Positions 1-64,000 of a DNA stretch of 64,000 nt are shown here, piece by piece. Positions within the stretch are counted from its first letter, which is position 1. The number at the start of each line of letters is the position of its first letter. The position numbers were made by a program, and so were the translations under genes. The notes under the pieces are model-generated. The model saw nothing but the letters and a program-made list of their open reading frames with translations, was not told where the DNA came from and did no database searches. Origin of the DNA: Cyanidioschyzon merolae (lineage: Eukaryota). The stretch lies in the NCBI GenBank assembly GCA_000091205.1, contig AP006492.2; one strand, 5' to 3'.

Positions 1-3000
1 GTTTCGTTGTGCAGAGGGTCACGAGTTCTGGGCGAACCCGAATAACATACGGCGAGGGATTCGTGGCCATGGAACGCAGCGCAAGCCGAGCTGGTGCCCG
101 CACTGCGCGCGTGAGCGCCGCCAAAAGTCTTGAGTCCAGCACGCTGTGCACAGTGCTCGAGAGCCTGCACACAACCAACGACATTCGTCGCTGGTTTGAT
201 GGACTCCGAGCATTTCAAAGCAGCAAGAGTGTCGTGCGGCAGCTCTAAGGGTCATCATGGCGTCGATTGCGCGCATGAAGGGTACGGAAGTTCGATTGTC
301 GAGGCCGGAACGCTAGCCTGGTGGCGGATGACACGGATCACGACGCAGCGCATCGTCGGCTTGAGACCGCCCGGAACGGCAGTTCCTCAGTCTGGGTACA
401 CCTGCATCATCAACACGCTTCGTTGACGCTGGAGAAGAGACTGATGGCGATTGTTGGTAACGTTGTGCGGTGGATGTGGCGCTCGCCCTACAGTTTAAAG
501 TTTTCGGGATTGCATTTTTTGTGCTTAAGGTTGTTTTTAGAAATCGCATCACTTTAGGACTCGAATACGCAACAGTGGGCCGGTACGCTAGATTTTGCGA
601 GCTAGAACTTTGGACACGAGCGCGTCGTAGGGACCCCGTATGGTCGTAAAGGTATGGCGTGCACCCCGTACGGAAACGGAAACGAGACACCGCGCGGTGT
701 GTTGTTATCACGATTGTCAGGTTCTATCATACGTTGTACATAAAGGTCAAATCATGGGACGTCATGGTCGTTCGCCATGTACCGAAAGGAACTGGTCTTA
801 GCGTACATGACCTGCGCTGCAGCCTCGCTGGATTGCTGAACCGCATCACGCCGGGGCATCGCTCCAGACAAGAATCCAATGTAATGAGGCGTACCCACTG
901 GTTTCATGATCCCAAGTGAGCAGCGTTTCAGCACAATGCCCTCACTGAATACGAAATGAATCCCTCAAGGGCTCGCCTGAAAGCAAGAAGCTGGACGCTC
1001 GGGAAGCTCGAACGATTTTCCGGAATTTTGATCGAGCATACGGCGTCTCGATATAGAAGGTGCTTCCGCGCATCGCTGCTGCTAGAATGATACCCAAGTT
1101 AGCCGCGCATCCGCGATTGCCTCGGCATCTGCTCTTCGATCAGCGTACCGTGCGCCATCTCGTGCGTCCGCCTCTGTTCCACGTTCGTCTGTTCTATCTG
1201 TTCCAGCGTGCACCTACGCTAGTGATTTGTTGATTTCGTCCGGATCGCATCGATGAGAATCGAGAACGATGGCGTCCTGGAAGCGTTGTACACTTACGTC
1301 AGTGGAGCATGCGTACAGCGTTTGAGCGCTGCAGCATGCCGAGCGCAATGGATACCCACAACTCAATGCGACATAGCGGCCATTTCCTCATCCAACTCTT
1401 TGAACAAGTTGCCGAATGCAAGTTTTTCGTCAAAGTACAAGTGAAACAATTGGCGGCCCAACACGTTTTCATATATTCCTGCGAAAAATCGTCGACGTGC
1501 GCCGTTTCAACGCCCATTTACGCGCTTGATCAAGCGTACGAAACATCCACCTCTGCTCTATACGGTGCTGAGGACGTCGATATCAAAATCCTGGCGTCGT
1601 CACGCGCCATGCTGATATGCTTCCTGGCATTCAGTGTGCCCGTCCCTCGATAAATTCGGAACCGCGCATACGTTGAGCAGGTTCATCTGCTTTCCAATCA
1701 AGTTTCTGGCGTTGTGCTCTTGGTTTCGAGGCACGACGATCTCCTTGGTGACCGTCGCTCCAGGAAACACGCTCATCACAAAGTGCTTCTCTTCATTGAC
1801 ATAATTCCGTTGAAATTGTGTCCCGTTGCTCCACGCAGGCCTGAGCTTCACTGCGTGCATATAGATCGGTGTTCCGTCGCTCTCCATCGTACTCATATAT
1901 TACGCTTCACGTACTCCTCGTAAACATGAAACATTGAACGAGCTCCGCCGGTGCACTCTGCCATGGTGTTTGAATGCTTCATACTTGCTCGCAGAAACGA
2001 TCTCCTTATCCGCTTCCACCATTGCGTGGGCGGATGGCATGCATGTGATCTTCATTCTCTAAATCCACTTTTTCCATGGTTTCAGACATAATCGGGGACG
2101 ATGGCGCTCGAGCTCGCCTCTTCGATATATGGGTCGAGTATTCCGCAGGTACTTTGCGTCACCTTCTCTGGAGCGGGCACGCCTATGGGCCGCAGCGCGA
2201 CTTTCCGCCCCGCCCTGCGTACGAGCAGGAGTTCCTTAGCTCGCTTCAGGGCTAGCACAGCGAAAGAATGGTTCGTAAACGAACATTGCCACGGATGCGA
2301 ACGACTCGTCTATTGATCTGTGAGCATCAAATTGGTGTTGGATAACAGAAAAGACGCCTTCGACTGGACTGAATCAGAAACAATAGACTGCACCGGAGTG
2401 CAGCGCAAAGTCGAACTATGCTGTGAAATATTGCACGGTTTTTGGGCGATAAAAAGTGACCTCGACATAGCGCATGACAGACGAGCATCGGACGGCGACG
2501 GCACGAAGCATGCATCGACAAAACGTCATATGATGAACGATCTTTTCTGTTGGACGCTTCATAGGCAAGCGCGCGACTGAGTCGGCTACGAGGCCCATGA
2601 TTTCGAAATGCTTGCTCGTCGCTTCTTCATGATGAGCAGATTTTCCCGCTTTGAGTACCCCGAGAAAGGTCTACGATTTCTCCCGAATGAAGTTTCATTG
2701 AGCAAGACGAACACCTGCCGCTCCTGTAATACGCGTTCACGTTTCAGTGCGAAATCAATCGGTTGTTGTTCGATGCACGACGCTCTCGAGCAGAAGCAAG
2801 CCTTATCGCGTTGTCCATCGGTTTCTTTTCTTCACCTTTCATAGCACCGGTAGAGACGCATCATATCGCGTGGCTCGTTTCGACTTCATTTCATCATAGA
2901 TTGTATGAAAAAGAAAGGATTGGCGAAGAGACATTCGCGCGGCAAGCGTTTGATAATTTCTGATTCAGTTGCACAACGTTCAGGGTATTGACTACCAGAA

Positions 3001-3443
3001 CGGTGGTTCATCCATCTGGTTCATGTGAAATAACTGACTTAAGCAATAAATCCCGTTTTTCGCGAGAGACCAGTGACACCATCGATTCCTTCCTCAACCA
3101 TTCCCCAATCTACAGGATACGTTTCTTCTGTTGAATTCCTGTAAGAAAAACAAACAAAAGCGGAAAAGCGTGCACTGATAAGAGCATTATGCAAGTCACT
3201 ACGCTTCCCCTAACGCTAGGCTCCGAACACGACCGCGACGGTGTATTCGCCTCGGTGGTCTTCGCTCTGACCCCAATCCATGGAAGCGAGCCGAATGCAT
3301 GTACATCGAGACGCAGCGCGTTCACGTGGTCAGCATATCCAGAGAAGCAAACCTGATGTGCGTAGACAGCTGAGGAGGCGTCGCTGCATCGGCTGCTGGG
3401 GCGCAGATTTTGCCCATTGTTGCAGCGCGGACAAGTGTTCCGA

Positions 3444-4035
3444 ATTCTCGAAAATTTACCTTCTAGGTGGAAGGTCTCGCGAGCCGGACGAGCCTGCCGG
3501 GCATACGCCCTGTGCGCCTCTGCAGCGACCGATGCTGTAGGGAGATCTCCGCTGCCCCTCGGCAACGTAATCAATCTGGGGCTCGCAGCGAGTATGCTGC
3601 GTTTCCGCGTCGCGCAGGTCGCAGAGGACTCCGAGCATATCGCTTCGCGCTATCGCAGGCAATACGTCTGTATGCGCATCTTGCAGGCTCCCTGAATGAC
3701 AATGAATCCCGAATCCATATCGTGCAGAACACGCCTCGAGCCGACGCCCTCTGTGGTATAGAAAAGCCGTCCTACGTCCGTGATGCATCCGTACCAAAGG
3801 TAAAGACGCCACTGCGGACTATCAGGGCAGGCATTAGGTGTCCGATAGAACGTAGGAAACGACCAGAATATCCGAGAAAAAGTATAGGTAATGTAACATG
3901 GAAGTAGGGCGTTTGAAGGATACTTCACCTCGCACTAAAAAAACACAAAAAAAAAGTAAGAAAAGAAAAATGCGCGTGATCGGAGAACGCTGGCACAAGT
4001 ACACCTTTTGTCCATGAAAAAAAAATCGGTGCTTC
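3444..4035 (+). repeat. Solo copy R1 of interspersed 'H+T' repeat family: head module (attctcgaaa..ggaaggtctcgcgagccggacgag) plus A-rich tail (cactaaaaaaacacaaaaaaaaag..atcggagaacgctgg..gtccatgaaaaaaaaa)
   Basis: Nucleotide similarity read directly to copies at 9033-9650, 13230-13700, 19176-20020, 41290-41660(rc), 51300-51730(rc); shared head 'ttctcgaaa.t.tacctt.taggtg.aaggtc.cgcgagccggacga' and shared tail 'atcggagaacgctggc..gttttgtccatgaaa'. No ORF. SINE-like (A-rich 3' end). Confidence 0.6.
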
Positions 4036-4435
4036 CAATTCTGGACACAGGTGGTGCTGGCGCAGCATCGCACAGCGCGCTCCATCAGCATGCCGCGGCA
4101 CACCGCGCGCCGTGGGCGCCACACACGCGAGCGTCTGCTCAGCGCGCTGCGCGGCACAGGAATCCAGATGCATGCGGTCTGTTGTTTTTTTTGATTGTTC
4201 GTTGCTGGTGGTCGCGTCTCGGCTGCAAGTTGCATATTCTTCGTGTCGGCGTGGTTGTGGGGTGCGTTCTTCCACTGGTACTAGAGGACAGGTTGTCAAT
4301 CTTGGTCGCTGACGACGAAAGCGCTCTTTAAGGGTTAGGCGCTGCGCTACTAACGCGGCACGCGTTTGACGGCAAGCTCTCTGCACCAGATAGGACGCTG
4401 CGGCTGCACCGACGCGTTCGCTTCGGCGTTCGTGT

Positions 4436-6151
4436 ATGAGTGAGGAGCGTGTGCATCAAAGCTCACCGCCTGCCTGCTTTAGAGGACCAGAATCAACGCC
4501 GTCTGTTTCGTCCACCGACGAACTCGCTGGTACGAAGCGTGAGCACCTTGTAGACTCGGAAAGGAGTTACCTGCAGCTGCCGGCGCTGACGGATCACTCC
4601 GATCTTTCGCTTGCCAGTTTACCCCTATTAGTGCAAGTCTCGGACACCCAGTCAGGGGATAGCGCGAAATCTGACTCGGAGCGAGCTTATGCACTAGTGC
4701 ACGTGTCACCTATTGCGACGGTTCGGGAGGTAAAGCAAGAGCTCGTGAAACAGGGTATAATCCCTGTCGAAGATCTACCTTCGGTGCAGCTGATATTTGG
4801 AGAAGAGACGTTATCGGAAAACTCCCCTTTAACAGAGTACTTCCTTCCGGAACTCTACGACTATTCGGAGGCATTGCTGCGAATGATTGATCAAGGAGGA
4901 CTCGACGTGGAGCAGAAACATGAAGCCATGGAGCGCGCGCTCCAAGTGATAGGGAGTATGCGCGATGGAATCTCCTCGGGCCGCGAGTCCAGCAGCACGA
5001 AGCCATCTGTGGCAAGTGCGGTTCAGCGCGCGGCAGCGCCTGGTAGCGAGCGACTTCAGCTGCCCGGAATCGACATGCTACCGCGGCCGTTAGGAACGAG
5101 CGCCGTCCATCTCGAGAACGAGGGCGCTACCGACGTTGTGGCAACTAGAAACGTTTCACCCGGGAAGGGCGTGACAGCAGCGCCTCTATGGTCGCCTATG
5201 CTGCCGTCTTTGTCGCCCACAGGAGCCAGCGTCATCGCAACCGAACCGTATGCGCTCTGGACGCCAATGCAGCTGAGCACGCCGATGGATATGGCCGAAA
5301 GGTTACACATGCTGGAGCCGAGACTTTTCACACCTGAGGGTGTTTCTGCTGTGGGGGCGTTCGTGCCGCTTTCAGCACGTCTGCGGCAGCAGAACGGGGG
5401 CCATTCCGCCCGTCTTATCGCGCAAGAGCCGGCTCTTCAACCAGGCGGTGGAGCGATAAGTGGCACCTCCTCCTTCGTCGACGCTAGAACACGCTCGCTG
5501 GCAGAAGCAGGACCGCTCGAATCCTCAGTAATACGGGGATCAGAAGCTCCTTGTGACATACCCAAGAAACGTGCAAAATACGCGAGGGCCGCGTCCGGAG
5601 CGCGAACCAGCACAGCGGGTAGCTCGTACTCGAGCGATATGACTGGACAATCACGCTGCGATCAGGACTGCGAATCTCCGCAACCTGGCGACGCAAGCTC
5701 CCTAGCGAGGAGCGGACCCCATGAACACACGGCGTCCGTTCAGAGCGCCGCGAACCAGCGTCTTGTTTCGAATTTGAAAAATTTACCGGATCGATGGGTC
5801 ATGGAAGGCGCCCACGAGGGCCAGGTCCCTGTTCGCGGTCGTAGCCAGGCGAGTCAGGGAACAGAGGCGTCTTCGAGCGACAGCCGCCCAGTACGGCTTG
5901 CGAGCCTGTCGCCCGAAGAGCGCCGCCGGCGCCGCATGGAGCAGAACCGCAAAAGCGCGGAACGCTCGCGCTTGCGCAAAAAGGAACTCGAACAGCGATA
6001 TCGTGCGGCGGTCCGTCAGCTTAGTGAAGAGAATGCTGAGCTGCGTCGACAGCTCGACTCGTTTCGCGAACAAATTCAACGAATGCAGCAGCTACTCGCG
6101 GTGCAGATGCGAGCGACATCCGCACCGCTGGACACACCGTCGCAACAGTAA
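4436..6151 (+). CDS. bZIP transcription factor (basic region-leucine zipper at C-terminus)
   Basis: ATG verified at 4436; C-terminal 'RRRRRMEQNRKSAERSRLRKKELEQRYRAAVRQLSEENAELRRQLDSFREQIQRMQQLL' = basic region (N-x7-R) followed by heptad Leu zipper; rest low complexity Ser/Ala/Pro-rich. Confidence 0.7.
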   Translation: MSEERVHQSSPPACFRGPESTPSVSSTDELAGTKREHLVDSERSYLQLPALTDHSDLSLASLPLLVQVSDTQSGDSAKSDSERAYALVHVSPIATVREVKQELVKQGIIPVEDLPSVQLIFGEETLSENSPLTEYFLPELYDYSEALLRMIDQGGLDVEQKHEAMERALQVIGSMRDGISSGRESSSTKPSVASAVQRAAAPGSERLQLPGIDMLPRPLGTSAVHLENEGATDVVATRNVSPGKGVTAAPLWSPMLPSLSPTGASVIATEPYALWTPMQLSTPMDMAERLHMLEPRLFTPEGVSAVGAFVPLSARLRQQNGGHSARLIAQEPALQPGGGAISGTSSFVDARTRSLAEAGPLESSVIRGSEAPCDIPKKRAKYARAASGARTSTAGSSYSSDMTGQSRCDQDCESPQPGDASSLARSGPHEHTASVQSAANQRLVSNLKNLPDRWVMEGAHEGQVPVRGRSQASQGTEASSSDSRPVRLASLSPEERRRRRMEQNRKSAERSRLRKKELEQRYRAAVRQLSEENAELRRQLDSFREQIQRMQQLLAVQMRATSAPLDTPSQQ

Positions 6152-6398
6152 TCCATTGAGGTCCCTACGCTTTACTTAGAGCTTTTCGTTCGCTTTTAAG
6201 CCGAGACGGCAGGTTGCGCAACGTCATCGAGTTGTAGACGCGCACGAATAGCGAGTGCTTATTTCTCGACACGATGAAACTGGATTCGGAAAATAGATTC
6301 ATGAACTAAAGAGTGAACTGATTCCCGATGGAGGCCGAACGCCGTTCGAAAGTCGAACGACGGCAGTGCACCGTAGTGGCGAGAAGGCCGCCCTAGAC

Positions 6399-8674
6399 TT
6401 AACGACTCCAACTGGCGTACTGACGCTTCCTAGGCTTTCTGGACCGGCCACCCACTACTGATTCCAACTTCTTCTCATATAAATCAACTTTGAGAGGTTG
6501 TCCAATAAAGTTCTCTCGTGTCCGCTCTGGAGGTCTTTTCTCCAGCACCGCGCATCTCCTGATATTGATAGCGGCGTTGAAGTCTCGGTTAACGAACTCC
6601 ATACGCTTCTTGCCATCATTGGTTGTACATACTAATGCAATGAGTCCACGAACTTTTGCCTTCCGTTCCATTTGCTCTCCCGTCAGCGGTCCGTACTTTG
6701 CAATTTCCTCAGGACTCCTCTGGCACTTTTCCATCTCCAGGCTCTGGAGTGTGCACCCCAGTTCATGATGTGTATAAAATGTTCGAAACTCATGGATCGG
6801 TATTGTGACAAAACGCCGTGCACACTCCTTGTACGTTCTTGTCGTCGGAGCTGGCAGAGTTCCTTTTTGGGTGTTCCATCGCCCTGCTCCGTACGCTACT
6901 ACAAGCCTCTGTCTTTCATCCTTCTTCGAGGCGCTCAACTCATTGAAAAAATTCGCGAACGCCCGCTACCTCCCACCATATAGATTCGTACGCAGACGAG
7001 CCCACCGGGGCTCTGTATACTCCTCCCACAGCGCCTCCCAATGGGCAACAAGAACTTCCATGAAATTCCGAAAAGCTGTAAAGTCCGCTCCTCGGCTCGT
7101 CACCTCGCTCATAGCTTCAAGGTGATCCTTCATTCCTGCGTTCCACGTAACGATTTTCTTCCTTGCATTCATTATACCGGATTCTCGGTAGTATCTTGCT
7201 CTGGAGAACCTCCAAAGGCGCATGTCTTTCTGACGTAATTTGCCGTCAGTACCATATTCCGCACGCTTCGGTGCTGTGATGGTTATGATATTCGTGTTCC
7301 CAGGGTCTGCGCCGACGACAAAGTCGTTATCTTGGACTCTCTCCGTCGCAGGACCCGCCTCCTTCTTTTCTTCATGTTTCGCCGCGCCAACGACAAGGTC
7401 GTTATCCCGCACCTCCTGCATTGCAGGACCCGCCTTCTTCTCATCTTCATCCTTCGTGACGGGCGCAGCCAAAGGCGGACCAGCACGATCTTTCTACAAC
7501 CGCCGATAGTGTACACACAAGGCTACTCCATCGGTTTCGATCAACCCAGTGAACCACTTTTGCTCGCTCATTTTGAGACGTTTGAAATTGAAGATATTCT
7601 TCCAGTACGTTTCCCGGTTTTCATCGGAGAACTCCTCCCTGTTACCATTGAACTCCGGACTGATCCCCTTCATGATGCCGTAAAGGACTCTGGAGTCGGT
7701 ACTCACGAAATGTGACTTGATGTTGCACATTGGAACGACGTTGAAGCGCTTCCCCATTGGGACAGCCTTCCGTCTCTCCCACTCTTCATTTTTTTTCCCC
7801 ACTCAGCTTCATCTCTGCTTTGCGCTCGAGTTCTCGGTCCATGAACACGAAATACCGTACGACGAGGCGATCGTATCTTTCCTTATCTTTTTTCATGTCT
7901 GATATCTTGTCTGTTGGATTCGCCAACCCAGTACCGCACGATGCTCTTGAATAGCCGCACGGATTACAGAAGCTTCATTCGTGCTCTCGTTTGACGCCTT
8001 CTCGTCGACAAATTCGACCTCATCTTCACGCTTGCGATCTTTCACGATGTCGTTGATAATCGCCCATTTCCCATGGCGAGAGATGCCCTGGTACAGCGCA
8101 AACACGGCGCGTATCATGAAACGTTCGGGGTTCACTGTCAAATGGTTCTTCAGATTCGTGAAGTACTTCATTGCCCCGTCTGTGTAAATATCCCCGTCAC
8201 CCTTGTATCGAGTACCCTCGAGGCTGTAAAAGGGATGTTTTTCGTGGAGAGCATGCACTAGCTCATTTTGCCTCCTCGTTTCCCCTGTACCAAGCATCAG
8301 GTAACGAATAAAGTCTTATCGAAAAACTCGTCCGGAATCTCGACCGTTTCCGTGTGCGTCACGTCTCCGTACATCTCCCTCGCCAAATGAATCAATCCTG
8401 ACGACACCTCGACAACACGCTTGGAGTACGAGTCGACACGTTTTGCTGATACCCTCTCGCAACTTTTCCCTCTAGGGATCCTTGATATGTCCAAGACGAA
8501 AAGGTTTTCACCATAATATCGTCGTGCTGTCGTCTTTCCTGCAGCTTCTGACGTTGGACCTCTCCGTTTTGCCTCTTCGTCTTGTATTGTGGCTCCGGGC
8601 TTGGTACTTTTGTTCGTTTTTTTTCTGGCAGCCGGCGACACCTGTCTTCCAGGATCCTTCATTTCCATGTCCAT
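6399..8674 (-). pseudogene. Disrupted Fanzor/TnpB-like nuclease ORF (copy A): frameshift at ~8297, frame break 7802-7893, in-frame stop 7494-7496, ~69-bp tandem duplication at 7290-7450, frameshift 6938-6966
   Basis: Pieces align colinearly to copy B, but sit in different frames or are separated by stops. Start ATG 'MDMEMKD' at 8674; stop TAA at 6399-6401. Confidence 0.65.
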
Positions 8675-8900
8675 AGCTTTCCTTTGTTATTTTTTTGAAG
8701 AAGAGCGCACATGAAACGCGTTTGCTGTACACCGCGGGAAAGCACTTGAGTACACGCATTTGAGGGTTGAAACACGGTTGCACTGACAGACTATACGCTG
8801 CTAGGGCTTTAATGCAAATACAACTCGTACGTTATAGCAATACGCTCATATTAAGGATCGCGTTTCCCAGTTACGGCAAGATGCGCTTTGCGTCTCATGC
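6399..8900 (-). mobile_element. Fanzor/TnpB-like (IS605 OrfB family, RuvC nuclease) element, copy A, including conserved 5' noncoding region (8675-8900) and 3' region
   Basis: Conceptual minus-strand protein assembled from ORFs 8297-8674, 7893-8297, 7494-7802, 6966-7472, 6399-6938: RuvC-I '[13 protein letters not shown]' (Asp ~7306-7308), 'TSRGADF', 'RLVVAYGAGRW', Zn-finger region 'EFRTFYTHHELGC..LVC', RuvC-III 'VNRDFNAAINI' (6571-6597). ~50-60% aa identity to copy B at 41969-44094. Confidence 0.75.
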
Positions 8901-9032
8901 ATGCCAGATATGGAGATGCGCGTCTTGACTGCGCTCTAAAATAAAGAGCGGATAGGAACCTCTAAATACCAACTATATAACAATTTCTGGCCCCGCCTGC
9001 GATAAACGTTGAAAAAGGGAAAAGCTTACGGT

Positions 9033-9650
9033 ATTCTCGAAAGTATACCTTTTAGGTGCAAGGTCCCGCGAGCCGGACGATTCTGCCAGGGTTGTGCCTC
9101 ATGGTCGCCGCAGTGCTTCGTGCTGTAGTAAGATCTGAGCAGTTCGTCCGAAACGCAGTTGATTCTGGTACTCGTAGCGGGTATGCTGCACGTGGGCGTC
9201 GCTCTGGTCGCAGTGGACTCCTCGAATATCGTTTCGCGCTGCCACCGGCACTACGTCCGTCTCTACTGTTTCCACGCTCCCGGAATAATAATGTACTCCA
9301 GACCACGTGTCGGATGCATCATAATTCGATCCGACGCCCTCAGAAGCATGGAAAACCCGCCCTGACTTCGTGCTGCATCTGCCGCAGCGGTCTGACCGCA
9401 GACGCGGGTGCCCCAGACAGGCAAGACCCCCGATAGAACGTAAAAGAACGATCAGTATTTTCGAAAGCAAGTCTGAATGATAGACCTTGGTACACCAGCA
9501 TGACGAACGCTTTGTTTCGATTACCAGTACGCATCCCGCAATCTGGGATCCTTCGTCAATGGAACCGGTTTATCAAGAGTAGAGAAGATCACAAGCAGCG
9601 TGGCCGCCGCCTGCCTGACACAGCGGCTACACGGCCTACAGCATTGCTGT
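9033..9650 (+). repeat. Copy R2 of the H-module repeat (no A-rich tail), abutting the 5' end of Fanzor copy A in divergent orientation
   Basis: 'attctcgaaagtataccttttaggtgcaaggtcccgcgagccggacgat..gctgtagtaagatctgagcagttcgtccgaaacgcag' matches R1/R4/R5; downstream 'gcatcccgcaatctgggatcc' matches internal part of R4 (19690). Confidence 0.55.
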
Positions 9651-10445
9651 TTATCGACGCGCTGCCAAACGGACGCGCAGGGACTCGTCGTACGCGTTAC
9701 ACTCTCTCGGTGGAAGCACACGTTTCCAATGGCAACACGACACATGCTTTGGATGCTTGGACGTTATATTCGAAAGGTGCCTTTAGGGCGTTTGGGTGAC
9801 TCGGCACGGGCGCGAGCGCTGTCAAGCAGCGCGGCGCGCGGGCATGCCTCCTCTTCGCACGTCGCTGGCTCGGAAGGTGCACACGCGAACGCTACGTTTG
9901 AACGCTGGCGACTGATGAGCGCACTCGGAGCACTACCCGTTCTGATCTACGGTGTATGGCTGTTCCGGCAGCCGCACGAGCACGCAGAGCCGCCGCCTCC
10001 GTACCCGTATCTGCGGAGGCGGGTGCGCGATCCAGCTTTTCCCTGGGGCAACCACGAGCTGCTGGGCACGCCCTGGGATCATGAGTCGCCCCACGCTCAC
10101 ACAGACTCTGAGTGAGCATCACGGACTGAGGGGACGCGTTGGTTTTCTAGTCTGGCAATATGCCCGAGCATCGCGTGTAACGGCTTCGATCGCGGATACA
10201 TCCTAATCATCAGGCTTATCGTCACGGAAGCTTTTCATGGAAATCCTATCTCGAACTCAGGTAATGCTGCGGATGTGGACGGGTGCTCGCGTGGTCTCTT
10301 GGGTCTCGTCACCTCTCGCCCGGCATACAGAGCATGCTACGGACGGGCGCGTGCCCATCAGGAACACAACGTGCCTGTGATCTCCCGTTCCCGTACGCGA
10401 TGCTCGTTTCTGTAGCGCGCTGGATGCAGCCTCCACCCTGGTAAC

Positions 10446-11876
10446 ATGCGTAAAATGCTCGACACGATGTTGAAGAACGCTCCCGAGCGTCCCGCGGCCT
10501 CCGATATCCGCATCCCCGGTGAGCCAGGAGGCACCGGCACCAGCCGCGCGCGCGCACATGCACCCCGAATCCGCGCCCCTGAGCATGGCTCGCTGTCGAC
10601 GAGCGGGCCTCTTCCTTCCAGTGCCTTGGCAAAGCTGGGTTTCTCAACGAAGGTTTCCGGGTTGCGGGCGCTTGTGCTGCGCGCTGTCGCAGGCAGAGGC
10701 GGGCCCGGGTGCGTTTCGTTTGCTCGGGCGCGCTTTCGCCGTGTAGGTCCGCCGGACGGTGGCACCGGTGGCGACGGCGGGAACGTCATCGTTCAGGTCA
10801 GTGCGTCCGTGAGCTGCTTGCCTTCTCATCGGCACGTGGTCGTCGTGCGTGCAGAGAATGGTGCTCCAGGCCAACGCTGGGAACGGAGTGGACGTCGCGG
10901 CAAGGACGTGCGCTTCGTGGTGCCTCCAGGCACCTGGCTGCGCTGGCTGCGTGATCCAAGCACCATCGACAGTAGTCGCCCGCATGTGTTTCTGAATCTG
11001 AACGATACCGAGGATGACCAGCGCATGAACGACGCGGTACAAGCTCTTTCGGCCTTGGAGCCGTCTTGCTTTGCGCGAAACGATGCGTCTGATTCTGTTA
11101 AATTTGATGTGGACGACGGAGCGGCAACGTCGGCGTCCTCGGATTTCCCGGCGTCCGTCAAGTCCGCACCCGCCCATGTTTTGGTGAAGAGCAGCGTTGT
11201 TGCTGCCGCAGGCGGTAAGGGAGGACACGGAAACACCTTTTATCAGTCGTCGGTGAATCGCTCACCAAAGCAAGCGCAGGCGGGTCTTGAGGGCGCCGAA
11301 CAGCTCGTGCTGCTCGAGCGGCTCCCAGTCGCTGATATCGCCATCGTCGGTGCCCCGAATGCCGGCAAGTCGAGTTTGTTGGCAACATTGACGCGTGCGC
11401 GGCCTGAGATTGCGCCAACCCCATACACCACGACGGAGCCGATGCTGGGCGTACTCGAAGATCACCAGACCTGGATGCGGTCGATCCTGGTGGAGATTCC
11501 CTCCAAGACCCTGGAAGACGCCCAGCAAAGCCCGGAACTTGTGTGGCACTTATTTCGCGCGTGCCGTCATGTGGTTGCAGTGGTCGACCACCAGCGTACC
11601 GCGGGCAATACGCGACTGCTGCGGGAGCAGGTTCGTGCTCTGCAACGCATGGTCGCACCTCGAGTCCTCGCTGGTTGCGTCGTGCGTTCGCATTTGCTCC
11701 AGGGCCAGCCACAAAAGGACCAAGCGATGCCGCAACACATGGAAGGCGTGGCGTTGCTTACGCGTTTAGCGGATGTGCGCCAGGCTTTACTCAAACTAAC
11801 CACAGAGCCACCCTGGGTGCTTCACACGGACAATGAACAGGGAACGCGGCATTCGCAACGGATGCTTGGGCGTTGA
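10446..11876 (+). CDS. Obg/CgtA-family GTPase-like protein (Obg glycine-rich N-domain + P-loop); probably organellar
   Basis: ATG at 10446. 'FRRVGPPDGGTGGDGGNVIVQV..RAENGAPGQRWERSGRRGKDVRFVVPPGTW' = Obg fold; G1 'IVGAPNAGKSSLLATL', G2 Thr 'YTTTEPMLGV'. Canonical G3 DxxG and G4 NKxD not evident. Confidence 0.55.
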   Translation: MRKMLDTMLKNAPERPAASDIRIPGEPGGTGTSRARAHAPRIRAPEHGSLSTSGPLPSSALAKLGFSTKVSGLRALVLRAVAGRGGPGCVSFARARFRRVGPPDGGTGGDGGNVIVQVSASVSCLPSHRHVVVVRAENGAPGQRWERSGRRGKDVRFVVPPGTWLRWLRDPSTIDSSRPHVFLNLNDTEDDQRMNDAVQALSALEPSCFARNDASDSVKFDVDDGAATSASSDFPASVKSAPAHVLVKSSVVAAAGGKGGHGNTFYQSSVNRSPKQAQAGLEGAEQLVLLERLPVADIAIVGAPNAGKSSLLATLTRARPEIAPTPYTTTEPMLGVLEDHQTWMRSILVEIPSKTLEDAQQSPELVWHLFRACRHVVAVVDHQRTAGNTRLLREQVRALQRMVAPRVLAGCVVRSHLLQGQPQKDQAMPQHMEGVALLTRLADVRQALLKLTTEPPWVLHTDNEQGTRHSQRMLGR

Positions 11877-11900
11877 CCACGAGGCGAAAGCGCCGACCGT

Positions 11901-13073
11901 TTAGCCGCTCTGTGGTGTACGCAGGTCAAACTCAAAGTATGCGCTACATAGCTCGGTGATAGTATCGTTGAGCCGTCTAAAATCCTCTTGCCGTTCCAGC
12001 GCATGATCGCCATGCTTCACGAGAGTGACGGTGACGTCACGGGAGCGCAGCAGCTGGGCGAGCAGAATTGAGCGCTCCGCTGGTACTTCTTCATCATTTA
12101 AGCCGTGGATGAGGCGAACTGGAACGTCGATGGGTAGCGACCCGGGTTCGCCGCGCAGGAGAAGATGCGAACGAGCGTCCTCGACGAGCGCGCGTGAGAT
12201 GGGATACTCCTCGAAACCGTGTTTCCACATGATACTGCCTTTTTCCACGACCTGCCGCTGTTGCTCTGGCGTCATTCGCGGCCAGACCAGGTCTTCGGTA
12301 AAGTCCGGATCCGCTGCTAGCCCAATGATGCCGCTGATGCGCTCCGGACGTCTCATGGCGAGCAGCAGCGCAATCCAGCCGCCGATACCTTCGCCAACCA
12401 ACAGCACTCGACCGCAAGCGCCGAGCACCTTCTCCAGCAGCGCCTCCGCGTGCGAGGTCCATAAAGACAAGGTTCCGATCTCAGTGAAGACTCCAGAGGA
12501 TCGGCCGGTACCGGCGTAGTCGGCACAGAACATGCCCTGCCCGGTCTGACGGCAGAACACCTCCAGTTCAGACGCTTTCGAGTGCATGCGCGATTTCGCT
12601 AAACCCGGCAGGAAGAACACAAACGGACGCACCGTACCCAATTGAAAGTCATAGTATATTGAAAAACCCTCAATGTCCACCACTTTGTTCCGTCCAGCCA
12701 CTGGCGTCAACCGCTTCAGCGCCGACGTAGGCAGCGTCGTCGTCGCCCGCAGGCCACCGAGGTGAACGCTGGGCTTCCGCACGCGACGCGTTTCCGCCCC
12801 GAGTCCTGGTCTAGGGCTCACACTTTCGCATCTAGACTCGTGACAACTACGAAACGTGGAATTGAACCCTTTGAAAGGAACACTGAGGAACGCCATACCA
12901 AACGCTATCGCAACTGCGGAACAAGTACACTGCACGCAACGTGCATGCATGCGTGTGCCTGCGTTCATGCGGGACGCGAGATGTCGATCGCTTCTGCGCG
13001 CTGCGTGTGTTCTCAGGCGTGCGTCCCGCGGGCATCTGGCGCAGGGCGCGGTGTCCGTGCGCTGGCGCGCCAA
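11901..13073 (-). CDS. Alpha/beta-hydrolase fold protein (ABHD-like); N-terminus probably over-extended or a targeting peptide
   Basis: 'VFFLPGLAKS..LLVGEGIGGWIALLLAM..HGLNDEEVP..KHGDHAL' matches a/b-hydrolase topology (nucleophile elbow, acid, His); elbow reads GEGIG rather than GxSxG. Confidence 0.5.
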   Translation of the reverse strand: MARQRTDTAPCARCPRDARLRTHAARRSDRHLASRMNAGTRMHARCVQCTCSAVAIAFGMAFLSVPFKGFNSTFRSCHESRCESVSPRPGLGAETRRVRKPSVHLGGLRATTTLPTSALKRLTPVAGRNKVVDIEGFSIYYDFQLGTVRPFVFFLPGLAKSRMHSKASELEVFCRQTGQGMFCADYAGTGRSSGVFTEIGTLSLWTSHAEALLEKVLGACGRVLLVGEGIGGWIALLLAMRRPERISGIIGLAADPDFTEDLVWPRMTPEQQRQVVEKGSIMWKHGFEEYPISRALVEDARSHLLLRGEPGSLPIDVPVRLIHGLNDEEVPAERSILLAQLLRSRDVTVTLVKHGDHALERQEDFRRLNDTITELCSAYFEFDLRTPQSG

Positions 13074-13229
13074 TCGCCAAGCCCTGTATGCCCAGCGACA
13101 CGCTGATCGATGCTCTTGTCATCAACAGAGCGACTATAGAAAAGACCGGGGATATGCGATTTCATGCCTGGTATCAGCAAATGGAAAAGCGTTCATCGAT
13201 CCAGAGCCTATATCCGAGTCCCATGTACG

Positions 13230-13700
13230 CGTCAATCAATCGCCGGCTTCGCGTACCGCGTTGCACCCGAGCGCTAGCATCTTGCGTGCGTTGGGGTGCG
13301 CGCGCCGGCACGCACCTCTCGATGCGTGCCGGCGCATTCGGGCGGGCGATGCTGCGAGTAACGCCTCTGCTGCTGCCGAGCATGCAACAGGCGATGCGTC
13401 CTCGAGCCGACGCCCTCTGTATGGTACGGCAACGCCGTTCTGTCTCCGTGCAGGGACCGCACCGGCGCTATAGGCGCTATTGCGGTCGCCGCTTTCGGCA
13501 GGCACTAGGCACACACGATAGGACGTATGAGATGACCAGAATATCCGAGATGAAGGATAGGTAATGTAACGTGGGAGTAGGGGATTCGGTGGATACTTGA
13601 CCGCGCACTGAAAAAATAACACAAAAAAGTAGGAATAGAAAAATACGCATTATCGGAGAACGCTGGCCTAAGTAAACGTTTTGTCAATGAAAGAAAAACT
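13230..13700 (+). repeat. Solo copy R3 of the H+T repeat family (5' part diverged or truncated)
   Basis: 13395-13700 aligns with R1 3735-4035 ('cctcgagccgacgccctctgt..agaatatccgagat..ggtaatgtaac..cactgaaaaaataacacaaaaaagtagg..atcggagaacgctggcc..gttttgtcaatgaaag'); weaker match back to ~13230. Confidence 0.5.
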
Positions 13701-14761
13701 GGCAACACGTATGATGCAGAATGACACGGTGGGCGTGCTTGCCCCGATGGTATCTCGCGTTTGGCGTCGAGCCCTGGCGTGCGTCTGTGCGTGCCACGCG
13801 CGTCACGTAAGCGATACATGATGCTGGTGTGTGCCTCTGCCCACGGGACGCTCCCGTGTCGAACGGCGGGCCGCCTTCACGAAGCGTCTGCGCGGAGCCA
13901 ACACCCAGGTGCCTCCAGAAGGGTACGCAGAGACCAGTTGACCTGAGGCAGCGCTTGCGCCAGTACGGACGCGTTTCTGGTGCATGACCGCAGCGCTACC
14001 CCTATCGGATACTTGTCGTTGGTGTTGGTCGGCACAGCGAGCCGTACGAGTGTGCGTTCCGGCGCCTGTCGCGCTCAAGAGAACCCTGTATGGATAGCGC
14101 CAAGCGTGCGATACCCGGTTCCGAGGCCAGCTTCCATGACGCCGTATAGCCGTCCCGCCTCTCCGTCAGGCAACAGCAGCAGCGCACCCGGCTGCACAAC
14201 AAGTATCTACGATAGGCTCTGCATTCGTGAGGTCGATGGATCGCTCGAACCCCTATATCCCAGATAATGCCTTTTCCATACGTCGTGCTGTACATCCATC
14301 TATGGACAAGAAGTGTACTCGATTCCGCACCTGCCTGCGGAAAGCGCCGCCAGCACCAGCAGCTCGCGCGCCCTTGTTATCATGGTGAAAGTTCAATGAA
14401 ACGTTCCACGGCATCCGCCAAGCAAAGTCGTTCTCAGCATGACGCAAGACGTGCACCAAGCTGCACCAGCAAAAATTACCGCTCATGCTTGCCTGTGGAC
14501 GTCTCATCTTGGTGTCGCGCTGGATCATGATACCGGTTACCTGGCGCGCGAGATGCGCCAGTGCCACACAGCGGCGCGCGTGTGGCCAGCACGACGCCCC
14601 GCTCCGCCTCCCTGCCCTGAACGTATCGTGTGTCGAGGGGCAGGCATCGCTGCGTACTAGCACTGGTACCAGGTGCGAGCAGTCCGGTGTGACTTCGCTT
14701 TCCAGGCGTACGGGTGTTGTGTCTGTGACGATACGCACGGTGGTTTGCAAAAAATCGCAAA

Positions 14762-17700
14762 ATGGGACTGGTCTCTTTTCGGCAGCGGTCGTACCGCTGG
14801 TTTGACCGTTTCTCGGTGATGCTGACGCGGAACCTACGTCTCGTGTACCGCGACACCTTTGCGCTCGTGCTGGTGTTGCTCGTTCCGTTCCTCTTCACGT
14901 TCTTTGTCTTTATCGCGCACTTGTCGTACAATGACGATGCGATTTTCTCTCGAACGACGGGGCCGAAACCGGACCCGCCGGCAATTCCTTTATCCAGCTA
15001 CGTGGAGCCGTGTCGTGCAGTTGTCAGTGATCGTTGCTACAACTTTGCGGTGGTTCCTGGCTCCAACAGCACCGTGGTCGGCTGGGTACAGGAGGTCTCC
15101 AGGCGCCTTGGGCTGTCCACCGCAGTGAACGAGTCGGGAGGTATCATTACATTCGAAACCTCTGATGCGTTGAACGAGTTCATGGTTGCCAACCCGAACG
15201 TGACCCAGGCTGCGTACGTGTTCGAGCCCGAGCAGCTGCGCGCTATCGACGCTGGACGCATTAGTTTCACGGTTCAGTACAACCAGTCTTGCCAACAGAC
15301 GTTTCCTGGTTTTATTTGTAGATACCAGGAGGTGTATTTGGTCCCTGGAATGATTGCGGCGATGAACGACGTCCTGCTGGGGACCAGGCTGAACCTGAGC
15401 AGCGCCTTCATGCCGCATCCGAAACTGCAGTCTGCATTGGACGCTTTTGAAGAATTCGGTCCCTTTATGATGTTTGGATCGCTGGTTATTGTTTTTGTTT
15501 ATTATCTGATGGTCTTGGTGGGTGAGAAAGAGTTGAAACTGCGAGAGGCGTTGAAAATGATCGGTTTGTCGCAGTCGCTGTACTTTCTGAGCGAGGGCGT
15601 TGTTTTCATCCTCGTTTCGACGCTATCAGTATTTCTGCTGTATGCGTTCGGAGCCCTTTTCCAATTTCAGTTCTATCTTAAGAACGCCTTTGGATGCGTG
15701 TTTTTCACGTACTGGATTTTCTCTCTGAGTTTGATATGCTGGGCGTTTTTCTTCCACGTTTTCCTAACCCGATCGAATCAGGTTTCATCGGCTGCGTTCG
15801 TTTTCTTCATCCTGAGTTACCTGTTGGGGTCCTCCGGCGCCTACCTCTACTACGACAAACCCTCGGGAGGTCCATTCGTATCGAGGTCGCTTCTATTTCT
15901 GCGATATGTATTCGCGCTTTTGAGCCCAGTGATGTTTTACAAATGCGTTACCGACCTGAGTATTTACTCGGCTGTGTTCACTGGTCTAAGATGGAGCGAT
16001 CGCGCCAGCTACACGAACTTGTGGCCGCTGACGCAGTGCTGGAGCTGGATGATCTGGACGGGCATCGTCGTTCTGGTGCTCGCCATCTACCTCGACAACG
16101 TGCTTCCGAACGTCTATGGTGTCAGCCTGCCCTGGTGGTACCCGTTCTCTGCTGCCTACTGGCGAGGAGACGCACTGCATCTCCAGCAGCAAAAGCGAAA
16201 AGCATGGCGCCTTTTCCGCCGCCACCGCCGCCAGCGTAGCCAAACAGACACCACCGGCGATGCAGACGACGCGGAAGCGGACGAGGCAGTCAGCGCTGCG
16301 ATCGCAGCGCTCACTGCCCAGCAGCGACATGTGGACGCTGACGACGCGGTCAACGGCAAGGAGGGATACGAGCCGAAAGACGCTGCTGCGGCCGCTGCAC
16401 TGACGAAGTCGTGGGCGGCCTCTGCGCTCGAACACAATGGTGACATGCCCGCTATCGACGCCAGCGATCACGAGGGTATCATTGTGGCTCCGGAAACAGA
16501 CGCCAAGGCAGCGTCAGCGCCGTTGATATTGGCATCATCATCATCATCACCAATGTCGTCGTCGACGGAGTTGGAGTCTGCCAGGGAGCCCGATACGACG
16601 GCGTCGTTCCTGGAACGGCTCCAGTCCATGGTGGAGGTCGCACGCGAGCCTTCACATCGTCACAGCGATGACACGCCAGAAGCGAAGACGGCGGACGCAG
16701 CAGTCGACGCAGACGTGGCAGCGGAGCGCGAGGCCGTTCTCAGCGGTAGAGGGCTCTCGCCGGCGAGCGCTCTGGTGATCCGCCGTCTCACGAAGCATTT
16801 CCGCAAGCAGCTTGCCGTCGACGATCTGTGTTTGTCGGCCGACCATGGAGCACTGACCTGTCTTCTGGGTCCGAATGGAAGCGGGAAGACAACCACCTTT
16901 AATATGCTCACCGGTGTGTTTCGTCCTACCGCTGGAGACGCCTGGGTCTACGGTTACTCGATCACGCAGGAACAGCAGCTGTTACGCCCACTCATGGGGG
17001 TGTGTCCGCAGCACGATATTCAGTGGGCGAATCTCACGGCCGCTGAACATGTGTACTTGTTTGCGACGTTGAAAGGCATCCCCCGATCGAAGCGGCACGA
17101 TGAAGTGAGCCGACGTCTCGAGCAGGTGGATCTGCTGCGTGTTAGCCACAAGTACCCGCGTCAGATGTCCGGTGGCATGCGGCGGCGGCTCTCGGTGGCC
17201 ATGGCCCTGGTCGGAGATCCGCTCATTGTCTACCTCGATGAACCGACGACAGGCATGGACCCGAGCATGCGGAGAGCAGTCTGGAACATGATTGCCGCTG
17301 CGAAACCAGGTCGAACAATCGTGCACACGACGCATTCTATGGAGGAGGCTGACGTGCTGGGTGACCGCATCGCGATCATGTATCGCGGGCGACTGTCGGT
17401 ACTCGGAACACCGCTTCGTCTGAAACACAAGTTTGGTACCGGGTATCGACTGAGCGTCACAGTGCAGGCAACGCAGAGCGAGGCTTTGCACGATCGCCTG
17501 CGGGCGCTCTACCCACGAGTCAAGCGCCTGAGCATCAGCACGCTCGCAGACCAGCGGTATGTGCTGTGTGAATACGAGCTGGTGCCGCTGGAGTCCACGA
17601 ATCTCTTCCGCACCAGTGATGGCGGTGGCACGAACCAGTATCGCTCAGTGCAAGCGCAGCGACGCCTCTTCCAAGAGATGGAGAACAATGCCAGCGGCTG

Positions 17701-17929
17701 GGGAATTGCCGACTTTTCGGTGAGTGGCACCTCCCTCGAGAGCGTGTTTATTCGTGTATTTGAGCTTAACGAGCAGCTTCAGCATACGGCGGAAGCGAGC
17801 GCTAGGGCGGCAGCCGCTGAACCTAAGCGGCGGACCTGGCCTTGGCTGCGTTGGCCTTGGGTCAAATCTCGTCGAGGCGAGCTCCAGTCGCAGCCGATGC
17901 AAACCGCAGAGACGGAGACTCGTCGCTAG
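14762..17929 (+). CDS. ABC transporter, subfamily A half-transporter (one TMD with large loop after TM1 + one NBD)
   Basis: ATG at 14762. TM1 'LVLVLLVPFLFTFFVFIA', then ~200-aa loop, then TM cluster; Walker A 'LLGPNGSGKTTTFNMLTG', signature/Walker B 'MSGGMRRRLSVAMALVGDPLIVYLDEPTTGMDP', H-loop 'TTHSMEEA' (ABCA-type). Ser-rich low-complexity insert before the NBD. Confidence 0.85.
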   Translation: MGLVSFRQRSYRWFDRFSVMLTRNLRLVYRDTFALVLVLLVPFLFTFFVFIAHLSYNDDAIFSRTTGPKPDPPAIPLSSYVEPCRAVVSDRCYNFAVVPGSNSTVVGWVQEVSRRLGLSTAVNESGGIITFETSDALNEFMVANPNVTQAAYVFEPEQLRAIDAGRISFTVQYNQSCQQTFPGFICRYQEVYLVPGMIAAMNDVLLGTRLNLSSAFMPHPKLQSALDAFEEFGPFMMFGSLVIVFVYYLMVLVGEKELKLREALKMIGLSQSLYFLSEGVVFILVSTLSVFLLYAFGALFQFQFYLKNAFGCVFFTYWIFSLSLICWAFFFHVFLTRSNQVSSAAFVFFILSYLLGSSGAYLYYDKPSGGPFVSRSLLFLRYVFALLSPVMFYKCVTDLSIYSAVFTGLRWSDRASYTNLWPLTQCWSWMIWTGIVVLVLAIYLDNVLPNVYGVSLPWWYPFSAAYWRGDALHLQQQKRKAWRLFRRHRRQRSQTDTTGDADDAEADEAVSAAIAALTAQQRHVDADDAVNGKEGYEPKDAAAAAALTKSWAASALEHNGDMPAIDASDHEGIIVAPETDAKAASAPLILASSSSSPMSSSTELESAREPDTTASFLERLQSMVEVAREPSHRHSDDTPEAKTADAAVDADVAAEREAVLSGRGLSPASALVIRRLTKHFRKQLAVDDLCLSADHGALTCLLGPNGSGKTTTFNMLTGVFRPTAGDAWVYGYSITQEQQLLRPLMGVCPQHDIQWANLTAAEHVYLFATLKGIPRSKRHDEVSRRLEQVDLLRVSHKYPRQMSGGMRRRLSVAMALVGDPLIVYLDEPTTGMDPSMRRAVWNMIAAAKPGRTIVHTTHSMEEADVLGDRIAIMYRGRLSVLGTPLRLKHKFGTGYRLSVTVQATQSEALHDRLRALYPRVKRLSISTLADQRYVLCEYELVPLESTNLFRTSDGGGTNQYRSVQAQRRLFQEMENNASGWGIADFSVSGTSLESVFIRVFELNEQLQHTAEASARAAAAEPKRRTWPWLRWPWVKSRRGELQSQPMQTAETETRR

Positions 17930-18494
17930 GTAGCGTTTCGCGAACAATTCAGCACGCGACTCCCGCATGATATTGAACCAGCAAGATGTCGCGATACCTG
18001 AACAAGGAACGAGTGCGGGCATTTCCTCAAGCGTTCCGCAGATGGCAAAGGTGAAGCACAACTCGAACGCTCCATGCTGCAGTGTCGGTAACCAGATATC
18101 AAAGTGGCGACGCATGCTTCATGAGCTGGACAAGCGATATCGTCTCAGCTTGACTTGGTGCGTTGGCGTCTGTAAAGATCGGCATATACGGCCAGCAGAG
18201 CTACAGTTTGGACATGACTTTGCTGTTCAGCGACGCAGTCGTCGCAAGCGTCGTCTACCAGTCACGTCGGTGGTCGTAGCACATCGCCGATGCCTAGCTG
18301 TTGCCTCCGCGTTTGGCACTAGGATGTTCGGCGCACTGCAGCAGCGAGAACAGCAGCAGTGCGCGCTGAGGTCTGTCTGCCAAATGGGGAACCCTGCGCG
18401 GTCTGTGCAGCGTGCCGGTCGCAGCAGGTACTGGACTAGACGCCGACGGTACGGCGGTACAGGGTATTTTGCCTATGCTCGAATGCAGCAGGCG

Positions 18495-18545
18495 CTCTTC
18501 CGTATTCACACACAAACACACAGACACACAGACAAACATAGATCA
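18495..18545. repeat. CA-rich microsatellite (cacacacaaacacacagacacacagacaaaca)
   Basis: Read directly in sequence. Confidence 0.6.
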
Positions 18546-19175
18546 ACAAGGAGTGCCCGATGTCGCTGCTCAAGGAACGTGTCGATGACGCCCTATGCAA
18601 ATACACGCGGGTACATTGGACACGATTTCGCGTGCGCCGCTCTTCAAACATACACTCTTGGGAAAAACCTTTTTCACGCAGGCGCCGCTGCTTGGTAACC
18701 TATCGCGCAGCAGTGATCCAGCGTGTCTCGACCTGACACCTTCATTCATGAACCCGCGCTTCATACCAAGCAGCAGAGCATGGAGCCAGAATCTCTGTTA
18801 TCCGACGCTGTCTGCATAGAGGAGTGCTCGCATGCAACCTGCTGGCGCATGTGGATACGCGTTCTTCACAGCTTTCTGCCCTTGGACTAGTCTACGGGCG
18901 TGCGCGCTCACTTTCCCCGAAAGTCGATAGAGCAATCACTCGACGGCACCAAGCGTCGTCATTCTTCGCGGGAAACGTCGTCTTCGCTTCGATGGTTGTC
19001 GACAACAGTCGCGCATCCAGGGGATACTGGTACCATGCATCAGTCGCATGCAATCAGTGAACACACTGAACGAGATACCAGAAACAAAACGAGAGAAACC
19101 AAATTCTAACTAGCGTCTAGATAAGAATGTCGTTCAAACTTCACGGTAAGCATTGACAGGGAGACGTTTTCCGCG

Positions 19176-20020
19176 TATTCGAGTGTTACGCTTCTGGGGG
19201 CAGGAGGCCCCGCGAACCGGACGAGTCTACCGGGCTTGCGCTCCGTGTGCCTCTGCATTGCCGGGCTCAGGAGCAAGACGCAAGGAACTCGTTCGCCACG
19301 CAGTTCATTCTGGGACTAGGAGCGGTTGGGCTGTCTCTGGGCGTCGACCTGGTCACGGAAGTCTCCAAGCATATCGCTCCACGCTGCCGCAAGCTGAAGA
19401 GCTGGCTGCGCAACTCGCACGCTCCCAGCAGGACGAAGAGGCCGGATTCCTTGTTCAATGAACCACGCCTCGAGCCGACACCCCCAGTGGTGTGGCAAAG
19501 CCGTTCTGACTGGGTGCTCCATTCGCACCGGCGGTACAGACGTTACGGTGGGTGCTCACTGGATGCGCTCAGTCCACGACAGATCGTATCGAGCGACCAG
19601 TCCATCCGAGAGCAAGGATCGGAGATGGAACTTGAAGGTACACTGAAGAATAATGGACGCTTTTCTTAATCTCAATATGCATCCCGCAGTCTAGGATCCA
19701 CGCTCCAAGTAAACGTTCTGGATGAACAAACGCAATCCACAAGGGTCGTCTGCGCCGCTGTGCCGCTCCGGGAACGCGGCAGCGATCCATGCAATCGCCC
19801 AGCTCGCTTGCAACGCATGGCGATCGTCCCGGAGGCGCGGCCGGAGCGGCAGCTCAAGGCAACGAAGGGCGAGGCGAGGCAGCGCGGTGCGGCAGGCGCC
19901 ACCGGCGGCGATCGCATCGATCACATGCACCGCGCACTGAAAAACCCCCCAAAAAGAAAGGCAAAATGCGCATCATCGGAGAACGCTGGCCTGAGTGAAC
20001 GTTTTGTCCATGAAAAAGAA
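19176..20020 (+). repeat. Solo copy R4 of the H+T repeat family (longest copy, ~845 bp, extra internal segment)
   Basis: Head 'ggaggccccgcgaaccggacgagtctaccgggc', body 'cacgcctcgagccgacaccc', tail 'cactgaaaaaccccccaaaaagaaaggcaaaatgcgcatcatcggagaacgctggcctgagtgaacgttttgtccatgaaaaag' match R1/R3. Confidence 0.6.
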
Positions 20021-20249
20021 AATCGATCGCATGCGCGCCAGCTGCGCGCACACGCACGTCGCTGCCGGCAGTTCAAAATCATTCGCCGCTGCGCAACGCA
20101 CAACGCGATCCTGGACAGTTGCCGCATTCCCAGGGCGCACGCGCGTGGCGCCCTTCGTGCATCCGACGGTTGCGGAGGTACTGGTGCTGGTACCCGCGAG
20201 CGTGGACATTGCTTTCCACCAAGTGCTGGGTTGGCGACAGGCCCCTTGG

Positions 20250-21818
20250 ATGAATGAACCTCCAACGTTTGGATCAGCGTCAGCGCTGACGGATCCGCGA
20301 AGTCAAAACGGGGTACCTGAGCGTGCTGACGCTTTTCCTGGGCGCTACGAACAGCGTGTCCCGTTTACGGTGCGATGCGTGCGTACCGGTAGCGAGCGCA
20401 CGCAGGTTCCGCTGCGTGTTCAGCTGCGTGCAGACGGCGCTGATCAGGAGGCTGGGGATGATGATGCATCTGCACCTCCTTGGGAGTCCTCGGAGCGGTA
20501 TGCTCGTGGAATGGGTGTGTCTGCGGCCTCAGCGAGCGAACTGTCGACTGGCCGACGCGTCGCGCACGTCGGACCGCTGGCGCTGCGAACTTTGCGACTG
20601 CGTATCACTGACCCCGCAGACCCGATCTTTCTATACGAGTGGCGCATGACAGAGGAAGAGTATCCACGGTTCAAGGCAGACCAGTGTCTCTTTGTTGATT
20701 TTGGCCGCTTTCCGCGAACACTGGTGGACCTCTTCGAACAGTGTCGTCGGGAGGGAAGCGGTTTTCACGCCTTGCTCCGCCTGGAAGACGGGGCAGCACG
20801 ACTTTCGGTCTTCGAAACGACAGCGTTCCGAAACTTGCCGCACTTGGCATTGGAATTGCAGGCAGCGAGCGGGGAACGGCTACAGCGCTACCTCGTCTCG
20901 AGTCTGCACAGCGCGGAACGGAGAGCTACCCGTTTGGAGGAGTCCATGGAGCAGATGCGCCGATCACTAGACGAGCGCACGGCTCGAGTCCAGGAGCTCA
21001 TGGGACAGGTGGCGCAACTCCAACAAGAGCGCTCTCAGGCAGCGGAGGCAGCACGGGCCCAGCATCAGGCCGAGCTCGCCGAGGTCCGCGAGCAAGCCCT
21101 CAAAGAGGCGCTCCAGAGACAGGAGCAGTGGCAGCAGGAGCGTCGTGCACTCGAAGAACGATATCGGGAGGAGATAGCCACGCTCTCGGAGCGAATACGA
21201 CAGAACGAAACGGACATGCAGCGGCTCACCGACGAACGATACGCCCGTGAGCAACAGATTCGGCAGCTCGAGCTACGCCTGAGCGCCCAGCAGAGCGAGC
21301 ACGAAACCATGCGGTCGGAGCTGGACAGAGTGCGCCAGGATCTTCGGGAGCGCGCCCGTGCGGTGCACGAGCTTGAGCGACAACTGGACGCAGTGAACGC
21401 CCAGATCCAGGGACTGGAGCGGGCCCTGCAAGACAAAGACGCCTGGATAGAACGCATGCGCCAGATGCTAGAGCTTGCGAACGCTCAAAAGAGCACACTG
21501 GAAGAGACAATTTTAGCCCATCGGGAGGCTCGGGCACGCCTCGAACGACAGCTCGAGGCAGCAGCTGCCGAAATAGAGCGCGGCAATAGTCTCCTGGAGC
21601 GATTACAGTCAGCGCTCCGCGAGGCCAAGACGAAGGCGCGACTCAAGGCTGCGGTTGCGGAGCAGCAGGAGGCGCTGCTGCGAGAGCGCCAGCGCGAGAT
21701 CGACGCTCTGAGAGAGCAGCTCACCGCGCTGACGACGCACACACGACCATGGCGTGCCCCTGGGGCTCCCCCGGAGCCGACCTCGGCATCAGCAAGCTCA
21801 GAAATTTCCGCCCCCTGA
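20250..21818 (+). CDS. SAS6: SAS-6 centriole cartwheel protein homolog (N-terminal head/PISA domain + long coiled coil)
   Basis: 'LRLRITDPADPIFLYEWRMTEEEYPRFKADQCLFVDFGRFPRTLVDLFEQC' matches the conserved SAS-6 PISA region (DPFFLY..EEDFQ.LK..QGLLVDF..FP...I.LL..C); followed by ~350 aa of heptad coiled coil. ORF-track start 19995 is GTG inside repeat R4; first post-repeat ATG 20250 used (20031 alternative). Confidence 0.7.
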   Translation: MNEPPTFGSASALTDPRSQNGVPERADAFPGRYEQRVPFTVRCVRTGSERTQVPLRVQLRADGADQEAGDDDASAPPWESSERYARGMGVSAASASELSTGRRVAHVGPLALRTLRLRITDPADPIFLYEWRMTEEEYPRFKADQCLFVDFGRFPRTLVDLFEQCRREGSGFHALLRLEDGAARLSVFETTAFRNLPHLALELQAASGERLQRYLVSSLHSAERRATRLEESMEQMRRSLDERTARVQELMGQVAQLQQERSQAAEAARAQHQAELAEVREQALKEALQRQEQWQQERRALEERYREEIATLSERIRQNETDMQRLTDERYAREQQIRQLELRLSAQQSEHETMRSELDRVRQDLRERARAVHELERQLDAVNAQIQGLERALQDKDAWIERMRQMLELANAQKSTLEETILAHREARARLERQLEAAAAEIERGNSLLERLQSALREAKTKARLKAAVAEQQEALLRERQREIDALREQLTALTTHTRPWRAPGAPPEPTSASASSEISAP

Positions 21819-21957
21819 TCGTCACCGACCAGACTCGCTGGAGCGAGTCTGCCCAGACAGCTGACCGCCAAGTCGCCAACACAGCAACGGCGTCTGCGCG
21901 GTCCCGCTCCAGACCAGGACATATGAGGTACTCGTTGCGGCCTTGTCTTGGCGACAC

Positions 21958-23187
21958 TCATTGAAAAGGCGGCTCCAGTGGTGTGGATCTCGGGCCGGTC
22001 TCTGCTTTTGGACGTCGACGCTTCCCCGTTGCCGGCCACTGATGATGTTTGTAATGGCGGTAGCTTCCTTGTTGTTGTTGTTGTTGTTGTTGTTGTTGAA
22101 GCGCCTCGGCGGCATGCCTGCCGTCGCTCGATGTGTGGCGAGGCTTGCGAATCAGCGGGCCGGATGATGGCGACGGCTCTTTGCGCATTGCCTCCGCTTG
22201 CTGATGCTTTCCAACGGCGTGCGGTGGCGGAGCTCGGCTTGCTCCTGCCAGCTGACGCGATGTCGTCTCCTGCGCTGTATCAGCGACAATCTCGACAGCG
22301 CATTCGGCAAGCGTTGCTCCGGATGGCGCCCCGAGCGCCCGGGCTGACGCTGGGAGTCGCTGCCAGGCGGCGGCATCGGCCGCGCGACGCTGCGCTCTGC
22401 AGAGCCGCGCAAAATAGTCCGCGCGGAAACGATCAAGCGCAGACGCCAAGGTTGGTGCGTCGATATGACACTCACGTAGCCATTGCGCAATATCCTCGCC
22501 GGCACGCAAACGACACAGGCACATGGCCACACAAAGCGCAGCAGCGGCTAACTCCTCCTTCGGATACAGACACGCGCAGACTGTGCGGTGAGCTTCGTTT
22601 AGAAACGAGCACGCAACCTGCAGCATTGTTCGCACGCTCGTCTCAGACCAGGGCACAGTATCGCCGTTTCGGGCGCGAATGAGCTTTTCCAACAAAGCCC
22701 ACTGATGAAACATTGTTCGGTGGACGCTTTCGCCCACATCTAAATCCCAGTTCAGGGTTTGTAGCACATCTCGCTCCGCTTGGGCAATACGCTCACGGCA
22801 GCGGACGTAGAGGTCTTGATGGAGCTGCTCGTCGAGCAGCAGGCACCCGCCTGTGCGGAGGGCGTAGCTCTGGCGAACGAGATCTCGCATGCGAACCACA
22901 TTCTCAGTTGCTTTACAGGCAATCGAAACACAAGCGGTTGCGATATCGAGCTCATCAAACGTCGCATCAAAGCGCTCGAGCAGGAAGAAGCGATGAAAGA
23001 GCAGGCGCGCTGCGATCAGTGTCGTTATCGGTAGCCGCAGACTCGCACGAAGCCGCTCACCTACACCACTACGCTCTGCGCGGTGCGATCCAGCAGCCGT
23101 TTCAGCGTCGAGCGTCGTTGTCGACGGCGACGACGACGTTGTCACCGGTTCACCTATTCTCTGACACAGACGGTCCATGAACGCCAT
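21958..23187 (-). CDS. Cyclin, transcription-type (cyclin L/K/T/C family) with C-terminal polyQ tract
   Basis: Cyclin box 'IAARLLFHRFFLLERFDATFDELDIATACVSIACKATEN..DVLQTLNWDLDV'. ATG 'MAFMDRL' verified at 23187 (ORF-track start 23364 lies upstream). (CAA)n polyQ encoded at ~22060-22095. Confidence 0.65.
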   Translation of the reverse strand: MAFMDRLCQRIGEPVTTSSSPSTTTLDAETAAGSHRAERSGVGERLRASLRLPITTLIAARLLFHRFFLLERFDATFDELDIATACVSIACKATENVVRMRDLVRQSYALRTGGCLLLDEQLHQDLYVRCRERIAQAERDVLQTLNWDLDVGESVHRTMFHQWALLEKLIRARNGDTVPWSETSVRTMLQVACSFLNEAHRTVCACLYPKEELAAAALCVAMCLCRLRAGEDIAQWLRECHIDAPTLASALDRFRADYFARLCRAQRRAADAAAWQRLPASARALGAPSGATLAECAVEIVADTAQETTSRQLAGASRAPPPHAVGKHQQAEAMRKEPSPSSGPLIRKPRHTSSDGRHAAEALQQQQQQQQQQGSYRHYKHHQWPATGKRRRPKAETGPRSTPLEPPFQ

Positions 23188-23794
23188 CACAAGGCGACGT
23201 CGTCGCTCGTCTTCGCGAAGGGCACCAGCATCAGGCGCCGTCGTCTCGGACGCACGCGTTGCCTTAGTTGCCGTCCCGCGAGAGACCGCCTCGCGTGCCG
23301 TAAACACCCACAGCGAGTCCAGCTGTCGCAGCGGCGGACGCTGACGCTGACCTGCAGCCGCCATGCCAGCTGCAGTGTCCGCGGATGCCGCAACCTCAAC
23401 CGCTCGGTGCCGGAGTTCCGAAACTGACCCCTCTCCGAGTCTTGTTTACGAGTCGTTCCAGGGCTCCCGCCAGTCGGTCGCTGCTGCGGAGCCTCGTCAA
23501 CGAGCGCTGGGTGCGCGGCCCCAGCGACTACGCACGAGACACCGCGAAACGCTGCACGCAACGAGTCAACCAGCTTCACTGCAGCCGCAAGCGCCTTGAG
23601 CCCTTGCTCACTGGTGATAAACCGGGCTTGACAAACGGAACACTCGTTGACGGGTACGCAACGCACACGCAGCAGCAGAGGCACACGCCTACCGCCGTTC
23701 CATCGCAGCGACACGGCGGCGTGCCGGGCGAGGCGGCGCCTTCGATCGACTGCCGCGCGATGCGTAGGCGCGCCGCCTCGCCCGGCACGCCGCT

Positions 23795-23995
23795 GAGAGT
23801 GTGTGTGCTTGTGTATCTGCGTCTGCGTCTGTGTGCTTGTGTATCTGTGTGTCTGTGTGCTTGTGTGTCTGTGTCTGTGTCTGTGAGTGTGTGTGCTTGT
23901 GTGTCTGTGTCTGCGTCTGTGTGCGTCTGCGTCTGTGTGTCTGTGTGCTTGTGTGTCTGTGTCTGTGTCTGTGTGTCTGTGTCGGGATACAGGAA
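23795..23995. repeat. Compound GT/CA-rich microsatellite (gtgtgtctgtgtgcttgtgt..)
   Basis: Read directly; intergenic between the cyclin start and the GAPDH 3' end. Produces spurious poly-HT/CV ORFs on both strands. Confidence 0.7.
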
Positions 23996-24539
23996 GCGTC
24001 CAGCGAGTCGCTGCTGACTGCACGTGTTCCGCAAAGCCCAGAGCGTGCCAGTCTCGGACGATAACTGGACCGTATTGCGTCATCGGGATCGTGCTTTCGC
24101 CGCCTTACCGACGACGAGCTTCGCTTGCAATGAAGTACGCACCATCGAAGCATCCTTGAGGCAGCATGCGCTGGATGCGCGCTACCATCAGGGTAGCATC
24201 CATCGCTGCCCTCTCTTTCACCGTCTCACTCTACATCAGAAGACGTTCGACGCGCCTCAGACCCGCCTTGATATCGGGATCGGGTGCTCGGTGCGTCACG
24301 CGCTGCTCAAGGTGCCACGGGGCATCTGGCAGGTGCTTGCGATACCACCAGGGCTGGTGGTGTGAAACCGGAGCCCGCCCGGAGCAAATGCACCCGCGTC
24401 GGATGATCGGATGCAGATGCGTGGTGTCCGCTGGAGAGTATTTTCGGTTCTTCCGGTCGCTTTACCTGGGATGAACATTCGGATACGCGTCTGTGCTGCT
24501 CGTTCGATCGAGTCCGTTTACCACTTGCTTGCTCCGTGT

Positions 24540-25751
24540 CTAGAAATGCTGCGCTATGTAGTTGGCCAAGTCCACAACCCGTTGACTGTAGCCATACTCG
24601 TTGTCGTACCAGGCTACCACTTTGACGAGCGTATCACCCATCACCGTCGTCAGCGCTGCATCCACAATGCTTGAGTTGACGTTCATCCGATAATCCGATG
24701 AGACGAGCGGCTCATCGCTCACCGCCAGGATACCCTTCATTGGCCCTTCCGCTGCTCGTACGAAAGCTGCATTCACTTCCTCCTTGAACGTTGGTTTCTT
24801 CACCGTGCAGACAAAGTCGACGATAGAAACGTTCGGGGTCGGCACTCGCAGGGCAATGCCGGTGAGCTTGCCCTTCACTGGTGGATACACCAGCGCAACC
24901 GCCTGCGCGGCACCCGTCGAGGTCGGCACGATGTTCAACGCGGCCGCACGGGCGCGACGCAGGTCGCGATGCGATGCATCCAGCAGACGCTGGTCCCCGG
25001 TATACGAATGCGTCGTGGTCATCATGCCGGAAACGATGCCGAATTCCTCGTCGAGCACCTTCACGAACGGTGCCATGCCGTTGGTGGTGCACGACGCGTT
25101 GCTCACCACATGGTCGGTGGCGTGGTTATACTGGGTGTTGTTCAGACCCATGACAAAGGTCGGGACGCCTTCGCCTTTCGCTGGCGCTGTGATGACCACC
25201 TTTTTGGCACCCGCTTCGATGTGCTTGCCTGCCCCGTCCCTTGAGATAAAGACACCCGTTGCCTCGATGACGATGTCGACGTTGAGGTCCCTCCAAGGCA
25301 GCTGGGTCGGATCGCGGTTGCTGACAACGGTAACCGGCTTCCCGTCAATGAGCATGGTACTCTCCCCGCTAACCTTCACGTCAAACGGTGCAATTCCCAG
25401 AATAGAGTCGTACTTCAGCAGATGAGCGGCAGTTTTGATGCCAGCCGTATCGTTGATCCCCACCAGCTCCAGGTTCGCGTTCGGGGTCGCTTGCAGGCAG
25501 CGCACAAAGTTGCGTCCGATGCGACCGAACCCGGAAACCGCTACCCGCACCTTCATCACAAGATTCGAGTGCGCAGCACGTTGCCGGCTCCGCGTCAGCG
25601 GCACACCTAAGCTTCGCGTACGTGCAGTGAAGGCACCAGGCTGGTCACCAGCCTGCAGCCGGGGTCCGACGGCCTCGCGGCTCGTAGCGCGCACCGCCGT
25701 GCCGCGAAAACCACCAACTGGAGCTACGAAAGCAGCACACGTAAACACCAT
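24540..25751 (-). CDS. GAPA: Glyceraldehyde-3-phosphate dehydrogenase, GapA/Gap2 (plastid, NADP-dependent) type, with N-terminal transit-like peptide
   Basis: '[19 protein letters not shown]', '[12 protein letters not shown]', and the GapA-specific '[39 protein letters not shown]'. ~65-aa Arg/Ala/Ser/Thr-rich presequence. First ATG 'MVFTC' verified at 25751 (ORF-track start 25781 is TTG). Confidence 0.85.
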
Positions 25752-25914
25752 TCTCCAAAAAGAGAGCGTTTTTCTTGTCAATTCACTGGTTACAACGACC
25801 GCAGAAGACCTAAAGGCGCCGACGTCGTCCTACAATGAGACAGCGAACGCGATAACACGTACGAGTTTGCGAATGCAGCAGCCGCGAGCGCAGCGCCCAG
25901 TCTCGCCGCGTCGC

Positions 25915-26060
25915 CAGAAGATCAGCTGGTGGACGAAGCCGCTGCTGCTGCGGCTCCTGCGGCTGCTGCGGCTGCTGCTGCGGCTGCCGCGGCTGCGGTC
26001 TATCGCGTCGACGTCGATGTCGCCGCCGCCGCCGCCGCCGCCGCCGCGAGGCATCGACGA
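25915..26060. repeat. GCN/CCG trinucleotide repeat (gctgctgcggct..gccgccgccgccgcc) in divergent intergenic region between GAPDH(-) and the J-protein(+)
   Basis: Read directly. Confidence 0.6.
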
Positions 26061-26307
26061 CGCCCACGAACGCATCGAGGCGCAGCGCGAATCGTATCGG
26101 GTATAAAATGTATAACTAGGTTTTATATGGAACATGTTTGTATACAATTATATTAAAATGAATATATGGACATAGATCGGGCGAGCTGGCACTTTCCGCA
26201 TCCCAGGTCTGCTCAGTACCTGCGTGGCATTGACGACAGGTCTGGATGGCTGGGTTCGGTCGGTGCGAGACCATCGCGGGTTACACGTTGTCGCTCCGTC
26301 AGCTTCC

Positions 26308-27858
26308 ATGTTTCTATCACTAGCAGACATTCGAAGGTGTTCTCTGCGCGACCGTCGGTGGTCGGGGCGGCGGCGCGCGCAACCCAGGTCAGTGTGCTGG
26401 CAGTGTGCGCAGCGCAACGCGAGCACGCGTCGCCAAGGCGTTGCACGCGAGGACCTGTACCGAGTTCTGGGGGCAACGCGGGACTCGAGCCCGGCGGAGA
26501 TCCGGCGCGCGTTCCTTGAACAGAGCCAGCGGTGGCATCCTGATCGCAACCCGGGTGACGAGCGCGCGAGCGAGCGTTTTGAGGCTGTCAAAACCGCTTA
26601 CCAGGTGCTCCGCGATGCAACCCTCCGAGCAGCGTACGACGAAGCCGGATTTGCCGGCCTGGACGCTGTTATCTCGGTTGAGTCTCGACACGAGCGAATG
26701 AAAGACGCTTTAAAGGAGGTGCAGCAGCTCGAACGTGATAACGCGAGCACTGAAGAACTCGCGTTCTGGGGACTCGACGGCAGCAACCTGGCCCTACTCG
26801 AAGGCGCCGAGCCCGTAGTACCCTCGGACGGGGGCGCATCCAGCGCTGTGGACCAACCGACCGACGCTCGGCCGCGTTCTGTTGCCGAAGCAATAGCGAA
26901 TTTGAATCATCCCGATGAGGGCTATCGCTACTATGCCGTCTGGTGGTTGTCGCGGTTTCGTGTTCGAGAGGCAGCCGATGCCCTCGTGGCGGTGTTACGT
27001 CATTCCACGGACCGAACGGCGCTTGGCGGGTACCCGCTCCGACGACGCGCTGCCTTGGCGCTCGGCAACCTTGGTGCATTAGAGGCGTTAACATTCCTTC
27101 AGGAGGCGCTCGGCAATGACGAGGACTGGCATCTGCGCCACAGAGCCGCTGAGGCTATCGCCAAAATTCTCATGCAGCAACCGAGCTACATGCCGAACTC
27201 CCAGTTGACAGAAGCGCTCCTGTCTCGACTGGAAACGTTTCAGAGCGAGGCGCACAACGAAACCGAATCGGTGACGCTGCCACCAGGCTTCGACCTCTCG
27301 ACGCTGGACGAGGCGAAGCGAGCGCGTCTGCTCGAGATCTTTGCTAAGCGACGCGCCGATGAGGCGCGAGCTCGTCGCAGCACCCAGACACCAACACTGG
27401 GTGTCGATCTCCAATCAGCGATGATGCAGGAACCGTACGAATGGCTCCTGAAAGCACTTGGATACGTAGCTGGACGCATGCGCTCGGATCCGGCCGTCTG
27501 GGCGCGTTACGAAGACCGTTTCGTCTCAGCGATGCGACCCCTGACGAAACATCCAGTGCCGCTCGTACAGTACGCAGCGCACAAGGCCATGTACCAAGCG
27601 ACCGGCAAAGTGGAACATTTGCATGCACTTCATGGTGCTCTCGAATTCGGTGCCGAACATCACTTTTCCCAGCGCGTCCTCGTACGAGATCTCGGAGAGC
27701 TCGGGCAGCTTGAGTCGGCATCGGCCATTGCGAACTGTGCGATGGTCGAAAATAGCTTCAAAGTTTTCGCCATTCGCCAGATCATTCAGCGTTGCAACTT
27801 GGAGCTCACGCACTCGGCCCTCGACCCGCTCTTTCACCTCTTGGACGACCTGCTCTAA
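26308..27858 (+). CDS. J-domain (DnaJ) protein with C-terminal PBS-lyase/E-Z-type HEAT repeats; probably organellar
   Basis: J domain 'DLYRVLGATRDSSPAEIRRAFLEQSQRWHPDRNPGDERASERFEAVKTAYQVLRD' (HPD motif). HEAT-like 'YRYYAVWWLSRF..EAADALVAVL..RRRAALALGNLGALEALTFL..WHLRHRAAEAIAKI'. ORF-track start 26224 is GTG; first ATG 26308. Confidence 0.7.
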   Translation: MFLSLADIRRCSLRDRRWSGRRRAQPRSVCWQCAQRNASTRRQGVAREDLYRVLGATRDSSPAEIRRAFLEQSQRWHPDRNPGDERASERFEAVKTAYQVLRDATLRAAYDEAGFAGLDAVISVESRHERMKDALKEVQQLERDNASTEELAFWGLDGSNLALLEGAEPVVPSDGGASSAVDQPTDARPRSVAEAIANLNHPDEGYRYYAVWWLSRFRVREAADALVAVLRHSTDRTALGGYPLRRRAALALGNLGALEALTFLQEALGNDEDWHLRHRAAEAIAKILMQQPSYMPNSQLTEALLSRLETFQSEAHNETESVTLPPGFDLSTLDEAKRARLLEIFAKRRADEARARRSTQTPTLGVDLQSAMMQEPYEWLLKALGYVAGRMRSDPAVWARYEDRFVSAMRPLTKHPVPLVQYAAHKAMYQATGKVEHLHALHGALEFGAEHHFSQRVLVRDLGELGQLESASAIANCAMVENSFKVFAIRQIIQRCNLELTHSALDPLFHLLDDLL

Positions 27859-28248
27859 TGCCTAGGAGCATCTATGATGCACGTGTCTAACGACGTTCAC
27901 GAGCGGGAGCAGTTTTATTTTGACACGATTTCGATGGACGCGGAGGCACAGATGAGTAGACCGCTCACACGTAGTCTGCCTCCGTTCGTACAGGCGACTT
28001 TTGTGTGTGTGCGTGTCTGTCGCTGATGCACCTCTTGGCGGCAGCAGCAGGATTCGTTCATTACTTCGTTCGTCGGGGATGGCATCGGCAACATCTGCCA
28101 ACGCACGCACCATTCCACCACCCGCACTTCCATCCGATTTAAATGATCCGAAACCACAAATTCCCGTCCCGATCGGCAAGGGAGTATCGAAGGAGTAGCG
28201 TCGACGCGTGAGCACGTCCCAGCAGGCACGGCGGGCTATGCGCTCACT

Positions 28249-29019
28249 TCAGGTATCGGCAGCGTGGACGCAGCGCGCCGTGCTGGAGGCTGGGGATGAT
28301 GTTGCCTCATTGAACTGAGCAAGTGCGCGCTGCGCTCGAGCTCGTACCACCACATCTGCATCCTGGTTTGCAATGTGAGCCAAAATATTGGTTATTTCTG
28401 GCTTTTCGATAAACTTGCGATGCAGTAAATGCGATAGCGACCAAACCAACGCATAACGTATTGTCCAGTCGGGGTCACCCACGAGCGACGACAGCGATGC
28501 GACTGCATCCTCACAACGCGCTCTCCCGTTTGCCGACTCTTCGTATTTCAGCTGAGCGAGGCAGCGCACCGCAGCACGCCGTACGTTAGGAATGGGTCCA
28601 CGAAGCGCACACTGCTTTGCAACCGTGAAGACCGCGTCTGCGTCGCCTATTGCACCCAGTGCTCGCAGCGCGTACGCGTTAACGGCATAGTTCAGAGCGC
28701 CAACGCCCTGTAGCAGTACCGGGACGGCGCCCTTTCCATAAAGTCGCACGAGAAGATCCAGCGCTATTCGCGCTGCAACCGGATTATTGTAGCCGAGCGA
28801 GTCCACAAGAAAAGGAATGAGCGTATCCGGCGGTCTGGTGCCTCTGTCATTGGCAGACTGCTGCTGTTGCCAAAGCCAGTCGGCTATGCGTTCCATAGCG
28901 TCGATGAATGCAGCTGGTGAGTCAGGACCGCGAACAATCATCTGGACCAAGGGTTTGATCTGATCCGGAAGCTGTTGCTCATCAATGTCGTACGCAAGGC
29001 CCCCATTGACACCAGACAT
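28249..29019 (-). CDS. HEAT-repeat (PBS-lyase HEAT-like) protein; ORF could extend to 29442
   Basis: 'VAARIALDLLVRLYGKGAVPVLLQGVGALNYAVNAYALRALGAIGDADAV..NVRRAAVRCLAQL..DWTIRYALVWSLSHL' repeated HEAT_PBS-like units. ATG 'MSGVNGG' verified at 29019. Confidence 0.5.
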   Translation of the reverse strand: MSGVNGGLAYDIDEQQLPDQIKPLVQMIVRGPDSPAAFIDAMERIADWLWQQQQSANDRGTRPPDTLIPFLVDSLGYNNPVAARIALDLLVRLYGKGAVPVLLQGVGALNYAVNAYALRALGAIGDADAVFTVAKQCALRGPIPNVRRAAVRCLAQLKYEESANGRARCEDAVASLSSLVGDPDWTIRYALVWSLSHLLHRKFIEKPEITNILAHIANQDADVVVRARAQRALAQFNEATSSPASSTARCVHAADT

Positions 29020-30606
29020 TCGTGGTTCGGTGCGTGCTGGGCCTTGGAGCCGCTGCGCAGGGCGATAGCGCCGGCTTGCAACTGCCCATGTGCGAGCGGT
29101 TGGAGCGCTCAGACACCTCGGTGCACGGGCAGCCGCTGCTGAGCGTCTCCATCGCTGTACACAGTGCGCTGTCCAGGTCGTGAACATGAGGCGTCTGTGA
29201 CACTCTGGAAACCCAGAGTACGTGCTCGTGCTCCGGCACGAACGAGTGTCGACACAGCACCGTTTGTGCGTCGCCTCAGCGGCAACGAACTTGCTGCGCT
29301 CGCGTGCTTTGAGAAGAGAAACTGGATTAATATGTACATTTATGGACTCGGTACATCGAGGGAATTTTGTTTGATCGCTGGTAAGTGCTGCTGTAGTGCG
29401 GCGGCAGCAGCGCCTTCTGCCCCGCCTTCGAATCGGCGACATAGCAAACTTGTGTCGCCTGCTTCGGTATCCAACGCTGCACGTGATCTGAGCTTGGCGG
29501 GAAAAGCTGTGAGCAAAAGCATCCAGTCACTACGTTCGAACTCGCGATAGATCGAGCGAGTCGAAGCAAACAATCTGCTGTCGTGGAGGACTTGGAGGCG
29601 TTGCACGCTCACCACGCATCCCATCGGCACGGCAATGGCGTTCGCAACGACGCTTCCGACGCTGCTGCTACTGCTACTGGCACATGCGCTCAGCTCGGCA
29701 TCCGGAGAACCGCTCGAACGAAGCGTGATACCGCATTGCAGGTCTGGTCTGTAATCCATGAAACGGATGACATCTAGGTCTGGTGAGCGGTCTCGTTCCT
29801 GACTGCCGACAACAGTCCCGCATCCGATGGACATACAGAACGCCTCATCGCTTCCGTACCCGCGATGACGACAACAGCAACAACAAATGGCGTTCGCCAC
29901 GCGTGGCGGAGCGATGCCCTGCACCATCCGCGAGTGCGTTCGTGACTCGCGGGCGCCAAAAGAGGTACACTTGGCAGGGCGCGCCAAGCGCACGCTCGCT
30001 GTATCATACCGTACTCTAAACGGGAATTCAGGTCGGGAGCGTTCTGGATGGGGAAGCGCATGTCGTGGATTTGCGGTATCCTGTCCGGCGACCCACAGCT
30101 GTTGTGCTCCCGGATACCTGATGTGCGATGCTGCAACGCGATGTACTTGAGAACTGGGTGTGCGGCCAAGGCATGGGACCCCTAACCTGTGTCCTATAAA
30201 TACAGGAATATACAGCTTCCAACTAAGGTCTTTGGCGGGTCGCACCCCGCGGTGCACCACTGCTGCACTAGCGCTGCTTTAACGTGCTCGGTACTAGTCC
30301 GTGCTCAGTGTGGACGTTTCGCTGCTCGGTGCGGCCTTGTTCTGGGTACAGAACGTATGGTTGTACGGAGTCGTTGCGTGCAGCACGAAAGCCGAATCTG
30401 GTGCTCGCCACTGCGGTTCAGAACGTGCGCTAGAGTGTCGCGAGGTGTTCGCCGCGACCCCGCAGAGCCACCATTCGAGCGCAGTGTCGCACCAGGGGAG
30501 CGACCAAGGCGCCTTAACGTTGTAAGAAGCAGTGCGCGGGAATATTGGACCTGCTGCTGCGCAGCACGAAGGAACCAGGGACGAACGCGAACTGCCCGGT
30601 AGTCAC

Positions 30607-33600
30607 ATGTCGTGCGCGGACGGAGCGCTAGCGTCTTTGATGACCACAGTGCATAACGCGATTGCAAACACGGCGACTTGTTTGCAGCAGTGTCTAGAGA
30701 CACTGACTGAGGACTTGAGGTCGCAGTTGTGCTCTGGGCAGCAACAGCAGGTCGTACCGCAGCGGCGCCGCGAGCTCTTCTTTCGTCTGCGTGCATGGGC
30801 TGCGGCCACTGCACGAAGCAAAGTTCGCATACTAGAGTTTGCGACGTCTGGTGCCAACGCGTTACGACAAAATGGCGTCATCAGTTTCGACGAACAGCTT
30901 TTAGAGTGGTTTGCTACGCAGCTTGCGCATGTTCAGCCTGAGGATAGAAACGGAAACTCTATCGTTTCTCCTCCAGAGACACACCATCTGGCAGCCTTGT
31001 TCGTGCTCGTGGAAGCGCTTCGAAGTTGGATTCAGGTCCAGACCAAGCTTGTCAACTTGCAGCGGACAGGTCAACACACGAAAAAGCGTGTGCAGGAGTT
31101 GGAAACTTTGGAGGAGTGGTATGAATGGTGGCGATCGAAGGGTCTAGCAGCCTTGTGGCGCATCGTAAGTGAGGCTTTCTTGAAGCTCCTTTACGGACTC
31201 GCTTCGGAGCGGGGACTGCTCGAGTTTCCAGCATCCAACCTCCGGAGCACAGCAGAAGCACATCTGGGCATGCGACTGTGGCTCATTTCAGTGTTAGAGC
31301 GTATGATGCTGCTTTGGATGGAGGTTTTTCTGCAAAATACTGTCGATCCTGCAGTGGAAATCAGCGACACCGACTCCTCGACAGAAAGCGAGCAGAGTAT
31401 TCACCTGCCGCCGAGTGGCTGGCCAGAAGCGCTCGCGCTCTACAGTGTTCGGCTTGTGCAGGGCGTTGCAGCCGTGTTCGCGTTCGCCTCCAGGGAGGCG
31501 TCCAGGTCATCACCATCATTATCATCATCATTACCGACGCCGTCGTCGCCGTATTTGAACCTTGCGCTAACCACCATGGAGGCTACACGCATCCTGAGTC
31601 GAGTACATTGCACCTGCTGGGCATCTCCAGAGCAAGCCAAACAGTTTCTGATCTCCCTCATGCGCGCACTCTTCAAAAGTACGGACCCGGCGCTCCGGAC
31701 GACATCAGCGGTCACCTTCGAGGAAGTCGCCCGCGACGCGCTTCACTTTGATGTTATGCGACTTGTGGTGCGGTCGCACGGTCTCGACGCCGTGTGCCTT
31801 GCGATGGAGCAGATAGCCGCGGGCGAGGTATCCAGCCCCAGCGGCTTATGGATGGCTCTCTGTCACTGCGGCTCAGCGTGGATGGAGTCGCCCGATGTAG
31901 TGAACGCTTTGGTCGCTGCGGATCTGCAGGAAGCAGAACAAACCGACGAGCGCATGGTTGACCTTGTTGATGGCTTCCTCAACATGTGGGACAGCACCCT
32001 CTGGCATGCGTCGCAGCGACAGGCCGCGCGAACCTTCACCGATGAATCGCCTGGACGTCCGCAGCAAGCAGCGGCCAGAGGCCTCGATTCGATACCCGAA
32101 GTTGCTCCAGACCATGAGCATTACGCTGGATTTTTCCTAGACTGTACGTACCAAATCATCGAAAGCTTTCTTGTGAGCTTCTTGCCACGGTACGTTTCGG
32201 CACTTGTTGCTCGCCAGTGTCCGCCAACATTGGACTGGTTCCCTGAGTCACAATGCAGCGCACGCCTTGCTGTAGTTGCATCATTGCTACGCTGGGCGAC
32301 GCGGCCTCGCCTTGCTGCAGAAACTAGTAGCTCAGGTGCGCCGATCTTACCCCATGGCCTACAACTTGTTGGAATCCTGGAACGGTTGGTGAATCAGACA
32401 CTCGCTCACTGGCAAGAAGCCGCGAATTCGACGAGCACCCCGGCCGGTGTATTGCTTGTGCTGCTTCTAACGCTTCTGGGCGAGTTGATAGGTGACGAAA
32501 ATCTCCACGACATGGACGCTTCAGCTTCAATGCATGTGCCCGCCGCCGTAATGCTGCAGACGTGCGCATCGCTGGGGATCGAGCATTGGTGCCCGTGGCT
32601 GGAGGCAGTGCTGCACCCGCCGGTTCGCATGCTGGCGGCAGTAGCGCAGCAGGCGCCGGCGCTGGCTACCTGTGCCTCCGGAACTCGCTCTGACGTCGAC
32701 CTGGCTGTGATGGCAACGTTATTCGATACGCTGCGTCGCTGGAGTGTTATCACTGGTCCGGGCCCAGATCCGCAGGCCGCCGTGCATCGCCTCTGTGCGA
32801 ACTGGCTGCTTCCCGCAGAAACCGCGGTGCATCTGAGGTCGCTCCTAGCGAGCAACCGTTTCGTTGAGCTGCTAGGATTCAGTGATGAAGCGCAAACATC
32901 GTGGCGCTTTCTCTGGCTCGACCGAATACGCCAAACACTGGATACGGTGTGCGTTCTTCACGCAACGAATGGAGCAGCAGCAGCAGCAGCAGCGCTGAAT
33001 CTGTTACTGCAGGCCTCACGTTCGTGGCCGTCACCTGCTAGCCTTGCGGCGGAGACTGCCTGGTGGGAGCAACTTGTAGCTCTAGCTTTGCCGCCCCAGG
33101 AGGAGCCCTGGTGTGAGCGAGGGTATCCATGGCGGCCCTCAGAGCTGATCCGCCTGGGTGAGTGCCTAGGCTGGGCAGCCACGAAGCTCCTTGCAGTGGA
33201 TGAAGTGCACACCATGGGCCCGCTCTCGTTGTGGTCCGCATGCGTGACCTGGTGGCTGCAGTGGATCCACCCGCGTGTAGCGACCCTGTCCAACGGCAAT
33301 GCAATTGACCACGTTCGCTCGGGTATGGCGGGAGCGGTGTCGCTCAGCCCTAGGGATGTTTCTCAGGTCGAAGAACGCGCATTGCATACACTTTGCTTGC
33401 TACGTGGCCTAAGCCGAGTCCTCCAGCGAATATCCATGCCAGACATCGTCGATCCGATGGATATTCTCGCCATAGCTCAGCAGGCGTTGTGCACCTTCTT
33501 TGCGATTTCGAGAAGCTGTTCGGGCGTGCTTCGGGCTGTGTTCTACTGGCTGGCTGATCTGGTGCGCGCGCGCGTTCTTTCGTTGCAGCGCCTGCTGGAG

Positions 33601-34653
33601 GCGCTCGGCGAGCCGCTTTTCCAGACCGCGCTGGAGACCTGGCTTGAGCCCATGGCGCGCGCAGATCGGTGGTGCACGCCCTCGAGCGATTTCGCCGGAT
33701 CCGTCGTCGACCACACGACTGAGAATCTGATCAGCTGGCTGGCGTTCTGGCGAGCAATCTGCGATCGTTGTCCGGTGCCTGCCTCGCAGCGATATGTGAG
33801 ATCAGGATCGGCACCGCACGCTGCAGGTGCGTCATCAGGTGCGCTCGCGCCAGCGGTGTACCAGCGTCTCTGGCAGATGGGACTGGGGCAGTTTCTAACA
33901 CTCTTGCACCGTGCCGATGCTCTCTGGCAGATACTGCAGGTACCCTGTCTGCAGTCAGAACTCGCCGCTGCGATTGCAGCAGCTGCCTGGTTGAGTATCC
34001 CATACGATACGTGCCTCTCTGTACATGATCGAAATGAATTGCGGAACGTGCTCTATGTGCTTTTGACTCGGGCGCATTCAGCATCTGTGGTATCCTCTGC
34101 CGCCGAGGCCGTCGCGGATATCTGGACACACCGAGAGGCGAGCGCTTACCAGATTAGCGAGGCGGTCTTGAATCCGCCCGATGGCGTGCCGAAGTCGGCA
34201 GCGGACGATCTCGACAGCGAGCGCGACGCCTGGATACGATTTGTGCCAGTTGTGCTGCAGCTTCTATTGACTGCTTTCGGAAGTTTCAGGACGCAGGAAG
34301 CCCTGGAGGACGCGCTTTTCCATATGCTGCTTGGAATGCGCTGTCCACCAGCTGTGCTTCATGCCCAGTTCATGCTTGTGGACTGGTTTGCGGTCCGCGC
34401 CGCGCTACTCGAACCAATCGGCACAGATCAGCATCTCGAGTGCAGTGCTGGCGGTGCCGCCAACGCAGTAGCCACCGAGCCTGTCGCGCGCTGCTGTCGA
34501 CTGGCGAGCGAAGCGCTCTGTGCTGTTGGATGTCGAGATCCGCACGATGCTACCAATGGTACAAGTGTTCAGGCATGCTTCCGCCGAGAATGGCGTCGCT
34601 GGCTACAAGCACTTCGCGTCCAGGTATTTCTAGAACAAGTTGCAGAGACCTAA
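30607..34653 (+). CDS. Large (~1348 aa) Leu/Ala-rich alpha-helical protein of unknown function
   Basis: Single uninterrupted ORF of 4.1 kb; ATG at 30607 (ORF-track GTG at 30532). No motif I can assign with confidence. Confidence 0.5.
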   Translation: MSCADGALASLMTTVHNAIANTATCLQQCLETLTEDLRSQLCSGQQQQVVPQRRRELFFRLRAWAAATARSKVRILEFATSGANALRQNGVISFDEQLLEWFATQLAHVQPEDRNGNSIVSPPETHHLAALFVLVEALRSWIQVQTKLVNLQRTGQHTKKRVQELETLEEWYEWWRSKGLAALWRIVSEAFLKLLYGLASERGLLEFPASNLRSTAEAHLGMRLWLISVLERMMLLWMEVFLQNTVDPAVEISDTDSSTESEQSIHLPPSGWPEALALYSVRLVQGVAAVFAFASREASRSSPSLSSSLPTPSSPYLNLALTTMEATRILSRVHCTCWASPEQAKQFLISLMRALFKSTDPALRTTSAVTFEEVARDALHFDVMRLVVRSHGLDAVCLAMEQIAAGEVSSPSGLWMALCHCGSAWMESPDVVNALVAADLQEAEQTDERMVDLVDGFLNMWDSTLWHASQRQAARTFTDESPGRPQQAAARGLDSIPEVAPDHEHYAGFFLDCTYQIIESFLVSFLPRYVSALVARQCPPTLDWFPESQCSARLAVVASLLRWATRPRLAAETSSSGAPILPHGLQLVGILERLVNQTLAHWQEAANSTSTPAGVLLVLLLTLLGELIGDENLHDMDASASMHVPAAVMLQTCASLGIEHWCPWLEAVLHPPVRMLAAVAQQAPALATCASGTRSDVDLAVMATLFDTLRRWSVITGPGPDPQAAVHRLCANWLLPAETAVHLRSLLASNRFVELLGFSDEAQTSWRFLWLDRIRQTLDTVCVLHATNGAAAAAAALNLLLQASRSWPSPASLAAETAWWEQLVALALPPQEEPWCERGYPWRPSELIRLGECLGWAATKLLAVDEVHTMGPLSLWSACVTWWLQWIHPRVATLSNGNAIDHVRSGMAGAVSLSPRDVSQVEERALHTLCLLRGLSRVLQRISMPDIVDPMDILAIAQQALCTFFAISRSCSGVLRAVFYWLADLVRARVLSLQRLLEALGEPLFQTALETWLEPMARADRWCTPSSDFAGSVVDHTTENLISWLAFWRAICDRCPVPASQRYVRSGSAPHAAGASSGALAPAVYQRLWQMGLGQFLTLLHRADALWQILQVPCLQSELAAAIAAAAWLSIPYDTCLSVHDRNELRNVLYVLLTRAHSASVVSSAAEAVADIWTHREASAYQISEAVLNPPDGVPKSAADDLDSERDAWIRFVPVVLQLLLTAFGSFRTQEALEDALFHMLLGMRCPPAVLHAQFMLVDWFAVRAALLEPIGTDQHLECSAGGAANAVATEPVARCCRLASEALCAVGCRDPHDATNGTSVQACFRREWRRWLQALRVQVFLEQVAET

Positions 34654-35799
34654 TGTTATAAATGCAAAGTCAGCGTAGCCGCGCTGGGTACCAGCTGCCG
34701 TTCACGTTGCAAGCGCTGCCGTCGGAGGCAGTATCAGGAACAGCAGCACGAGACGCTTCGCTGCCGGTGCCATCTCGGGGGTGCTCATTCGGCTCGCTCG
34801 GAACCGCTGGATATCGTGACGCAAACACGCCTGAGCGCAGAGGCACTGCACGTGACCCGGGCATCTATTCAATGCCGCAGTTGGCGCATTGCATGAAGAA
34901 AGCGCTTGTGACTTGCTGCTGCTTCGCGCTGGGCAATCTGCACTGGGTAAGCAAGGCATGCAATTCAAAGGCCCTGGGTTGTTCGCGAAATGCTTTCATC
35001 AGCGCGATGCGGCGTGTGCCTAAGACGTAAAGAACGCCGACCAGGCTGCGTCAACGGCATTTCAAGTTGTACAGCATCTGGTGGAGCGCGGCGAGTCGTT
35101 GTGGCCCATTGGGATGCGGTTGGCGGTTTCCGGCTCCAGGGTGCCGCCGATTCCCGCTGGATACGACGCAGGCGAACAGCTTCGGTTTGCCGCATCAAAG
35201 GCCGGCATACATGCAAACACCCGCGCGTTGTGCATTGAGTCTGTTTCCGAAAGGACATGCGTGCTATGGGGTGCGCGTGTCCATGTGCCACTGCTAGTGT
35301 TCCCGCCTCAGCGTTGCTGGTGTTGGCGAGAAAGGTAAAAGCGCCAAGCCCTCTGGCTGCGGATCCCGTTGATGCGCAGCCGCCCTGTGACAACTATGAG
35401 CACAAACCGCCATGCACGGCGGGCAGCTCTTCGTCGCATCGACGCCACATTCGTCAAGTCGGGGCACCGCAGCTTGCCCGCAGTGGACGGTACGGAATCC
35501 ATGCGGCACACACGAGGCCGTGCCAAAATTGTTCCTGGTGCGCACAGTCCAACATACGCTGCCAGTGTGCTGTGATCCCGTTTGGAGAAGTAGTCCAAGC
35601 TGAACGGTTCAGTGATCTCTGGCGCGAGAGGCAATCGTTCGGGGAGCAGCAGCGAGCTTCTATGCCGCCTCAGGTGCGACGCACGGAAGTCGTCATAAAC
35701 ACGAACGACGTCCAACGCGATCGCGTGTCACTCTAAAAGTCAGCAACACAAGTTCCTGTAGACGCCTCGGAACGCAAGGTCACCTCACCGCACGTAGTA

Positions 35800-35980
35800 G
35801 TTGCATGCATGCGCTTGCACACGTGTCCATGCATGCGTGACCATGCATGCGTGTGCATTCAATGCATGATCGCTGTACGCGTGTCCATGCATGCATGCGC
35901 TTGCACACGTGTCCATGCATGCGTGTGCATTCGATGCATGATCGCTGTATGCGTGCTTGCGTGCGTGCGCGTGCACGAAG
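35800..35980. repeat. Tandem repeat (~70-80 bp unit x2-3) rich in palindromic CATGCATG / GCATGC motifs
   Basis: 'gcttgcacacgtgtccatgcatgcgtg..catgcatgcgtgtgcattc[a/g]atgcatgatcgctgta[c/t]gcgtg' repeated; read directly. Confidence 0.6.
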
Positions 35981-36594
35981 GAATTCTTGGCCGAGAATCG
36001 ATGCATATAGTGTGCTCCGTGCATACTCTGACGCGCAGGAAAGGATAAAACACAATGCATACGAGCCGTAAGGTGGACCATTCATGATCCAGCATTTCCG
36101 AAACACCGTTCAGAGAGATTCCGCCGGAAACCCCATCGTGCGGGCACGCTACCGTTCGGCGCGCTCTGCGCATACGCGCCACTGATGCCCAGATATCATC
36201 CAGCTCTGGAAAAAGCGGTTTCGGGGACGCCTTGTGCGCTCCGCCGCCGACGTCGCACGGAGACGGTGCGGCTACGGTGCAGAGATCAGCGGCGAGTCGT
36301 GGCTCGGGATGCGCTGGCGCGCGGATGCGCTCGCGCGAATCGATGCTTATGGAAAGGATGGATATTCTGTACCTAAATATTCTATATTGTCACACGAAGT
36401 CCGGAATGCAGTGCCTCGCTCGATCGACTGTGGGGTGTTCGCGGGGCGCAGCGATCGCATCCGCAGATCGCAAGCCTTGCGGGCTCGCACATCGTGCGCT
36501 CGCAGCTGAGCTTTGCTCGTGAAGGCTCCGGGACCTGGGCGCACCACCGGACTCGGGCGGTGTATTTCCCGTTTCAGGGAAAATTGTTTCGCTT

Positions 36595-39072
36595 ATGCTG
36601 GAAGCGCACTGCTCGCTTCTGTTTGTGAACGCAAGTCGTCTAACTGCACCTGAAAGTCCGTTCGAATGGACCTCTTCAGTACAACGAGGTCGCAGGCTGT
36701 GCTCCTCTCGCGTTGCTGTTCAAGAGCGCTTTCAGCTGATTGCAGCAGCTGATGACAAAAGTGCGAACTCGAGCTCATCTCAGAAGCCTAAAAAGGAGGT
36801 TGGCCATGGCGGCTCTTCGTCGAGCGTAGGGCAGTCACCGGCGAACGGGGCAAGTGTCCCGCGGACGGAAGCAAAACCCAGCGGTTTCGCTGCCGCAGCG
36901 GACGGGGCGCGCGAAGCGCACAGCGCAGAGAAGCCTGATCAAAGCGCTGACGAAAGCGTGGAGCGCACTCCTGCCAGGAAGACCCCTGCTCGAGGGCAGC
37001 GACAGAGGCAGCTGACAGAGAACCTGGTACGTCTTGCCGATGCTGCCGGCAAGCCGATTGCTGCACTAGGCGGCGGAGCGAGGGCTCGTCTGGACGCCGC
37101 GATCGATGAAATTCTAAAAAACACCGATCCGCAGCAGGCGTCAAAACGACGAGCAGTAAGCGTACTGAAAGGCGCGGCGGACACGACCTGGACTTGGTGG
37201 CGGACGCAGGCGATTCCACGTTTCATTCGACCACGTCTACCGGAACCGCTCGCGTTGCGTAGCGACGAAGCCGTTGCAGCCGGGCTACATGCGTTATTTT
37301 TCGTCGTTTTCTTCGCGCTTCCAGGCCTCTTTCATGGCTCTCCTGGCACCGAGAAGGAAGCGCTAATCAAACGCCACGAACTCGAATCGCAGACGAGCCG
37401 CCTCGAGCAGCGACTCAGCCGTCCATCTGATGGTACCCAAGCACCAGAGAAGAAACCCAGAGACCAGGGAACGCAAATGAATGGCTCCAGGTCGGCACCG
37501 AAATCATTCGCCACGAAGGGTGGTGTTCCATCGGAGCTGTCGACTAGGGGTAGCGGGCGTGAGCCGTCCGCGGCAGTGCCGCCCAGAGCGCCTGCGCCCG
37601 AACCAAGTACACTGCCACCACGAGCGCTCGGAAATGTTGTCGCTGCACTGCGGGATGCACTCCCAGCAGAGCAGCGCGACTGGATCTCGGAGGCCTCTTA
37701 TGACAGCCTGTCTGCGGAGCCGCTCATTGTGGTTGAAGTTCGCCCGTCTACATTCTTCAAATCAACGCCCTCAGACCAAATCGCATTTACGACGAAGCTG
37801 CTCGATGCAGCGCAGAAACTGGGTGTCAATGCTCTACGCCTGGTGGACGGTGAGGGTAATACTGTTGCATCCGCCGGTGGACGTACAGTCGCCCTGTCTG
37901 GCACCGAGCGTCGTTTACAGACAGAAATCCGAGCGCTGCGCAAAGAGCTCGAGCGTGCTGGAGCGGAGACTGCAGCCGCGAGAAGTGAGACTGCCGCTGC
38001 GCGGGAAGAGCTTGCTATGGCAAAGGAAACGTACGCGAAGGAACGAGCCGAGCTGGAGCGAAACCTGCAAGCGATAAAGGCGGAGAATGTGCGCCTCGCT
38101 GCAGATCTGCAGGACGCACAGCGAGAACTTGAACAGCAGCCCGAACGAGAGGCGTTACTGGCTCGTGCAGAGCACGCCGAAGAGGAGCGCCAAAAATATG
38201 CAGTTGCTGTGGAATCCCTTGGTGAACAGGTTGCTGAAGCGCGCAGCGCTCAACAGAAAGCAGAGCAGGAAGCAGCGCAGGCTCGCTCCAAGGAGGCGGA
38301 GGCCAAAGAGCAACTGCGCTCAGCACTAAATGACATAGAGGCCAAGTTGGAAGGCCAACGAGCGCAGTTCGCGGCTGAACAGCAACAGCTGAAGGCCCAA
38401 CATGAAAAGGAACTGGCCGCGGCTCGTGAGGAAGCTCAGGCCGAGATACGGCGCCTTCGGGATGCGCTGGCTCACGCGGAGCAGAGCAAAGCCGAGGCCG
38501 TTTCGCAGGCACGCAGTGAAACTCAAGCCGAAATAGAGCAACTTAGGAAGCGACTTGCGGAAGCGGCCAAGGAGCGTGAAACGGCGGTAGCAGCGGCGAA
38601 GCAGGAAGCGGCCCAAAGCATGCAGGCGCTGGAAAAGAGGTTGCAGGAGGCAGCTGCCGAACAACAGCGACAGCTCGCGCAACTGGAAAAGCAATCACAA
38701 GAGCAAGTACGTGCACTCGAATCGCAGCTGGAAAAAGCAAAGTCGAATACCGAGACCGCAGTGCGAGAGGCCACGGCACGTCTCGAGAAAGAGACAGAGC
38801 GTTTGCTGCAGGCAAAGGAACAGGAGCTGGTAGCATCTCGCGCAGCTGTGGCCTCGCTCGAAGCAGATTCGGAGAAACAGATGAAGCGCCTACGGCAGGA
38901 GAGCGCCAGACAGATCGCCTCGCTTGAAAAGCAGATATCTAATGAAAGGAAAACGGCAGAGCAACTGCGCAAGCGCTTGCAGACTCTGGAGCAGCGGCTG
39001 CGTAGCCGACCAGGAGCGCCAGCAGAGTCAGAGACGCCAGCATCTTCGACGGCAACGCCAGCTACCAGTTGA
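36595..39072 (+). CDS. Coiled-coil protein (long E/Q/A/K-rich coiled coil, one hydrophobic segment), function unknown
   Basis: ATG at 36595. Hydrophobic 'AVAAGLHALFFVVFFALPGLF'; residues ~430-790 are a continuous heptad-like 'AELERNLQAIKAENVRLAADLQDAQRELEQQ..' coiled coil. Confidence 0.55.
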   Translation: MLEAHCSLLFVNASRLTAPESPFEWTSSVQRGRRLCSSRVAVQERFQLIAAADDKSANSSSSQKPKKEVGHGGSSSSVGQSPANGASVPRTEAKPSGFAAAADGAREAHSAEKPDQSADESVERTPARKTPARGQRQRQLTENLVRLADAAGKPIAALGGGARARLDAAIDEILKNTDPQQASKRRAVSVLKGAADTTWTWWRTQAIPRFIRPRLPEPLALRSDEAVAAGLHALFFVVFFALPGLFHGSPGTEKEALIKRHELESQTSRLEQRLSRPSDGTQAPEKKPRDQGTQMNGSRSAPKSFATKGGVPSELSTRGSGREPSAAVPPRAPAPEPSTLPPRALGNVVAALRDALPAEQRDWISEASYDSLSAEPLIVVEVRPSTFFKSTPSDQIAFTTKLLDAAQKLGVNALRLVDGEGNTVASAGGRTVALSGTERRLQTEIRALRKELERAGAETAAARSETAAAREELAMAKETYAKERAELERNLQAIKAENVRLAADLQDAQRELEQQPEREALLARAEHAEEERQKYAVAVESLGEQVAEARSAQQKAEQEAAQARSKEAEAKEQLRSALNDIEAKLEGQRAQFAAEQQQLKAQHEKELAAAREEAQAEIRRLRDALAHAEQSKAEAVSQARSETQAEIEQLRKRLAEAAKERETAVAAAKQEAAQSMQALEKRLQEAAAEQQRQLAQLEKQSQEQVRALESQLEKAKSNTETAVREATARLEKETERLLQAKEQELVASRAAVASLEADSEKQMKRLRQESARQIASLEKQISNERKTAEQLRKRLQTLEQRLRSRPGAPAESETPASSTATPATS

Positions 39073-39314
39073 TGCTGTTTTGGTGTCGCCGACTAGTCTT
39101 TACGGACTGATTCGCAAGATGCACCATAGCGATGCCGCGGCTATATCATGACAAGCGCGCGGCCAAACAGCGCTGCTTGAGGCGCTGCGCATGTGCACGT
39201 TTCGTTCTGCCAGCAACAGCACTAGTGGTGTAGGCCATACGCCGACAGTTTCAGGTGAAACGCGAACCGACGCTCAGCATCTGAACGCGCAGACGCCTCA
39301 GCTGTGTTGCTTGT

Positions 39315-40817
39315 TCAGTTTGCGCCAGGCGTCGTAGCTGTCGGATCTCGAACTGATGCCACGGGTTCTGGACGACAATTACCGTCACGATCTACAGACT
39401 CCTGTCCCGCTTCTTGGTTGCTTTCCGATGCAAGCCAGTCACGAATAGCCTGAACCAGGGGCGGGCCCCGTTGCATCTGGATTTGCTCCTGCGTCGACAG
39501 CCTTTTGAGGCCGACCACGCCGGCTGCGAGTTCGTCTTCACCGAGAATGGCGAGCACCGGGATGCCGCGTTCCAATGCATACTGCAGCTGTCGAGCCATC
39601 TTGGGTCGTTCAGCGTACAAACATTCCGCCGCTAGATGAGCGCGCCATAGCTCATCACATAATTTCAGACGCTGCACGAGATCTACCTTGCCAATGCCCA
39701 CCACAAGCACCTGCGTCTTGCTTGCGCGAATGACGCGGCCAGTGGCTTGGGCAAGTTCACGTTCAGCCTCCTCCATTAGGGAAAAGATTCTCTCTATACC
39801 GATTGAAGTGCCTACGCAGGGTACGGGTTTCCCGGCAAAGTCCTCCACCAAACGATCATAGCGTCCACCGGCACCGATAGAGCCCAGCGGTGTTGAACCG
39901 TCCGTGAGCACGGCCTCGAAAATGAGACCCGTGTAGTAGTCTAGGCCGCGGGCGAGGGCAAGGTTCAGCGTACAACGTTCCAGGACATTGCCCATCGCCT
40001 CCAGGTACGAAAACAAGCGCTCGAGATCGGCCAGTGCTTCCTCGGCTCCAAACTTGCCGCAACAGAGGCTGTGGTCGGCCTGGAGCTCGCGGAGCAGCTC
40101 CCTGGGCTTGCCCGCTCGCGTCACAAACTGGCCAATCCGATCCGCACATGGTGCGGTTAGGCCTTTCACGTCGATCATTTCCTTTCGTACAACATCCCAA
40201 GGCTCCTTGTCGAGTTTGTCAATCGATGAGCAAATGGGTCGCAGAAGCTCCTTCGGCACGCCACATAGCTGCAGAATCGCATCCAGTAGACCTCGGTGGC
40301 TCAGTTTTACCTGATAGGATCCCAGTCTCTGGCGATGATACGGGCTCAAAGCCGCAAACTCGTCCAACACTTCAATGAGGACTCGAAGGACCTCAGCATC
40401 CGGTACCATCGGAGGATGCTGACCAGCAATATCGAAGTCGCACTGGTAAAACTCGCGAAAGCGACCACGAGCGATCGCCGGCTGGTCTCGTCGGTACACC
40501 CGACCCAGTTGGTATCGCTTGAGGCTCACAATGCCGTGCGTCGCAAGAAAGCGCGCGAAAGGCACCGTCAAATCGTAGCGGAGGGAAAGCAACTCGCCGC
40601 CCTGATCGGCAATGTCGTAGATGAGCTTGCTCTCCTCACCGTACTGACCCAGAAGCGTCTCTTTCAACTCGAAAACAGGCGTTTCGATAGTCACTGCGCC
40701 GTGGCGTTCAAAAACAGAGGTCACGAGCGCGAAAACGCGTTGACGTATGGCCATCTGCTCGGGTAGGAAGTCGCGGGTGCCCTTGGGCACCTTGCAGACT
40801 CGTCTCCCCGTCGACAT
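39315..40817 (-). CDS. HARS: Histidyl-tRNA synthetase (class II aaRS, eukaryotic type)
   Basis: 'CKVPKGTRDFLPEQMAIRQRVFALVTSVFERHGAVTIETPVFELKETL..LRYDLTVPFARFLATHG..RRDQPAIARGRFREFYQCDFDIAG' = HisRS motif 1/2 regions. ATG 'MSTGRR' verified at 40817 (ORF-track start 41132 lies upstream). Confidence 0.85.
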   Translation of the reverse strand: MSTGRRVCKVPKGTRDFLPEQMAIRQRVFALVTSVFERHGAVTIETPVFELKETLLGQYGEESKLIYDIADQGGELLSLRYDLTVPFARFLATHGIVSLKRYQLGRVYRRDQPAIARGRFREFYQCDFDIAGQHPPMVPDAEVLRVLIEVLDEFAALSPYHRQRLGSYQVKLSHRGLLDAILQLCGVPKELLRPICSSIDKLDKEPWDVVRKEMIDVKGLTAPCADRIGQFVTRAGKPRELLRELQADHSLCCGKFGAEEALADLERLFSYLEAMGNVLERCTLNLALARGLDYYTGLIFEAVLTDGSTPLGSIGAGGRYDRLVEDFAGKPVPCVGTSIGIERIFSLMEEAERELAQATGRVIRASKTQVLVVGIGKVDLVQRLKLCDELWRAHLAAECLYAERPKMARQLQYALERGIPVLAILGEDELAAGVVGLKRLSTQEQIQMQRGPPLVQAIRDWLASESNQEAGQESVDRDGNCRPEPVASVRDPTATTPGAN

Positions 40818-41289
40818 CGCACACGTCCTCTCAAGCGCTCTCGTTCGTCGAGGTACTCGGGCACTGCACGAGCGAATGTGTGCAGTAGTTGACTGCGCCA
40901 GGAACGCACTACGAAACGACTTGCTCAAGGCGGCAGTCCGTAACGTTACTGCACAGAACATGAGTAATAAGCGTCGTCCCGAGGGTACGAAGTCGTCTGC
41001 GGCAGTCGACGACTGGCGGCGACGCGGCGATTGCGGCGCTTCTGGTTGACGATTTCTCTTTGTCTTGACAAAACGTTTACGTTGACCACGGATCACAGAC
41101 TGCGGGATGGATATCGGTTGTCGACAAAGCATCTGTCATACTGCGCCCTACCTCCAAACTCCATTTCGCATATCTCCTTTCGGATATACTGGCTGTTTCG
41201 CACGTTCCATCGTGCGGCGGTTTCTGGCTTTGAGCACCCGCCGCCGCGCCCCAACCATTTACACGGATGCATCACGGAGGCAGACTGAC

Positions 41290-41660
41290 ATTGCCATACC
41301 GTATGAGGCATCGGCTCGAGGCGCCGTTCCTTCAACACAGACTCCACGTGCATAGTCATTCTGGGAGCCTGCAAGTTCCGCACCCAGACGTACTGTCTGC
41401 TGCAGCGCGAAGCGAAATACCAGGAGTCTACTGCTACCAGGGCGACGCCCAAACACAGCCTAACTGCCCCTAATCCCAGAATGATTTGCGTTTCGGACGA
41501 GCTGCTCAGACCTCACTACAGCACCAGCTACTGGGTAGCGTACGGAGCGCCTGACCCGCGGACTCGTCCGGCTCGCAGGACCTTCCGCCGAAAAAGTAAA
41601 CGTTCCGCAGTATGGAAAACTTTTCCTCCTTTTATCGTTCATCGTAGAGAGGGAATGAAA
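41290..41660 (-). repeat. Copy R5 of the H-module repeat (no tail), abutting the 5' end of Fanzor copy B in divergent orientation
   Basis: Reverse complement reads 'gaacgtttactttttcggcggaaggtcctgcgagccggacgagtccgcggg..gctgtagtgaggtctgagcagctcgtccgaaacgcaaatcattctgg..acgtctgggtgcggaacttgcaggctccc..cctcgagccgatgcc', matching R1/R2/R4. Confidence 0.55.
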
Positions 41661-41759
41661 TATATATTTGCTGGTAAATCGAGAGTCTCTGTACAATTTT
41701 TTCATATAGCGCGTTCCATACGCGCACCCGGGAGATCAGGCCGTCACATGACACGACGG

Positions 41760-44160
41760 GCATGACGCCGCTGAAGAGAAACGTAATATGGACTTGTTGA
41801 CCTGTTCCTCGAACGTATGCGTTGTAACGGTGTTGAAGTCAGAGCAAAATACAGTGTTTGATCTCAATACTATTTCAACCCTCAATTGGTTGTTCCCAAA
41901 AGCTTTTTCGCGGTTTACAGCACAAGCGTTCAAAGTGCGTTCGTTTTCGAGAATAAAAAAGGAAAGTTATGGACAAGAGAGTCGAGGCCTGCGGAGGCCA
42001 CGTGTCACCAGGTTCGACAAAACACTGGAAAACAGTGCGGGGCCCAGAGCGACAGGAGAAGGGGAAAGAGCAAAACTGGGAGCTCGCACATCAACTGCAA
42101 CTCGAAAGACGATACAATGACGAGAACGTAGAGAGAGCCTGTCTTCCAGGCCATCTCAGGGCTCCTTACAGAGAAAAGATGCAGGAGGGCATCAGAAACC
42201 GCGTCCTATCGTAATCCAGGAGTATTTGAAAAGCTTCTCTTTGATTGATGCATTTGGTGAGGGACCTTTACCATGACGTTACGGACATCAAAACAGTCGA
42301 GGTTCCGGAGGAGTTTTTCAGTGTGACCTTCATCCGCCAACTGATGCTTGGCCCAGAGCGAACCTCGACGATAGACGATCGAGTGCGAGCCCTACACCAA
42401 ACATATGCCTTCTACCGCTTCAACGGTTCTCGATACAAGGGTGACTTGGGCATTGACACCTACAGGGCGATGAAGTATCTCGAAGACTTGAAGAGCCACC
42501 TGATCGAAAACCTCGAAAGCTTCATGAACTGCTCCGTCTTCGCGCTCTACGATGGCCTCTCTGTCCGCGGGAGATGGGCGATCATCAATGGCATCACGAA
42601 CGATCACCAGGATGAAGCGGAGATAGAATGCTTCGGTGCGAAAACATCGTACAGGTGTACGTATGAGAATTCTGTGATCTGTGCAGCCATTCAGGAGCAC
42701 CTTGCGGTACCGGGGCTTGTCAACCCTGCAGAAAAGGTATCAGAGATGAAAAGAGATACGAAAAGATTCATCCCCTCATTCTGCGCTATTTCGTGTACCT
42801 GAACCGAGAGCTCGAACGCAAGGCGGAGATGCAGCTGGGTGAAAAACGAAATGGAGCGCCGGAAAAACGGAAGGCTGCGCTTCTGAAGAAGCGCTTTCAC
42901 GTCGTTCCGATACGCAACACCATGTTGCACTTCGTGACCATCGACTCCAGCGTCCTTTACGGCATGATGCAGGAGATCAGTCCGAAGTTCGACGTCAGCT
43001 CGGAGGAGTTCACGGGGATAGACTGGGAGACTCATTGGAAAAATGTCTTCGATTTCAAAGGTATCAGGAAGAGCAACACAGAAGCATTCGCAGGCAAGAT
43101 CGAAACCGATGGGGTATGCATATGTGTACACTCCAGGCGCTTGAGCAGGCATCGTCATATCCTGTCATCGTTTTCGCCCTGGACGAAGCATCAAAAGAGA
43201 GAGGCGATCCATATGCTGTACGAGCCGCAGAAGAGCGACTTTGTCGTCGGCGTGGACCCTGGAAAGAAGGATATCATGGCCGTCGCTGTGCCATAGTATG
43301 CAAAAGACGGTATCAATGCCAACTTACGCCAAATGGACATGCGTATGTTGAGGTTCTCGACGGCTAGATTCAACAGAGAGTCGGGGATGATAGGTGCCTT
43401 GAGGCAAACCGAGGCTTGGAACTCAAGATTGAAGGAGCACCTGGAAGCGGTCAGCAAAGTGACGAGCTGCGGAGCGGACTTTCGGACCTATCTGGAATTC
43501 ATGGAAACGCACGCTGCGCATGATGGGGACCTGTGGAAGGAGTACATAAAGCCCCGATGGGTTCGTCTGCCTATGGACCTGTACGGAGGGGAGCAGCGTG
43601 CATTCGCCAATTTCTTCAATGAGTTCTGCGCCCTCAAAGAAGGCAAGAGTCAAAGGCTCGTAATAGCGTACGGAGCAGGGAGCTCGTTGCCCGAAAACGG
43701 GAGCACACCGGCACCGTCGACACAAGCGTTCATCGAGTGCGCAAAGCGTTTTGTCACTGTCGTAATAGTCGAGTTCCGAACGACCTGCGTGCACCATGAG
43801 CTGGGCTGTACACTCCAGAAGGTCAGGATGGGGACACAGCCGCCGAGCTCTTCGGGGAAAGAAAATCACGGGGAGCGAACAGAGCGGCCGATGCCACAGA
43901 GGGCGCTAGTTCGAGGACGCCTTCTGTTGGACACTACAGTCAGCGCCATGAAACGCAGGGAGTTCGTGAACCGAGACTTCAACGCCGCCATGAACATCAG
44001 GCGATGTGCTCTGCTGAAGACGAGACCCCCGGAGCTTACGCGAGCGAACTTCGAGGGTAGCTTCCCGGGCTCGACGTGTGCTGGGGGAAACTGAATCCGA
44101 CAGCAGTCGACCGGTCAGAAAAGGATGGGAAGCGTCTGCGAGTGGGGAGATATATATTAA
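41760..44160 (+). mobile_element. Fanzor/TnpB-like (OrfB family, RuvC nuclease) element, copy B, with conserved 5' leader and 3' noncoding region
   Basis: ORFs 41969-42214 / 42245-42802 / 42793-43296 / 43333-44094 are colinear with copy A. RuvC-I 'DFVVGVDPGKKDIMAV' (43247-43293), 'TSCGADF', 'RLVIAYGAGSS' (43666-43680), 'EFRTTCVHHELGC', RuvC-III 'VNRDFNAAMNI' (43969-43995). Upstream 41810-41968 is ~80% nt-identical to 8675-8860(rc). Confidence 0.75.
41969..44094 (+). pseudogene. Fanzor/TnpB-like nuclease ORF (copy B), nearly intact: one frameshift near 42748-42795 and one in-frame TAG at 43297-43299
   Basis: '..IMAVAVP*YAKDGINANLRQMDMRMLRFSTARFNRESG' aligns to copy A '..[36 protein letters not shown]' across the TAG, so the stop replaces a sense codon. 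Start 'MDKRVEAC' ATG at 41969. Confidence 0.6.
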
Positions 44161-45099
44161 CCCTCCACTGTTGTGAGACATTTTTCGTTTTTTTTACGGT
44201 ACGGAAAGAATGAGCATAAAACAGACTGGAAGCTGCGCGATTCGGTTTAGCGGCAGGAAGTGCTGCGCAGATGACTCGCCATTGCCCATGCAGTGGCAAT
44301 ATTCTTGCTACCAATGACCATTTTGCGTGTTCAGGTGGTGTCCATCGAGGAAGGACCCCAATATTCCGTTTTGGTGTCGTGCCTTTGGTGGCACCCATCG
44401 CCTCCTTCGCAACATCCTCTTTAAACTCAACATACAAGCCCGGATAACCGGCAGCGTGCACACATCCGGGAAGGCTTGCTAGGTCCATCGTCCATGCACC
44501 AACAAAATTGTGCCTGGAGACACCCTCTGCCAAGAAGTCGCTGCGCAACTCGCGCCAACAATTCTACGCAGGAGTCTGAGCAGTCTCCGAGCAGTCACCA
44601 GCCGTAGCTGCAGCCACGGATTTTCGCGACACACGCTCAAATGCTTTCCTGGCGCCTGGAAGTTTACTCAATCAGCGCAATGCGGTACATGCCTCTGGTA
44701 TTTCGCAGCACGCATTGTCGTCGTGCATGGACGCTGAAACGCTGTCTATCAAAGAATCCTCTACTCGTATTGTGACGCTGAACACAGCCGCGACTTCACC
44801 GAAATGCGTGCCCCAGTGTGTGGACGATGCGTAGCGCCGTACGACATCAACGCTTCTCCAGTGCCTATGCGAGGTTCATACGGAGCTCTGAACTGCGGGC
44901 TCTGTTCCGGACTTGCGCATTTTCCCGGACTTGGTTTCAGAAATGTAGTCTAGACGTTTGAAGTGCAGCAGTAGGGTCTTGGAGATTCATGCGTTGCTTT
45001 AGGATTCTTGGTCGTCTTTTCGATCTGGCGCTTTCGATTCGCTGCCGACGGAGCTCGTAACTTTACGGGAATCAGGATGATTCGCGGCAGCTTCGAACG

Positions 45100-45812
45100 A
45101 TGGTTCATAAACTAACCGATACCAATATGCAATGCAGACCCACAAGCCTTCAGGGTTCTTGTTTCCTAGCGTGCAGCATGCGCACACCGTGCATACTTCA
45201 AGTTTTCGATTTTTCAGGCACTGGGAAAACAGTGAGTGCAGTGATTCGCGCCAGCGGACTGAGGTGGAAAAGTAGTCGACACCGTTTCTTGATGGCATTC
45301 GCACAAGCTCATTCCATAAGCTTACTGAACCTGGTCAAGCCCAGTAATCAGTTCCGCTCGAAAAACAAGTCATCCCCTATTTGGGGCCATCATCCCCAAG
45401 AGAAACCCGTCATCGTAGTGGGCGTTCACGAACGCGGAAACCGGGGTCGTCATCGAGGATGGCCCCAGGTACCCCCCAGACGACGTGTACTGAGCGTTGC
45501 AACAATCGTGTACGCAATGCAAAGTAGCCTTCGGACGAGCGTGTATGCTGGACGTACGGGAAGACCTGTCCAGTGTCAAGTGTGACCGCTGCGAAGCGGA
45601 CACCGACGCTGTATACGAATGAGCTGACTGTAGCGAGCGACGTGTAGGTGGCAACTCGCGCTTGTGCATGAAATGCGTCAACAGCGGCTGCGGGTGGCGA
45701 AACCGACACTTTCTACATTGCCATGAACGTCCATTGATTGCCAACAAGGGAGCTGGAGAGACAGATGAGACCGACATTGTTACAGCCGCGGATACGAGAC
45801 AGGAATGGAAGC
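45100..45812 (-). repeat. Left copy of an inverted repeat pair (~0.7 kb); core 45250-45812 is ~97% identical to the reverse complement of 59224-59790
   Basis: The reverse complement of 'acaatgtcggtctcatctgtctctccagctcccttgttggcaatcaatggacgttcatgg' (59264-59323) is 45721-45780 exactly; ~8 mismatches per 320 bp in the compared core. Outer ~150 bp more diverged. No long credible ORF. Confidence 0.75.
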
Positions 45813-45948
45813 AGTCGGAGAAAAAGCCTGTATAGGCTGCTACTCAGGACAATGGAGTAAATCACACTTTAGGGCGTATGCCCGATGTAGCTCTGTGAAC
45901 CCGTTCCGTTTCGTACTGACACGAGCGTGTCGCGGCCGCCTTTGCTTT

Positions 45949-48291
45949 TCAACACATGACCCGTTCATCTTCATCCGCGCTATCTGATGGTGACTGCTCG
46001 GAGCTCGGAAACTCTGACCGCTCCTCCCCGTGAGGCTGTCTCTTGTCCAGTGAATCCGAAATCCTGAGGTATTCGTCAGACTTGTGTAAAACTTCCGCAC
46101 TGTGGCTCCGCCGCGGAGGCGATCTGCAGGTCATGGACGAGGAGGCCGGCTTCCAATGTAAAGCGCGAATGTCGGGACTCGCTCGTCGGACGTGAAAGGA
46201 CTCGTCGCAGGCGCTTTCCTCACCTGCCTCCGTGTCGGGAATGGTCTCCAGCGTGGCATCAGTTGCGTGTCGCTGACCGTGCCCTAGCGATATGCGGTGT
46301 ACACGGCGTTCACCGCGAGTTTTCGGACTCGCCGGCGGTGACCGATTAGCAGAACCGCCACCGAAGCTGCCAAAATCAGCCCAGAGCCAGCTTGGCACTC
46401 GGGGAAACAAACGGCTGGTGCTGGATGTCTCTGCGGATGATCTGGGCGTAACCACTGCAGTGGCAGCATCCTGGAAACGGCGTCCGATGTACTCAATACA
46501 ATCATCGATAGTGAACTCTATCAAGCAGTTGTGATGGATTTCGTCCAGCTTCGTATAGGCGAGCCGCTGCCCGCGGGCAACCGCGGCCCGAATGTCTTGA
46601 AGCGTGGGATTCCGAAAGAGTTTGCGGAGATCTGCCAGACTGAGATCCCGCAGAACAGTGACGTCGCCTTCGAAAGGCTGCGTCAGAATCGAAATCGTCA
46701 TGCGAAAAATTCGAGGCACAAGCCCAAGGCCCTCCAGCTGGCTGTATCGAAACTTTAACTCCGCTTTGATGGCCTGCATGAGGCGAGCCTTCATCAGCAT
46801 ACTCCCTCTCGGAATGAAATGCGGGTTTGCCTGGCTGACGATAAAATGATTCACGTTAAACATTTCGCCAATGCGCTGTAACGGTATATCTGCGCTGATA
46901 CTTCCATCCGACCACTGGAATCCCTCCGGGTGATACGGAATAATGCTGCCCCTTTCATCTTTCGCGAAAAGCTCCACCGGAGCGAATATCAACGGCAACG
47001 CCGCCGAAGCACAAGCAGCACTCCATACGAGAACGTTTGGCGCCGTCAAGTAGTTCAGTAGCACTGGTGGACCGTACGCCGGCGTCACGGTCATATTGAT
47101 GATACGTTTGGTGCGATTGTACGCTTCCTGGAAAGTAAGATCACCCAGATTCTCACGCATGCACCCTTGAAGACGCCGGATGTCGAAGAGTACGCCTCGT
47201 TTGGCAAATCGCCGCATGGCTCGGTACCAAGACAGCGACGGATCAAATATTTCGAAGCGCAATGGTCGACCAGTCCACGGGTTTCGGAAGCTCTCCAAGC
47301 ACTCGATGAGCTCCTCGTCCGAGAATACACCAGCGAACGCGACGACCAAAGCTCCAGCGCTCGCACCTGAGAGAATTCGTGGCAAAAGCCGAAGCTCCTG
47401 GAGCGCCTTCAGGACGCCAAAATGGCTCAGACCCATGGTGCTTCCACCCGAAAGCAACAGTGCCGACTTGCCGTACGCATGACGAACCTGGTTGAAGAAT
47501 TCCAGTCGTTCCCGCCAGGAAACTGTTGGATCTTCGGTGGTCGCGATATACTCCAACAGCCAACTAACAACGTACACAAAGTCTTCCACTTCACGTTTCG
47601 TTCCAACTCGACATCTCCTGTGAAGCTCCGCCCGGTGAATACCACAAAAATCTCGAGTCAAGCAGCCTCGCAAGTTGAACATGAGTCGCTGGATGTCGCC
47701 CTGTCGATATAGTGCACTTAGTTGGGATAATTGCCGCATGAGACCCTTCCGATCGTACAACTGGAATGCATCGGTAAGCGATGTTTTCCACCTGCTGCGA
47801 CCTTCGAGCCAGTCAAGTTGAGCCGCTGTTTCATAGTATGAGGAGTACGAATCTGCCTGACCAAGGCGTTCCAGTAGACGCTGCCGCTCAAGCCTTGTTT
47901 GCCTCCTGCGCAACGCCGCTTGCGCTGCCGTGCTGGTTGAGGACACGAGACGCGCACCAAGCAGGACACGTAGCAAGATCGCATCTGCTATCCAGATTAC
48001 ACCAGCAGAAAGAGCGACGAAAATATCCCATACGACGCTGGTTACTCGACACAGAAAAGAAACTCGCGGAGGCGGCTCTTCCAGTGTCCGCCACGGCTCT
48101 TTGAAAACGGCGTTCAATGTGTTCTGCAAGCTACTGTGACTTGGTGCTGGCGGCTCAGAGAGCCAACGTTCCAGTGCGAGCCGCCTCCTACCCTCGTAGA
48201 TGCCGATACGTGGCTCAGCAACGAGGTTTCGTGCCTCCGCTCTCGCCTCGGGTGTCGCCTCCGATCGCTGACCTGCACGTTTTGTGGACAT
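45949..48291 (-). CDS. Patatin-like phospholipase domain protein, SDP1/TGL4-type triacylglycerol lipase
   Basis: ATG at 48291. 'LLLSGGSTMGLSHFGVLKAL' (oxyanion hole), nucleophile elbow 'SGASAGALVVA', 'WSDGSISADIP' (Asp dyad); N-terminal DUF3336-like region typical of SDP1/TGL3-5. Confidence 0.8.
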   Translation of the reverse strand: MSTKRAGQRSEATPEARAEARNLVAEPRIGIYEGRRRLALERWLSEPPAPSHSSLQNTLNAVFKEPWRTLEEPPPRVSFLCRVTSVVWDIFVALSAGVIWIADAILLRVLLGARLVSSTSTAAQAALRRRQTRLERQRLLERLGQADSYSSYYETAAQLDWLEGRSRWKTSLTDAFQLYDRKGLMRQLSQLSALYRQGDIQRLMFNLRGCLTRDFCGIHRAELHRRCRVGTKREVEDFVYVVSWLLEYIATTEDPTVSWRERLEFFNQVRHAYGKSALLLSGGSTMGLSHFGVLKALQELRLLPRILSGASAGALVVAFAGVFSDEELIECLESFRNPWTGRPLRFEIFDPSLSWYRAMRRFAKRGVLFDIRRLQGCMRENLGDLTFQEAYNRTKRIINMTVTPAYGPPVLLNYLTAPNVLVWSAACASAALPLIFAPVELFAKDERGSIIPYHPEGFQWSDGSISADIPLQRIGEMFNVNHFIVSQANPHFIPRGSMLMKARLMQAIKAELKFRYSQLEGLGLVPRIFRMTISILTQPFEGDVTVLRDLSLADLRKLFRNPTLQDIRAAVARGQRLAYTKLDEIHHNCLIEFTIDDCIEYIGRRFQDAATAVVTPRSSAETSSTSRLFPRVPSWLWADFGSFGGGSANRSPPASPKTRGERRVHRISLGHGQRHATDATLETIPDTEAGEESACDESFHVRRASPDIRALHWKPASSSMTCRSPPRRSHSAEVLHKSDEYLRISDSLDKRQPHGEERSEFPSSEQSPSDSADEDERVMC

Positions 48292-49093
48292 GGCCTCTTA
48301 AGCAGCTACGGTTCGCCTTGTTTTCGCGAGAACTGAGGGTGCCACCTATAGACGCCTTAACGAACAGCAGTGGTCACAACTTTGACACGTCTAGCGTCTC
48401 TCAGTCCCTGAGGTACGGTTCGGCCCCATGCGCTGACAAAGAGCAGTCGGCGACGCCGTCGAGAGCAGCAATGACTTGCTCGCGTCCCACAGCGCACCAG
48501 CTCTTGGAGCAATCTATGGACTCGAGCGAAAACCAGGAACACAAAACCGGTCAGTCGGAACCGCAGTGAAGGCACTTTCGCAGCACTACTACGAAAACAG
48601 GCGGGCCGGAGCCGTGTGAAGCTGCGTTTCCAAGTCGGTAGCAGCCTCCGTGCTATTGCCAATAACCAGTAAAGTCAGCGTAACCCTCTCGTCGTACGAG
48701 AAAGGGAAAATCCTCACAAACGTTCCGTGCTTTCGTCGAGACTCCAAAGCGTGCAGATTTCCAGCAACGACCTAATACGCGACCTGCGGCGTCTCTTTCA
48801 AGCGACTGCGCTGGGCAAGTCGCCTCTACCACCAGAAGGCGTGCTGGAACTTGCGTTCTGAGTCTCTATTGGCGTAGAACATGGGTTTTCTTATTGGTTG
48901 TGGAACTCGTTAGCTAGCTTTCAGAAGGTTCCGAGTAGAACTGCGAGTCGGCAACGGCACCGCACGGGTAACGCTTTCCAGACGCCGGAGCAGCTCAGAG
49001 CGCTGAGGGCACGAAGAGGGTCTACGAACTGTTTATGTAGGTTTCATTATTCGGGCAGGCTTGGAAGCGCAGGCTCTGATCACGAGGACCAGC

Positions 49094-50632
49094 ATGAGTG
49101 CACCAGCGCTGTCTCGAGTAACTCCGAGTCAACTGGACGGTGCCTGTAACTGGAGTGCAGGAACAGCGTGTGCAGCACTACTGGCACACGGACGCAGCCA
49201 ACGGAGACCGCTTCCTCAGCACCGTGCTTGGGTGCGCAGAATTCGTGGGGAAAGACGATTTCTGAGCACATTAAAGCGTCCCAGTACCCAAGAGTCCCTC
49301 GAGGCCGTATACTTGGACTACGTGAAGCTCCACGGTCTCCAGAGGGACTTGGAACAGCTCAGGGCTGTCCAGGTTCTGCAAAAAGTTCGCGACGACCTTG
49401 TCGCCTACTCGCAGGTGTCAGTTGCCCAGCAGGGAGCGGCGAGACAGCCTCCAAAAGGAGCGTATCTCTGGTCAACATTGCCTGGAACTGGCAAGACGAT
49501 GCTTATGGAACTCTTCTACAACAATGTACCGCTGTCAAATAAGAAACGGGTCCACTTTAGCGCGTTCATGTTGGAGATCCACGATCGTCTCCATAACTTT
49601 CGAAAGCGTGTGCATAATTGGGATAATGAACCCCGAACTAAGCACCAAAGTAACTATGGTCTTTTCCGAATAGTTTTGAGAGCGCTTCTGGGAAGACCAG
49701 AAGAAGCAGCACGGGCAGAGCAGCACGACCTATCAACGAACCCAATCGATATAGTGGCGGGCGATATGGCAAACGTCTGTCAACTCCTGTGCCTCGATGA
49801 AATGCAGGTCACTGACATTGCGGATGCCATGGTACTGCGTCGCTTCTACGATGTGTTTCGATCACGGGGTGGTACGCTGGTGGCAACTTCGAATCGTGCG
49901 CCAGCAAACCTGTATGAAAACGGCCTTCAGCGGGATCTTTTCATTCCTTTTATTGATGCTGTACAGCGGGATTGCCATGTCGTGAAACTCGATTCCCGAG
50001 TAGACTACCGCCTACAAGCGCTTTTAGAAGAGAGTGCGGACACCTCCCAACTTCCTCTGTTCATCTACCCGCAAACACCCGCAAATCGCGAACGCTTTGA
50101 ACAGCTCCTGGATAAGCTCGCCAAGCGCTCGGAAGGCTCGGTGCGAGGCAGCGTCTCCCCAGTTAGGTATGAAACAGTCGTGGTGCGAACGCTTGGCCGA
50201 GCGCTACGAGTAGAGCGCGCTTTTCCGCGGGCCTCGATCGCACGATTCTATTTCGACGAACTCTGTGATCGACCGCTTGCCGCTGTGGATTACATTGCGC
50301 TTGCGGAACGCTTCCAAACTTTCTTTCTAGAGAATATCCCGAGCCAAATTGAAGATCGCAATATAGCTCGTCGCTTTATTACGCTAGTGGATATCCTTTA
50401 CGATCGCCGTGCACGACTCATCTGTTTGGCAGGGGGTTCACCTGAGCAGATCTTTCATCTTCCAGATGAAAAGAGTGACGAGGCTTTTGCGGCTCAACGG
50501 TGCATCTCTCGCCTCTTAGATATGCAGACTAAGACCTACATCAAAGCAACATCCGATCCTACTGAGCATTTGCGCGAGTCAGAGAAACCACGTGTTGCTA
50601 CGATAGAAGCAACTTCGTCGCTGATCTACTGA
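49094..50632 (+). CDS. AFG1: AFG1/LACE1-family ATPase (mitochondrial AAA-like)
   Basis: Walker A 'LWSTLPGTGKTMLMELF', Walker B 'CLDEMQVTDIADAM'. First ATG 49094 (ORF-track TTG 49061); Arg-rich N-terminus consistent with mitochondrial targeting. Confidence 0.75.
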   Translation: MSAPALSRVTPSQLDGACNWSAGTACAALLAHGRSQRRPLPQHRAWVRRIRGERRFLSTLKRPSTQESLEAVYLDYVKLHGLQRDLEQLRAVQVLQKVRDDLVAYSQVSVAQQGAARQPPKGAYLWSTLPGTGKTMLMELFYNNVPLSNKKRVHFSAFMLEIHDRLHNFRKRVHNWDNEPRTKHQSNYGLFRIVLRALLGRPEEAARAEQHDLSTNPIDIVAGDMANVCQLLCLDEMQVTDIADAMVLRRFYDVFRSRGGTLVATSNRAPANLYENGLQRDLFIPFIDAVQRDCHVVKLDSRVDYRLQALLEESADTSQLPLFIYPQTPANRERFEQLLDKLAKRSEGSVRGSVSPVRYETVVVRTLGRALRVERAFPRASIARFYFDELCDRPLAAVDYIALAERFQTFFLENIPSQIEDRNIARRFITLVDILYDRRARLICLAGGSPEQIFHLPDEKSDEAFAAQRCISRLLDMQTKTYIKATSDPTEHLRESEKPRVATIEATSSLIY

Positions 50633-51299
50633 GGTGCCCTGGTTGTATACTCAGATAAATAAATACTTGAACACCTGTACCAGCACGGCTTTCTTTGCTA
50701 TACCTTTCTTACCTCGCGAATATTCAACAAAAGGTTGTATCCCGTAGGTGGGAGAACGGTCGCGGGAACACTTCCTGCCGTCTGTGCTAGCTTGCCAAGA
50801 AAACGGTCTTTATTGTCCATGTCAGGTATTCTCTGGTCGGCAGGTAGATCAGCCGCTGTTCTCGTGGTCCTTTTGCTGCAAGTCGTACTCACCAGACAGA
50901 GCACATTTGGCTCTGTCTGCACTGCATTCCCGACATGAATGCGTTCCACTCCACATATATTATCTGCGAAATAGCATCTAAGAGACACAAGGTGTGCAAT
51001 CTCCGCACAGTTGAAACGGACGGTGATAAAGGGACGCACACGGACACAGGAAAAAACGCGCCTCTGTGCGAGAACGTTCCGCGCTGAGCTCCGTGCTGCC
51101 AGTTTCGCGGGGGCATGCGAACGCTTATCGTGCAGATGGCAGATGTTCGTCACACTCGATGAGACCTCGTTCGGGAGAAACGGGAGACATGTGTACGGGC
51201 ACCCAGAGCGGGAGCAACAAGTGTTCACAGAGAAGCGACACACGCGCATTCCGAGAGTATCTGCCCAGACGGCGACTGAGTCGTATGTTTTGCTTTGCG

Positions 51300-51730
51300 T
51301 CGGAAAACGGGTCGAAGTCTTGAACGCCTCATGCTTGTTCTTCGCAGCATTCCACGGCGTCTCGTTCTTACACGGCTCCGTGCGGCTCTGCGTCAACGTC
51401 GCTTTCCATCACCCTGAAGAGGTCAACGAGCACGCAGGTGACATTGGCGCTGCGCTGTTCCTCGTACCAGCCTATTCGCCCCGGTCGAGTTCAGTCGAAC
51501 GCATCTGCTCTGTTGGCGAACGCCATTTCCATGGGCACCAATGCGCAGGCGAGTCTTTTACATCCGCGACTCGGTTCGATGGCGAATCGTTCTTCGACAA
51601 TGCGTTGTCTGCTATTGGTGCACAGGAACTGCTGTGTTGCTGCTCGGCTCGTGGGCGGAAACGAGCGGAAACGAGCTCTCCGGTCGGTTGGGGCTCCCAG
51701 TTCGAGAAAGGTGAGGAATGGATCCTCAAG
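51300..51730 (-). repeat. Copy R6 of the H-module repeat (diverged), abutting the 5' end of the Fanzor copy C remnant in divergent orientation
   Basis: Reverse complement 'cacctttctcgaactgggagccccaaccgaccggagagctcg..gagcagcaacacagcagttcctg' parallels R2/R4 head 'taccttttaggtgcaaggtcccgcgagccggacga..gagcagttcgtccgaaacgcagttgattctgg'. Weaker than the other copies. Confidence 0.4.
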
Positions 51731-51849
51731 TAGAACGAGACGTATATATAGGAGGGAGCGAGTTTCTGTATCAACGCCTGTCCATCGCGTCTGTATTTCG
51801 AGAGAAAACCGGGCATGGAGTGTTGCCACCGCATCCATGCCACCTCGCA

Positions 51850-52750
51850 TAGTTAAGGGGCACAAGAAGAAGGAACTGGTATATATAAGCATCAACGTTG
51901 CGTTCGAACTACTTTGCAAAGCGCGGTGGCGGCGCTCGGACAAGGTTTCTCGATAACAGGAAAGAAATACCGGAAACGTTTATCCGGACGATGGAGACCG
52001 ACGGGATGCCAACCAGCATGCACCTTGCAGCACGTATGCCAGAGTCGAGCAGCCAGACTCATTTCCAACCGTTCAAGGTTGATGAACAAACAGAGACTTT
52101 GTGGTCGGGGTCGATCCGTGTCACTCGGCATCATAGCCGTCTCCGTACCCCTGCATCAAGAGGGCAGTGCTAAAGACCTACAAGGAGAGCAGATAAAGCA
52201 GCTCGAATTTTCCAGTGCTCGATATGATCGGCAGTCGGGCATGGTAGACGCCAGGCGGCATACCGTCCAGAGGAATGGTTGCTCGAGAGCCCATCTCGAC
52301 GCCCTGAGGACGGTGGCGCGCAGAGGGTAACGCTTTGTGCGCCTCATGCAGAGGGGGAGCTCATGAGCGTCAAACTGGCTCCAGCGGACGATCTTTGACA
52401 AGAACGCGTGGTGCCGAGCAGGGCACGCACATGGTGCTGGCTCCGCAGAGGCGAGAAGCTCGTGTTCGCAGACTTTGTGGTTGATGTGGGAAACGAAGTG
52501 ACCGCCCAGTCGGGTCGATTGACGGTAGCCTATAGCGCTGGACCTACTCCAGCTCACAAAGTCTGCAGTGATGCTCGCTCCCGTCGAGAGCTTGCTACAA
52601 GTTCAGGGATTGATTCTGCACGATTTCGACCGACGCATTCACACCGTCATGCACGCAGCACGATCTCGGGTACAGGCTGAAACTTGTCGAGAAGAGGCGA
52701 TTGAATTAGAGACCGTTGCACGAGATGGTGTGCGATACGCTGCTTGAACG
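51850..52750 (+). pseudogene. Degenerate remnant of a third Fanzor/TnpB-like copy (C)
   Basis: Frame-hopping matches to copies A/B: 'FLDNRKEIPETFIRTMETDG' (51930-51990) ~ 'FDFKGIRKSNTEAFAGKIETDG'; 'DFVVGVDP' at 52097-52120; 'LEFSSARYDRQSGMVDARRH' ~ 'LRFSTARFNRESGMIGALRQ'; 'RLTVAYSAGPTP' ~ 'RLVVAYGAGRW'; 'SARFRPTHSHRHARS' ~ 'HEFRTFYTHHELGC'. Confidence 0.55.
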
Positions 52751-54008
52751 CCCGACGGCGAGGCAATCGGAGATGCAGAGACTGCTGTGGTGTGCTTTCA
52801 CCAGCCACAATGTGCTCAGGTTCTTTCTGCATCGCGAGTTGATCGCCTCGATACACATCTGGCAATGTCTCGTGGTTCCGAAGCGCACAGCGGCTGTGTC
52901 GAGCGAACTTTCGGGAAAATCGTCTAGTTCTGCTTGTTGGCATTGCACTGACTGCCTGCAAGCTGTCGGTAAAAGCGCATCGGTGTTCAAGAACTGTCCG
53001 ACTGAATGCCCGCTCGGAGCATAGCGCTGGTACGGTATGGGTGAGCAATCGAGCGAGGCTGAAGCGGCCTGCTCATACAACGGGATCGGTTTCTCGGGGC
53101 AGAGGATGATTGGTAATGGTGTTCGAGTATTCGATCCTATTGGGCATAGGTTGTTGAGAAAATCCATGGGTCGCCCTAATGATCGACGGCAGTTCATGTG
53201 TCTACCTGAAGAAATATTCTGTTAACGCCAAATCTCAGGTGTTCGGTGAACGAAAACTGTTAGCTCTAGCGTGCCCTATAAAAAATGCAGTTTCGAAGTT
53301 TGGCTGAAAGGTTTTGATGCTCCCCCAATTTTCAGGCGTTTGGTGAACCAGAGCTTGTAACTCTTGACATACCCATAGAAAGCAGTGTCTACGGCAGCGT
53401 TATGAGGCAGCGCTTCGGGGACGCATGCGAACGTGCTGTCCCCAGTAGTTACGTAACAAAACGCTCCTGATCGACGTCTACGCGTCAGCACTCGTGCTGA
53501 CGCGACTACCGTCTGCGGCAAGTTTCGGACGACATGCGCATCCTGGATGCCAGCTTGCGAAATCGTTTATCTGCAAGACGTTTAGTTTTCTGAAAGCATC
53601 AGACCGTTTAGGAAGAAAGTGCTGTCACCGAAAGGCGGCGATCATCATGCCTTGCTTTTCGAGCGCGAAAGACTCGGCTCGTTTCGCTCGCCGGACGCGG
53701 GCGACCGTGAGAGGCTCCTCAAACGCATTAAAGCCGCATCACGAAACGTACGTGCGCTTTCGTGCAGGCTCCATGTCTTGGTATTCCAATCAATGCAGCA
53801 CCAACTACACCATCGCTGTCCTTTAAAGTGTAGGGTCGGGGTGAGCGTGACATTCAGCGCAGTATATTCGAATCCCCGACGGATCACCCAGCTTTGAATG
53901 GGGTATCCCGCTGGTGTCAGTTTTCCATAGGTCGCCCTCATCTAGACCCCTGCGAGCGCACGCAAGTAAACCTGCTCTACAAAGAACGTCTACATAGAGT
54001 CGTGAGCC

Positions 54009-55796
54009 CTAGTAAGCAGGATCGTACTGGAGTGCATACGCGTCCGCTGGCGTAAACTGCCCCTGGGACCCAGAGCCCCGCCTGGTGGCCACTCCGGTAC
54101 GCGCTGCCTCATTGGCGATCGCCACCGCAATGTGGGCACTTACGTCGCGTATTTTGCTTAGCGGCGGAAATACGCAACCCTGACGCAGGTCGCTCTCATC
54201 CACAAGTGCAGCCACTGCACTGGCAGCCTCGATAAACATTTCATCTGTGAATCGCGTCGCACCCGCCAGATGGATACCGAATCCGCAGCCAGGAAAGCAA
54301 TAAACGTTATTCGCCTGTCCCGGGACGAAACAGCGCTCCTGAGCATCCCCTCCAGTCTGGATTTTTACCGGGTCAAAGGGCGACCCCGAAGCGAATACAG
54401 CCCGTCCGCCGGTGAACTCGTAGGCCTCACGCGCAGTACATTCACTTTTCGACGTTGGATTTGAGAGCGCAAACACGATCGGCCTTTCATGATTGGCAGC
54501 CATCTGAGCGAGAATATCGGCATCGAAGGCTTTCGGAATGGTGCTCACACCAATCAGCGCAGTTGGTTTCAGCAGTCGAACCGCATCCGCAAGGCCGATC
54601 CGCCGCTGCGGCACCTGCTGCGAAGCCGCTGCGTCAGCGTCTGGCTTGGATGCAGTGGCATCAGAGACACCTTCCATGGCCTCGCCTAACGTCGCCAGCG
54701 TCTCCGTGGCAATGTCCTGCGCATAGCGTTGTTTTTCTTTCGTCACCAGAGCTCGCCCACGGTAGAGTAGACCTTTCGAATCGATGAACCAGCAGCGTTT
54801 CCGCGCTTCCTCCACGGTACCGACAAGGCCCTGTTTCACCATATATAGCGAGATGAGGTCTGCGATTCCGATCCCGGCAGATCCAGCCCCCAGGAAGAGG
54901 AAAACATGTTCAGAAAGGTTGCTCTTGACACCGGGCATCTTCAATGCACCGAGGAGGCCGGCCAAGGCTACTGCAGCAGTGCCCTGGATATCATCGTTGA
55001 AGGAGCAATGGCGGCCACGCCATCGTTCTAGAATTCGAAAAGCATTAGCATTACCAAAGTCCTCCCACTGGATAAGGCAGTTTTCACCCCACTTGTTCTG
55101 CACAGCCTCTACGAATTCGTCGACGAAGGCGTCGTAGTCAGCACCGCGCACGCGTCGACGCAAGAGTCCCGGATACAGGGGATCCTGCAACAGTTCCAAA
55201 TTTTCAGTGCCCACATCAAGCACCACAGGAAGCGTGCGCTGGGGCTCAACGCCACCGCAGGCTACATAAAGGAGTAGTTTTCCGACAGGAATGCCCGCTC
55301 CCGAGGCCCCGAGGTCTCCCAGGCCCAGGATCCGTTCCCCGTCCGTGACAACAATAACCCGAACGTCTTTCTCGGGCCAGTTATCCAGAATCTTCCTAAT
55401 CTTTCCGCGATCCTCGAAGGAAATAAAAAGGCCGCGAGGCGTTTTGAAGATGTGCCCGAAACGTTGACACGCCTCGCCAACTGTTGGGGTGTACACGTAC
55501 GGCATCAGCTCGGTCACGTGATCGATCAACAGACGGAAAAAAAGCGTTTCGTTCCGCTGTAACAGCCAAATGAGTTGCAGGTATCGATCAAGATCAGTCG
55601 CGCAGCGCCCCAGGCTTTCCATGATGCGCTTTTTCTGCGTCTCGATGGTGAGCACGCGAGGCGGTAGGAGACCCTGGAGACCCAGCTCCTCCCGTTCCTG
55701 CAAAGTAAACGCCATACCCCGGTTGTAACGTGGATTCCGAAGCAAATCCAACCCTCTGAGGTGTGTCTGCTCCGCTATTGATGGTGACTTTTTCAT
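54009..55796 (-). CDS. ME: NAD(P)-dependent malic enzyme
   Basis: 'LRNPRYNRGMAFTLQEREELGLQGLLPP', 'VVTDGERILGLGDLGASGAGIPVGKLLLY', 'VFLFLGAGSAGIGIA', 'FALSNPT'. ATG 'MKKSPSI' at 55796 (alternative ATG 55844; ORF-track GTG 55889). Confidence 0.85.
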   Translation of the reverse strand: MKKSPSIAEQTHLRGLDLLRNPRYNRGMAFTLQEREELGLQGLLPPRVLTIETQKKRIMESLGRCATDLDRYLQLIWLLQRNETLFFRLLIDHVTELMPYVYTPTVGEACQRFGHIFKTPRGLFISFEDRGKIRKILDNWPEKDVRVIVVTDGERILGLGDLGASGAGIPVGKLLLYVACGGVEPQRTLPVVLDVGTENLELLQDPLYPGLLRRRVRGADYDAFVDEFVEAVQNKWGENCLIQWEDFGNANAFRILERWRGRHCSFNDDIQGTAAVALAGLLGALKMPGVKSNLSEHVFLFLGAGSAGIGIADLISLYMVKQGLVGTVEEARKRCWFIDSKGLLYRGRALVTKEKQRYAQDIATETLATLGEAMEGVSDATASKPDADAAASQQVPQRRIGLADAVRLLKPTALIGVSTIPKAFDADILAQMAANHERPIVFALSNPTSKSECTAREAYEFTGGRAVFASGSPFDPVKIQTGGDAQERCFVPGQANNVYCFPGCGFGIHLAGATRFTDEMFIEAASAVAALVDESDLRQGCVFPPLSKIRDVSAHIAVAIANEAARTGVATRRGSGSQGQFTPADAYALQYDPAY

Positions 55797-56812
55797 CTGT
55801 TGCGTGAACGTGCGTACAAGGTGGCGTATCCTGAAACCAACCATACGCAGATCCTCAACGAAGGAATGCCCGGCGCGGTTAGTCTGCACCAGCTTACCTA
55901 CGGCAGCCGCTGCAGTAGCTTAGAGAGACGTTGCGTTCTTAACTTGAACGAGGTTCTGCTTCTGTTGCCTGGCAACTTGTCAACCGAATATTCTAGCGAG
56001 GCGCTTGAATTGTTGTTGAGCACTGCACGGAGAGTGGCGGCTTCTTACTGGTGGCGAAGCAGCGCACTTACCTGGACGCTCTTTTGGGACGGTGTCCTAG
56101 ATCAATGCTGAAGCAAGTACCTTGAGTGGGCTGGACTCGCGCACTTGTTGAACGGTACAGTTCGTGACGAGCCTGCTCATTTGGTTGCTACGCTCTGCTG
56201 ACGCCAACGTGCAGCAGGGCTTCGGTCGAGTGCTGCTGGGAAACAAGTGCCTCATTTCGCGGTCTTTTGAGCTGGGTGCTTCGGAAAAAGAACTTGATTC
56301 CGAATACCGTCGACTGCTGGAGAGAAGTTGCTGCTTCGTTTTGCTGTCGTTTGGGAATAGGGCCTAGGAAAGGCGCTTGTTTTCGAAGCCGGTCGACTGC
56401 CTTAAGCAGCGACTGGGCTAGCCCCTGGTTCGAGGCGTGCTTCACTTGGTATACAGGGGCAGCGCCTCAGTGCAGTGCCGTTTTACAAGGTTGGCTGCGT
56501 GTTGCCACGGGCTCGCCCGTACGCAGGACGAGCGCCCTCGTGAGCTCGGCGTGTAGCAAAGTGCTGCGAGTTCGAACAGCAGAGGGGCTGCACCAGCGGG
56601 AGACTCCCGGTAACCAGCTCTAGCGTCGTTTCATTTCTCGAATCTTCTGCCTTCGCACTTGATACTTTTCGATGGGTATAGAAAACGCAAAAGTCAAGCC
56701 AGTGTGAATATTTGAATCGTATTTCGTGGAGTTTTCCTGTCACAGTTCACAGTTTTACGCAGCCCACAAGGCCACGAGGTCGATCGCCTGGCGGCACATC
56801 GCCCTGAGTTTT

Positions 56813-59008
56813 ATGGCTGACATAAGAACGGCATTCCAGCGGGCAAAGCAGGCAGCGGAACTGCAAAATGACAGAGGAGAGCAGCGACAGCTGCTGGTAG
56901 AACAACAACAATGGCGAAACTATAACGGTGCACCGAATACAGTTGTCGCTTGTCCTGTGTGCTCAGAGTTACGCTTTGCCTCATCGATCGAGTCACATCT
57001 AACAGTATGTCTGGAAAGAGCTGTCTCACCTGGGGATGATGCATTGCAGGTCACGCTCGATCGATGCACTCGTCGCCTAAATTGCTCCACAGAGCCGCAT
57101 ATGAGCCAGGTGACAAACACTGTAACGAACCGAGCACTGGAGCACTCAGTGCTGAGAACACTAACAAAGGGACCCTACACGTATCGTCTACTTGCGCTCA
57201 GTGTGCACTGGTGTCTCCAGTTCGAGCGACATCTCTTTTCCGCGGCGGAGTTAGATTACTTATCAGCATTCGTTTCGCTTGCAACTGCTTCACAATGGCT
57301 CTATTCGTGGTTGTTTTTTCGCAAAGGTTTCTCGACGGGCCGCTGGTTTCGAGCCTGCTCACTGCAGACTCGCTACCGAGAGGTTGACGTTGCGAAGGCC
57401 AGCCGAGAACTCATCCAGCATGGCTTCTTGAAGGATAGGCCAGCGTGTACCGATGATTACTTCAGGCTGCTAAAGTCGCTCACGCAAGCAGAGGTCACCA
57501 CTTTGTGCCGAGATCTCGGCCTGCAAAGTGCCTGTATGCTCAAGACGTGCGTCGCTGGGGCCTTGTTTCAAACGAATAAGCAGAAAATTACGCCAGCAAG
57601 GCGGAAGCTAGAAGAAACGATCCTACCTGCAGTTTGCAGTTGCCCCGAGGCCTTGCAGGCGTTGTTGGCCGCGTGGGCAGCGCTGGCACCATTAGGTCTT
57701 GAAAACATGCTGCGCGACGGCCTTGAACTCAAGGATCCATTGCCGCCATGCCTCGTTGAACGGCCGCTCTTTTCATCACGAAGCGCACTCGAGGCTTTTC
57801 AAAGCGCTCGGGAGCTAGAACAATCTTTCGAGCAGATGCTCGGCACCTCGGAGCCGGCTGCACTCGAAATATCCATGACTGCCGAACAGCGGCTTCGTGA
57901 AGCACTGAAAACCAGCGATGAGGCGCTTATCGCGACGCGCGTGACCCGGTATGATCAACTGTGCGACCTACAGCGTCTCTACAGGGAGCCCTACACCACT
58001 GTAGGCGTCTTGGCGAATATTTTGTGGCATTCAGTTTCGGTTGCAGAGTCGCATGGACACTACTTGGATTCAGTTCGCCGCCTCGAACTTCTTCTCAACG
58101 CCAATCTCTGCCTGCGACGTCGCGGCAAGTTCTATGATCGCCTCTCGCTGATCCTCGCGCAGCGCTTAGCTGACCGAGCAGGTGCGTTCCGCGTGTGTCT
58201 TGATTCGCTCTCGGATGCCTTTGTCCGGGATGCGGAGCGCAGCGTTCTCTGGAAACGCGCATCACGCCTTTGTAGGGAACTAGGAGTTGACGTGAGACTT
58301 CCCAACGATCCCGCCTTGTCCATACCTATCCCAGAGCGAGTCCTCCGGGGGCGAGCGCTGCCTGGATCGGGTCGTCGTGGTGGTAGCGTCAAGTTCGCCG
58401 GTTTGGATAACACGCTAGCCATTACTGTGGAGAACCTTGCTTTGCAGTTCTATGAAGCAGAACTCGGCTACACTGGTGCGCACCTCGAAGGTCGCACATT
58501 CGAGGCCTTATTCTTCATCTTCTTCGAAGATATGCTGCGCCTACCGGTTGTCGATGCTTTTCACGTTCCTTGTCAGGCACAGCCTCTTGACTTTGGCACG
58601 GAGATGTTCTACGTGAATCGAGCTGATAACATCCGCAAACGTCTTTTGGAACTGAGTATGCTTTCTGAAAGCGAACTCTCGCAATGGACACGCGAGCAGC
58701 TTCAGCGCAGCGCTATCGAGTCTCGTCGTTGGACGCCAACACAAGCACCGGTTCCCTGGGATGTGATCGTTGCGGGTCTTGGTGCTCAGGGGCTAGTGCA
58801 AATTCTCACACGTCTTGTGACAGACTTGTATTACTGGCGCTCAGGGGCGCCAGACTTGCTATTATGGCGTTCTAGTGGCAAAAGCAGCTGCAAACTTGTC
58901 GAAGTGAAGAGCACCAACGATACGCTTGCACCCAAACAACGCCGCTGGCTACAGGAACTGATTGCTGCCGGCATAGATGTAGAGCTTTGCTTGGTACGTA
59001 ACCACTAA
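56813..59008 (+). CDS. FAN1: FAN1 (Fanconi-associated nuclease 1) homolog: N-terminal UBZ4-type zinc finger + C-terminal VRR-NUC nuclease domain
   Basis: UBZ 'CPVCSELRFASSIESHLTVC' (C-x2-C-x11-H-x3-C). VRR-NUC 'PDLLLWRSSGKSSCKLVEVKSTNDTLAPKQRRWLQELIAAGIDVELCLV' matches the FAN1 nuclease core. First ATG 56813 (ORF-track GTG 56726). Confidence 0.8.
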   Translation: MADIRTAFQRAKQAAELQNDRGEQRQLLVEQQQWRNYNGAPNTVVACPVCSELRFASSIESHLTVCLERAVSPGDDALQVTLDRCTRRLNCSTEPHMSQVTNTVTNRALEHSVLRTLTKGPYTYRLLALSVHWCLQFERHLFSAAELDYLSAFVSLATASQWLYSWLFFRKGFSTGRWFRACSLQTRYREVDVAKASRELIQHGFLKDRPACTDDYFRLLKSLTQAEVTTLCRDLGLQSACMLKTCVAGALFQTNKQKITPARRKLEETILPAVCSCPEALQALLAAWAALAPLGLENMLRDGLELKDPLPPCLVERPLFSSRSALEAFQSARELEQSFEQMLGTSEPAALEISMTAEQRLREALKTSDEALIATRVTRYDQLCDLQRLYREPYTTVGVLANILWHSVSVAESHGHYLDSVRRLELLLNANLCLRRRGKFYDRLSLILAQRLADRAGAFRVCLDSLSDAFVRDAERSVLWKRASRLCRELGVDVRLPNDPALSIPIPERVLRGRALPGSGRRGGSVKFAGLDNTLAITVENLALQFYEAELGYTGAHLEGRTFEALFFIFFEDMLRLPVVDAFHVPCQAQPLDFGTEMFYVNRADNIRKRLLELSMLSESELSQWTREQLQRSAIESRRWTPTQAPVPWDVIVAGLGAQGLVQILTRLVTDLYYWRSGAPDLLLWRSSGKSSCKLVEVKSTNDTLAPKQRRWLQELIAAGIDVELCLVRNH

Positions 59009-59223
59009 AAGCACCATCCATACGCCCAACTGACGCTGCCAATGACAACGATCAAGTTTGCAACGAGGAGAAACGACGACGTAGTGAGCGGATTTTTCGA
59101 CATGTTTGGGAACCTTCACCAATGTCAGCATAAAAAGGCACGGTTCTTCGAACTCGGGCGGGTACACAGATCTTCAGATCTCGCCCTAAATTACATAAAA
59201 AACATCCCTTGTCTGCCCTGGAA

Positions 59224-59940
59224 CGACTGCTTCCATTCCTGTCTCGTATCCGCGGCTGTAACAATGTCGGTCTCATCTGTCTCTCCAGCTCCCTTGTTGG
59301 CAATCAATGGACGTTCATGGCAATGTAGAAAGTGTCGGTTTCGCCACTCGCAGCCGCTGTTGACGCATTTCATGCACAAGCGCGAGTTGCCACCTACACG
59401 TCGCTCGCTACAGTCAGCTCATTCGTATACAGCGTCGGTGTGCGCTTTGCAGCGGTCACACTTGACACTGGACAGGTCTTCCCTTACGTCCAGCATACAC
59501 GCTCGTCCGAAGGCTACTTTGCAGTGCGTACACGATTGTTGCAACGCTCAGTACACGTCGTCCGGGGGTACCTGGGGCCATCCTCGATGACGACCCCGGT
59601 TTCCGTGTTCGTGAACGCCCACTACGATGACGGGTTTCTCTTGGGGATGATGGCCCCAAATAGGGGATGACTTTTTTTTTCGAGCGGAACTGATTACTGG
59701 GCTTGACCAGGTTCAGTAAGCTTATGGAATGAGCTTGTGCGAATGCCATCAAGAAACGGTGTCGACTACTTTTCCACCTCAGTCCGCTGGCGCGAATCAC
59801 TGCACCCACGGGTGCCTTGAAACAGAAACATCGAAAACATGCAAGACGCGTGATGCGAGCATGCACTATGTGACAAAACAAAAATAATGCATTCTTTTGC
59901 GTATGAATTCGATGGTCGCGGCTGTTATTTCATGAACCTT
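59224..59940 (+). repeat. Right copy of the inverted repeat pair (see 45100-45812)
   Basis: ~97% identical to reverse complement of 45250-45812; 216 bp downstream of the FAN1 stop. Confidence 0.75.
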
Positions 59941-60570
59941 GCCCTAGAGCGCAGCGAACCATATCGATTTCGATTACGTACCGAGTTCCTGTAACAAAGC
60001 GTCAAAGGAGTGACTCCGAAAAGGCAACTCAGCACCAGGAAACTACGTATGAATCCTGAAGCGCTTCTTGCCATCGTTCGAGTGCCGGGGCTGCACATCT
60101 AGAAAACGGTCGGAAAAGCATGCAAAGTACGATCACAGCAGGAAGGTCAGAGTTTCATTTCAATCAAACATGGTTGCAGCTCGAAAGTCCAGGTGCTTCG
60201 CCGAACCCAGCTCGGCTCTTTGGCACAGACTGCTGGGGAGAGAGCTTCGCTTAACGACACCTGGTCAGGCTCTGGATCGAGGATATTGTTGTCTTCAGCG
60301 ATCCCATGTTTCTAGACAACTTCCCGTTTACGTCTGTTCTTTGCGATCCTCTCATGTACCTTTATAATCGAAAATCATCATGTTTAGGATGTGTGCCTTG
60401 CCGCAAGCGAGCCTACAGCATCAATGCCAACATCGGGTGCGTGTCAACGCGTTCGCTGCTTTTGTATGCGGCGCCGAGTCAACTTCGACAAAGCCTTAGC
60501 GTTCTGTGATCGCTAGATAGACACCCGTCCCCAAATGTTCTTGGCCTGCTTGTTCGTTCGCGACAAAATA

Positions 60571-62964
60571 TCACGCGGTCTCTCCATTGGCGTGCATGGT
60601 CTCTGGGGTGGAGCTCTGGTCAGAACTCGTCGTCAGCAGCAGTGGCTGTGGTGGTAACGGTGGCTTTCCATAGGGTGACGCGCGAAGATCCGCAACCTCA
60701 GCTCGGGCATTCCCAAGTGGACGACCAGCGTGCATCATGAGGAGACCCTCGATGCAGTCATGCTCATCCGGTAAAGAATGCGCCATAGAACTATAGTCTG
60801 CTTGTCCTGCAGCGACGGCGCATCGGCTCCCTGGTAGACGATCACTTCTCGTGCGTATCTCCGCCAGAGCGGTTTCAAAGCCGCTGACTGAGGCTGGAAA
60901 CGGACTTGAGGAACAAGGAATGCCCAGTTCACGAGCTCGCTTGTGTTTCGATCGTCTAGAGGCGCTCAGTTCATCTTCAGGTTTGACACACCAGCCCGGA
61001 TGCTCTTTCATCCAAATTTCAAGGTTTCGCCAACATGGAGCCGCGTTGCCGGAGATGGTTTTCCCAGTCGTAGGGTCCCAGACCGTGACCCGCACATCAC
61101 GGAACATACTACGCGGTGTTCCATTGCTCTCCGTCGGAGCGCTGCAGCTCAGCCCTGTCGCTGGTGACACTGAAGGCGAGTGCGCATGGAGCCCCAGGCT
61201 TGCAAAGCCAGCGAGCTGCTCGGCACCGTACGATGAATCGTGACTCGATGAAAGCGCACGGTTCAAGTGCTCGAGATGCGTTCTCCCCAAGCTTGTGGAA
61301 CTTGTCGGTGACGGGCTCTGTATAAGATTGGTCAGCGTACCGCGATGTGCAGCTGCTAGGAGCACCTGCGAAAACAAAATATGGGTGCGAAGAATCACGG
61401 AGCTCGGGTGTTTTGAGGGCAGCGCCTCAAAAATTTTTCTCCAAGCCGAATTTGTATCAGTCGAATGGGGATGAATTTCGCACGGCGTCTCGTTACGTAC
61501 AGGTGAAGGCACGAACTGTATATCATCCATGTCAAGCGGGACAAGCTGGCCACCGCCGCTGCCGCTGCCGCCGCCAACTCCACCACCACTTCCAGGGGCA
61601 ACTTCTCTTTGTGCGGCACACGTGCGTAGAGGCATCGCAACTGAGCACGGACCTCGCGAACGATGCTTTCGACAATTCAGAAAACTTTCTGTAATGTTCG
61701 CCTCGATCGAGCCGTGCTCCGCCAGCTCAGCAAGATCACAGCATTCGTCGTCTGAATCGACTCCATGCCCCAAATGGGCCAGCTCTTCACTGCAGCGCAC
61801 GATCAATTCCACCAGGCGAACGACTTCATCTGATGTCCAGTCTTTCAACACATAATTCATAACAGTCGTGGTGAACGAGTCTTGGAATGAGGCCTCAGAG
61901 GCGATGGGTACTGTTTCAGCAACCATCATCGCTTCCTCTGGAGTGCCTGTGCGTCTTCTCTCCCGAAGTGCTTCACGCACTTTCTGGTCTACCTCTTTGA
62001 GGATATCGCGAACGTGGTCGTTGGCAGTAGATAAGGATGAAAATGCCGCCATCGCCGCTCGCGAGCGCCGGGACGCTCGTCGGCGCTTGGAGCTCTTCTC
62101 CTCAAACGATTTTTCGACCCATCCGGGATTCTTCTCTAGCCAGGCATCCAGATTGCGACGATACGGTGCGGCATTTCCGGCTACCGTTCGGCCTGTGGCT
62201 GGATGCCATACCGTAACATGCTCGTCTTCAGGTGACTGCTCCAGCAGCGATTCCAACTGCCCGGAAGCTATCAGTTTTCCAGTCAATTGAATCGCTACTC
62301 GATTTCGATCATAATAATCAGTTAGGCAACCAGGCTCTATACTTTCCTGCTTCAAAGGCGAGGCGGTGTGTCCCAGTTTTTGCACCCCATGAATGGGTAT
62401 GGCGTTCGAGTGCCCAGGCGACAGTCCTCGGCCCAAGCTACGAGAAAAATAACGGCCATCGGCACTATTGGCCCATGCGGCCGGATTGCGATGTGGATAG
62501 GTATAAACTGCTCCTGCTACCGTCTGCGCTGGTGCTGCTGTCCATGTGCGTGCGCACGGTGCCCACTCCGGAGCGAACGCACCCGGCGGCCCTTGCTGGT
62601 TCGAATTTCGAGAACTCGGAATAAAGATACCAGATGGATGGAACTCAAATGCGACACCGTCGTTCGCATGCGAAGCCGTAACTAGTGGTCCAAAATTGCC
62701 TCCATTCAGCTGGCTGATGCCGTTTTGCACTGGTGGCGACCCCACATGGATATGCTCGTCAAAAGCATGTGCCGTCGAACGCCCGTGGACCTGATTTTGG
62801 ACAAGAGGCGTTGCCTGTGCGACCTTCCTGTTCGCGCTGAGGTACCCATTCAATTCAGTCTCTTCTACTGGACCGCCTATCTCGCCTGGTGTTGTTGCTT
62901 CTGCGATATGTGAAGCACCAGGATAAGCGGAGCTGGGTCTCCCTATGGTGCTACCGTTCAACAT
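60571..62964 (-). CDS. Hypothetical protein with two copies of a ~35-aa Trp-rich motif (VTVW.P.TG.T..GNAAP..RNL..W....PGW.[EV]K) and an acidic/Cys-rich region
   Basis: 'VTVWHPATGRTVAGNAAPYRRNLDAWLEKNPGWVEK' and 'VTVWDPTTGKTISGNAAPCWRNLEIWMKEHPGWCVK' within one 2.4-kb ORF, each followed by a basic 'KRRRASRRSR' / 'RRSKHKRAR' stretch. First ATG 62964 (ORF-track GTG 63039). Confidence 0.5.
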   Translation of the reverse strand: MLNGSTIGRPSSAYPGASHIAEATTPGEIGGPVEETELNGYLSANRKVAQATPLVQNQVHGRSTAHAFDEHIHVGSPPVQNGISQLNGGNFGPLVTASHANDGVAFEFHPSGIFIPSSRNSNQQGPPGAFAPEWAPCARTWTAAPAQTVAGAVYTYPHRNPAAWANSADGRYFSRSLGRGLSPGHSNAIPIHGVQKLGHTASPLKQESIEPGCLTDYYDRNRVAIQLTGKLIASGQLESLLEQSPEDEHVTVWHPATGRTVAGNAAPYRRNLDAWLEKNPGWVEKSFEEKSSKRRRASRRSRAAMAAFSSLSTANDHVRDILKEVDQKVREALRERRRTGTPEEAMMVAETVPIASEASFQDSFTTTVMNYVLKDWTSDEVVRLVELIVRCSEELAHLGHGVDSDDECCDLAELAEHGSIEANITESFLNCRKHRSRGPCSVAMPLRTCAAQREVAPGSGGGVGGGSGSGGGQLVPLDMDDIQFVPSPVRNETPCEIHPHSTDTNSAWRKIFEALPSKHPSSVILRTHILFSQVLLAAAHRGTLTNLIQSPSPTSSTSLGRTHLEHLNRALSSSHDSSYGAEQLAGFASLGLHAHSPSVSPATGLSCSAPTESNGTPRSMFRDVRVTVWDPTTGKTISGNAAPCWRNLEIWMKEHPGWCVKPEDELSASRRSKHKRARELGIPCSSSPFPASVSGFETALAEIRTRSDRLPGSRCAVAAGQADYSSMAHSLPDEHDCIEGLLMMHAGRPLGNARAEVADLRASPYGKPPLPPQPLLLTTSSDQSSTPETMHANGETA

Positions 62965-63259
62965 GGAACGGAAACTCACGAAAAAAGCTTCTATTGCACA
63001 GACACCTACTCGCACACAGCAGGGACAAGTACCCCACACCTAGGCCCTCTAAGTCACAGCGGGCGCCCTAGTTGCTCCAGGAACACGGCCCGAGTTTCGC
63101 GCGCTCGCCAGCGCTTGACGACACCGACGGTTGCCGGCGTAACGACGGTACGCCGCTCGACCTTTCACACGCGGCAAGACGGCGTCAGCCCGCACCACAA
63201 TCCAGACACACCGTGCTGAGCCGAACAAGTTGCCGATAGGCACAGCAACTTAGCCTTGA

Positions 63260-63931
63260 TCAAACTAAAGGCGCAATTTCCGACACCCCCTGTACCAACC
63301 AAAACTCCCTGATGGACGCACTGGCACACAAACCAATTCTAGACCTACTCCTTGCTGGGCAATGCTGCAGCATTACCGCGCCGCATGACGATGCACCCGC
63401 GGCGTGTTCGCGCGCTGGACACCCGTTGCGTCGCACCTGACGACGCCGGTGTCCCCGAGCCGCGCGCATCATGCCGTGCTCCCAAAACTGGAGGCTAGCA
63501 GACAGCGCATCGCGGGCGATTCCGAGAAGGACGCTCTCCAGAGATTCGACGGCAGCGCGGGATGCGCGGCAGCGCCCGGGAGCGCATCGGGTCGATGGCA
63601 GCGAGGCGCGCAAGATTCGGGGCTGCGGTACGCTGTGCACTGCGGTGTACGAAATGTCCAGGTAATGGAGCGCACCCGAATGAGGCCGCGAGGTACCGCA
63701 GCGCATCAAGAGGCCGGCGCGCTCGCGCTCGGCGTCGAGCGCAGCGTCTGTTGGTAGGTTTCGTGCTGTACGCTCAGGTGTGTCTGAGAAGCTATTTGCG
63801 CTTCGCGGAGCACTTGTGCAGGCCGAAGGCCTCTTCGAGGCAGCGCGGGCAGACTCTTGGTATATAAGAGGTGCGTGTTCTGTCGTCGTATCTTTACGCT
63901 GTGTGGACGCAGGACGCCGAAACTGGTTCAA
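63260..63931 (-). CDS. Hypothetical ORF (223 aa), no recognisable domain; may be spurious in GC-rich sequence
   Basis: Longest ORF in the terminal 0.9 kb only. Confidence 0.2.
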   Translation of the reverse strand: MNQFRRPASTQRKDTTTEHAPLIYQESARAASKRPSACTSAPRSANSFSDTPERTARNLPTDAALDAERERAGLLMRCGTSRPHSGALHYLDISYTAVHSVPQPRILRASLPSTRCAPGRCRASRAAVESLESVLLGIARDALSASLQFWEHGMMRAARGHRRRQVRRNGCPAREHAAGASSCGAVMLQHCPARSRSRIGLCASASIREFWLVQGVSEIAPLV

Positions 63932-64000
63932 TAGGGAAGGTTTTTTAGCTTCACCTTCTAGGCATGGAGGGGTTGACTGCGTTTGTAGCGTGTGCTGGGG

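Follow-up and report, generated by a model that had tools for sequence, protein, structure and literature searches.

The window analysed here is a 64,000-nt stretch of Cyanidioschyzon merolae contig AP006492.2, with a G+C content of ~57% and few introns. It encodes, in long single exons, a bZIP protein, an OBG-type GTPase, an ABC transporter, SAS-6, HisRS and a patatin-like lipase (Table 1). The start codon of the HisRS gene was set by comparison with a 500-aa homologue (P0001). A look-up of the exact HisRS protein of the window gave no entry. Among its homologues, it shows 99% identity to a protein known only from metagenome assemblies, 84% to one encoded in GCA_041825655.1 and 72% to that of Cyanidium caldarium. 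Two metagenome contigs, L001 and L002, run collinear with the window and match it at 99.5% identity. An inverted repeat (45176-45817 and 59224-59864, 95% identity) also lies in this stretch; it has no relation to the H+T repeat or the Fanzor elements described below.

Between the genes we found a dispersed repeat, in which a module H is followed by a tail T, with similarities far above chance (self-blastn E-values of 1e-16 to 1e-54, nhmmer E-values of 1e-42 to 1e-181). When 3429-4035 was compared with the rest of the window by self-blastn, it matched 9033-9379, 13400-13698, 19186-19640 together with 19928-20025 and, on the opposite strand, 41626-41069. An HMM built from the copies recovered full units of ~600 bp at 3431-4032, 9020-9603, 19165-19759 and 41624-41030; at 13400-13705 it recovered half a unit and at 19968-20027 a tail alone. 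The preliminary description had counted six H+T copies in 64 kb. The repeats do exist, but the corrected count is five H-bearing copies plus one tail-only fragment (R4b). The copy R3, previously drawn at 13230-13700, spans ~300 bp rather than 470 bp, and what had been taken as one copy (R4, 19176-20020) consists of two insertions, R4a and R4b, which are kept apart by ~190 bp of unrelated GC-rich DNA. With an HMM of the Fanzor elements A and B, R4a extends over 19068-19758. The self-blastn matches stop at the element borders and beyond the tails the flanks are unrelated in all copies, both in the window and in the metagenome loci described below, so the copies are not segmental duplications with shared extended flanks.

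Table 1. Genes, repeat copies and Fanzor elements in the 64,000-nt window, with alignments to the CMe-1A consensus
Feature	Position	Strand	Description	CMe-1A consensus positions	Identity to consensus
Element C	1050-1792	-	Decayed 3′ part of Fanzor (TnpB-like) gene, collinear with R1		
R1	3431-4025	+	Putative LINE 3′-end unit, T-type tail; body approximately the reverse complement of the consensus	84-553	78%
bZIP gene	4436-6151		Long single-exon gene		
Fanzor body, element A	6363-8944	-	CMe-1A copy; blastn alignment given for the whole element	4-3140	81-87%
R2	8945-9590	+	T′-type, TE-N2_CMe-like; 5′ ~635 bp of Fanzor element A, antisense to Fanzor ORF		
OBG-type GTPase gene	10446-11876		Long single-exon gene		
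R3	13399-13699	+	Putative 5′-truncated ~300-bp T-type LINE tail; HMM 276-569, E=2.5e-68	84-257	78%
ABC transporter gene	14762-17929		Long single-exon gene		
R4a	~19085-19739	+	Solo TE-N2_CMe-type (T′) unit; approximately the reverse complement of the consensus	7-617	74.5%
R4b	19930-20022	+	93-bp T-type tail fragment, strongly 5′-truncated separate insertion; HMM 472-568		
SAS-6 gene	within 19995-21818		Long single-exon gene		
HisRS gene	within 39315-41132	-	Long single-exon gene		
R5	41050-41697	-	Putative T′-type LINE-tail module at 5′ end of Fanzor element B		
Fanzor body, element B	41698-44094	+	CMe-1A copy, ORF in pieces; alignment given for element B	4-2995	75.7%
Patatin-like lipase gene	45949-48291	-	Long single-exon gene		
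Element D	52088-52945	+	3′ remnant of Fanzor gene; nhmmer E=2e-18; tblastn 52121-52339		

Two tail lineages can be distinguished, the T-type of R1, R3 and R4b and the T′-type of R2, R4a and R5, the latter corresponding to TE-N2_CMe. The tail motif cactgaaaaaa..atcggagaacgctggc..gttttgtccatgaaaaa had been ascribed to R1, R3 and R4; it is present in R1, R3 and R4b, while R4a, like R2 and R5, carries the diverged T′ version. The tail of R2 reads GGTTTATCAAGAgtagagaagatca. At the A-rich end, ~5-10 A residues, interrupted in some copies, follow GTC[A/C]ATG or GTCATCG, and this A run takes an equal alignment position across all copies. In R1, the T-type tail HMM matches at 3654-4022 (HMM positions 200-569, E=1e-77).

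The family, which had been called uncharacterised, is already described. In C. merolae, Bao & Jurka 2013 (Mob DNA 4:12, PMC3627910) found ~150 copies of a ~3-kb Fanzor1 element, CMe-1A, each ~80% identical to the consensus, and noted that its first ~635 bp are the unclassified Repbase element TE-N2_CMe. Both were reported without TIRs and were given neither target-site duplications (TSDs) nor a classification (Bao & Jurka 2013, PMC3627910). Earlier, Nozaki et al. 2007 had described a ‘novel interspersed repetitive element’ of 3.2 kb, which in 253 copies accounts for ~5% of the C. merolae genome and has an ORF similar to WSV486 of white spot syndrome virus. This element is the same family as CMe-1A, for which the reports thus range over ~150-250 copies and ~5% of the genome (Bao & Jurka 2013, PMC3627910; Nozaki et al. 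2007). The same survey listed 26 copies of non-LTR retrotransposons, three intact RT ORFs, no LTR elements and just eight transposase-related elements, each weakly similar to bacterial transposases (Nozaki et al. 2007). When the 3169-bp CMe-1A consensus (Additional file 2 of Bao & Jurka 2013, PMC3627910) was aligned to the window by blastn, the copies matched at 74-87% identity, in agreement with the ~80% published, R1 over 3438-3908. Judged by these alignments, the window repeats belong to the TE-N2_CMe/CMe-1A family, and H+T′ is the reverse complement of consensus positions 1-~635. They resemble the published elements also in the unit length of ~635 bp and in the placement at the upstream end of the Fanzor element. 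The T-type tail variant of R1, R3 and R4b replaces consensus positions 1-83 and lies outside the published consensus. The module, left unclassified in the literature, appears here as a LINE 3′ end with TSDs, as set out below.

Two whole Fanzor elements of ~3 kb, A (6363-9590) and B (41050-44094), lie in the window in opposite orientation and share 69% mutual identity. In both, an H unit is located upstream of the Fanzor ORF and antisense to it. The ORFs are broken into pieces that carry the TnpB/Fanzor motifs VGVDPG or VVGADPG, EFRT..C and NRDFNAAINIRRC (in element A with VVGADPG), including the RuvC-like motifs GADPG, EFRT and NRDFNAAINI. By eye, these pieces are ~90% identical to the published CMe-1 protein over the compared stretch. 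No match was returned by Pfam for the H ORFs and the Fanzor pieces or by a PDB sequence search with a Fanzor piece. In addition, two remnants were detected. Element C (nhmmer with the A/B HMM 1071-1792, E=8e-14; tblastn 1024-1440) is collinear with R1 at a spacing of 2349 bp, compared to the 2399 bp expected. Because of this collinearity at the expected spacing, R1 is probably the terminal module of the decayed element C and not, as proposed before, a solo copy. In element D (52088-52924 in the nhmmer match) no H or tail was detectable, and such a remnant fits poorly with a simple 5′-truncation model. Overall, Fanzor genes or remnants of them are linked to three of the five window copies that bear H. 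The patatin-HisRS spacer that holds element B measures 4.8 kb here vs 1.9 kb in the related species (L004-L006). H and Fanzor are absent from the spacer there, and the intergenic DNA is too diverged to define the insertion borders.

To collect further copies, metagenome contigs were scanned with one 18-mer inside H. This yielded 120 hot-spring loci, most of them from a few recurring samples including the one that carries the alga of the window, and the set is therefore not an unbiased census of copy classes. We found full CMe-1A copies, discrete solos covering consensus positions 1-634/636, many short units composed of consensus 84-257/282 and a T-type tail, and a second type of composite, with a T-type unit placed upstream of the Fanzor body (~640-3169) and pointing toward it. 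Thirteen aligned long T-type copies share a sharp 5′ border at TACCTTCTAGG and the 3′ end ...AACGTTTTGTC[A/C]ATG(A)n. In several loci the homology continues upstream past the 5′ border; between L108 and L068 it reaches over at least 3.5 kb, with 87% identity. The upstream sequence encodes a reverse transcriptase domain (Pfam RVT_1, E=1.4e-18, 67.8 bits vs a cut-off of 29.6), followed in L108 and L068 by a CCHC knuckle C-terminal to RVT_1 in the same ORF. The stop codon of this ORF lies 125 bp inside the T-type unit, and its last ~45 residues can still be aligned in translations of solo units. The T′-type tail, in turn, ends a second, internally deleted LINE-derived element, the surviving RT segment of which is 42% identical.

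Since the unit continues into an RT-encoding ORF that ends inside it, H+T very probably represents the 3′ terminus of non-LTR (LINE) retrotransposons of the APE type from a Cyanidioschyzon-like red alga. A unit would then comprise ~45 codons from the end of the LINE ORF together with the 3′ UTR and a short run of A. All LINE copies recovered (L054, L068 and L108) are either degenerate or carry internal deletions, and none has an intact endonuclease; where the APE endonuclease would begin only the motif ‘ASWNICEI’ is left. No counterpart of the ~80 bp with which TE-N2 begins (in H orientation) was seen in these copies. Within the window, a search for RT sequence gave no hit, and six-frame translation of the five window copies showed no conserved frame. 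The discrete short forms, namely the ~635-bp TE-N2, a ~570-bp form starting at TACCTTCTAGG and a ~295-bp form starting at CCTCGAGCC, look like amplified non-autonomous subfamilies.

The ends of the copies provide a second line of evidence. Among 28 non-redundant T-type tails, the 5′ starts were found at HMM positions 1, 4, 93, 200, 225, 250, 276, 382 and 472; T-type copies all end at positions 560-569, where the A run follows. R3 belongs to an abundant class with a 5′ start at CCTCGAGCCGACGCC. At least 10 non-redundant copies begin at HMM positions 275-277, some of them with perfect 14-bp TSDs, and R3 itself may retain a decayed TSD (GCAACA..GATGC, 13384-13398 and 13702-13717). As the preliminary description had proposed, we looked for TSDs by comparing the 40-bp 5′ flank with the 40-bp 3′ flank of 31 non-redundant copies. 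Flanks paired from different copies served as control (mean score 5.5, 95th percentile 7, 99th percentile 8). Eleven of the 31 T-type copies scored above the 95th percentile of the control, with TSDs of 10-15 bp, some of which are perfect. The best TSDs abut both ends of the element, in full-length and in 5′-truncated copies alike. Examples are ATTGGAAGGCGAAC (14/14), ATCCAGTCTACG (12/12) and ATCGATTCCA (10/10), and further CATCACGCGCAT, ATCGATC[G/A]GTGCAT and ATGCGATGAG[A/G]AAT. In the window, R4b is flanked by ATCGATCACATGCA (19916-19929) and ATCGATCGCATGCG (20022-20035), identical at 12 of 14 positions. As truncated copies bear their own TSD right where their 5′ part breaks off, they were truncated when they inserted.

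For the other lineage the picture is less uniform. Solos of the TE-N2 type have a sharp common 5′ end, AGAACAGAAACTAACC, and in two of four loci duplications directly after the A run. Overall, the TSD scores of T′-type and full-length CMe-1A copies were no different from those of the control, with no TSD on full-length copies, and the flanks of R4a gave no convincing TSD. The missing duplications could be due to a different mechanism, or to the age of these copies, which are 75-86% identical to the consensus.

An A-rich 3′ end, TSDs of variable length (10-15 bp) and truncation at insertion together are the signature of target-primed reverse transcription. In such a process, the LINE reverse transcriptase would prime on a nicked, A-rich target site and copy the RNA from its 3′ end. 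A frequent early stop of copying would leave copies with a shared tail, a shortened 5′ end and target duplications of 10-15 bp on the flanks. We infer the reverse-transcription step itself from these traces, and likewise the LINE that would provide the enzyme.

For H, the preliminary description had also considered a SINE origin, followed by capture in the Fanzor element. This idea comes close, and one half of it stands. H is a retroposon module that predates the Fanzor body and is independent of it, because it is joined to the body in two different orientations. The other half does not, as no tRNA, 7SL or 5S head was found and the first ~125 bp of the unit are LINE coding sequence. ARAGORN detected no tRNA in the window, and Rfam gave nothing at the gathering threshold in the whole window, nor at E<=1 in the region of R1 (3350-4150). 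Without a Pol III head, and with a 5′ part derived from LINE coding sequence, a classical SINE was rejected, and the units are rather truncated LINE copies or LINE-tail subfamilies.

Another explanation holds that the solos are deletion remnants of full Fanzor elements or LINEs, with the gene-proximal part kept as a piece of promoter. The tails indeed lie 100-600 bp upstream of co-oriented genes (33 vs 5, p=4e-6), a compact genome should favour deletions, and element D is an example in which other parts were deleted. However, a TSD of its own at the truncated 5′ end dates the truncation of a copy to its insertion, and many independent copies begin at one nucleotide (HMM 276 or consensus 635), unlike what is expected of random deletion. 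Deletion is refuted for the TSD-bearing copies and is unlikely to account for the solos in general; for single copies without a TSD, e.g. R4a, it may hold.

It had also been suggested that the solos are non-autonomous derivatives moved by the transposase of the Fanzor element, which would make them deleted or one-ended forms of a DNA transposon. H+T′ is of the same sequence family as one end of the Fanzor element, the Fanzor linkage of three out of five H-bearing window copies agrees with such an origin, and the CMe-1A consensus contains a 10-bp inverted match, GACAAAACGT (5-14) vs ACGTTTTGTC ~70 bp from the 3′ end. Against this, the solos have only one CMe-1A end and no TIRs, and their TSDs vary in length between 10 and 15 bp, also around 5′-truncated copies. 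Moreover, C. merolae has just the eight weakly transposase-like elements mentioned above (Nozaki 2007). Movement by a Fanzor transposase is largely refuted because the solos are continuous with an RT-encoding LINE, and we give it very little credence.

Helitron2-like rolling-circle, ‘one-ended’ transposition could produce an alike signature, with one end in common, truncation at the opposite end and TSDs of variable length. In Chlamydomonas, the Fanzor1 elements CRe-1 to CRe-3 are of this type, with one-side truncation and variable TSDs of 7-19 bp (Bao & Jurka 2013, PMC3627910), and like the repeats studied here they carry Fanzor1 and are present in high copy. In CMe-1A the subterminal inverted 10-mer is followed by a hairpin (GCCGCCA..TGGCGGC) near the 3′ end, and a hairpin with a 9-bp stem lies at consensus ~555-600, near the TE-N2 boundary. 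These hairpins, however, are lost in decayed copies and by our estimate only marginally exceed chance. In contrast to CRe-1, CRe-2 and CRe-3, the constant end here is the 3′ end of an RT-encoding element with its A-rich tail, and in the fetched loci neither Rep/helicase (RepHel) sequence nor homology to Helitron ends was found. Also, the definers of Helitron2 themselves left CMe-1A unclassified (Bao & Jurka 2013, PMC3627910). A rolling-circle origin of the solos is therefore highly improbable. Finally, a MITE or internally deleted DNA transposon was rejected, as the solos match only consensus 1-635 and not the 3′ end of CMe-1A, TSDs are 10-15 bp long and the unit ends, TACCTTCTAGG... and ...GTCAATGAAAAAAA, when read directly, are not inverted repeats.

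With H+T taken as a LINE 3′ end, CMe-1A appears as a composite, in which a 2.5-kb Fanzor body is joined on its upstream side to an antisense TE-N2 module. The body (consensus ~640-3169) is joined upstream either to antisense TE-N2, as in CMe-1A, or to a sense T-type LINE tail. Fanzor bodies relate to each other in a star-like manner (66-84% pairwise identity), with the sense-tail composites as a younger group. Every CMe-1A copy ends exactly at the A run of the LINE tail, with unrelated flanks beyond.

This arrangement raises the possibility that the Fanzor1 repeat CMe-1A is itself a retroposon, spread by LINE machinery rather than as a DNA transposon, a proposal in which we have slightly more doubt than confidence. 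An antisense transcript running through the Fanzor gene and ending in the TE-N2 tail would be copied to new sites by the LINE reverse transcriptase; solo H+T copies would stem from the same retroposition, halted early or acting on the tail alone. In favour of it, all CMe-1A copies end at the A run and solo tails of the same lineage show TSDs. In addition, the only retrotransposons on record for C. merolae are non-LTR elements, and the published survey names no clear DNA transposase of eukaryotic type (Nozaki 2007). On the other hand, no TSDs were found on full-length copies, although at 76-86% identity a 13-bp duplication would be largely erased. Element D, moreover, has a Fanzor 3′ part without a tail. 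The second composite also speaks against the proposal, with its tail on the sense side and no A run past the Fanzor 3′ end; for this sense-body composite a 3′-transduction model was rejected for lack of that A run.

The composites can be compared to 5′/3′ transduction by L1 and to SVA. In these, too, a LINE-recognised 3′ module is combined with unrelated sequence, here the Fanzor gene, in many copies that end at the LINE tail. They differ in that the CMe-1A cargo is antisense and TSDs were not found on full-length CMe-1A, and in that the second composite has its tail upstream of a sense Fanzor body that lacks a terminal A run. If CMe-1A does spread by retroposition, an RNA-guided TnpB-family nuclease gene would be carried and amplified by retrotransposition. 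A 2026 review states that there is no evidence for any case of this kind. A large Fanzor1 family possibly spreading in this way bears on why nucleases of the TnpB/Fanzor type are retained in elements that do not excise.

The repeat family is thus not new, and as a set of LINE 3′ ends from a small algal genome it is of an ordinary kind. What goes beyond the literature is that TE-N2_CMe and the upstream end of CMe-1A can be classed as very probably derived from LINE 3′ ends and inserted by reverse transcription, with measurable TSDs. New as well are the position bias and a link between Fanzor and retroposition that can be tested. Like other LINE-tail retroposons (RIME/ingi and NARTc/L1Tc of trypanosomes, HAL1 and LINE-tail SINEs), H+T has its 3′ end in common with an RT-encoding LINE. 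It further shares an A-rich terminus, variable TSDs of 10-15 bp, 5′ truncation and short subfamilies that outnumber the parent. H+T differs in having no Pol III (tRNA, 7SL, 5S) head and in that the parent LINE copies recovered here lack most of the endonuclease domain. It also differs in its strong preference for sites just upstream of co-oriented genes.

This preference was already apparent in the window. R1 and R4 had been placed upstream of the co-oriented bZIP and SAS-6 genes, and we confirmed their position. The same holds for R2 and the OBG-type GTPase ORF and for R5 and HisRS, which share their orientation and have ~230 bp between the R5 tail and the start codon. For 59 unique tail ends, from the metagenome loci and the window, we searched the 1.5 kb downstream for the nearest ORF that has at least 200 aa and is not part of a repeat. 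Tail and ORF had the same orientation in 33 cases and opposite orientations in 5 (binomial p=4e-6, an approximate value as some redundancy between samples remains), and the co-oriented gene usually starts 100-600 bp downstream of the tail. Many TSDs follow immediately on an A run and tend to start with AT. Such duplications would fit a target preference as the source of the placement bias, with selection as the alternative. For the annotation of promoters in Cyanidioschyzon, this strong placement of the tails may be of importance.

The orientation of the LINE tails relative to neighbouring genes was counted for 59 tail ends, taken from the window and from the metagenome loci found with an 18-mer of H, the LINE 3'-end unit (L007-L126). 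The gene downstream was co-oriented with the tail in 33 cases and lay on the opposite strand in only 5, the usual distance from tail to gene start being 100-600 bp. The target-site duplications of the tails tend to begin with AT immediately following the A run. An 'ASWNICEI/ASWNICGI' motif is the sole remnant at the expected start of the APE endonuclease in the two RT-encoding LINE copies L108 and L068, and is followed by a K/E-rich low-complexity region. None of the LINE copies recovered has a complete endonuclease domain.

Coordinates of the features described (L numbers, metagenome loci; CMe-1A, Fanzor repeat consensus)
Feature	Window	Other sequences
LINE endonuclease motif		L108 (reverse complement, ~1844-2100); L068 581-799
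Fanzor 3'-end palindromes	6363-6440	CMe-1A 3085-3169
Fanzor-ORF tandem duplication	7309-7456	CMe-1A 2117-2196; L015 1-249; L110 10323-10627
ORF downstream of R2	9600-10115	
Short repeats	23716-23982; 35802-35976	
Patatin-HisRS spacer	41132-45949	L004-L006 8063-10001
Weak H-core match		L004 14677-14803
Inverted repeat pair	45176-45817 / 59224-59864	

The 3' end of the Fanzor element carries two hairpin-like palindromes, the first being GCCGCCA..TGGCGGC and the second occurring in two variants across copies, CTTTCGAAAG or CGTTCGACTTTCGAACG. This region would be the expected place for a putative Fanzor guide RNA. Within the Fanzor ORF, a unit of ~75 bp in the K/E-rich stretch ahead of the GADPG motif is tandemly duplicated; 2 to 5 copies are present depending on the element, and the repeat number therefore varies among Fanzor copies. 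Immediately downstream of R2, the H copy in Fanzor element A, lies an ORF ending in the motif PYLRRRVRDPAFPWG, which we take to resemble cytochrome c oxidase subunit VIa. Situated between element A and the gene for the OBG-type GTPase, this ORF probably represents a small gene of the host.

In a related species, whose HisRS shows 84% identity, the spacer between the patatin and HisRS genes measures 1.9 kb, and both the Fanzor element and H are absent from it; a weak match to the H core was found elsewhere in the same locus.

Two further kinds of repeat were observed in the window. An inverted pair of 640 bp (95% identity, spacing 13.4 kb) has no relation to the LINE or Fanzor elements. The collinear metagenome contigs L001 and L002 terminate within this repeat, as expected because assemblies break at repeats. 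Self-comparison also revealed short tandem or inverted repeats with units of ~80-100 bp (79-91% identity), located outside the LINE and Fanzor elements studied.

Follow-up and report, generated by a model that had tools for sequence, protein, structure and literature searches.

Among the RuvC nucleases of the TnpB/Cas12 type, Fanzor1 proteins form the eukaryotic branch, and Fanzor function was established in 2023. A Fanzor1 element of Cyanidioschyzon merolae, CMe-1A, was described a decade earlier as having ~150 copies of ~3 kb and no TIRs (Bao and Jurka 2013, Mobile DNA 4:12, PMC3627910). In that description, the 5' 635 bp of CMe-1A are 95% identical to TE-N2_CMe (PMC3627910).

We analyzed a 64,000-nucleotide stretch of nuclear DNA from C. 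merolae 10D (the window), which encodes four proteins identical to C. merolae 10D proteins, and conclude with high confidence that about 6335-9625 on its minus strand is an old, inactivated CMe-1A insertion with a destroyed Fanzor1 gene. By organism, architecture, and TE-N2 relationship, compared with the published description, this ~3.3-kb element (copy A) is CMe-1A, with nothing essential different: both are TIR-less C. merolae elements of ~3 kb with many diverged copies, a 5' ~635-bp module shared with TE-N2_CMe, and a single Fanzor1 ORF that is intact in some copies, an arrangement reproduced here. Identity to the 35-copy consensus is 88% for copy A; the paper gives "about 80%" for the family (PMC3627910). 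The proliferated family that a sequence-only reading had proposed is thus the ~150-copy CMe-1A, and the occurrence of this Fanzor1 family in C. merolae has been known since 2013 (PMC3627910). With Fanzor function published as well and copy A dead, the identification in itself is of little weight.

The ends of element A, set where homology ends, show that the span first proposed, 6399-8900, was too short. At the 3' end, most of ~60 loci lose homology at 6334-6344. At the 5' end, homology reaches 9575 and continues for ~40-50 nt in the alignment, leaving a fuzzy boundary. The resulting length agrees with the published size of "around 3 kb" (PMC3627910), and the element lies between a bZIP gene that ends at 6151 and a gene that starts at 10446. 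TIRs are absent, the 5' leader is modular, and the 3' end is sharp and closed by a 10-bp hairpin. In the 5'-junction alignment all CMe-1 copies are alike downstream from ~8925, so that a core leader upstream of the ORF (8675-8930, minus strand) is present in every copy; upstream of this point there are four or more classes of sequence that bear no relation to one another. The class found in element A is a TE-N2_CMe-like module (8940-9625, minus strand) that is common to copy A, a second copy in the window (copy B), and solo copies at 3444-3789 and 19205-19699 of the window and in loci L021 and L032; it is missing from most other CMe-1 copies.

Folding revealed a structured 3' tail that extends over the stop codon (6338-6466, minus strand) and may serve as an omega-RNA scaffold or mark the transposon end. 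At the element boundary it terminates in the 10-bp hairpin CGTCGTTCGA-CTT-TCGAACGGCG (6340-6362, minus strand), and a second subfamily retains a 10-bp terminal hairpin in another register. For the tail consensus, the folding energy is -56.8 kcal/mol (z = -3.6). Individual copies range from z = -4.5 (L038) and -2.5 (L001) to -0.8 for copy A, which is no better than its shuffles. With default settings, RNAalifold found essentially no consensus structure in the 3' alignment of 251 columns, and ribosum scoring gave a multi-helix model. Covariation by pair counting was no better than in shuffles, 61 to 428 of 500 of which reached the observed values. The tail shows no extra conservation, its post-stop part differing from the consensus by 19.4% versus 15.5% at third codon positions, and an Rfam search of 6000-9800 returned no match at E≤1. 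In described systems, omega-RNA lies at the transposon end and overlaps the stop codon (PMC10432273), and the right-end RNA of Fanzor1 extends about 15 nt past the element (PMC10711439). The position of the tail in CMe-1 is consistent with this arrangement, but the case for reading it as omega-RNA is weak.

The hairpin-ended tail could instead be a cis-acting transposition signal, comparable to the subterminal hairpins of IS200/IS605 or the Helitron 3' hairpin, and not an omega-RNA scaffold. The hairpin is placed exactly on the element boundary and kept by two subfamilies in differing registers, the 3' end stays fixed while subfamilies exchange 5' sequences, and TE-N2_CMe is reported to have ~70 copies without a Fanzor gene (PMC3627910). 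However, we saw no Y1/HUH or Helitron Rep/helicase gene in the element, the Helitron-type CTRR end is absent, and the two roles are compatible, the right-end sequence serving both in TnpB and Fanzor elements (PMC10432273, PMC10711439). We regard a purely cis-acting role as a credible reading that is nonetheless somewhat improbable.

Assignment of the protein to Fanzor, also proposed from the sequence, held up, although not by the most direct means. The direct Pfam check suggested in the earlier reading gave no TnpB/Fanzor match, either with the five ORF pieces of copy A or with proteins A and B after frame correction, and only a transitive profile route works for copy A; phmmer with copy A against the PDB returned noise only, and a Pfam scan of the close relatives P0001, P0002, and P0030 returned nothing. 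A profile of eight sequences that include copies A and B (alignment A1) matched PpFz1 (E = 1.8e-16) and SpuFz1 (E = 1.1e-12) in the PDB, with no other match at E≤1, and the remote homologues P0032 and P0033 exceed the Pfam gathering score for PF07282 (Cas12f1-like_TNB/OrfB_Zn_ribbon). With profile E values between 1e-12 and 1e-16 for the solved Fanzor1 proteins, and with 71 loci in metagenomes that are related to it, the similarity far exceeds what chance would give. The fold was evaluated on an intact relative of 752 aa, P0001 (69% amino acid identity to copy A), not on copy A itself. In a Foldseek search of the PDB, the AF2 model of P0001 (pLDDT 65.4, pTM 0.56) had Fanzor1 structures as its best seven matches (E = 4e-15 to 4e-12; TM(target) up to 0.70). 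The overall fold is thus like that of SpuFz1 (8GKH), GtFz1 (9CER), and PpFz1 (9CF0), despite a sequence identity of only 12-14%. Pre-computed annotation alongside the close relatives lists PF26935 (DUF8286).

Copy A further shares with solved Fanzor1 proteins a DPG RuvC-I, an alternative RuvC-II glutamate, an NRD RuvC-III, and the TDG motif of the WED domain. The motifs quoted in the sequence-only reading sit on the minus strand at 7287-7322, 6753-6791, and 6561-6593, in the colinear order RuvC-I, alternative-glutamate/zinc-finger region, RuvC-III. At the first, GADPG (GVDPG in copy B) aligns with DPG of PpFz1 and DPN of SpuFz1, bearing out the claim of a Fanzor-type RuvC-I; DPG here is a criterion for Fanzor 1 and 2 and pro-Fanzor TnpB (PMC10711439). 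At the second, EFRTFYTHHELGC carries the alternative RuvC-II glutamate and then a degenerate first zinc-finger half. Within H-E-FRTFYT-H, six residues separate the E from the column in which PpFz1 and SpuFz1 have Cys1, the spacing of the E-x6-CxxC rule for Fanzor (1 and 2) and pro-Fanzor TnpB (PMC10711439). At the third, VNRDFNAAINI is the RuvC-III motif as claimed, its RD aspartate aligning with the NRD of PpFz1 and SpuFz1. The TDG motif, characteristic of Fanzor1 (PMC10711439), lies in IETDGVALC (7515-7541, minus strand), and in A1 the IETDG residues I, E, and D do not vary. Unlike solved Fanzor1 proteins, CMe-1 has a repeat-expanded disordered linker ahead of RuvC-I: a 75-bp tandem duplication of 1.9 units (7309-7450, minus strand) directly precedes the motif and doubles a "...QDNDxVVGA" strand, the number of units differs among copies (one in copy B, four in P0001), and the linker has pLDDT <50 in the AlphaFold model of P0001.

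Could the gene be a relic of some other RuvC family, such as Fanzor2, an IS607 or IS605 TnpB, or a viral or bacterial Cas12-like gene? The absent direct Pfam match and the missing zinc finger (see below) could be read that way. Bacterial TnpB (IS200/IS605, IS607) and Cas12 belong with it to the RuvC D-E-D nuclease superfamily, and TnpB is likewise encoded by mobile elements with a structured 3' end. We consider such an origin very unlikely. Among PDB matches of the profile with E≤1 there is no chain of Fanzor2, TnpB, or Cas12, and there is no direct sequence match to TnpB or Cas12. The Foldseek match that follows the Fanzor1 seven is a Cas12 at E = 2.5e-3, and all Cas12 folds are as weak or weaker (E≥2.5e-3, versus 4e-15 for Fanzor1). 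The protein, at ~760 aa, is far longer than TnpB/Cas12, with Fanzor1-specific REC/WED insertions and the TDG motif. Neither a TnpA partner nor an adjacent TnpA serine recombinase accompanies element A, and the family is multi-copy in a eukaryotic host. We conclude that the single gene of element A coded a Fanzor1 protein.

The Cys/His zinc finger that had been read from the sequence is not there. In copy A the four canonical Cys positions are occupied by H, L, L/V, and N, and in the family consensus by H, L, L/V, and S/T; H and L stand at the two positions in EFRTFYTHHELGC, and both positions lack Cys in the degenerate second half, LIALVC (6627-6644, minus strand). The CCCC finger of the NUC/TNB domain (CxxC...CxxC, PF07282) is absent from copy A, the consensus, and the whole CMe-1 clade, where non-Cys residues replace that of solved Fanzor1 proteins. 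The fingers of P0030 and P0031 are likewise degenerate, and CxxC...C...C is kept only by the remote P0032 and P0033, the two homologues above the PF07282 gathering score. This finger is conserved in SpuFz1 and TnpB (PMC10432273), and Bao and Jurka count the C4 finger among the strictly conserved features (PMC3627910); the CMe-1 clade is an exception. Since the loss extends across the clade, even intact CMe-1 members might not be active nucleases.

Homology to SpuFz1, GtFz1, and PpFz1 suggests that an intact member would bind a transcript of the structured 3' tail, that ~15-20 nt of this RNA reading into flanking DNA would act as the guide, and that the D-E-D RuvC site would cut matching DNA. 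An intact CMe-1 Fanzor1 (e.g., P0001, from a thermoacidophilic alga) could then be a natural zinc-finger-less RNA-guided nuclease whose omega-RNA is the ~130-nt hairpin-ended tail, and the swapped 5' leaders and Fanzor-less TE-N2_CMe could reflect an undescribed TIR-less mobilization mechanism. We offer this combined proposal tentatively and judge it rather unlikely. Compared with solved Fanzor1 systems, the CMe-1A element is TIR-less, its omega-RNA is only a candidate, and copy A is a pseudogene. Three features that do not appear in the portion of the 2013 paper drawn on here could interest those mining Fanzors for genome editing: the clade-wide loss of the CCCC finger despite coding constraint, the stable fold of ~130 nt whose terminal hairpin is conserved at the element end, and the presence of at least one intact 752-aa gene in hot-spring metagenomes, the host being moderately thermophilic.

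The pseudogene state of copy A follows from comparison with the 35-copy consensus. The five colinear minus-strand pieces proposed as parts of one protein (8297-8674, 7893-8297, 7494-7802, 6966-7472, and 6399-6938) were all recovered, and they do belong to one frame of ~760 codons after correction (6399-8674, minus strand; 88.3% identity to consensus). Their frame layout, however, had to be revised. Pieces 2 to 5 share one frame that is broken up both by TAG codons in frame and by two 1-nt indels, piece 1 is a mosaic of two frames, and a sixth coding stretch (7792-7932) lies in a different frame. Codon by codon against the consensus, copy A has premature stops at 8472-8474 (TAC>TAG), starting at 7496 (AAG>TAG), and starting at 6968 (CAG>TAG), all on the minus strand, and six 1-nt frameshifts within 7792-8623 (about 8623, 8497, 8445, 8314, 7930, and 7792), at least nine disabling lesions in all. 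Copy A thus has no intact ORF, and because its gene is destroyed by frameshifts and stops, it yields no functional protein. The earlier reading had recognized neither this state, nor the missing zinc-finger Cys residues, nor the 2013 publication of the family.

An alternative explanation would be that the lesions are sequencing or assembly errors, or that TAG is read through, and that copy A is really functional. All three premature stops are indeed TAG. However, an orthologous locus from a hot-spring metagenome (L070; independently assembled, 99.1% identity) shares all three TAG stops with copy A and lacks only two of its six frameshifts, those at about 8624 and 7929, both peculiar to strain 10D; copy B has TAA and TGA stops too, and readthrough would not rescue six frameshifts. 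On the consensus comparison and the L070 lesions we reject both versions, which have next to no chance of being right. An equally negligible chance attaches to the pieces being exons of an intact, expressed Fanzor gene: they are colinear, lie on one strand, and jointly rebuild a full-length protein, but each break consists of just one in-frame TAG codon or a 1-nt indel, and we reject introns since copy A aligns base for base to the consensus ORF with no intron-sized insertions. Matsuzaki et al. are said to have found in 2004 that C. merolae has only ~26 genes with introns, which also counts against this reading.

At the level of the family, the 35-copy consensus restores an ORF of ~762 codons, and a long stop-free frame is present in L001 only (819 codons); an intact ORF is kept by the consensus and at least one environmental copy. 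Divergence at codon positions 1, 2, and 3 is 10.1, 8.5, and 15.5% across 29 copies and 9.6, 8.2, and 15.0% in copy A. The higher divergence at third positions than at the other two indicates purifying selection on the protein during the spread of the family. In place of the two relatives of copy A previously counted in the 64 kb, the window contains one full-length relative and two short divergent relics. Copy B (41063-44139, plus strand) is more divergent than copy A (70.7% identity to consensus) and likewise has no intact ORF, with two frameshifts and five premature stops. Its homology ends at 44139, short of the terminal hairpin, the element being either 3'-truncated or too diverged there. 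The relics lie at 1024-1992 on the minus strand and 52130-52910 on the plus strand.

Exact matches of four long ORFs in the window to C. merolae 10D chromosome proteins (BAM80178, BAM80182, BAM80189, and BAM80191; the first, a bZIP factor, at 4436-6151) indicate that the window comes from the nuclear genome of this red alga, a hot-spring species. Translation confirmed the five minus-strand ORF pieces (1 to 5: 8297-8674, 7893-8297, 7494-7802, 6966-7472, and 6399-6938) from which the sequence-only reading had reconstructed a Fanzor/TnpB-like protein, here called copy A. The peptides quoted there were all located on the minus strand: a RuvC-I peptide with DPG (7287-7322), the zinc-finger-region peptide EFRTFYTHHELGC (6753-6791), and the RuvC-III peptide VNRDFNAAINI (6561-6593). 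When the whole region was translated, a single frame was found to hold pieces 2 to 5, with in-frame stops between them and a section (7792-7932) where the coding sequence runs on in a different frame. Piece 1 combines two frames, and the stitched conceptual protein has 760 residues.

The Pfam search that had been proposed as a check was negative when run directly on copy A; no TnpB/Fanzor domain was found in the ORF pieces or in the frame-corrected proteins of copy A and its relative, copy B. A phmmer search of PDB sequences with copy A also returned nothing relevant. A large protein collection contained 33 homologues. The closest (P0001; 752 aa) is 69% identical to copy A; at the remote end, P0032 and P0033 exceed the Pfam gathering score for PF07282 (Cas12f1-like_TNB, earlier named OrfB_Zn_ribbon). 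A profile of eight sequences (copies A and B and six homologues), searched against all PDB sequences, had exactly two matches, the Fanzor1 proteins of Parasitella parasitica (E = 1.8e-16) and Spizellomyces punctatus (E = 1.1e-12), with which DPG, DEF-RT, and NRD align residue for residue. P0001 was modeled with AlphaFold2 (pLDDT, 65.4; pTM, 0.56), the repeat linker being disordered. In a Foldseek comparison of this model with the PDB, the best seven matches were SpuFz, GtFz, and PpFz structures (E = 4e-15 to 4e-12; target-normalized TM up to 0.70), followed by Cas12 proteins at E ≥ 2.5e-3. Fanzor traits described by Yoon et al. (PMC10711439) are DPG at RuvC-I, an alternative RuvC-II glutamate, and, in Fanzor1, a TDG motif in the WED domain. 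In copy A, RuvC-I carries DPG, the alternative glutamate stands six residues ahead of the first zinc-finger position, and the WED-domain motif reads IETDG (7515-7541, minus strand). Profile, model fold, and motifs thus support assignment to the Fanzor family, with the corrections that the gene is a pseudogene, that its zinc finger is not intact, and that the direct Pfam test is negative.

From 71 related hot-spring metagenome loci, 35 near-full-length copies were aligned, and their majority consensus restores an ORF of ~762 codons; identity to this consensus is 88.3% for copy A and 70.7% for copy B. Outside the variable repeat, copy A has six 1-nt frameshifts (about 8623, 8497, 8445, 8314, 7930, and 7792) and three premature TAG codons (starting at 8474, 7496, and 6968), and copy B has two frameshifts and five stops. 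The same insertion as copy A was found in an independently assembled environmental strain (locus L070), 99.1% identical over 3.4 kb (window 6300-9700 compared). The lesions of copy A are real, because all three stops recur in L070 together with four of the six frameshifts, a sharing that excludes sequencing error, stop-codon readthrough, and introns between the pieces as sources of the breaks. Copy A makes no functional protein. The two frameshifts missing from L070 (about 8624 and 7929) arose after the strains diverged; decay of this insertion continued after the split.

The "Cys/His zinc-finger region" of the sequence-only reading was correctly located, but it is not an intact finger, since the four aligned Cys columns hold H, L, L/V, and N in copy A. 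The finger is likewise degenerate in copy B, the family consensus, P0001, and the homologues P0030 and P0031; among the sequences compared, cysteines at these columns survive only in P0032 and P0033. In contrast to the CMe-1 clade, SpuFz1 and ISDra2 TnpB both have a CCCC zinc finger (PMC10432273), a feature that Bao and Jurka list as strictly conserved (PMC3627910). Given this loss, even intact CMe-1 members might be inactive.

Copy A belongs to a family already known. As described by Bao and Jurka in 2013 (PMC3627910), there are about 150 copies of CMe-1A, the Fanzor1 family of C. merolae; identity to the family consensus is about 80% for each, and some are still intact. The element is around 3 kb long, lacks TIRs, has undetermined TSDs, and shares its 5' 635 bp at 95% identity with TE-N2_CMe, a separate ~70-copy element. 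Compared with this published description, the present findings agree on every point, so copy A is a member. No terminal inverted repeats were seen at element A, which with its 5' module reaches about 9625 and totals roughly 3.3 kb. The core common to all CMe-1 copies lies downstream from about 8925; upstream (8930-9100 equivalent) there are at least four unrelated leader classes, each in several loci. The class found in copies A and B also occurs alone, as TE-N2_CMe-like modules with no Fanzor ORF attached at 3444-3789 and 19205-19699 (minus strand) and in metagenome loci L021 and L032. Across CMe-1 copies, a fixed 3' end is combined with modular 5' swapping. In two metagenome loci (L019, ~3644-3700; L032, ~1763-1861), a TE-N2-like element starts about 50 to 100 nt after the CMe-1 3' hairpin end, which suggests an insertion preference at existing ends or the origin of the composite CMe-1A. 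Within the gene, a 75-bp unit occurs as a duplication at 7309-7450, immediately ahead of RuvC-I; copy B has the unit once, copy A twice, and P0001 four times. This 25-aa unit lies in the linker predicted to be disordered by AlphaFold, directly before the RuvC-I strand (P0001 residues ~372-472).

The 3' boundary is sharp: homology to copy A ends at 6334-6344 in most loci, in copy A directly after a 10-bp hairpin, CGTCGTTCGA-CTT-TCGAACGGCG (6340-6362), plus TT. In a second subfamily the end has other sequence (CAACGTTTTTC...GAAAGGCGTTG), and a 10-bp hairpin forms there as well, with its register shifted. Copy A is a degenerate Fanzor1 gene, and the TIR-less element around it ends in a hairpin on the 3' side. 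In the consensus, the final ~127 nt, which overlap the stop codon, form a structure with a long closing helix, inner hairpins, and the terminal hairpin (−56.8 kcal/mol; z = −3.6); z is −4.5 for locus L038, −2.5 for locus L001, and −0.8 for copy A. That Fanzor1 proteins are DNA endonucleases guided by omega-RNA was demonstrated in 2023; the omega-RNA comes from the transposon end, can overlap the stop codon, and runs into flanking sequence (PMC10432273; PMC10711439). By homology, intact members would bind RNA from the structured 3' tail as a ribonucleoprotein and would cut DNA matching roughly 15 to 20 nt beyond the terminus, with cleavage by a predicted triad of D (DPG), E (DEF), and D (NRD). 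We regard the tail as a putative guide RNA source only tentatively because covariation on 33 copies was no better than in shuffled controls, conservation of the tail does not exceed that of third codon positions (19.4% versus 15.5% divergence), and the tail had no match in Rfam. The terminal hairpin could equally act in cis, marking the element's end for an unknown transposase, instead of or besides an RNA role. In the flank 3' of the ends (window 6333-6337 and equivalents), the first bases after the terminal GGCGTT are nonrandom across loci, often YGGTG, TGTTG, or GATGGTG, which reflects either a real terminus 4 to 7 nt farther out or a preference for certain target sites.

Almost every environmental copy is disrupted too; L001 is the only one in which a long open frame remains (819 codons from stop to stop). 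P0001 corresponds to L001 5001-7259 (JGI 3300050362), so that hot-spring metagenomes contain at least one apparently intact 752-aa member, whose gene lies between 2OG-Fe(II) oxygenase and GRAM/VASt genes. Across 29 copies, divergence from the consensus at codon positions 1, 2, and 3 is 10.1, 8.5, and 15.5%, a pattern indicating that part of the family's diversification took place under coding constraint. This agrees with the argument made in Bao and Jurka's account of the family that the protein has a function (PMC3627910).

Searches of the window by tblastn and with a profile against its six-frame translation found three relatives. Copy B, the second full-length copy (41969-44088, plus strand), has about 50% amino acid identity. 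The others are short and very divergent, comprise the RuvC half only, and have 28 to 39% amino acid identity to CMe-1 proteins: relic C at 1024-1992 (minus strand) and relic D at 52130-52910 (plus strand). Bao and Jurka's entry for C. merolae records one Fanzor1 family only (PMC3627910); relics C and D may be what is left of Fanzor1 families that were older or distinct.

Follow-up and report, generated by a model that had tools for sequence, protein, structure and literature searches.

Does the short non-coding repeat H, found beside Fanzor genes in Cyanidioschyzon merolae, form an integral part of the Fanzor element, or is it a repeat of other origin that has become joined to it? The question is raised by the window analysed here (the whole stretch of DNA, 64,000 nucleotides long), which is gene-dense, almost without introns and has a GC content of 51-62%, and in which six long ORFs are 100% identical to proteins of C. 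merolae 10D chromosome 10 (BAM80178 and others; locus tags CMJ...). The original prediction described H as a module of ~0.4 kb, with copies numbered up to R6, three of them paired with the Fanzor copies A, B and C and always in divergent orientation, and proposed that H is an integral module of the element. Self-BLAST and nhmmer searches of the window revealed five copies of H and not six, with a length of ~0.66-0.74 kb instead of ~0.4 kb, and the Fanzor sequences amount to four copies, one of which (relic D) had been missed. The features are as follows:

Positions 3400-4041 (approx.), plus strand: R1, H copy, with the tail GTCCATGAAAAAAAAATCG
Positions 8942-9610 (approx.), plus strand: R2, H copy with its head directly at the 5' end of Fanzor A, the A-rich tail pointing away from it
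Positions 13399-13710, plus strand: R3, H copy consisting of only the 3' half (LINE 3' UTR and A-rich tail), with no adjoining Fanzor
Positions 19021-19763, plus strand: R4, full-length H copy with no adjoining Fanzor
Positions 19970-20038: second (duplicated) tail fragment of R4
Positions 41021-41703, minus strand: R5, H copy placed head-to-head with Fanzor B
Positions 815-3136, minus strand: Fanzor relic D, of a second, older family
Positions 6338-8941, minus strand: Fanzor A, CMe-1A family, a pseudogene with in-frame stops and one frameshift
Positions 6399-8674: ORF remnants of Fanzor A, with the first ATG at 8674, ~270 nt inside the element and preceded by a leader
Positions 8918-8934: 5' terminal hairpin of Fanzor A
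Positions 6338-6362: terminal hairpin in which the conserved structured 3' non-coding region of Fanzor A ends
Positions 41704-44139, plus strand: Fanzor B, a pseudogene of a diverged CMe-1A subfamily
Positions 41709-41725: 5' terminal hairpin of Fanzor B
Positions 50722-53066, plus strand: Fanzor relic C, of the same older family as D, containing the region previously called R6 and with no H upstream

H is a genuine dispersed repeat, and its head motif is matched three times in the window at up to three mismatches against zero matches expected. Stops occur in all six frames, the conservation shows no codon-position periodicity and no TIRs were seen. Several identities could be excluded for H. 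The six-frame stops and the lack of codon-position bias exclude that H encodes a protein, such as a serine recombinase of the IS607 type that has decayed upstream of Fanzor. Nor is H the conserved 5' part of a family of host genes, as the genes downstream of its copies are not related to one another (bZIP, Obg GTPase, ABC transporter, HisRS and others). Searches of the window against Rfam families and for tRNA genes (ARAGORN) gave zero matches, excluding a known RNA family or a tRNA-derived SINE, and a MITE-like deletion derivative of Fanzor is excluded since H is not homologous to the Fanzor core.

The origin of H is indicated by its head. Translation of the head motif gives YLLGGRSREPDE in R1, YLLGARSREPDD in R2 (positions 9058-9081) and YFFGGRSCEPDE in R5, and the first of these aligns with the C-terminus (..YLLGGRSSGSDAHTG..) of an ORF of 255-353 aa found upstream of H 3' halves. 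At several loci the C-terminus of this ORF (..CPCCGDEIPETLTY..QCPRWKQER..YLLGGRSSESDAHTG) runs into the head motif of H, and in L014 and L001 there are ORFs that continue into H sequence. Pfam gave no match for the C-terminal ORF fragments, and the link to a reverse transcriptase comes instead from a homologue search with the ORF, which returned many copies of ~255 aa as well as proteins extending N-terminally into a reverse transcriptase domain (PF00078, P0084/P0088; FADD motif, ..LLFADDVVLLAP..). The head motif of R2 accordingly corresponds to the last codons of the LINE ORF2 (..YLLGARSREPDD..). In contig L075 the order is reverse transcriptase ORFs, H model positions 55-133, positions 280-617 and the A-rich tail. 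The tail of H reads GTC[C/A]ATGAAAAAAA, often with TCG next to it, and ~12 distinct H copies begin at model position ~294-335 or later and end at the tail, so that only the 3' part is present. The first ~110 nt of H are similar to the 5' end of the LINE, and a 1.3-kb LINE derivative with a 255-aa ORF is also present.

Since the head motif equals the end of ORF2, the order in L075 places H sequence behind the reverse transcriptase, the tail is common to both and the first ~110 nt are LINE-like, H is identified by homology as a ~0.7-kb non-autonomous, non-coding, internally deleted derivative of a C. merolae non-LTR (LINE) retrotransposon, which has kept the 5' end, the last ORF2 codons, the 3' UTR and the A-rich tail. 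H is not a SINE in the strict sense, which would carry a Pol III-type head (tRNA/7SL/5S); its head shows homology instead to the 5' end of the LINE and to the last part of ORF2.

Fanzor A and B belong to the CMe-1A family, the assignment to the Fanzor1 family being taken from PMC3627910. Fanzor A has 62% aa identity to the intact protein P0001 of 752 aa and its ORF fragments contain the RuvC motifs GxDPG, ExxT and NRDxNAAxNI in the form of VGADPG, IHEFRT and VNRDFNAAINI; Fanzor B is more diverged and has an alternative 3' end module beyond model position 2607. A Pfam search with Fanzor gave only a sub-threshold match to a TNB domain. The relics C and D show 25-37% protein identity to this first family (25-28% aa identity between D and P0001, E 8e-17).

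Two of the three predicted pairs, A with R2 and B with R5, were recovered. The third one was not, as no H could be found by nhmmer or word-7 BLAST near relic C (positions 51000-51900), which is preceded by a host gene with its end at 50632. Since 50722-53066 forms one Fanzor relic, collinear with D (3136-815, opposite strand) over 2.37 kb at 57% identity, the so-called R6 is the N-terminal half of relic C. Another third pair exists in relic D and R1, which are divergent with the H copy ~270 bp past the 5' end of D.

The 5' junctions were compared in a set of 71 hot-spring metagenome loci with 47 distinct Fanzor copies, which come from related Cyanidioschyzon populations and are not a census of the 10D genome, and the 5' classes were counted among ~30 related Fanzor copies. 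Locus L071 in this set is window locus A, both its H copies grouping with R1 and R2 at the 96% identity threshold. All Fanzor copies have a common 5' boundary, ~330 nt upstream of the P0001 start codon, at a terminal hairpin that exists in two compensatory variants (GCGCTC-GGT-GAGCGC and GCGCG-GTCGATA-CGCGC), the variant being specific to the 5' class. With the head of H defined from copies that have no Fanzor at that end (R4 and L011), the true head abuts the terminal hairpin in A and B with essentially no spacer, and the homology between A and B forms one collinear alignment from Fanzor into H (7497-9257 against 43143-41387, 69% identity). The head was therefore rightly said to face the Fanzor 5' end in A and B, whereas the gap of 100-150 bp reported between them is made up of the Fanzor leader and the H head. 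Upstream of the boundary the sequences fall into discrete classes:

H in minus orientation, head-to-head with Fanzor: 8 copies, including window locus A (L071); B in the window is arranged likewise
H or LINE 3' part in plus orientation, tail-to-head: 6 copies, plus a near-full LINE in L075
LINE 5' region in minus orientation: L004, L009 and L047; also L037, L048 and L075, joined at Fanzor model position 99
1.3-kb LINE derivative in minus orientation: L001, the intact copy
Module X2, of a source not identified: 9 copies
Unique flanks: 2 copies

Thus H is found at the Fanzor 5' end in 14 of the ~30 copies, divergent in 8 and co-directional in 6, and is missing in 16, which contradicts the description of H as always divergent and answers in the negative, for these metagenome relatives, whether every Fanzor copy has an H beside it. 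Some LINE-family sequence is present at the Fanzor 5' end in 19 of the ~30, in part at truncated 5' ends, and two loci (L056 and L075) have a sandwich arrangement of Fanzor (minus), H or LINE (plus) and Fanzor (plus). At the co-directional junction four nucleotides (ATCG) are common to the end of the H tail and the beginning of Fanzor. LINE-family sequence was never seen abutting a Fanzor 3' end, the nearest being ~45-290 bp away.

The junction of A and B recurs in at least six further copies, and the outer flanks past H are unrelated from copy to copy. This bears out the earlier view that the adjacency does not stem from three chance landings. Because the same junction is shared by A, B and at least six relatives with unrelated outer flanks, the simplest reading is that the composite of H (minus) and Fanzor is an old arrangement that has been copied as a unit into new sites. 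H was further predicted to be as diverged as Fanzor, which is roughly so between A and B (62% identity for H, 68% for Fanzor) but not in general; among the copies the identity is 58-68% for H and 68-82% for the Fanzor bodies, so that no other part of the composite has diverged as far as H. When only the non-coding parts of the linked Fanzors are considered, the divergence is similar (~0.36 for H, 0.30-0.34 for these parts). The Fanzor bodies do not cluster by 5' module (mean distance 0.235 within the class with H in minus orientation, whose members are on average the most diverged, against 0.181 overall) and the pairwise distances of H and Fanzor are uncorrelated (rho 0.007). The star-like shape of the family left NJ trees, a Mantel-type correlation and permutation tests of co-inheritance either uninformative or negative, and such a tree may carry no information. 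Inheritance of the two parts together, as had been suggested, agrees with the recurrent junction, the class-specific hairpin variant, the unique outer flanks, the similar non-coding divergence and the published consensus and is not reflected in the clustering of the bodies or in the distances; the case for it rests on junction identity and not on phylogeny. TSDs were searched for around copy A and its H, where nothing convincing was seen; the copies are old (60-80% identity).

A divergently transcribed non-coding RNA had been one of the roles proposed for H. The folding of H is no better than that of shuffled sequences on either strand (z -0.69 sense, +1.55 antisense). The Fanzor copies, on the other hand, have in common a conserved non-coding extension of ~125 nt past the stop codon, with a sharp end after the terminal hairpin (GGCGTCGTTCGACTTTCGAACGGCGTT; 6338-6362 in A). 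Single-sequence folds of this region (-43 to -58 kcal/mol) give a long-range stem (AGUAGUGG...CCACUACU) around two hairpins, followed by the terminal hairpin, and when the structure of one sequence was mapped onto 33 copies, 78.8% of the cells were paired; slid controls gave 39-57%, and alternation between G-C and G-U pairs was frequent. There was no excess of covariation over shuffles in this 3' structure, the region varying little, while RNAalifold returned a trivial consensus for it, and in the decayed copy A the stability of the 3' region does not significantly exceed that of shuffles (z -0.81). The published Fanzor1 omega RNA is a 3' transcript reaching 14-15 nt into the non-conserved flank (PMC13565253), and since the position agrees, the ~125-nt region may be taken as a putative omega-RNA-like guide region of Fanzor. 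The omega RNAs of TnpB and Fanzor overlap the end of the nuclease ORF and the right end of the element, and the region resembles them in being conserved and base-paired and in ending sharply at the element boundary, whereas H is located at the 5' end, is unrelated in sequence to the 3' region, has no structural signal and is missing from 16 of the ~30 copies. Judging from these properties, H is not the guide RNA.

The truncated Fanzor copies give information on how the junctions may have been formed. With the core profile at least ten distinct copies were found to be 5'-truncated with an exact 3' end, and no 3'-truncated copies were found inside contigs. Truncated Fanzors also occur as head-to-head pairs, in L043 (model positions 1369/1349) and in L044, L057 and L061 (1598/1466), and LINE-family sequence is joined directly to truncated 5' ends: LINE position 3088 to Fanzor 1413 in L068, the H head to Fanzor 1758 in L023 and H position 92 to Fanzor 461 in L055, L037 being a further case of LINE-family sequence at a truncated 5' end. 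Truncation at the 5' end, 5' inversion and chimeras joined at RNA termini form the classic signature left when target-primed reverse transcription is accompanied by template switching and twin priming, as known from L1, and because all three are seen here they suggest that CMe-1A is copied with its 3' end first. Copying of Fanzor would then run in the 3'-to-5' direction, and the nascent Fanzor 5' end would be joined to a LINE-family RNA or cDNA, where template switching would give the co-directional type of junction and priming from both sides of a break the head-to-head type. That the junctions arose by such 3'-to-5' copying and joining is a tentative proposal, which we consider plausible without favouring it. 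That the transposase-less CMe-1A as a family propagates by copying from its 3' end is rather doubtful; the most provocative version would be reverse transcription of Fanzor transcripts by the resident LINE machinery, with the composites as products of template switching and double priming. No poly(A) or LINE-type tail was found after the Fanzor 3' end, which argues against simple LINE-mediated retroposition. In a variant at the DNA level, break-induced copying would be primed at the guide-matching 3' flank, while the opposite end of the break would take up LINE cDNA; break-induced DNA copying of this kind, or deletions within composites, could be the source of part of the pattern.

Taken over all copies, the observations are probably best explained by a LINE-derived H that lies head-to-head with the CMe-1A hairpin in an old composite copied as a unit, and in which H probably does nothing specific for Fanzor, being optional and present in either orientation. 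If H were an integral functional module needed for the activity or mobility of Fanzor (a divergent non-coding RNA such as a guide or omega RNA, a promoter or a left end), one would understand that it abuts the 5' end of A and B, that it is divergent in 8 of the ~30 copies and that the CMe-1A consensus includes it (PMC3627910), and the 5' end of a LINE could conceivably carry an antisense promoter facing Fanzor. Against these points stand the copies without H and the six in which it is reversed with the tail towards Fanzor, the intact 752-aa copy L001, which carries another LINE fragment where H would sit, the homology of H to LINE ORF2 and 3' UTR, the folding values, the lack of an Rfam family or tRNA, the high divergence of H within the composite and the presence of a conserved structured non-coding region at the opposite, 3' end of Fanzor. 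An integral module is for these reasons very improbable, and what had been taken for one is better described as a LINE-derived family with solo and 5'-truncated copies of its own.

A higher but still low probability is given to the possibility that the LINE family, together with H, targets the 5' terminal hairpin of Fanzor site-specifically, as Tx1L targets Tx1D in Xenopus, and has inserted there many times independently. The 0.7-kb H, the 1.3-kb derivative and the near-full LINE all end at one Fanzor 5' boundary and in both orientations, which a palindromic hairpin as target could permit, the Fanzor bodies are not clustered by module, and the ATCG overlap could reflect priming on the target. 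But LINE sequence is also found at Fanzors truncated at model positions 99, 461, 1413 and 1758, from which the hairpin is gone, and many H and LINE copies, among them R3 and R4, are far from any Fanzor, which makes such targeting unlikely. The least probable of the explanations is that transposable elements merely survive in a few intergenic safe havens of a compact genome and cluster there by chance. Five H and four Fanzor copies within 64 kb are far above the average implied by ~70 H and 150-253 Fanzor copies per 16.5 Mb, and the pair of D and R1 is loose, with its gap of ~270 bp. Chance clustering would not give junctions that are precise to a few nucleotides, recur in 8 and 6 copies and occur at the Fanzor 5' end only and never at the 3' end, nor an A-B homology that is collinear across the junction, and given the junction precision it is largely refuted. 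The LINE-derived H in an old, jointly copied composite therefore remains the preferred explanation.

The adjacency of H and Fanzor is already known. Bao & Jurka 2013 (Mobile DNA 4:12, Fig. 8D; PMC3627910) described the 5' 635 bp of CMe-1A as 95% identical to the whole of TE-N2_CMe, with ~150 copies of the former, ~70 of the latter and no TIRs, leaving the class of both open and describing one arrangement, while Nozaki et al. 2007 counted 26 non-LTR retrotransposons in this genome, along with a 3.2-kb repeat that bears a WSV486-like ORF and is present in 253 copies (PMC1955436). The elements studied here agree with CMe-1A and TE-N2_CMe in the genome, in the element size of ~3 kb, in lacking a transposase and TIRs, in copies being ~80% identical to the consensus, and in a repeat of ~0.64 kb that forms the 5' end and also occurs alone in tens of copies. 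Matched by genome, size and position, H is very probably the Repbase element TE-N2_CMe. The present results differ from the published description (PMC3627910) in that H is derived from a LINE encoding a reverse transcriptase, with the junction at the terminal hairpin, and in that its single arrangement becomes one of at least five types of 5' module, which occurs in both orientations and is missing in about half of the copies. Adjacency alone consequently adds little to what was published in 2013 (PMC3627910). The assignment of H to a LINE is absent from the published accounts (PMC1955436, PMC3627910 and PMC13565253); this class, the frequencies of junctions and orientations, the placing of the omega-RNA-like region at the Fanzor 3' end and not in H, and the truncation statistics are new.

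H can also be compared with mobile elements outside C. merolae, and it shares features with non-autonomous partners of LINEs in the 3' UTR and tail held in common with a LINE encoding a reverse transcriptase, in the A-rich end and in the many 3'-only copies. HAL1 is such a non-autonomous LINE derivative, and SINEs may share the 3' tail of their partner LINE. In contrast to these, H has neither a tRNA/7SL/5S head nor an intact ORF, and no TSDs were recovered. Chimeric retrocopies of the L1 type, for example U6-L1, were reportedly described by Buzdin et al. in 2002, and twin-priming inversions are said to have been described by Ostertag & Kazazian in 2001. The Fanzor composites resemble these in having junctions at RNA termini (the Fanzor 5' end being joined to either the LINE tail or the LINE head), copies that are truncated at the 5' end but intact at the 3' end, head-to-head inversions and, at one junction type, a 4-nt microhomology; they differ in that neither poly(A) nor a LINE tail follows Fanzor at its 3' end and no TSDs were seen, and reverse transcription of Fanzor is only putative. 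In Xenopus, Tx1L/Tx1D represent a site-specific LINE inside a DNA element. As there, a LINE is recurrent at one position of another mobile element and the pair looks composite, but here LINE sequence is found next to truncated Fanzor ends as well, from which the putative target is missing.

These results bear on how Fanzor families without a transposase reach hundreds of copies, CMe-1A alone having 150-250 copies and making up ~5% of the C. merolae genome. The fusion of LINE termini with Fanzor 5' ends, some of them truncated, in about two-thirds of the copies represents a tighter association than mere proximity, and the combination of 5' truncation and inversion in Fanzor is a signature typical of copying mediated by reverse transcriptase. 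If the pattern holds genome-wide, C. merolae, with its complete genome of 16.5 Mb and its amenability to genetic manipulation, would be a tractable system for asking whether a retrotransposon carries an RNA-guided nuclease element along as a hitch-hiker, and either version of the copying proposal would, if true, connect two such elements mechanistically for the first time.

As a minor observation, a single stretch in the Fanzor copies resembles H, consisting of 21 nt similar to the H tail at the 3' end of copy L058.

The Fanzor 5' terminal hairpin marks the element start in the two CMe-1A-family pseudogenes of the window, Fanzor A and B, and also opens the Fanzor core (first 30 nt) in the metagenomic loci L001-L071.
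Window 8918-8934: 5' terminal hairpin, copy A
Window 41709-41725: 5' terminal hairpin, copy B
Compensatory changes separate two forms of this hairpin, GCGCTC..GAGCGC versus GCGCG..CGCGC, and together the 5' and 3' terminal hairpins of Fanzor resemble IS200/IS605-type ends more closely than TIRs.

At the 3' end, an alternative module was identified, starting past model position 2607 of the Fanzor core profile and taking the place of the terminal ~60 nt of the standard 3' region (junction ..GCGTCTGC/GA.TGGATATTAATTTACCC..GTGAAACGTTTT..), and Fanzor B belongs to the subfamily carrying it. Repeats consisting of just the final ~350-400 nt of Fanzor, that is C-terminal codons and the structured 3' region, were also found.
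Window 44100-44139 onward: alternative 3' end module (fragments in L011, L031, L057 and L073)
L011:829-1171, minus strand: 3'-only repeat
L031:11348-11700, minus strand: 3'-only repeat
L058:3517-3924, plus strand: 3'-only repeat
The 3'-only copies have a common 5' flank, ..ATAAACAAGT..GTTCATTTT..AAAA/ATGAG, a sequence feature suggesting that they may be a derivative family, nuclease-less and guide-RNA-only.

Fanzor copies were also found in inverted arrangements, either as palindromic pairs of 5'-truncated copies, joined at almost one internal position, or as sandwiches enclosing another element.
L043:3810-6304, L057:13-2022, L044:2-1683, L061:1-1694: head-to-head 5'-truncated pairs
L056:1454-7087: inverted pair around one H (the non-coding LINE derivative)
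L075:2-4678: inverted pair around one near-full LINE
The 3' ends of both partners face outward in the truncated pairs and likewise in the sandwiches, the layout of the latter therefore formally resembling a composite transposon. X2, a module located upstream of nine Fanzor copies, differs in its 5' extent among copies (about -55, -600 and -1000) and in two loci contains a 68-nt Fanzor 3'-terminus fragment, ~750 nt upstream of the full Fanzor copy.
L005:923-990, L036:1234-1302: 3'-terminus fragment within X2

Within the coding region a tandem duplication of variable copy number (~75-230 nt) is situated directly upstream of the RuvC-I motif and specifies a peptide repeat.
Window 7309-7456: tandem duplication in Fanzor A
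The same duplication is present in many loci, around model positions 1490-1720, and here nhmmer breaks most Fanzor copies into two overlapping matches.

A second, much older Fanzor family is represented by two relics, 57% identical to each other across 2.37 kb and showing only 25-37% identity to the CMe-1A-type protein at the protein level.
Window 815-3136, minus strand: relic D
Window 50722-53066, plus strand: relic C
The original prediction had recognised relic C in part and missed relic D entirely.

Other repeats were also found in the window.
45176-45817 and 59224-59864: inverted repeat, ~0.64-kb arms
23785-23992: (CTGTGTGT)n-type microsatellite array, intergenic
35802-35976: 72-bp tandem repeat, TGCATGCA-rich, intergenic
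The arms of the inverted repeat, 95-99% identical and ~13.4 kb apart with several host genes in between, look like a recent inverted duplication.

Follow-up and report, generated by a model that had tools for sequence, protein, structure and literature searches.

What kind of sequence is the degenerate, Fanzor-like copy B, is its damage real, and what does its divergence from a second such copy (copy A) say about the history of their family? Both copies lie in the 64,000-nucleotide stretch of Cyanidioschyzon merolae DNA analyzed here (the window). A sequence-only reading had placed copy B at 41760–44160 and described it as the more intact of the two.

Identity and architecture of the copy B locus

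Copy B occupies an intergenic site on chromosome 10 of C. merolae 10D, between the histidyl-tRNA synthetase (HisRS) gene and a patatin-like phospholipase gene. Six of the ten window ORFs that we compared exactly match the NCBI C. merolae 10D proteins BAM80178–BAM80191, and no annotated protein of this strain at NCBI lies between HisRS and BAM80191. Rfam and tRNA scans of the whole window returned no matches.

By blastn, positions 4–2995 of the CMe-1A consensus align to 41066–44051 of the window (+ strand) at 75.7% nucleotide identity. Copy B is a decayed, nonfunctional copy of CMe-1A, i.e. of a transposable element carrying Fanzor1, a eukaryotic TnpB-like nuclease. The family was described in 2013, and copy B thus adds a known, ordinary element. 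The 3169-bp consensus was published in the supplement of Bao and Jurka (2013, Mobile DNA 4:12; PMC3627910), together with ~150 copies that average ~80% identity to it and include a few intact ones, and a single-exon gene of 734 amino acids ("734 (1)" in the supplementary table). Taking all the evidence below together, we assign a probability of roughly 0.9 to copy B being a fixed, dead CMe-1A-type Fanzor1 insertion, derived from a divergent source lineage that was constrained and then inactivated.

Element B is 3.1 kb long, running from 41063 to ~44195 on the + strand, and extends beyond the interval first given for it. Its parts and the related elements of the window are as follows.

41063..41698, + strand: 5′ module, TE-N2_CMe-like, consensus positions 1–635; no ORF; 77.5% identical to the consensus
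41699..41968, + strand: noncoding spacer or leader separating the 5′ module from the start codon of the Fanzor gene; consensus 636–905; 76.7% identical
41969..~44165, + strand: degenerate Fanzor1 coding region, ~734 ancestral codons, from translation and codon alignment to the consensus CDS
44105..44195, + strand: "B type" 3′ terminal region, from comparison with the consensus and metagenome loci
6363..9575, − strand: copy A, the other CMe-1A element of the window, consensus match 9575–6363
1024–3062, − strand, and 50999–52898, + strand: Mariner/Tc1-type Fanzor relics

Copy B agrees with CMe-1A (PMC3627910) in its organism, its 635-bp TE-N2_CMe-like 5′ module, its spacer, its intronless 734-codon Fanzor1 ORF, its length of ~3.1–3.2 kb, and the absence of terminal inverted repeats (TIRs). 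It differs in being more divergent than the typical copy, in having a different terminal 50–80 nt at the 3′ end, and in being a pseudogene. The 635-bp, TE-N2_CMe-like 5′ module of CMe-1A was described by Bao and Jurka (2013; PMC3627910); TE-N2_CMe itself is a separate 635-bp repeat homologous to the 5′ module of element B. The 5′ boundary is sharp, with homology to ~25 other copies beginning at 41060–41070 and a T-rich run, GATTTCTCTTT, directly preceding the module at 41052–41062.

The copy B gene starts with the ATG at 41969, and its coding frame has position mod 3 = 2 through 42769 and mod 3 = 1 thereafter. The frame followed in the sequence-only reading stops at the TGA at 44092–94; the ancestral C-terminal tail runs in the third frame to ~44165, where it reads LPGLDVCWGKLNPTAVDRSEKDGKRLRVG and matches the consensus QPLKVELYEKKLEAVVGGRSKKTGRRLHV. 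At the 3′ end, identity to the consensus is 57% over consensus positions 3001–3110 and ~46% over 3111–3169, and the last ~50–80 nt of element B have no homology to the published CMe-1A 3′ end. The B-type terminus is common to at least 14 other metagenome loci, in which homology stops near ...CATTTTTCGTTTT.

We found no inverted repeat joining the two ends of 41063–44195, no target site duplications flanking element B, and, in a tblastn search with the DDE_3 protein of ENA contig L002, no transposase remnant in 41000–44300. Copies A and B alike lack a transposase remnant and TIRs, in which they differ from the Mariner/Tc1-type Fanzor1 elements such as PUl-1/2 of Pythium, where a DDE transposase and a Fanzor gene lie between TIRs (Bao and Jurka, 2013; PMC3627910). 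Remoter relatives in the same clade do have that layout, L002 carrying DDE_3 and the Fanzor protein P0041 between 34-nt imperfect TIRs, and so do the relics of the window at 1024–3062 and 50999–52898. The element carries no transposase and is made of a 635-bp 5′ module, a single intronless Fanzor1 gene of ~734 amino acids, and a short 3′ end. RNAalifold, applied in a search for an omega-RNA-like structure, predicted zero pairs on 16 B-type 3′ ends and a weak consensus structure (−5.8 kcal/mol) lacking compensatory pairs on 18 A-type ends; a terminal hairpin was not above shuffled sequences. A subterminal hairpin occurs at the 3′ end of some family copies.

The coding region of copy B has homologues with E values down to 1e-192. 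A scan of viral contigs yielded a single relative, 34% identical. No other copy is as divergent as copy B, whose amino acid identity to any database protein does not exceed 56%; its CDS is above average in divergence (74% identity, versus ~80% for a typical copy), and the homologue searches found no close relative. One might suppose from this divergence, and from terminal 50–80 nt unrelated to the consensus end, that copy B stands outside CMe-1A, as a separate Fanzor family that shares only the protein fold. The DNA homology to the consensus is, however, continuous from position 4 to 2995, taking in the 5′ module and the spacer, whose order and distances are unchanged, and we consider a separate family unlikely. 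On sequence comparison, copy B is best described as a divergent CMe-1A subfamily with an alternative 3′ end.

Fanzor1 relationship and active-site motifs

The description of copy B as Fanzor-like was borne out, both by a family profile, which reached the Parasitella Fanzor1 in the PDB, and by the predicted fold of the family. Queried alone, the copy B sequence gave no match in Pfam or the PDB, and the link to Fanzor1 emerged only through the profile and fold searches. Against PDB sequences, a profile of copy B and 10 homologues retrieved PpFz1 (E = 4.9e-8) and GtFz1 (E = 0.067) and no others. The fold comparison used an AF2 model (pLDDT 66.5, pTM 0.58) of P0014, an intact family member ~40% identical to copy B. 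The top seven PDB matches in Foldseek were all SpuFz, PpFz, or GtFz (E = 2e-12 to 3e-10; TM 0.41–0.54 over ~690 columns), with Cas12 proteins ranking after them (E of at least 2e-3). By profile and predicted fold, then, the CMe-1A family belongs to Fanzor1, whose fold combines REC/WED with a split RuvC.

The characterized Fanzor1 structures are those of Spizellomyces punctatus SpuFz (8GKH, 9CEU–9CEZ), Parasitella parasitica PpFz (9CF0–3), and Guillardia theta GtFz (9CER). The CMe-1 family has in common with them the overall fold (TM ~0.4–0.54 at full length), a basic disordered N terminus, a rearranged active site, and profile-level similarity in the ETDGV...DPG (RuvC-I) and DEFRTS...NRD.NAA regions. 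It differs in sharing just 11–14% sequence identity with them and in having THHE...LLALVS in place of their CxxC...CxxC (LLWC in remoter relatives); copy B, unlike these proteins, is nonfunctional. Likeness to bacterial TnpB (IS200/IS605, IS607) consists of the RuvC-like D..E..D core, the C-terminal RD.NAA.NI motif, the lack of TIRs, and the 3′ subterminal hairpin of some copies. Compared with TnpB, the CMe-1 protein is ~300 amino acids longer, with a eukaryote-type N terminus, no zinc ribbon, and no TnpA. A direct sequence match to TnpB was not obtained, the Pfam OrfB_Zn_ribbon/Cas12f1-like_TNB entry scoring far below threshold (E = 0.23).

The motifs of copy B are located as follows.

43246..43272, + strand: RuvC-I, VGVDPGKKD, with the catalytic Asp GAC at 43255–57; aligns to the DPG of Parasitella and Guillardia Fanzor1
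43657..43686, + strand: canonical RuvC-II position, LVIAYGAGSS, with Glu replaced by Gly, the "rearranged" Fanzor active site
43759..43809, + strand: VVIVEFRTTCVHHELGC, with the alternative catalytic Glu GAG at 43771–73; what is left of the zinc ribbon's first half, lacking any CxxC
43963..44004, + strand: RuvC-III, FVNRDFNAAMNIRR, with the Asp GAC at 43975–77

The rearranged Fanzor active site was described and defined in PMC10530073: an Asp in RuvC-I, Gly/Pro where RuvC-II canonically has its Glu, a rearranged Glu in DE..TS, and the RuvC-III Asp of RD.NAA. Intact members have such a site, with the Asp of DPG, a Gly in place of the canonical RuvC-II Glu, an alternative Glu within DEFRTS, and the Asp of NRD.NAA; by homology, they would be RNA-guided RuvC DNA endonucleases.

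Copies A and B were said to retain all the RuvC and zinc finger motifs. In copy B, this holds for the RuvC D/E/D residues but not for the CxxC...CxxC zinc ribbon, since only two Cys lie between the Glu and the RD. The Fanzor signature with a C4 zinc ribbon is D-X-[TS][TS]-X-X-[C4]-X-RD (Bao and Jurka; PMC3627910); in copy B, EFRTT and NRD are separated by 68 residues, of which just those two are Cys (TTC and LGC). The CMe-1 consensus reads HHELGC...EKC at this site, intact relatives have zero to three Cys there and never CxxC, and the positions of the four PpFz1 Cys are taken by H, L, V, and L/C. As judged from these alignments, absence of the zinc ribbon is a departure of the whole CMe-1 clade and no lesion specific to copy B.

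Damage to the copy B gene, and intact copies of the family

Copy B had been credited with no more than a single frameshift and a single in-frame TAG. Both lesions exist, but they are not the only ones: alignment to the family consensus revealed at least seven, namely five premature stops and at least two frameshifts.

42212..42244, + strand: three further in-frame stops, TAA 42212–14 (Tyr82), TGA 42227–29 (codon 87), and TGA 42242–44 (Gly92)
42769..42770, + strand: frameshift 1, with 1 nt of the consensus deleted at codon 268; the frameshift reported earlier
43297..43299, + strand: in-frame TAG replacing Lys444 (AAG) of copy A and the consensus; the stop reported earlier
44054..44060, + strand: frameshift 2, a 1-nt deletion near 44054 (codon 698), and a TAG at 44058–60 in the corrected frame

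The stops at 42212, 42227, and 42242 sit within the conserved stretch RV.SYS..I.KASSGLMHL, and the last ~37 codons contain several small indels, up to ~44143. An intron as the cause of the frameshift or the TAG was rejected, as a single base is missing and nothing is inserted, the TAG aligns to the Lys codon for codon, and the consensus gene has a single exon. A variant genetic code was also rejected, given that the neighboring genes are long standard-code ORFs with exact NCBI protein matches.

Sequencing or assembly errors might have disguised a gene that is really intact and active. We compared the window with L003, L004, and L044, independent JGI metagenome assemblies of the same species that are 99.5–99.6% identical to it. 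The TAG at 43297–43299 is identical in all three, and none has an indel at the 42769/70 frameshift site, where L003 differs by a C/T SNP at 42769 alone. The TAA at 42212 and the TGA at 42242 are fixed in the window, L004, and L044; L003 begins at 42708 and is hence uninformative for the stops at 42212–42244. The TGA at 42227 is polymorphic, being CGA in L044. Both frameshifts and four of the five stops are the same in every assembly covering them, so these are true lesions and not assembly errors. With at least seven lesions to explain instead of two, we give the error explanation practically no credence. The insertion itself is fixed in all strains seen.

The search for an uninterrupted paralogue succeeded: full-length intact copies with all catalytic motifs were found, L013 being one and L001/L022 another. 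L001 and L013 keep D/E/D. The product of a gene flanking L013 matches BAM80976.1 of C. merolae 10D at 100% identity. With intact copies and the published 734-amino acid consensus at hand, the proposal that an active member would best be rebuilt from copy B, the most divergent copy, is not supported. Two candidates first taken as intact Fanzor genes, L011 (819 amino acids) and L082 (801 amino acids), proved not to be Fanzor on alignment; L028 lacks RuvC-III.

Probable past constraint and present drift, and the CMe-1 family

Copy B lies on the + strand, in frames spanning 41969–44094, and copy A on the − strand, confirming their opposite orientation. Their identity is 50.3% at the amino acid level, the bottom of the 50–60% range put forward earlier, and 68.1% at the nucleotide level over 692 codons. 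Copy A is closer to the consensus (81–87% by blastn; CDS 86.3% nucleotide and 78% amino acid identity) than copy B (CDS 74.2% in the codon alignment and 59–61%, respectively). The damage to copy A comprises six frameshifts, four stops, and a tandem duplication of 75 nt that keeps the frame.

The two copies had been taken as evidence of an old family that was under purifying selection before decay, and the data agree with that view. NG86 dN/dS values, which are approximate at such divergence (pS 0.39–0.58), were 0.40 for copy A versus copy B, and hence not ~1, 0.455 for copy B versus the consensus, and 0.36–0.39 for copy B versus intact copies. In the RuvC part, they were 0.17 for copy A and 0.36 for copy B, and all comparisons gave a pN roughly half as large as pS. 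Copy B also keeps 79 of the 91 family-invariant residues. Before the C-terminal tail, copy B has 4 stops against 20 under neutral decay (95% range 12–29), and 4 or fewer arose in 0 of 2000 simulations; copy A has 4 against 12 expected under neutrality (0.6% of simulations). Because dN/dS is ~0.4 and stops are far fewer than neutral decay predicts, the divergence between copies A and B probably arose mostly under coding constraint. Such long-lasting constraint was already inferred for CMe-1A by Bao and Jurka (2013; PMC3627910).

At 77.5% identity to the consensus, the noncoding 5′ module matches it as well as the CDS does (74.7%). A contrast of the CDS being conserved above noncoding DNA therefore fails, and the argument for constraint is drawn from pN < pS and the scarcity of stops. 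This similar divergence of the 5′ module and CDS would also be expected if copies A and B were neutral wrecks of a single burst from one master copy, a star phylogeny in which 50% protein divergence says nothing about selection. Copies ~75–86% identical to the consensus would by themselves predict ~65–70% pairwise nucleotide identity, close to the 68.1% seen. A neutral burst does not account for dN/dS values of 0.36–0.46, for the missing stops, or for the 3′ terminus of copy B, which differs and is common to other loci, pointing to a different sublineage. We regard it as very unlikely. Much more probably, copy B came from a divergent CMe-1A-family lineage that was under moderate coding constraint through most of its history, was then inactivated, and now drifts neutrally.

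Polymorphism among the metagenome assemblies fits neutral drift at present. SNP density, from small counts that paralogue misassembly may have inflated, is 8.0 SNP/kb in copy B and 2.7–4.4 SNP/kb in the flanks, and the SNPs of copy B (13 nonsynonymous, 4 synonymous) are at the neutral ratio. Partial domestication, in which a surviving sub-ORF such as the 253-amino acid C-terminal ORF at 43333–44094, or an RNA from the locus, serves the host, would draw on the fixed insertion and on the fact that this longest open stretch still has the Glu and the RuvC-III Asp, two of three catalytic residues. The ORF nevertheless lacks RuvC-I and the entire N-terminal half, and its ATG is polymorphic, T/A at 43334 changing Met to Lys in both L003 and L044. 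The doubled SNP density, the neutral 13:4 ratio, and the lack of conserved RNA structure at the 3′ end in RNAalifold also argue against a host role, and domestication seems extremely improbable. As part of the dead-insertion account favored above and at the same probability, copy B appears to drift neutrally today, with no function of its own.

Copy B matters little by itself: it is one of ~150 decayed copies, and its practical value is that of a data point for the history of the family. At the family level, a transposase-less, TIR-less Fanzor element has reached ~150 copies. It is possible, although rather doubtful, that the CMe-1 clade is a natural zinc ribbon-less Fanzor1 lineage still active in a thermoacidophilic alga, and that CMe-1A elements, the ancestor of copy B among them, have been mobilized in trans by the DDE_3 (Tc1/mariner) Fanzor elements that left relics in the window, or through a TIR-less, hairpin-dependent mechanism. 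An active lineage of this kind is conceivable because the intact L001 and L013 keep D/E/D and dN/dS in the family is below 1; if it exists, the novelty lies in the CMe-1 family, and copy B is still dead. The lineage is of modest interest for keeping its RuvC catalytic residues under selection without a zinc ribbon, elsewhere a hallmark of TnpB and Fanzor. C. merolae grows at ~40–50 °C and very low pH. Given these conditions, L001, L013, and other intact members might be candidates for development into compact nucleases for genome editing that tolerate heat.

Copy B as a Fanzor1 element of the CMe-1A family

Copy B, a 3.1-kb element on the plus strand, gave no match to a Pfam family or to a PDB sequence when searched alone. 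A search of 5.8 billion proteins returned 46 homologues. These come without exception from JGI or ENA metagenomes, are 31-56% identical to copy B, and are at most weakly tagged DUF8286. A profile of copy B and ten homologues matched only Fanzor1 proteins in the PDB, those of Parasitella parasitica (E = 4.9e-8) and Guillardia theta (E = 0.067), through the blocks ETDGV...DPG and DEFRTS...NRD.NAA.N.R. For P0014, an intact homologue, an AlphaFold2 model (pLDDT 66.5, pTM 0.58) was compared with PDB structures; SpuFz, PpFz, and GtFz made up the seven best matches (E = 2e-12 to 3e-10; TM 0.41-0.54 over ~690 columns), and every Cas12 ranked lower. Together, the profile and fold matches give good support to the initial "Fanzor-like" assignment and indicate the Fanzor1 subtype. 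By homology, intact CMe-1 proteins would be Fanzor1-type endonucleases that cut double-stranded DNA under RNA guidance.

A single Fanzor1 family, CMe-1A, was described in C. merolae by Bao and Jurka in 2013, with ~150 copies ~80% identical to a consensus of roughly 3 kb, no TIRs, and TSDs and classification then undetermined (PMC3627910). Its 5' 635 bp correspond to a separate ~70-copy repeat, TE-N2_CMe, and the supplementary consensus spans 3169 bp with a 734-aa single-exon protein (PMC3627910). The family and its evolutionary reading are already published. Both copy B and copy A, the other CMe-1A element in the window, align with this consensus, as do three solo 5' modules (74-78% identical to its 5' end), and several solo modules lie immediately upstream of host genes.

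Sequences aligned to the CMe-1A consensus
41066-44051 (+): copy B, consensus 4-2995, 75.7% identical
41063-41698 (+): 5' module of copy B, 77.5% identical
41699-41968 (+): spacer between 5' module and coding sequence of copy B
41969 (+): start of the coding sequence of copy B
9575-6363 (-): copy A, consensus 4-3140, 81-87% identical
3438-3908 (-): solo TE-N2_CMe-like module
13399-13581 (-): solo TE-N2_CMe-like module
19106-19720 (-): solo TE-N2_CMe-like module

Homology between copy B and ~80 metagenome loci begins sharply at 41060-41070. The final ~50-80 nt of copy B differ from the published CMe-1A 3' end and instead match a second terminus type, found in at least 14 other loci, that ends near 44195. 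The consensus homology and the alternative 3' terminus identify copy B as a divergent sub-family member of CMe-1A. The element has neither a transposase nor TIRs.

Directly outside the published consensus start, every CMe-1A 5' end compared is preceded by a T-rich run of variable length, usually after GA (GATTTTTTTT, GATTTCTCTTT, and similar), namely those at window 41052-41062 and 9580-9590 and in metagenome loci L032, L036, L040, L043, L051-L053, and L081. The run could be a target-site preference, the true element terminus, or, on the other strand, an A-rich tail. No TSD was definable at the 5' boundaries compared.

A consensus structure for a guide-RNA scaffold was not found at B-type 3' ends; the one obtained for A-type 3' ends was weak and had no compensatory pairs. 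Roughly half of the A-type copies have a terminal hairpin (CGTTCGACTTTCGAACG), a perfect 7-bp one (CGTTCGA-CTT-TCGAACG) with GCGTT after it, for example at window 6336-6361 (-) and at 8111-8135 of locus L011. Compensatory changes (GTTCTA/TAGAAC) occur in a few copies; pairing overall was not above shuffled controls (34/500 and 60/500).

Genomic setting and other Fanzor relics

Exact matches to NCBI C. merolae 10D proteins, all on chromosome 10, were found for 6 of the 10 window ORFs looked up (BAM80178, BAM80180, BAM80182, BAM80184 (= CMJ329C), BAM80189, and BAM80191). A histidyl-tRNA synthetase gene lies immediately upstream of copy B, and the next gene downstream encodes a patatin-like phospholipase. 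The accession numbers of these flanking genes are consecutive, with no annotated protein between them, placing copy B in unannotated "intergenic" DNA. Introns are nearly absent in C. merolae, and the 53-60% GC and long single-exon ORFs of the window agree with such a genome. The window also contains a 640-bp inverted repeat pair (45176-45817 and 59224-59864; 95% identical) unrelated to the Fanzor elements.

Two additional Fanzor1 relics, far more divergent, were detected by tblastn with P0014 (26-39% identical), and a Tc1/mariner DDE_3 transposase relic immediately precedes each of them.

Divergent Fanzor1 and transposase relics
1024-3062 (-): Fanzor1 relic, E = 5e-21, with the 3438-3908 solo module just upstream
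2290-3062 (-): DDE_3 relic
50999-52898 (+): Fanzor1 relic, E = 3e-14, split over three frames
50999-51610 (+): DDE_3 relic, E = 9e-20 in comparison with the transposase of L002

Both may derive from autonomous Fanzor elements of the mariner type that were related to the CMe-1 lineage. A mariner-type Fanzor element that is intact occupies 550-3589 of L002 (ENA contig NODE_19748), with a DDE_3 transposase (573-1466) followed by the 652-aa Fanzor1 P0041, 33% identical to copy B, between imperfect 34-nt inverted repeats (550-583 and 3556-3589). Another relative, 34% identical to copy B over almost its whole length, is encoded at 360-2000 of L083 (IMG/VR UViG_3300028372_000028). This contig is classed as viral, so the relative may be the Fanzor of a giant virus, or the contig may be eukaryotic and wrongly assigned.

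Lesions and catalytic motifs of copy B

Searching the window by tblastn with the ORF pieces of copy B located copy A at ~6498-8395 (-), with 40-57% identity per segment, and the core observation of a second Fanzor-like copy on the opposite strand was correct. In a codon alignment in the family-consensus frame, the two are 50.3% identical at the aa and 68.1% at the nt level across 692 codons, at the lower end of the ~50-60% protein identity first estimated. Homology to copy A, database homologues, and the published consensus places the gene start of copy B at ATG 41969.

Reading frame and motifs of copy B
42212-42244 (+): three additional in-frame stops (TAA, TGA, TGA) within the conserved RV.SYS..I.KASSGLMHL
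42245-42802 (+): ORF reading through the TnpB/Fanzor-like protein
42793-43296 (+): second such ORF
43333-44094 (+): third such ORF
43255 (+): RuvC-I Asp, VGVDPG, kept
AYGAG (+): canonical RuvC-II position with Gly substitution, kept
43771 (+): alternative Glu, VEFRTT, kept
43975 (+): RuvC-III Asp, NRDFNAA, kept

The sequence-only reading had counted only one frameshift and one in-frame TAG. The frameshift is a single-base deletion at 42769/42770, and TAG 43297-43299 does replace a sense codon, AAG (Lys444) of copy A and the consensus; however, the damage was undercounted. Besides the three further stops, a second 1-nt deletion near 44054 puts the C-terminal tail out of frame, the corrected frame meets a TAG at 44058 after it, and the last ~37 codons contain several small indels. 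Copy A carries 6 frameshifts and 4 stops along with a 75-nt in-frame duplication, so copy B has fewer frameshifts yet is not nearly intact. The duplication in copy A is a tandem one in the acidic linker before RuvC-I (7309-7456, -), and the intact homologue P0001 has several such repeats (KHEE.K.A.PATQEV.DND); tandem duplication is thus how this linker lengthens.

Relatives are encoded at 288 or more loci in the JGI metagenome contigs scanned. Three contigs (L003, L004, and L044) are 99.5-99.6% identical to window 36251-45605 and thus represent the same locus of the same species, independently assembled. None has an indel relative to the window anywhere in the copy B coding region. All three share the frameshift and TAG 43297, the sole change there in L003 being a C/T SNP at 42769; TAA 42212 and TGA 42242 recur unchanged in both assemblies that span that region, L004 and L044. 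Assembly error is thereby excluded, and these are true lesions. TGA 42227-29 is CGA (Arg) in the L044 strain, and this stop is therefore still polymorphic.

The claim that all RuvC and zinc-finger motifs are retained holds for the RuvC D/E/D residues but not for the zinc finger. The Gly-substituted RuvC-II and alternative Glu constitute the same "rearranged" active site reported for Fanzors (PMC10530073). A C4 zinc ribbon, listed in the Fanzor/TnpB signature (PMC3627910), is absent from copy B and its clade in the alignment to PpFz1 and intact relatives: the four zinc-ribbon Cys of PpFz1 are matched by H, L, V, and L/C. Copy B has two Cys in this stretch and intact relatives zero to three, with no CxxC arrangement in either; the absence belongs to the clade as a whole and does not reflect damage to copy B. 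Among 91 residues invariant in the consensus and six diverse intact homologues, copy B keeps 79 and copy A 81.

Intact paralogues, selection, and decay

Uninterrupted paralogues with all D/E/D motifs were found among L001-L082, namely L001/L022 (722 aa from the first Met) and L013 (747 aa). A gene product neighboring L013 is identical to C. merolae 10D BAM80976.1, and the genes on either side of L001 are homologues of BAM82337 and BAM82338, which are neighbors in 10D; an intact paralogue thus exists, within the same species complex at least. These intact copies share 79-81% identity with the consensus protein, compared with 59% (consensus-frame codon alignment) or 60.7% (protein alignment) for copy B, which has no relative above 56% identity among database proteins and metagenome loci, its own orthologues aside. 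Copy B, once proposed as the best template for reconstruction, is therefore a poor one next to the published consensus or the intact copies.

The proposal of an old family under purifying selection before decay was borne out. NG86 dN/dS was 0.40 between copies A and B, and thus not ~1; it was 0.455 for copy B and 0.385 for copy A against the consensus, 0.36-0.39 for copy B against intact metagenome copies (~630-690 aligned codons), and 0.43-0.55 among intact copies. Random substitution of the consensus coding sequence to the divergence of copy B produced a mean of 20 stops (95% range 12-29), and none of 2000 runs gave four or fewer; for copy A, the mean was 12, with four or fewer in 0.6% of runs. 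This stop deficit indicates that most divergence accrued under a maintained reading frame, in separate source lineages. Scaled from the stop count, very roughly a fifth of the divergence of copy B would postdate inactivation. The non-coding 5' module, probably constrained too, resembles the consensus as closely as the coding sequence does, so the argument for constraint rests on pN < pS and the stop deficit.

Across the window, L004, and L044, the coding region of copy B has 8.0 SNPs/kb, compared with 2.7-4.4 SNPs/kb in flanking genes and spacers. Its 13 nonsynonymous and 4 synonymous SNPs are, in small numbers, about the neutral expectation. Copy B is a relic that cannot encode the Fanzor protein and carries neutral polymorphism. 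The stop at 42227, a nonsense variant still segregating in a gene that is already dead, gives direct evidence that neutral decay continues.

Follow-up and report, generated by a model that had tools for sequence, protein, structure and literature searches.

Two decayed elements in a 64,000-nucleotide stretch of the Cyanidioschyzon merolae genome, referred to here as the window, are with high confidence read as copies (A and B) of the CMe-1 family of Fanzor1-encoding transposable elements, in which a glycine occupies strand β4 of the RuvC domain and the catalytic triad is made up of the Asp of a DPG motif, the Glu of a DEF motif and the Asp of an NRD motif. The glycine, which lies in the sequence AYG, represents the family's normal condition and not a lesion, and it is expected rather than anomalous in A and B since the rearrangement to which it belongs is a published defining feature of Fanzors. 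In all Fanzors the RuvC-II Glu is replaced by Pro or Gly and an alternative Glu (Ealt) is found ~45 amino acids away (PMC10530073), the structure of ApmFz2 has the Glu shifted by 50 residues (PMC11832414), and Fanzors have been defined by the DPG motif together with an Ealt that lies six residues ahead of the zinc finger (PMC10711439). The relocated Glu is already published, then, as a trait of all Fanzors and does not set this family apart; the preliminary description, which had associated a rearranged Glu with some clades of Fanzor1 and TnpB, was right as regards Fanzor1 and too narrow in speaking of some clades. The glycine is no sign of an inactive or unusual active site, and points to the standard Fanzor arrangement with the Glu of HEF (copy A) or VEF (copy B) as the catalytic residue.

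The glycine motif in copies A and B

The preliminary description had reported a shared glycine motif in the two copies, and translation of both bears this out. In copy B, AYGAG is encoded by positions 43666-43680 on the plus strand, within RLVIAYGAGSS (43654-43686, glycine codon 43672-43674), in the frame of the open reading frame 43333-44094 on the same strand; this segment corresponds to the RuvC β4 strand, residues 471-478 of the structural model described below. The equivalent β4 segment of copy A, RLVVAYGAGRW, is encoded on the minus strand at 6876-6908 (AYGAG at 6896-6882, glycine codon 6888-6890), so that the placing first given for it, ~6882-6911, was right to within 3 nt. The IEC and VEF motifs of copy B and the KEC and HEF motifs of copy A, which had been pointed out downstream of the glycine, are all present. 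The two elements are 66% identical in DNA over ~3.2 kb and 45-49% identical in protein, and the AYG column is glycine in 111/111 sequences of a family alignment with a pairwise identity of ~30%; the match between the two motifs is for these reasons attributed to homology and not to chance.

Assignment to Fanzor1

Single-sequence searches of Pfam and the PDB with the reconstructed A and B proteins, and Pfam searches with their intact relatives, gave no significant match, and the Fanzor1 membership consequently rests on profiles and fold. A PF26935 tag proved to be a weak DUF8286 match and was set aside. The first profile, built from nine sequences, gave a marginal match to SpuFz1 and to no other PDB entry (E=9.9). 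The 108-sequence family profile (A4) matched PpFz1 (9cf0, E=5.2e-23), SpuFz1 (8gkh, E=6.9e-18) and GtFz1 (9cer, E=6e-12), all of them Fanzor1 proteins, and nothing else in the PDB at E<=10. A second, word-indexed homologue search mostly recovered closely related CMe-1 fragments, with little gain in diversity.

An AlphaFold2 model of the reconstructed copy B protein, computed with the 111-sequence alignment, reached a pLDDT of 88.1 and a pTM of 0.85; an alignment of 36 close relatives had given a pLDDT of 45.6 and an unusable model. Foldseek comparison of the model with the PDB placed SpuFz1 first (E=5.5e-14, TM 0.61-0.65), followed by PpFz1 and GtFz1, and the top seven matches were all Fanzor1, with TM scores of 0.50-0.65 over the full length, while Fanzor2, Cas12 and TnpB scored far lower. 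The predicted structure matches the Fanzor1 fold, which consists of a WED domain, an enlarged helical REC and a RuvC domain with a TNB module. As judged from profile matches and predicted fold, the A and B proteins are Fanzor1.

Position of the glycine on strand β4

In the model, strands β1-3 are followed by helices, by β4 at residues 471-478 (RLVIAYGA), by a loop, by a helix at 492-502 and by β5 at 504-509 with E510 directly after it; a TNB-like module comes next and then a helix starting from D578. RLVIAYGA forms the single β-strand between the helical insertion and helix α2. In the profile alignment to 8gkh, the AYG glycine falls on G505 of SpuFz1, in VVMGDW, and the DPG Asp, DEF Glu and NRD Asp of the family fall on D383, E541 and D606 respectively (the numbering of 8gkh was corrected for an MBP-tag offset of 394, which was checked by D-P-N landing on D383-P384-N385). 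Both the predicted β4 and the pairing with G505 and E541 support the earlier proposal that glycine occupies the position of the canonical TnpB RuvC-II Glu, with the Glu moved downstream. That the glycine sits exactly at the canonical position is suggested by the topology of the model taken together with the literature.

Direct alignment to TnpB is less telling at this point. The ISDra2 TnpB reference sequence was checked against 8bf8 and 8h1j, and a nine-sequence TnpB profile was compiled from genome loci; with either, hhalign aligned RuvC-I, the Ealt region and RuvC-III of the family and did not pair the AYG strand with TnpB β4. At RuvC-II the strand was gapped, or E278 of TnpB was paired at low confidence with the conserved Glu of the family motif LWEEY, and in one run the AYG strand was paired with the TnpB lid segment RLALSIS. 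These outcomes are what favours the view that the AYG strand does not correspond to canonical RuvC-II β4 and that the counterpart of E278 lies elsewhere, for instance in LWEEY. Such a view is quite improbable, however, given that LWEEY is located in a long helix (437-462) and not in a strand, in a region of the model with pLDDT >90, that a RuvC fold requires one strand to link α1 and α2 and RLVIAYGA is the sole one there, that VVMG(505)DW of SpuFz1 aligns with the AYG strand, and that published structure-based alignments show Fanzors with Gly or Pro where the canonical Glu would stand (PMC10530073, PMC11832414). On the preferred reading of the AYG strand as β4, the features of a canonical (Ecan) active site, a β4 Glu and a D-hydrophobic-G motif, are replaced by a glycine on β4 and by DPG; the fold match to TnpB 8h1j was also weak (E=9e-3, TM 0.19).

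The relocated glutamate and the catalytic triad

The preliminary description had named, as grounds for its rejection, a conserved Glu on the canonical RuvC-II strand or the lack of any acidic residue able to complete the active site, and neither is the case: the β4 position is glycine throughout the alignment, and the Glu of the DEF motif is itself invariant among the relatives (111/111). The RuvC-I Asp is found in 110/111, and within the same DPG motif, present as GVDPG in copy B and GADPG in copy A, the Pro is kept in 102/111 and the Gly in 110/111. The RuvC-III Asp column is 108/108 among non-gap residues of the family alignment. In the solved structure of SpuFz1, the residues with which these three align, D383, E541 and D606, coordinate Mg2+ and constitute an experimentally defined triad (PMC10432273, PMC11423790).

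In copy B the predicted RuvC-I catalytic Asp, at the end of model strand 333-340, is encoded at 43255-43257, the relocated Glu (that of VEF, consensus DEF) at 43771-43773, and the RuvC-III Asp at 43975-43977, all on the plus strand. The last of these belongs to the conserved 'RD', present as NRDFNAA, lies at the N-terminus of a model helix (577-590, D578) and aligns with D361 of ISDra2 TnpB as well as with D606 of SpuFz1. By homology, the corresponding codons of copy A are on the minus strand at 7305-7307 (GADPG), 6789-6791 (the E of HEF, identified also by family conservation) and 6582-6584 (NRDFNAA). Ealt is six residues away from the His that hhalign pairs with the leading zinc-finger Cys of ISDra2 TnpB, the spacing published for Fanzors (PMC10711439). 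The three triad residues are presumably adjacent in space in the family protein.

Absence of an acidic residue from the canonical β4 position in 111/111 relatives, together with the loss of the zinc finger in most members, might suggest that the glycine marks a nuclease-dead family, serving as an RNA-guided DNA binder or in another role in the way that TldR or Cas12k does. This is very unlikely, as the alternative Glu and both Asp are (nearly) invariant across relatives that are ~30% identical, SpuFz1, GtFz1, PpFz1 and ApmFz2 cleave DNA with the same combination of Gly or Pro and Ealt (PMC10530073, PMC10432273, PMC11423790), and the E467A variant of ApmFNuc is inactive (PMC10530073). Because Asp, Glu and Asp are invariant, the family looks catalytically competent from its sequences.

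Two Glu residues had been put forward as the relocated one, and the HEF/VEF candidate is the one that stands. The case for the other, the Glu of KEC/IEC in the helix after the lid (43735-43737 on the plus strand in copy B), is its presence in both window copies and in 78/111 relatives; in the remaining 33, however, its place is taken by A, Q, K, V, R or S, it is placed inside helix 492-502 (α2) of the model, and its equivalent in the active SpuFz1 is a Leu, E541 being paired with the DEF Glu. It was rejected on these grounds, and the chance that it is catalytic after all is slight in the extreme. The Glu of HEF/VEF, invariant and situated just after β5, is on alignment and model evidence the relocated catalytic residue.

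Fanzor1 proteins are DNA endonucleases of eukaryotes that derive from TnpB, are guided by an ωRNA and have one RuvC active site. The Glu that ends β4 in canonical TnpB and Cas12 has given way in every Fanzor to a small inert residue, which in the family of A and B is the invariant Gly of (V/I)(A)(Y/F)G. A loop that directly follows β5 supplies the catalytic Glu instead, with the motif DEF(R)(T/S)(S/T), six residues ahead of where the TNB domain has its zinc finger. The resulting triad consists of one Asp from G-x-DPG, the DEF Glu and a second Asp from NRD, whose codons start at 43255, 43771 and 43975 in copy B and are numbered from 7305, 6789 and 6582 in copy A. Intact family members would presumably be active RNA-guided nucleases, with an ωRNA derived from the last ~170 nt at the 3' end of the element.

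Decayed CMe-1-like copies in the window

Copy B is a whole decayed, CMe-1-like Fanzor1 element at 41033-44180 on the plus strand, recognised by its identity of 66% to copy A over 3.2 kb. It comprises a ~700 bp 5' non-coding module, a Fanzor1 pseudogene and a 3' tail, with homology ending near 44180, and its 5' end is found 72 bp upstream of the start codon annotated for HisRS (40961). The HisRS encoded in the window is identical at 548/548 residues to XP_005534797.1 of C. merolae 10D; an exact look-up of the patatin ORF returned no record. The pseudogene of copy B (41957-44094, plus strand) was delimited by tblastn searches in which P0001 and P0048, two intact relatives, were the queries, and by three-frame translation, and contains in-frame stops at 42212-14, 42227-29, 42242-44 and 43294-96, a frameshift at ~42706-42769 and departures from the consensus at 14 of ~50 family-conserved columns. 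Copy A is likewise a whole decayed element (6355-9607, minus strand, the 3' boundary being set from homology) and fits the published description of CMe-1A. It is 76-81% identical to copies in four related metagenome contigs (L001-L004), and its pseudogene (6399-8722, minus strand), which is ~70% identical to P0001, has at least two in-frame stops (7494-7496 and 6966-6968) in otherwise continuous homology, as well as several frameshifts. Two smaller and more decayed pieces were also recognised: fragment C (1024-1794, minus strand), a heavily decayed RuvC region with seven in-frame stops in which DEF has become DAI, and fragment D (52095-52542, plus strand), a decayed Fanzor1 piece with GVDPC and with RLTVAYSAG, where the AYG Gly has become Ser.

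Copies A and B are pseudogenes. They had been called near-complete, which holds for their length and not for their coding integrity, and the in-frame stops and frameshifts in both make the catalytic competence of A and B themselves moot. The question raised earlier of whether the family is competent therefore has a favourable answer for the family, with its invariant D-E-D, and does not arise for the window copies. C. merolae has very few introns, which counts against A and B being live genes in which introns or recoding take out the apparent stops and frameshifts. That idea is barely credible: there are CMe-1A copies whose encoded protein is still intact (PMC3627910) and Fanzor genes in other hosts have gained introns (PMC10530073), but the stops interrupt coding homology that is otherwise continuous and alignable, the TAG at 43294 aligning to a Lys in VAAPKRAE and the stop at 6966 to a Gln in YGGRQRAF, intact relatives read straight through these sites, and copy B is substituted at many family-conserved columns, as given above.

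A and B are matched by the published description of the CMe-1 family of C. merolae, of which they are taken to be decayed members. Bao and Jurka, in 2013, described ~150 CMe-1A Fanzor1 elements in C. merolae, ~3 kb in length and ~80% identical to their consensus, without terminal inverted repeats (TIRs) and with a 5' region of 635 bp that also occurs as a separate repeat, TE-N2_CMe (PMC3627910). The window copies share the host genome, the ~3 kb length and the encoded Fanzor1, show ~76-81% identity between copies (copy A and its relatives), and gave no convincing terminal inverted repeats; as is published for TE-N2_CMe, the 5' module of ~635-700 bp also stands alone in the window at 3429-3883 and 19082-19780. 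Copy B differs in being much more divergent, at 66% to A, than the ~80% quoted for CMe-1A, and its subfamily may be another or an older one. The 2013 account predates recognition of the relocated Glu and is silent on it (PMC3627910). Loci of this kind in C. merolae or related Cyanidiophyceae can be annotated as CMe-1-type Fanzor1 pseudogenes.

A candidate ωRNA

Near the 3' end of copy B, a candidate ωRNA scaffold at 44097-44174 (plus strand) is closed by a long-range stem with arms at 44097-44110 and 44162-44174, and a corresponding candidate stem is located in copy A at 6370-6461 (minus strand, arms 6461-6448 and 6382-6370) in the RNAalifold consensus. The stem lies in ~170 nt of conserved 3' sequence, and two pairs of the consensus are compensatory in copy B relative to the other copies. 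Folding z-scores ranged from +0.65 to -3.0 across copies; thermodynamic support is weak in copy B (z = -1.5), and the single-sequence value of +0.65 gives no folding support in the decayed copy A. An Rfam scan of the window returned no match. With some covariation and mixed z-scores, the 3' stem stays a candidate ωRNA.

The zinc finger and the wider clade

The CCCC zinc finger is absent from both copies, which read HHELGC...LVCTT in A and HHELGC...LLLDTT in B. The HHELGC of copy B (43792-43809, plus strand) is what remains where the TNB zinc finger would have its first CxxC, hhalign placing the first His on the first zinc-finger Cys of ISDra2 TnpB. Among 106 family members, neither Cys pair is present in 95 and both are present in only 5. 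In the Fanzor/TnpB motif of Bao and Jurka (2013, PMC3627910), the C4 zinc finger that lies between [TS][TS] and RD was described as 'strictly conserved', while Yoon et al. in 2023 credited only 'many' Fanzors with a zinc finger. In view of this later literature, and since the authors by whom the group was defined list C. merolae CMe among the host families of Fanzor1 (PMC3627910), we treat the zinc finger as a frequent and not a defining feature.

C. merolae CMe-1 belongs to a Fanzor1 clade with >3,000 clusters at 50% identity in public data. Most of it is without the CCCC zinc finger (~90% of sampled members), a by-product of the analysis being that this clade has largely given up the zinc finger, and the clade keeps the invariant D-E-D triad and intact ORFs. 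A tentative thought, which we hold as rather less than probable, is that the clade may be a large, possibly zinc-independent and, in C. merolae, thermoacidophile-adapted branch of RNA-guided nucleases. Intact relatives exist in hot-spring metagenomes and are possible compact nucleases from a thermoacidophile.

Comparison with known systems

Canonical TnpB (ISDra2, 8EXA/8H1J) and Cas12 share the RuvC fold with the family of A and B, whose RuvC-I and RuvC-III Asp align with D191 and D361 of TnpB, and by analogy probably also the role of a transposon-borne RNA-guided nuclease. Canonical TnpB differs in carrying its catalytic Glu, E278, on β4 and Pro or Tyr where the family has its Glu, in having D-hydrophobic-G and not DPG, in its CCCC zinc finger, and in being without large helical REC insertions. 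Fanzor2 (ApmFz2, 9B0L) and TnpB2, or pro-Fanzor (for example TvTnpB), have in common with the family a Glu shifted ~45-50 residues C-terminally (PMC10530073, PMC11832414), and are unlike it in their much smaller, TnpB-like architecture; the fold match to Fanzor2 was weak (TM 0.20, E=4e-4), and the profile search gave no match to it.

PpFz1 (9CF0) and GtFz1 (9CER) match the family in both profile and fold and have Ealt motifs of DEFRTS and PEHYTS respectively, GtFz1 also sharing the β4 Gly (IIGWGNWG). They differ in keeping the zinc-finger cysteines, PpFz1 additionally in a RuvC insertion (FRI) domain and GtFz1 in an Asn for the third Asp. SpuFz1 of Spizellomyces punctatus (8GKH, 9CEU-9CEZ) is the best structural match, its profile match rounding to E=7e-18. 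Its identity to the family is ~15%, it keeps the CCCC zinc finger (CPRC...CTNPNC), and its elements carry 30-nt inverted repeats, of a kind not found in the A and B elements; what the two have in common is the DPG Asp, the β4 glycine at G505, the Ealt at E541 (DEYKTS) and the NRD Asp at D606.

Motifs and decay of the two copies

The AYGAG motif that the preliminary description had reported at 43666-43680 (+) in copy B, one of the two longer decayed Fanzor1 elements in the window, is borne out by translation: it lies within RLVIAYGAGSS (43654-43686, +), in the frame of a 253-codon ORF at 43333-44094, and the other element, copy A, encodes RLVVAYGAGRW at 6908-6876 (-). The downstream motifs (IEC and VEF in B, KEC and HEF in A) were also found where they had been reported. 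Homology between the two copies extends over about 3.2 kb, with 66% DNA identity and 45-49% protein identity, and the common motif is therefore inherited, not coincidental; judged by this DNA identity, copy B may be an older copy or a member of a different subfamily.

Both copies had been called near-complete, which is true of their length and not of their coding capacity. Copy B is interrupted by in-frame stops at 42212, 42227, 42242 and 43294, changes frame near 42706-42769, and is off consensus at 14 of the roughly 50 family columns that are strongly conserved. In copy A the frame changes several times, and stops such as those at 7494 and 6966 fall in frame inside uninterrupted homology. 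The three catalytic codons are still kept in both, but no full-length product can come from either; they are pseudogenes, inert relics despite these surviving codons. The 64 kb hold four Fanzor1 copies or fragments in total, the others being the heavily decayed fragments C (1024-1794, -), in which DAI stands in place of DEF, and D (52095-52542, +), with AYS for AYG and DPC for DPG; the catalytic-site motifs of both have drifted.

Assignment to Fanzor1

With single sequences, neither Pfam nor the PDB gave a match. Word-indexed searching recovered 58 relatives, mostly JGI metagenome ORFs of 60-80% identity plus two distant ones; at E<=1e-3 an exhaustive profile search yielded 3,017 cluster representatives (418 of these at E<=1e-30), most of them 580-700 aa long. 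When all chains in the PDB were searched with a profile of 108 aligned sequences drawn from the profile-search relatives (A4), it matched the Fanzor1 proteins of Parasitella parasitica (PpFz1; 9cf0, E=5.2e-23), Spizellomyces punctatus (SpuFz1; 8gkh, E=6.9e-18) and Guillardia theta (GtFz1; 9cer, E=6e-12), with no match beyond these three. AlphaFold2 modelling of reconstructed copy B with a 111-sequence alignment (A5) gave a pLDDT of 88.1 and a pTM of 0.85, a model from a shallow alignment with a pLDDT of only 45.6 having been discarded. In a Foldseek search of the PDB the A5-based model placed SpuFz1 at the top (E=5.5e-14, TM 0.61-0.65 over the full length) and PpFz1 and GtFz1 next, with Fanzor2, Cas12 variants and ISDra2 TnpB far below. 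Sequence profile and fold thus agree independently, and membership of Fanzor1 is supported.

The relocated catalytic glutamate

In SpuFz1 two Mg2+ ions are coordinated by the active-site residues D383, E541 and D606 (PMC10432273, PMC11423790). In the A4 profile alignment (the 8gkh chain has an MBP tag, and the offset of 394 was verified by the D-P-N on D383-P384-N385) D383 corresponds to the family DPG Asp, E541 (in LLDEYKTS) to the Glu of the family DEF(R)(T/S)(S/T) motif, which reads HEF in A and VEF in B, D606 to the NRD Asp, and G505 (in FTVVMGDW) to the AYG Gly. Conservation in A5 is complete for the AYG Gly and the DEF Glu (both 111/111) and for the RuvC-III Asp (108/108), and high for the RuvC-I Asp (110/111) and the DPG Pro (102/111).

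The model of copy B has its RuvC secondary structure in the classical order. A first strand (333-340) ends at D339 and is followed by beta2, beta3 and a helical insertion; RLVIAYGA forms a single strand (471-478), read as beta4, with a 13-residue loop after it; a helix carrying IEC (492-502) precedes beta5 (504-509), E510 comes directly after this strand and before a TNB-like module, and the helix at 577-590 starts at D578. On this predicted topology the RLVIAYGA strand must be RuvC beta4; with published structure-based alignments, the topology also indicates that the AYG Gly would occupy the end of beta4, the site of the canonical TnpB Glu (E278), and that the triad residues would lie close together in 3D. 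The SpuFz1 mapping, the conservation in A5 and the order in the model together identify the HEF/VEF Glu as the relocated catalytic residue (Ealt).

The preliminary description had thus been right in its main inference, a Gly at the RuvC-II site with the Glu displaced downstream, and of its two candidates for the displaced residue the HEF/VEF Glu stands; the KEC/IEC Glu, conserved in only 78/111 sequences of A5 and lying opposite a Leu in SpuFz1, does not. Against ISDra2 TnpB, whose sequence was checked against 8bf8 and 8h1j and which was also run as a 9-sequence profile, hhalign aligned RuvC-I, the Ealt region (Ealt on P323/Y324) and RuvC-III, and left the RuvC-II stretch gapped or mis-paired at low confidence.

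Directly upstream of the RuvC-I beta-strand, and partly including it (…QDNDFVVGA), is a 75-bp (25-aa) tandem repeat (copy A 7309-7450, -; metagenome contig L001 7149-7449). Copy A has 1.9 units of it, the intact metagenome relative P0001 has 4.0 and copy B a single one, so the repeat number of this linker is variable.

The 3' end and a candidate ωRNA

Across copies, the final ~170 nt of the element are conserved. This stretch contains a long-range stem, CAGTAGTGGGTGG / CGCCACTACTG, whose end lies 10-20 nt short of the 3' limit of inter-copy homology and which has two compensatory pairs in B (copy A 6370-6461, -; copy B 44097-44174, +; metagenome relatives L001 8296-8387, L002 5798-5891 and L003 5540-5631). 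Its z-scores for folding give a mixed picture (+0.65 to -3.0), an Rfam scan gave no match for the region, and we regard it as a candidate ωRNA scaffold. The C-terminal tail of the ORF differs by copy (window 6399-6510, -, versus L001 8250-8259): in L001 and L002 a TAA directly follows ...ENFIG, whereas copy A and L003 stay open for ~33 more codons, into 3' non-coding sequence that is conserved. The constraint on this region is therefore probably at the level of RNA or DNA and not of protein. Intact members would be expected to behave as other Fanzor1s do, with an ωRNA transcribed from the element 3' end guiding the protein to TAM-flanked DNA, which its one RuvC site (Asp-Glu(alt)-Asp) would cleave with the help of two metal ions.

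Element and host

The window HisRS ORF is identical to Cyanidioschyzon merolae 10D XP_005534797.1 at 548/548 positions, and the neighbouring ORFs (Obg, ABC transporter, patatin, malic enzyme, FAN1) are consistent with a compact, intron-poor genome. One Fanzor1 family is described from this alga, CMe-1A (Bao & Jurka 2013, PMC3627910), with ~150 copies of ~3 kb at ~80% identity to the consensus, without TIRs and some of them intact; its 5' 635 bp is also a separate repeat, TE-N2_CMe, of ~70 copies. Copy A (~6355-9607) shares 76-81% identity with its counterparts on related metagenome contigs, and no TIRs are detectable. The elements match CMe-1A in size, copy-to-copy identity, lack of TIRs and a separately repeated 5' part, and are identified with it by published description, not by sequence comparison.

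The 5' ~700 bp, found at the 5' ends of A (8940-9635, -) and B (41033-41700, +) and alone at 3429-3883 (-) and 19082-19780 (-), is probably TE-N2_CMe. All four modules sit a short way upstream of a host gene in divergent orientation (starts 4436, 19995, 10446 and 40961), which suggests that the module inserts into promoter-proximal sequence or serves as such. In L002 (742-2638) the module is broken by a ~3 kb insertion with a reverse-transcriptase (RVT_1) ORF. The ORF at 19995-21818 (+) has a clear SAS-6_N domain match (E=6e-26); red algae, the group of C. merolae, have no cilia at any life stage (PMC7503314), and this ORF may instead encode an XRCC4/XLF-like head-domain protein.

Comparison with published Fanzors

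A textbook Fanzor1 has a CCCC zinc finger in its TNB domain, whereas most of the A/B family is without it: it is missing in A (HHELGC...LVCTT; 6753-6770 and about 6600-6650, -) and in B (HHELGC...LLLDTT; 43792-43809 and 43900-43960, +). Neither Cys pair is present in 95/106 scorable members of A5 and both are in only 5/106, the D-E-D triad being nonetheless invariant, and in the copy B model this place is still taken by a folded hairpin module, predicted at lower confidence. We found no discussion of this loss in the Fanzor papers cited here, and the zinc-finger-less state of a large Fanzor1 clade is the sole item that might deserve separate attention.

The displaced glutamate is already known. 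Jiang et al. (PMC10530073) described an alternative conserved Glu ~45 residues away in Fanzors and found ApmFNuc E467A inactive, Yoon et al. 2023 (PMC10711439) defined Fanzors by the DPG motif and an Ealt that precedes the zinc finger by six residues, and the ApmFz2 structure confirmed a 50-residue Glu shift (PMC11832414). In the A/B family the Gly and the Glu are 33 residues apart, compared with 36 in SpuFz1, and Ealt lies six residues before the His that hhalign sets on the first zinc-finger Cys of TnpB. The arrangement is no peculiarity of this family; it is the ordinary published Fanzor signature, occurring in pseudogene copies of a transposon family already catalogued for the C. merolae genome.
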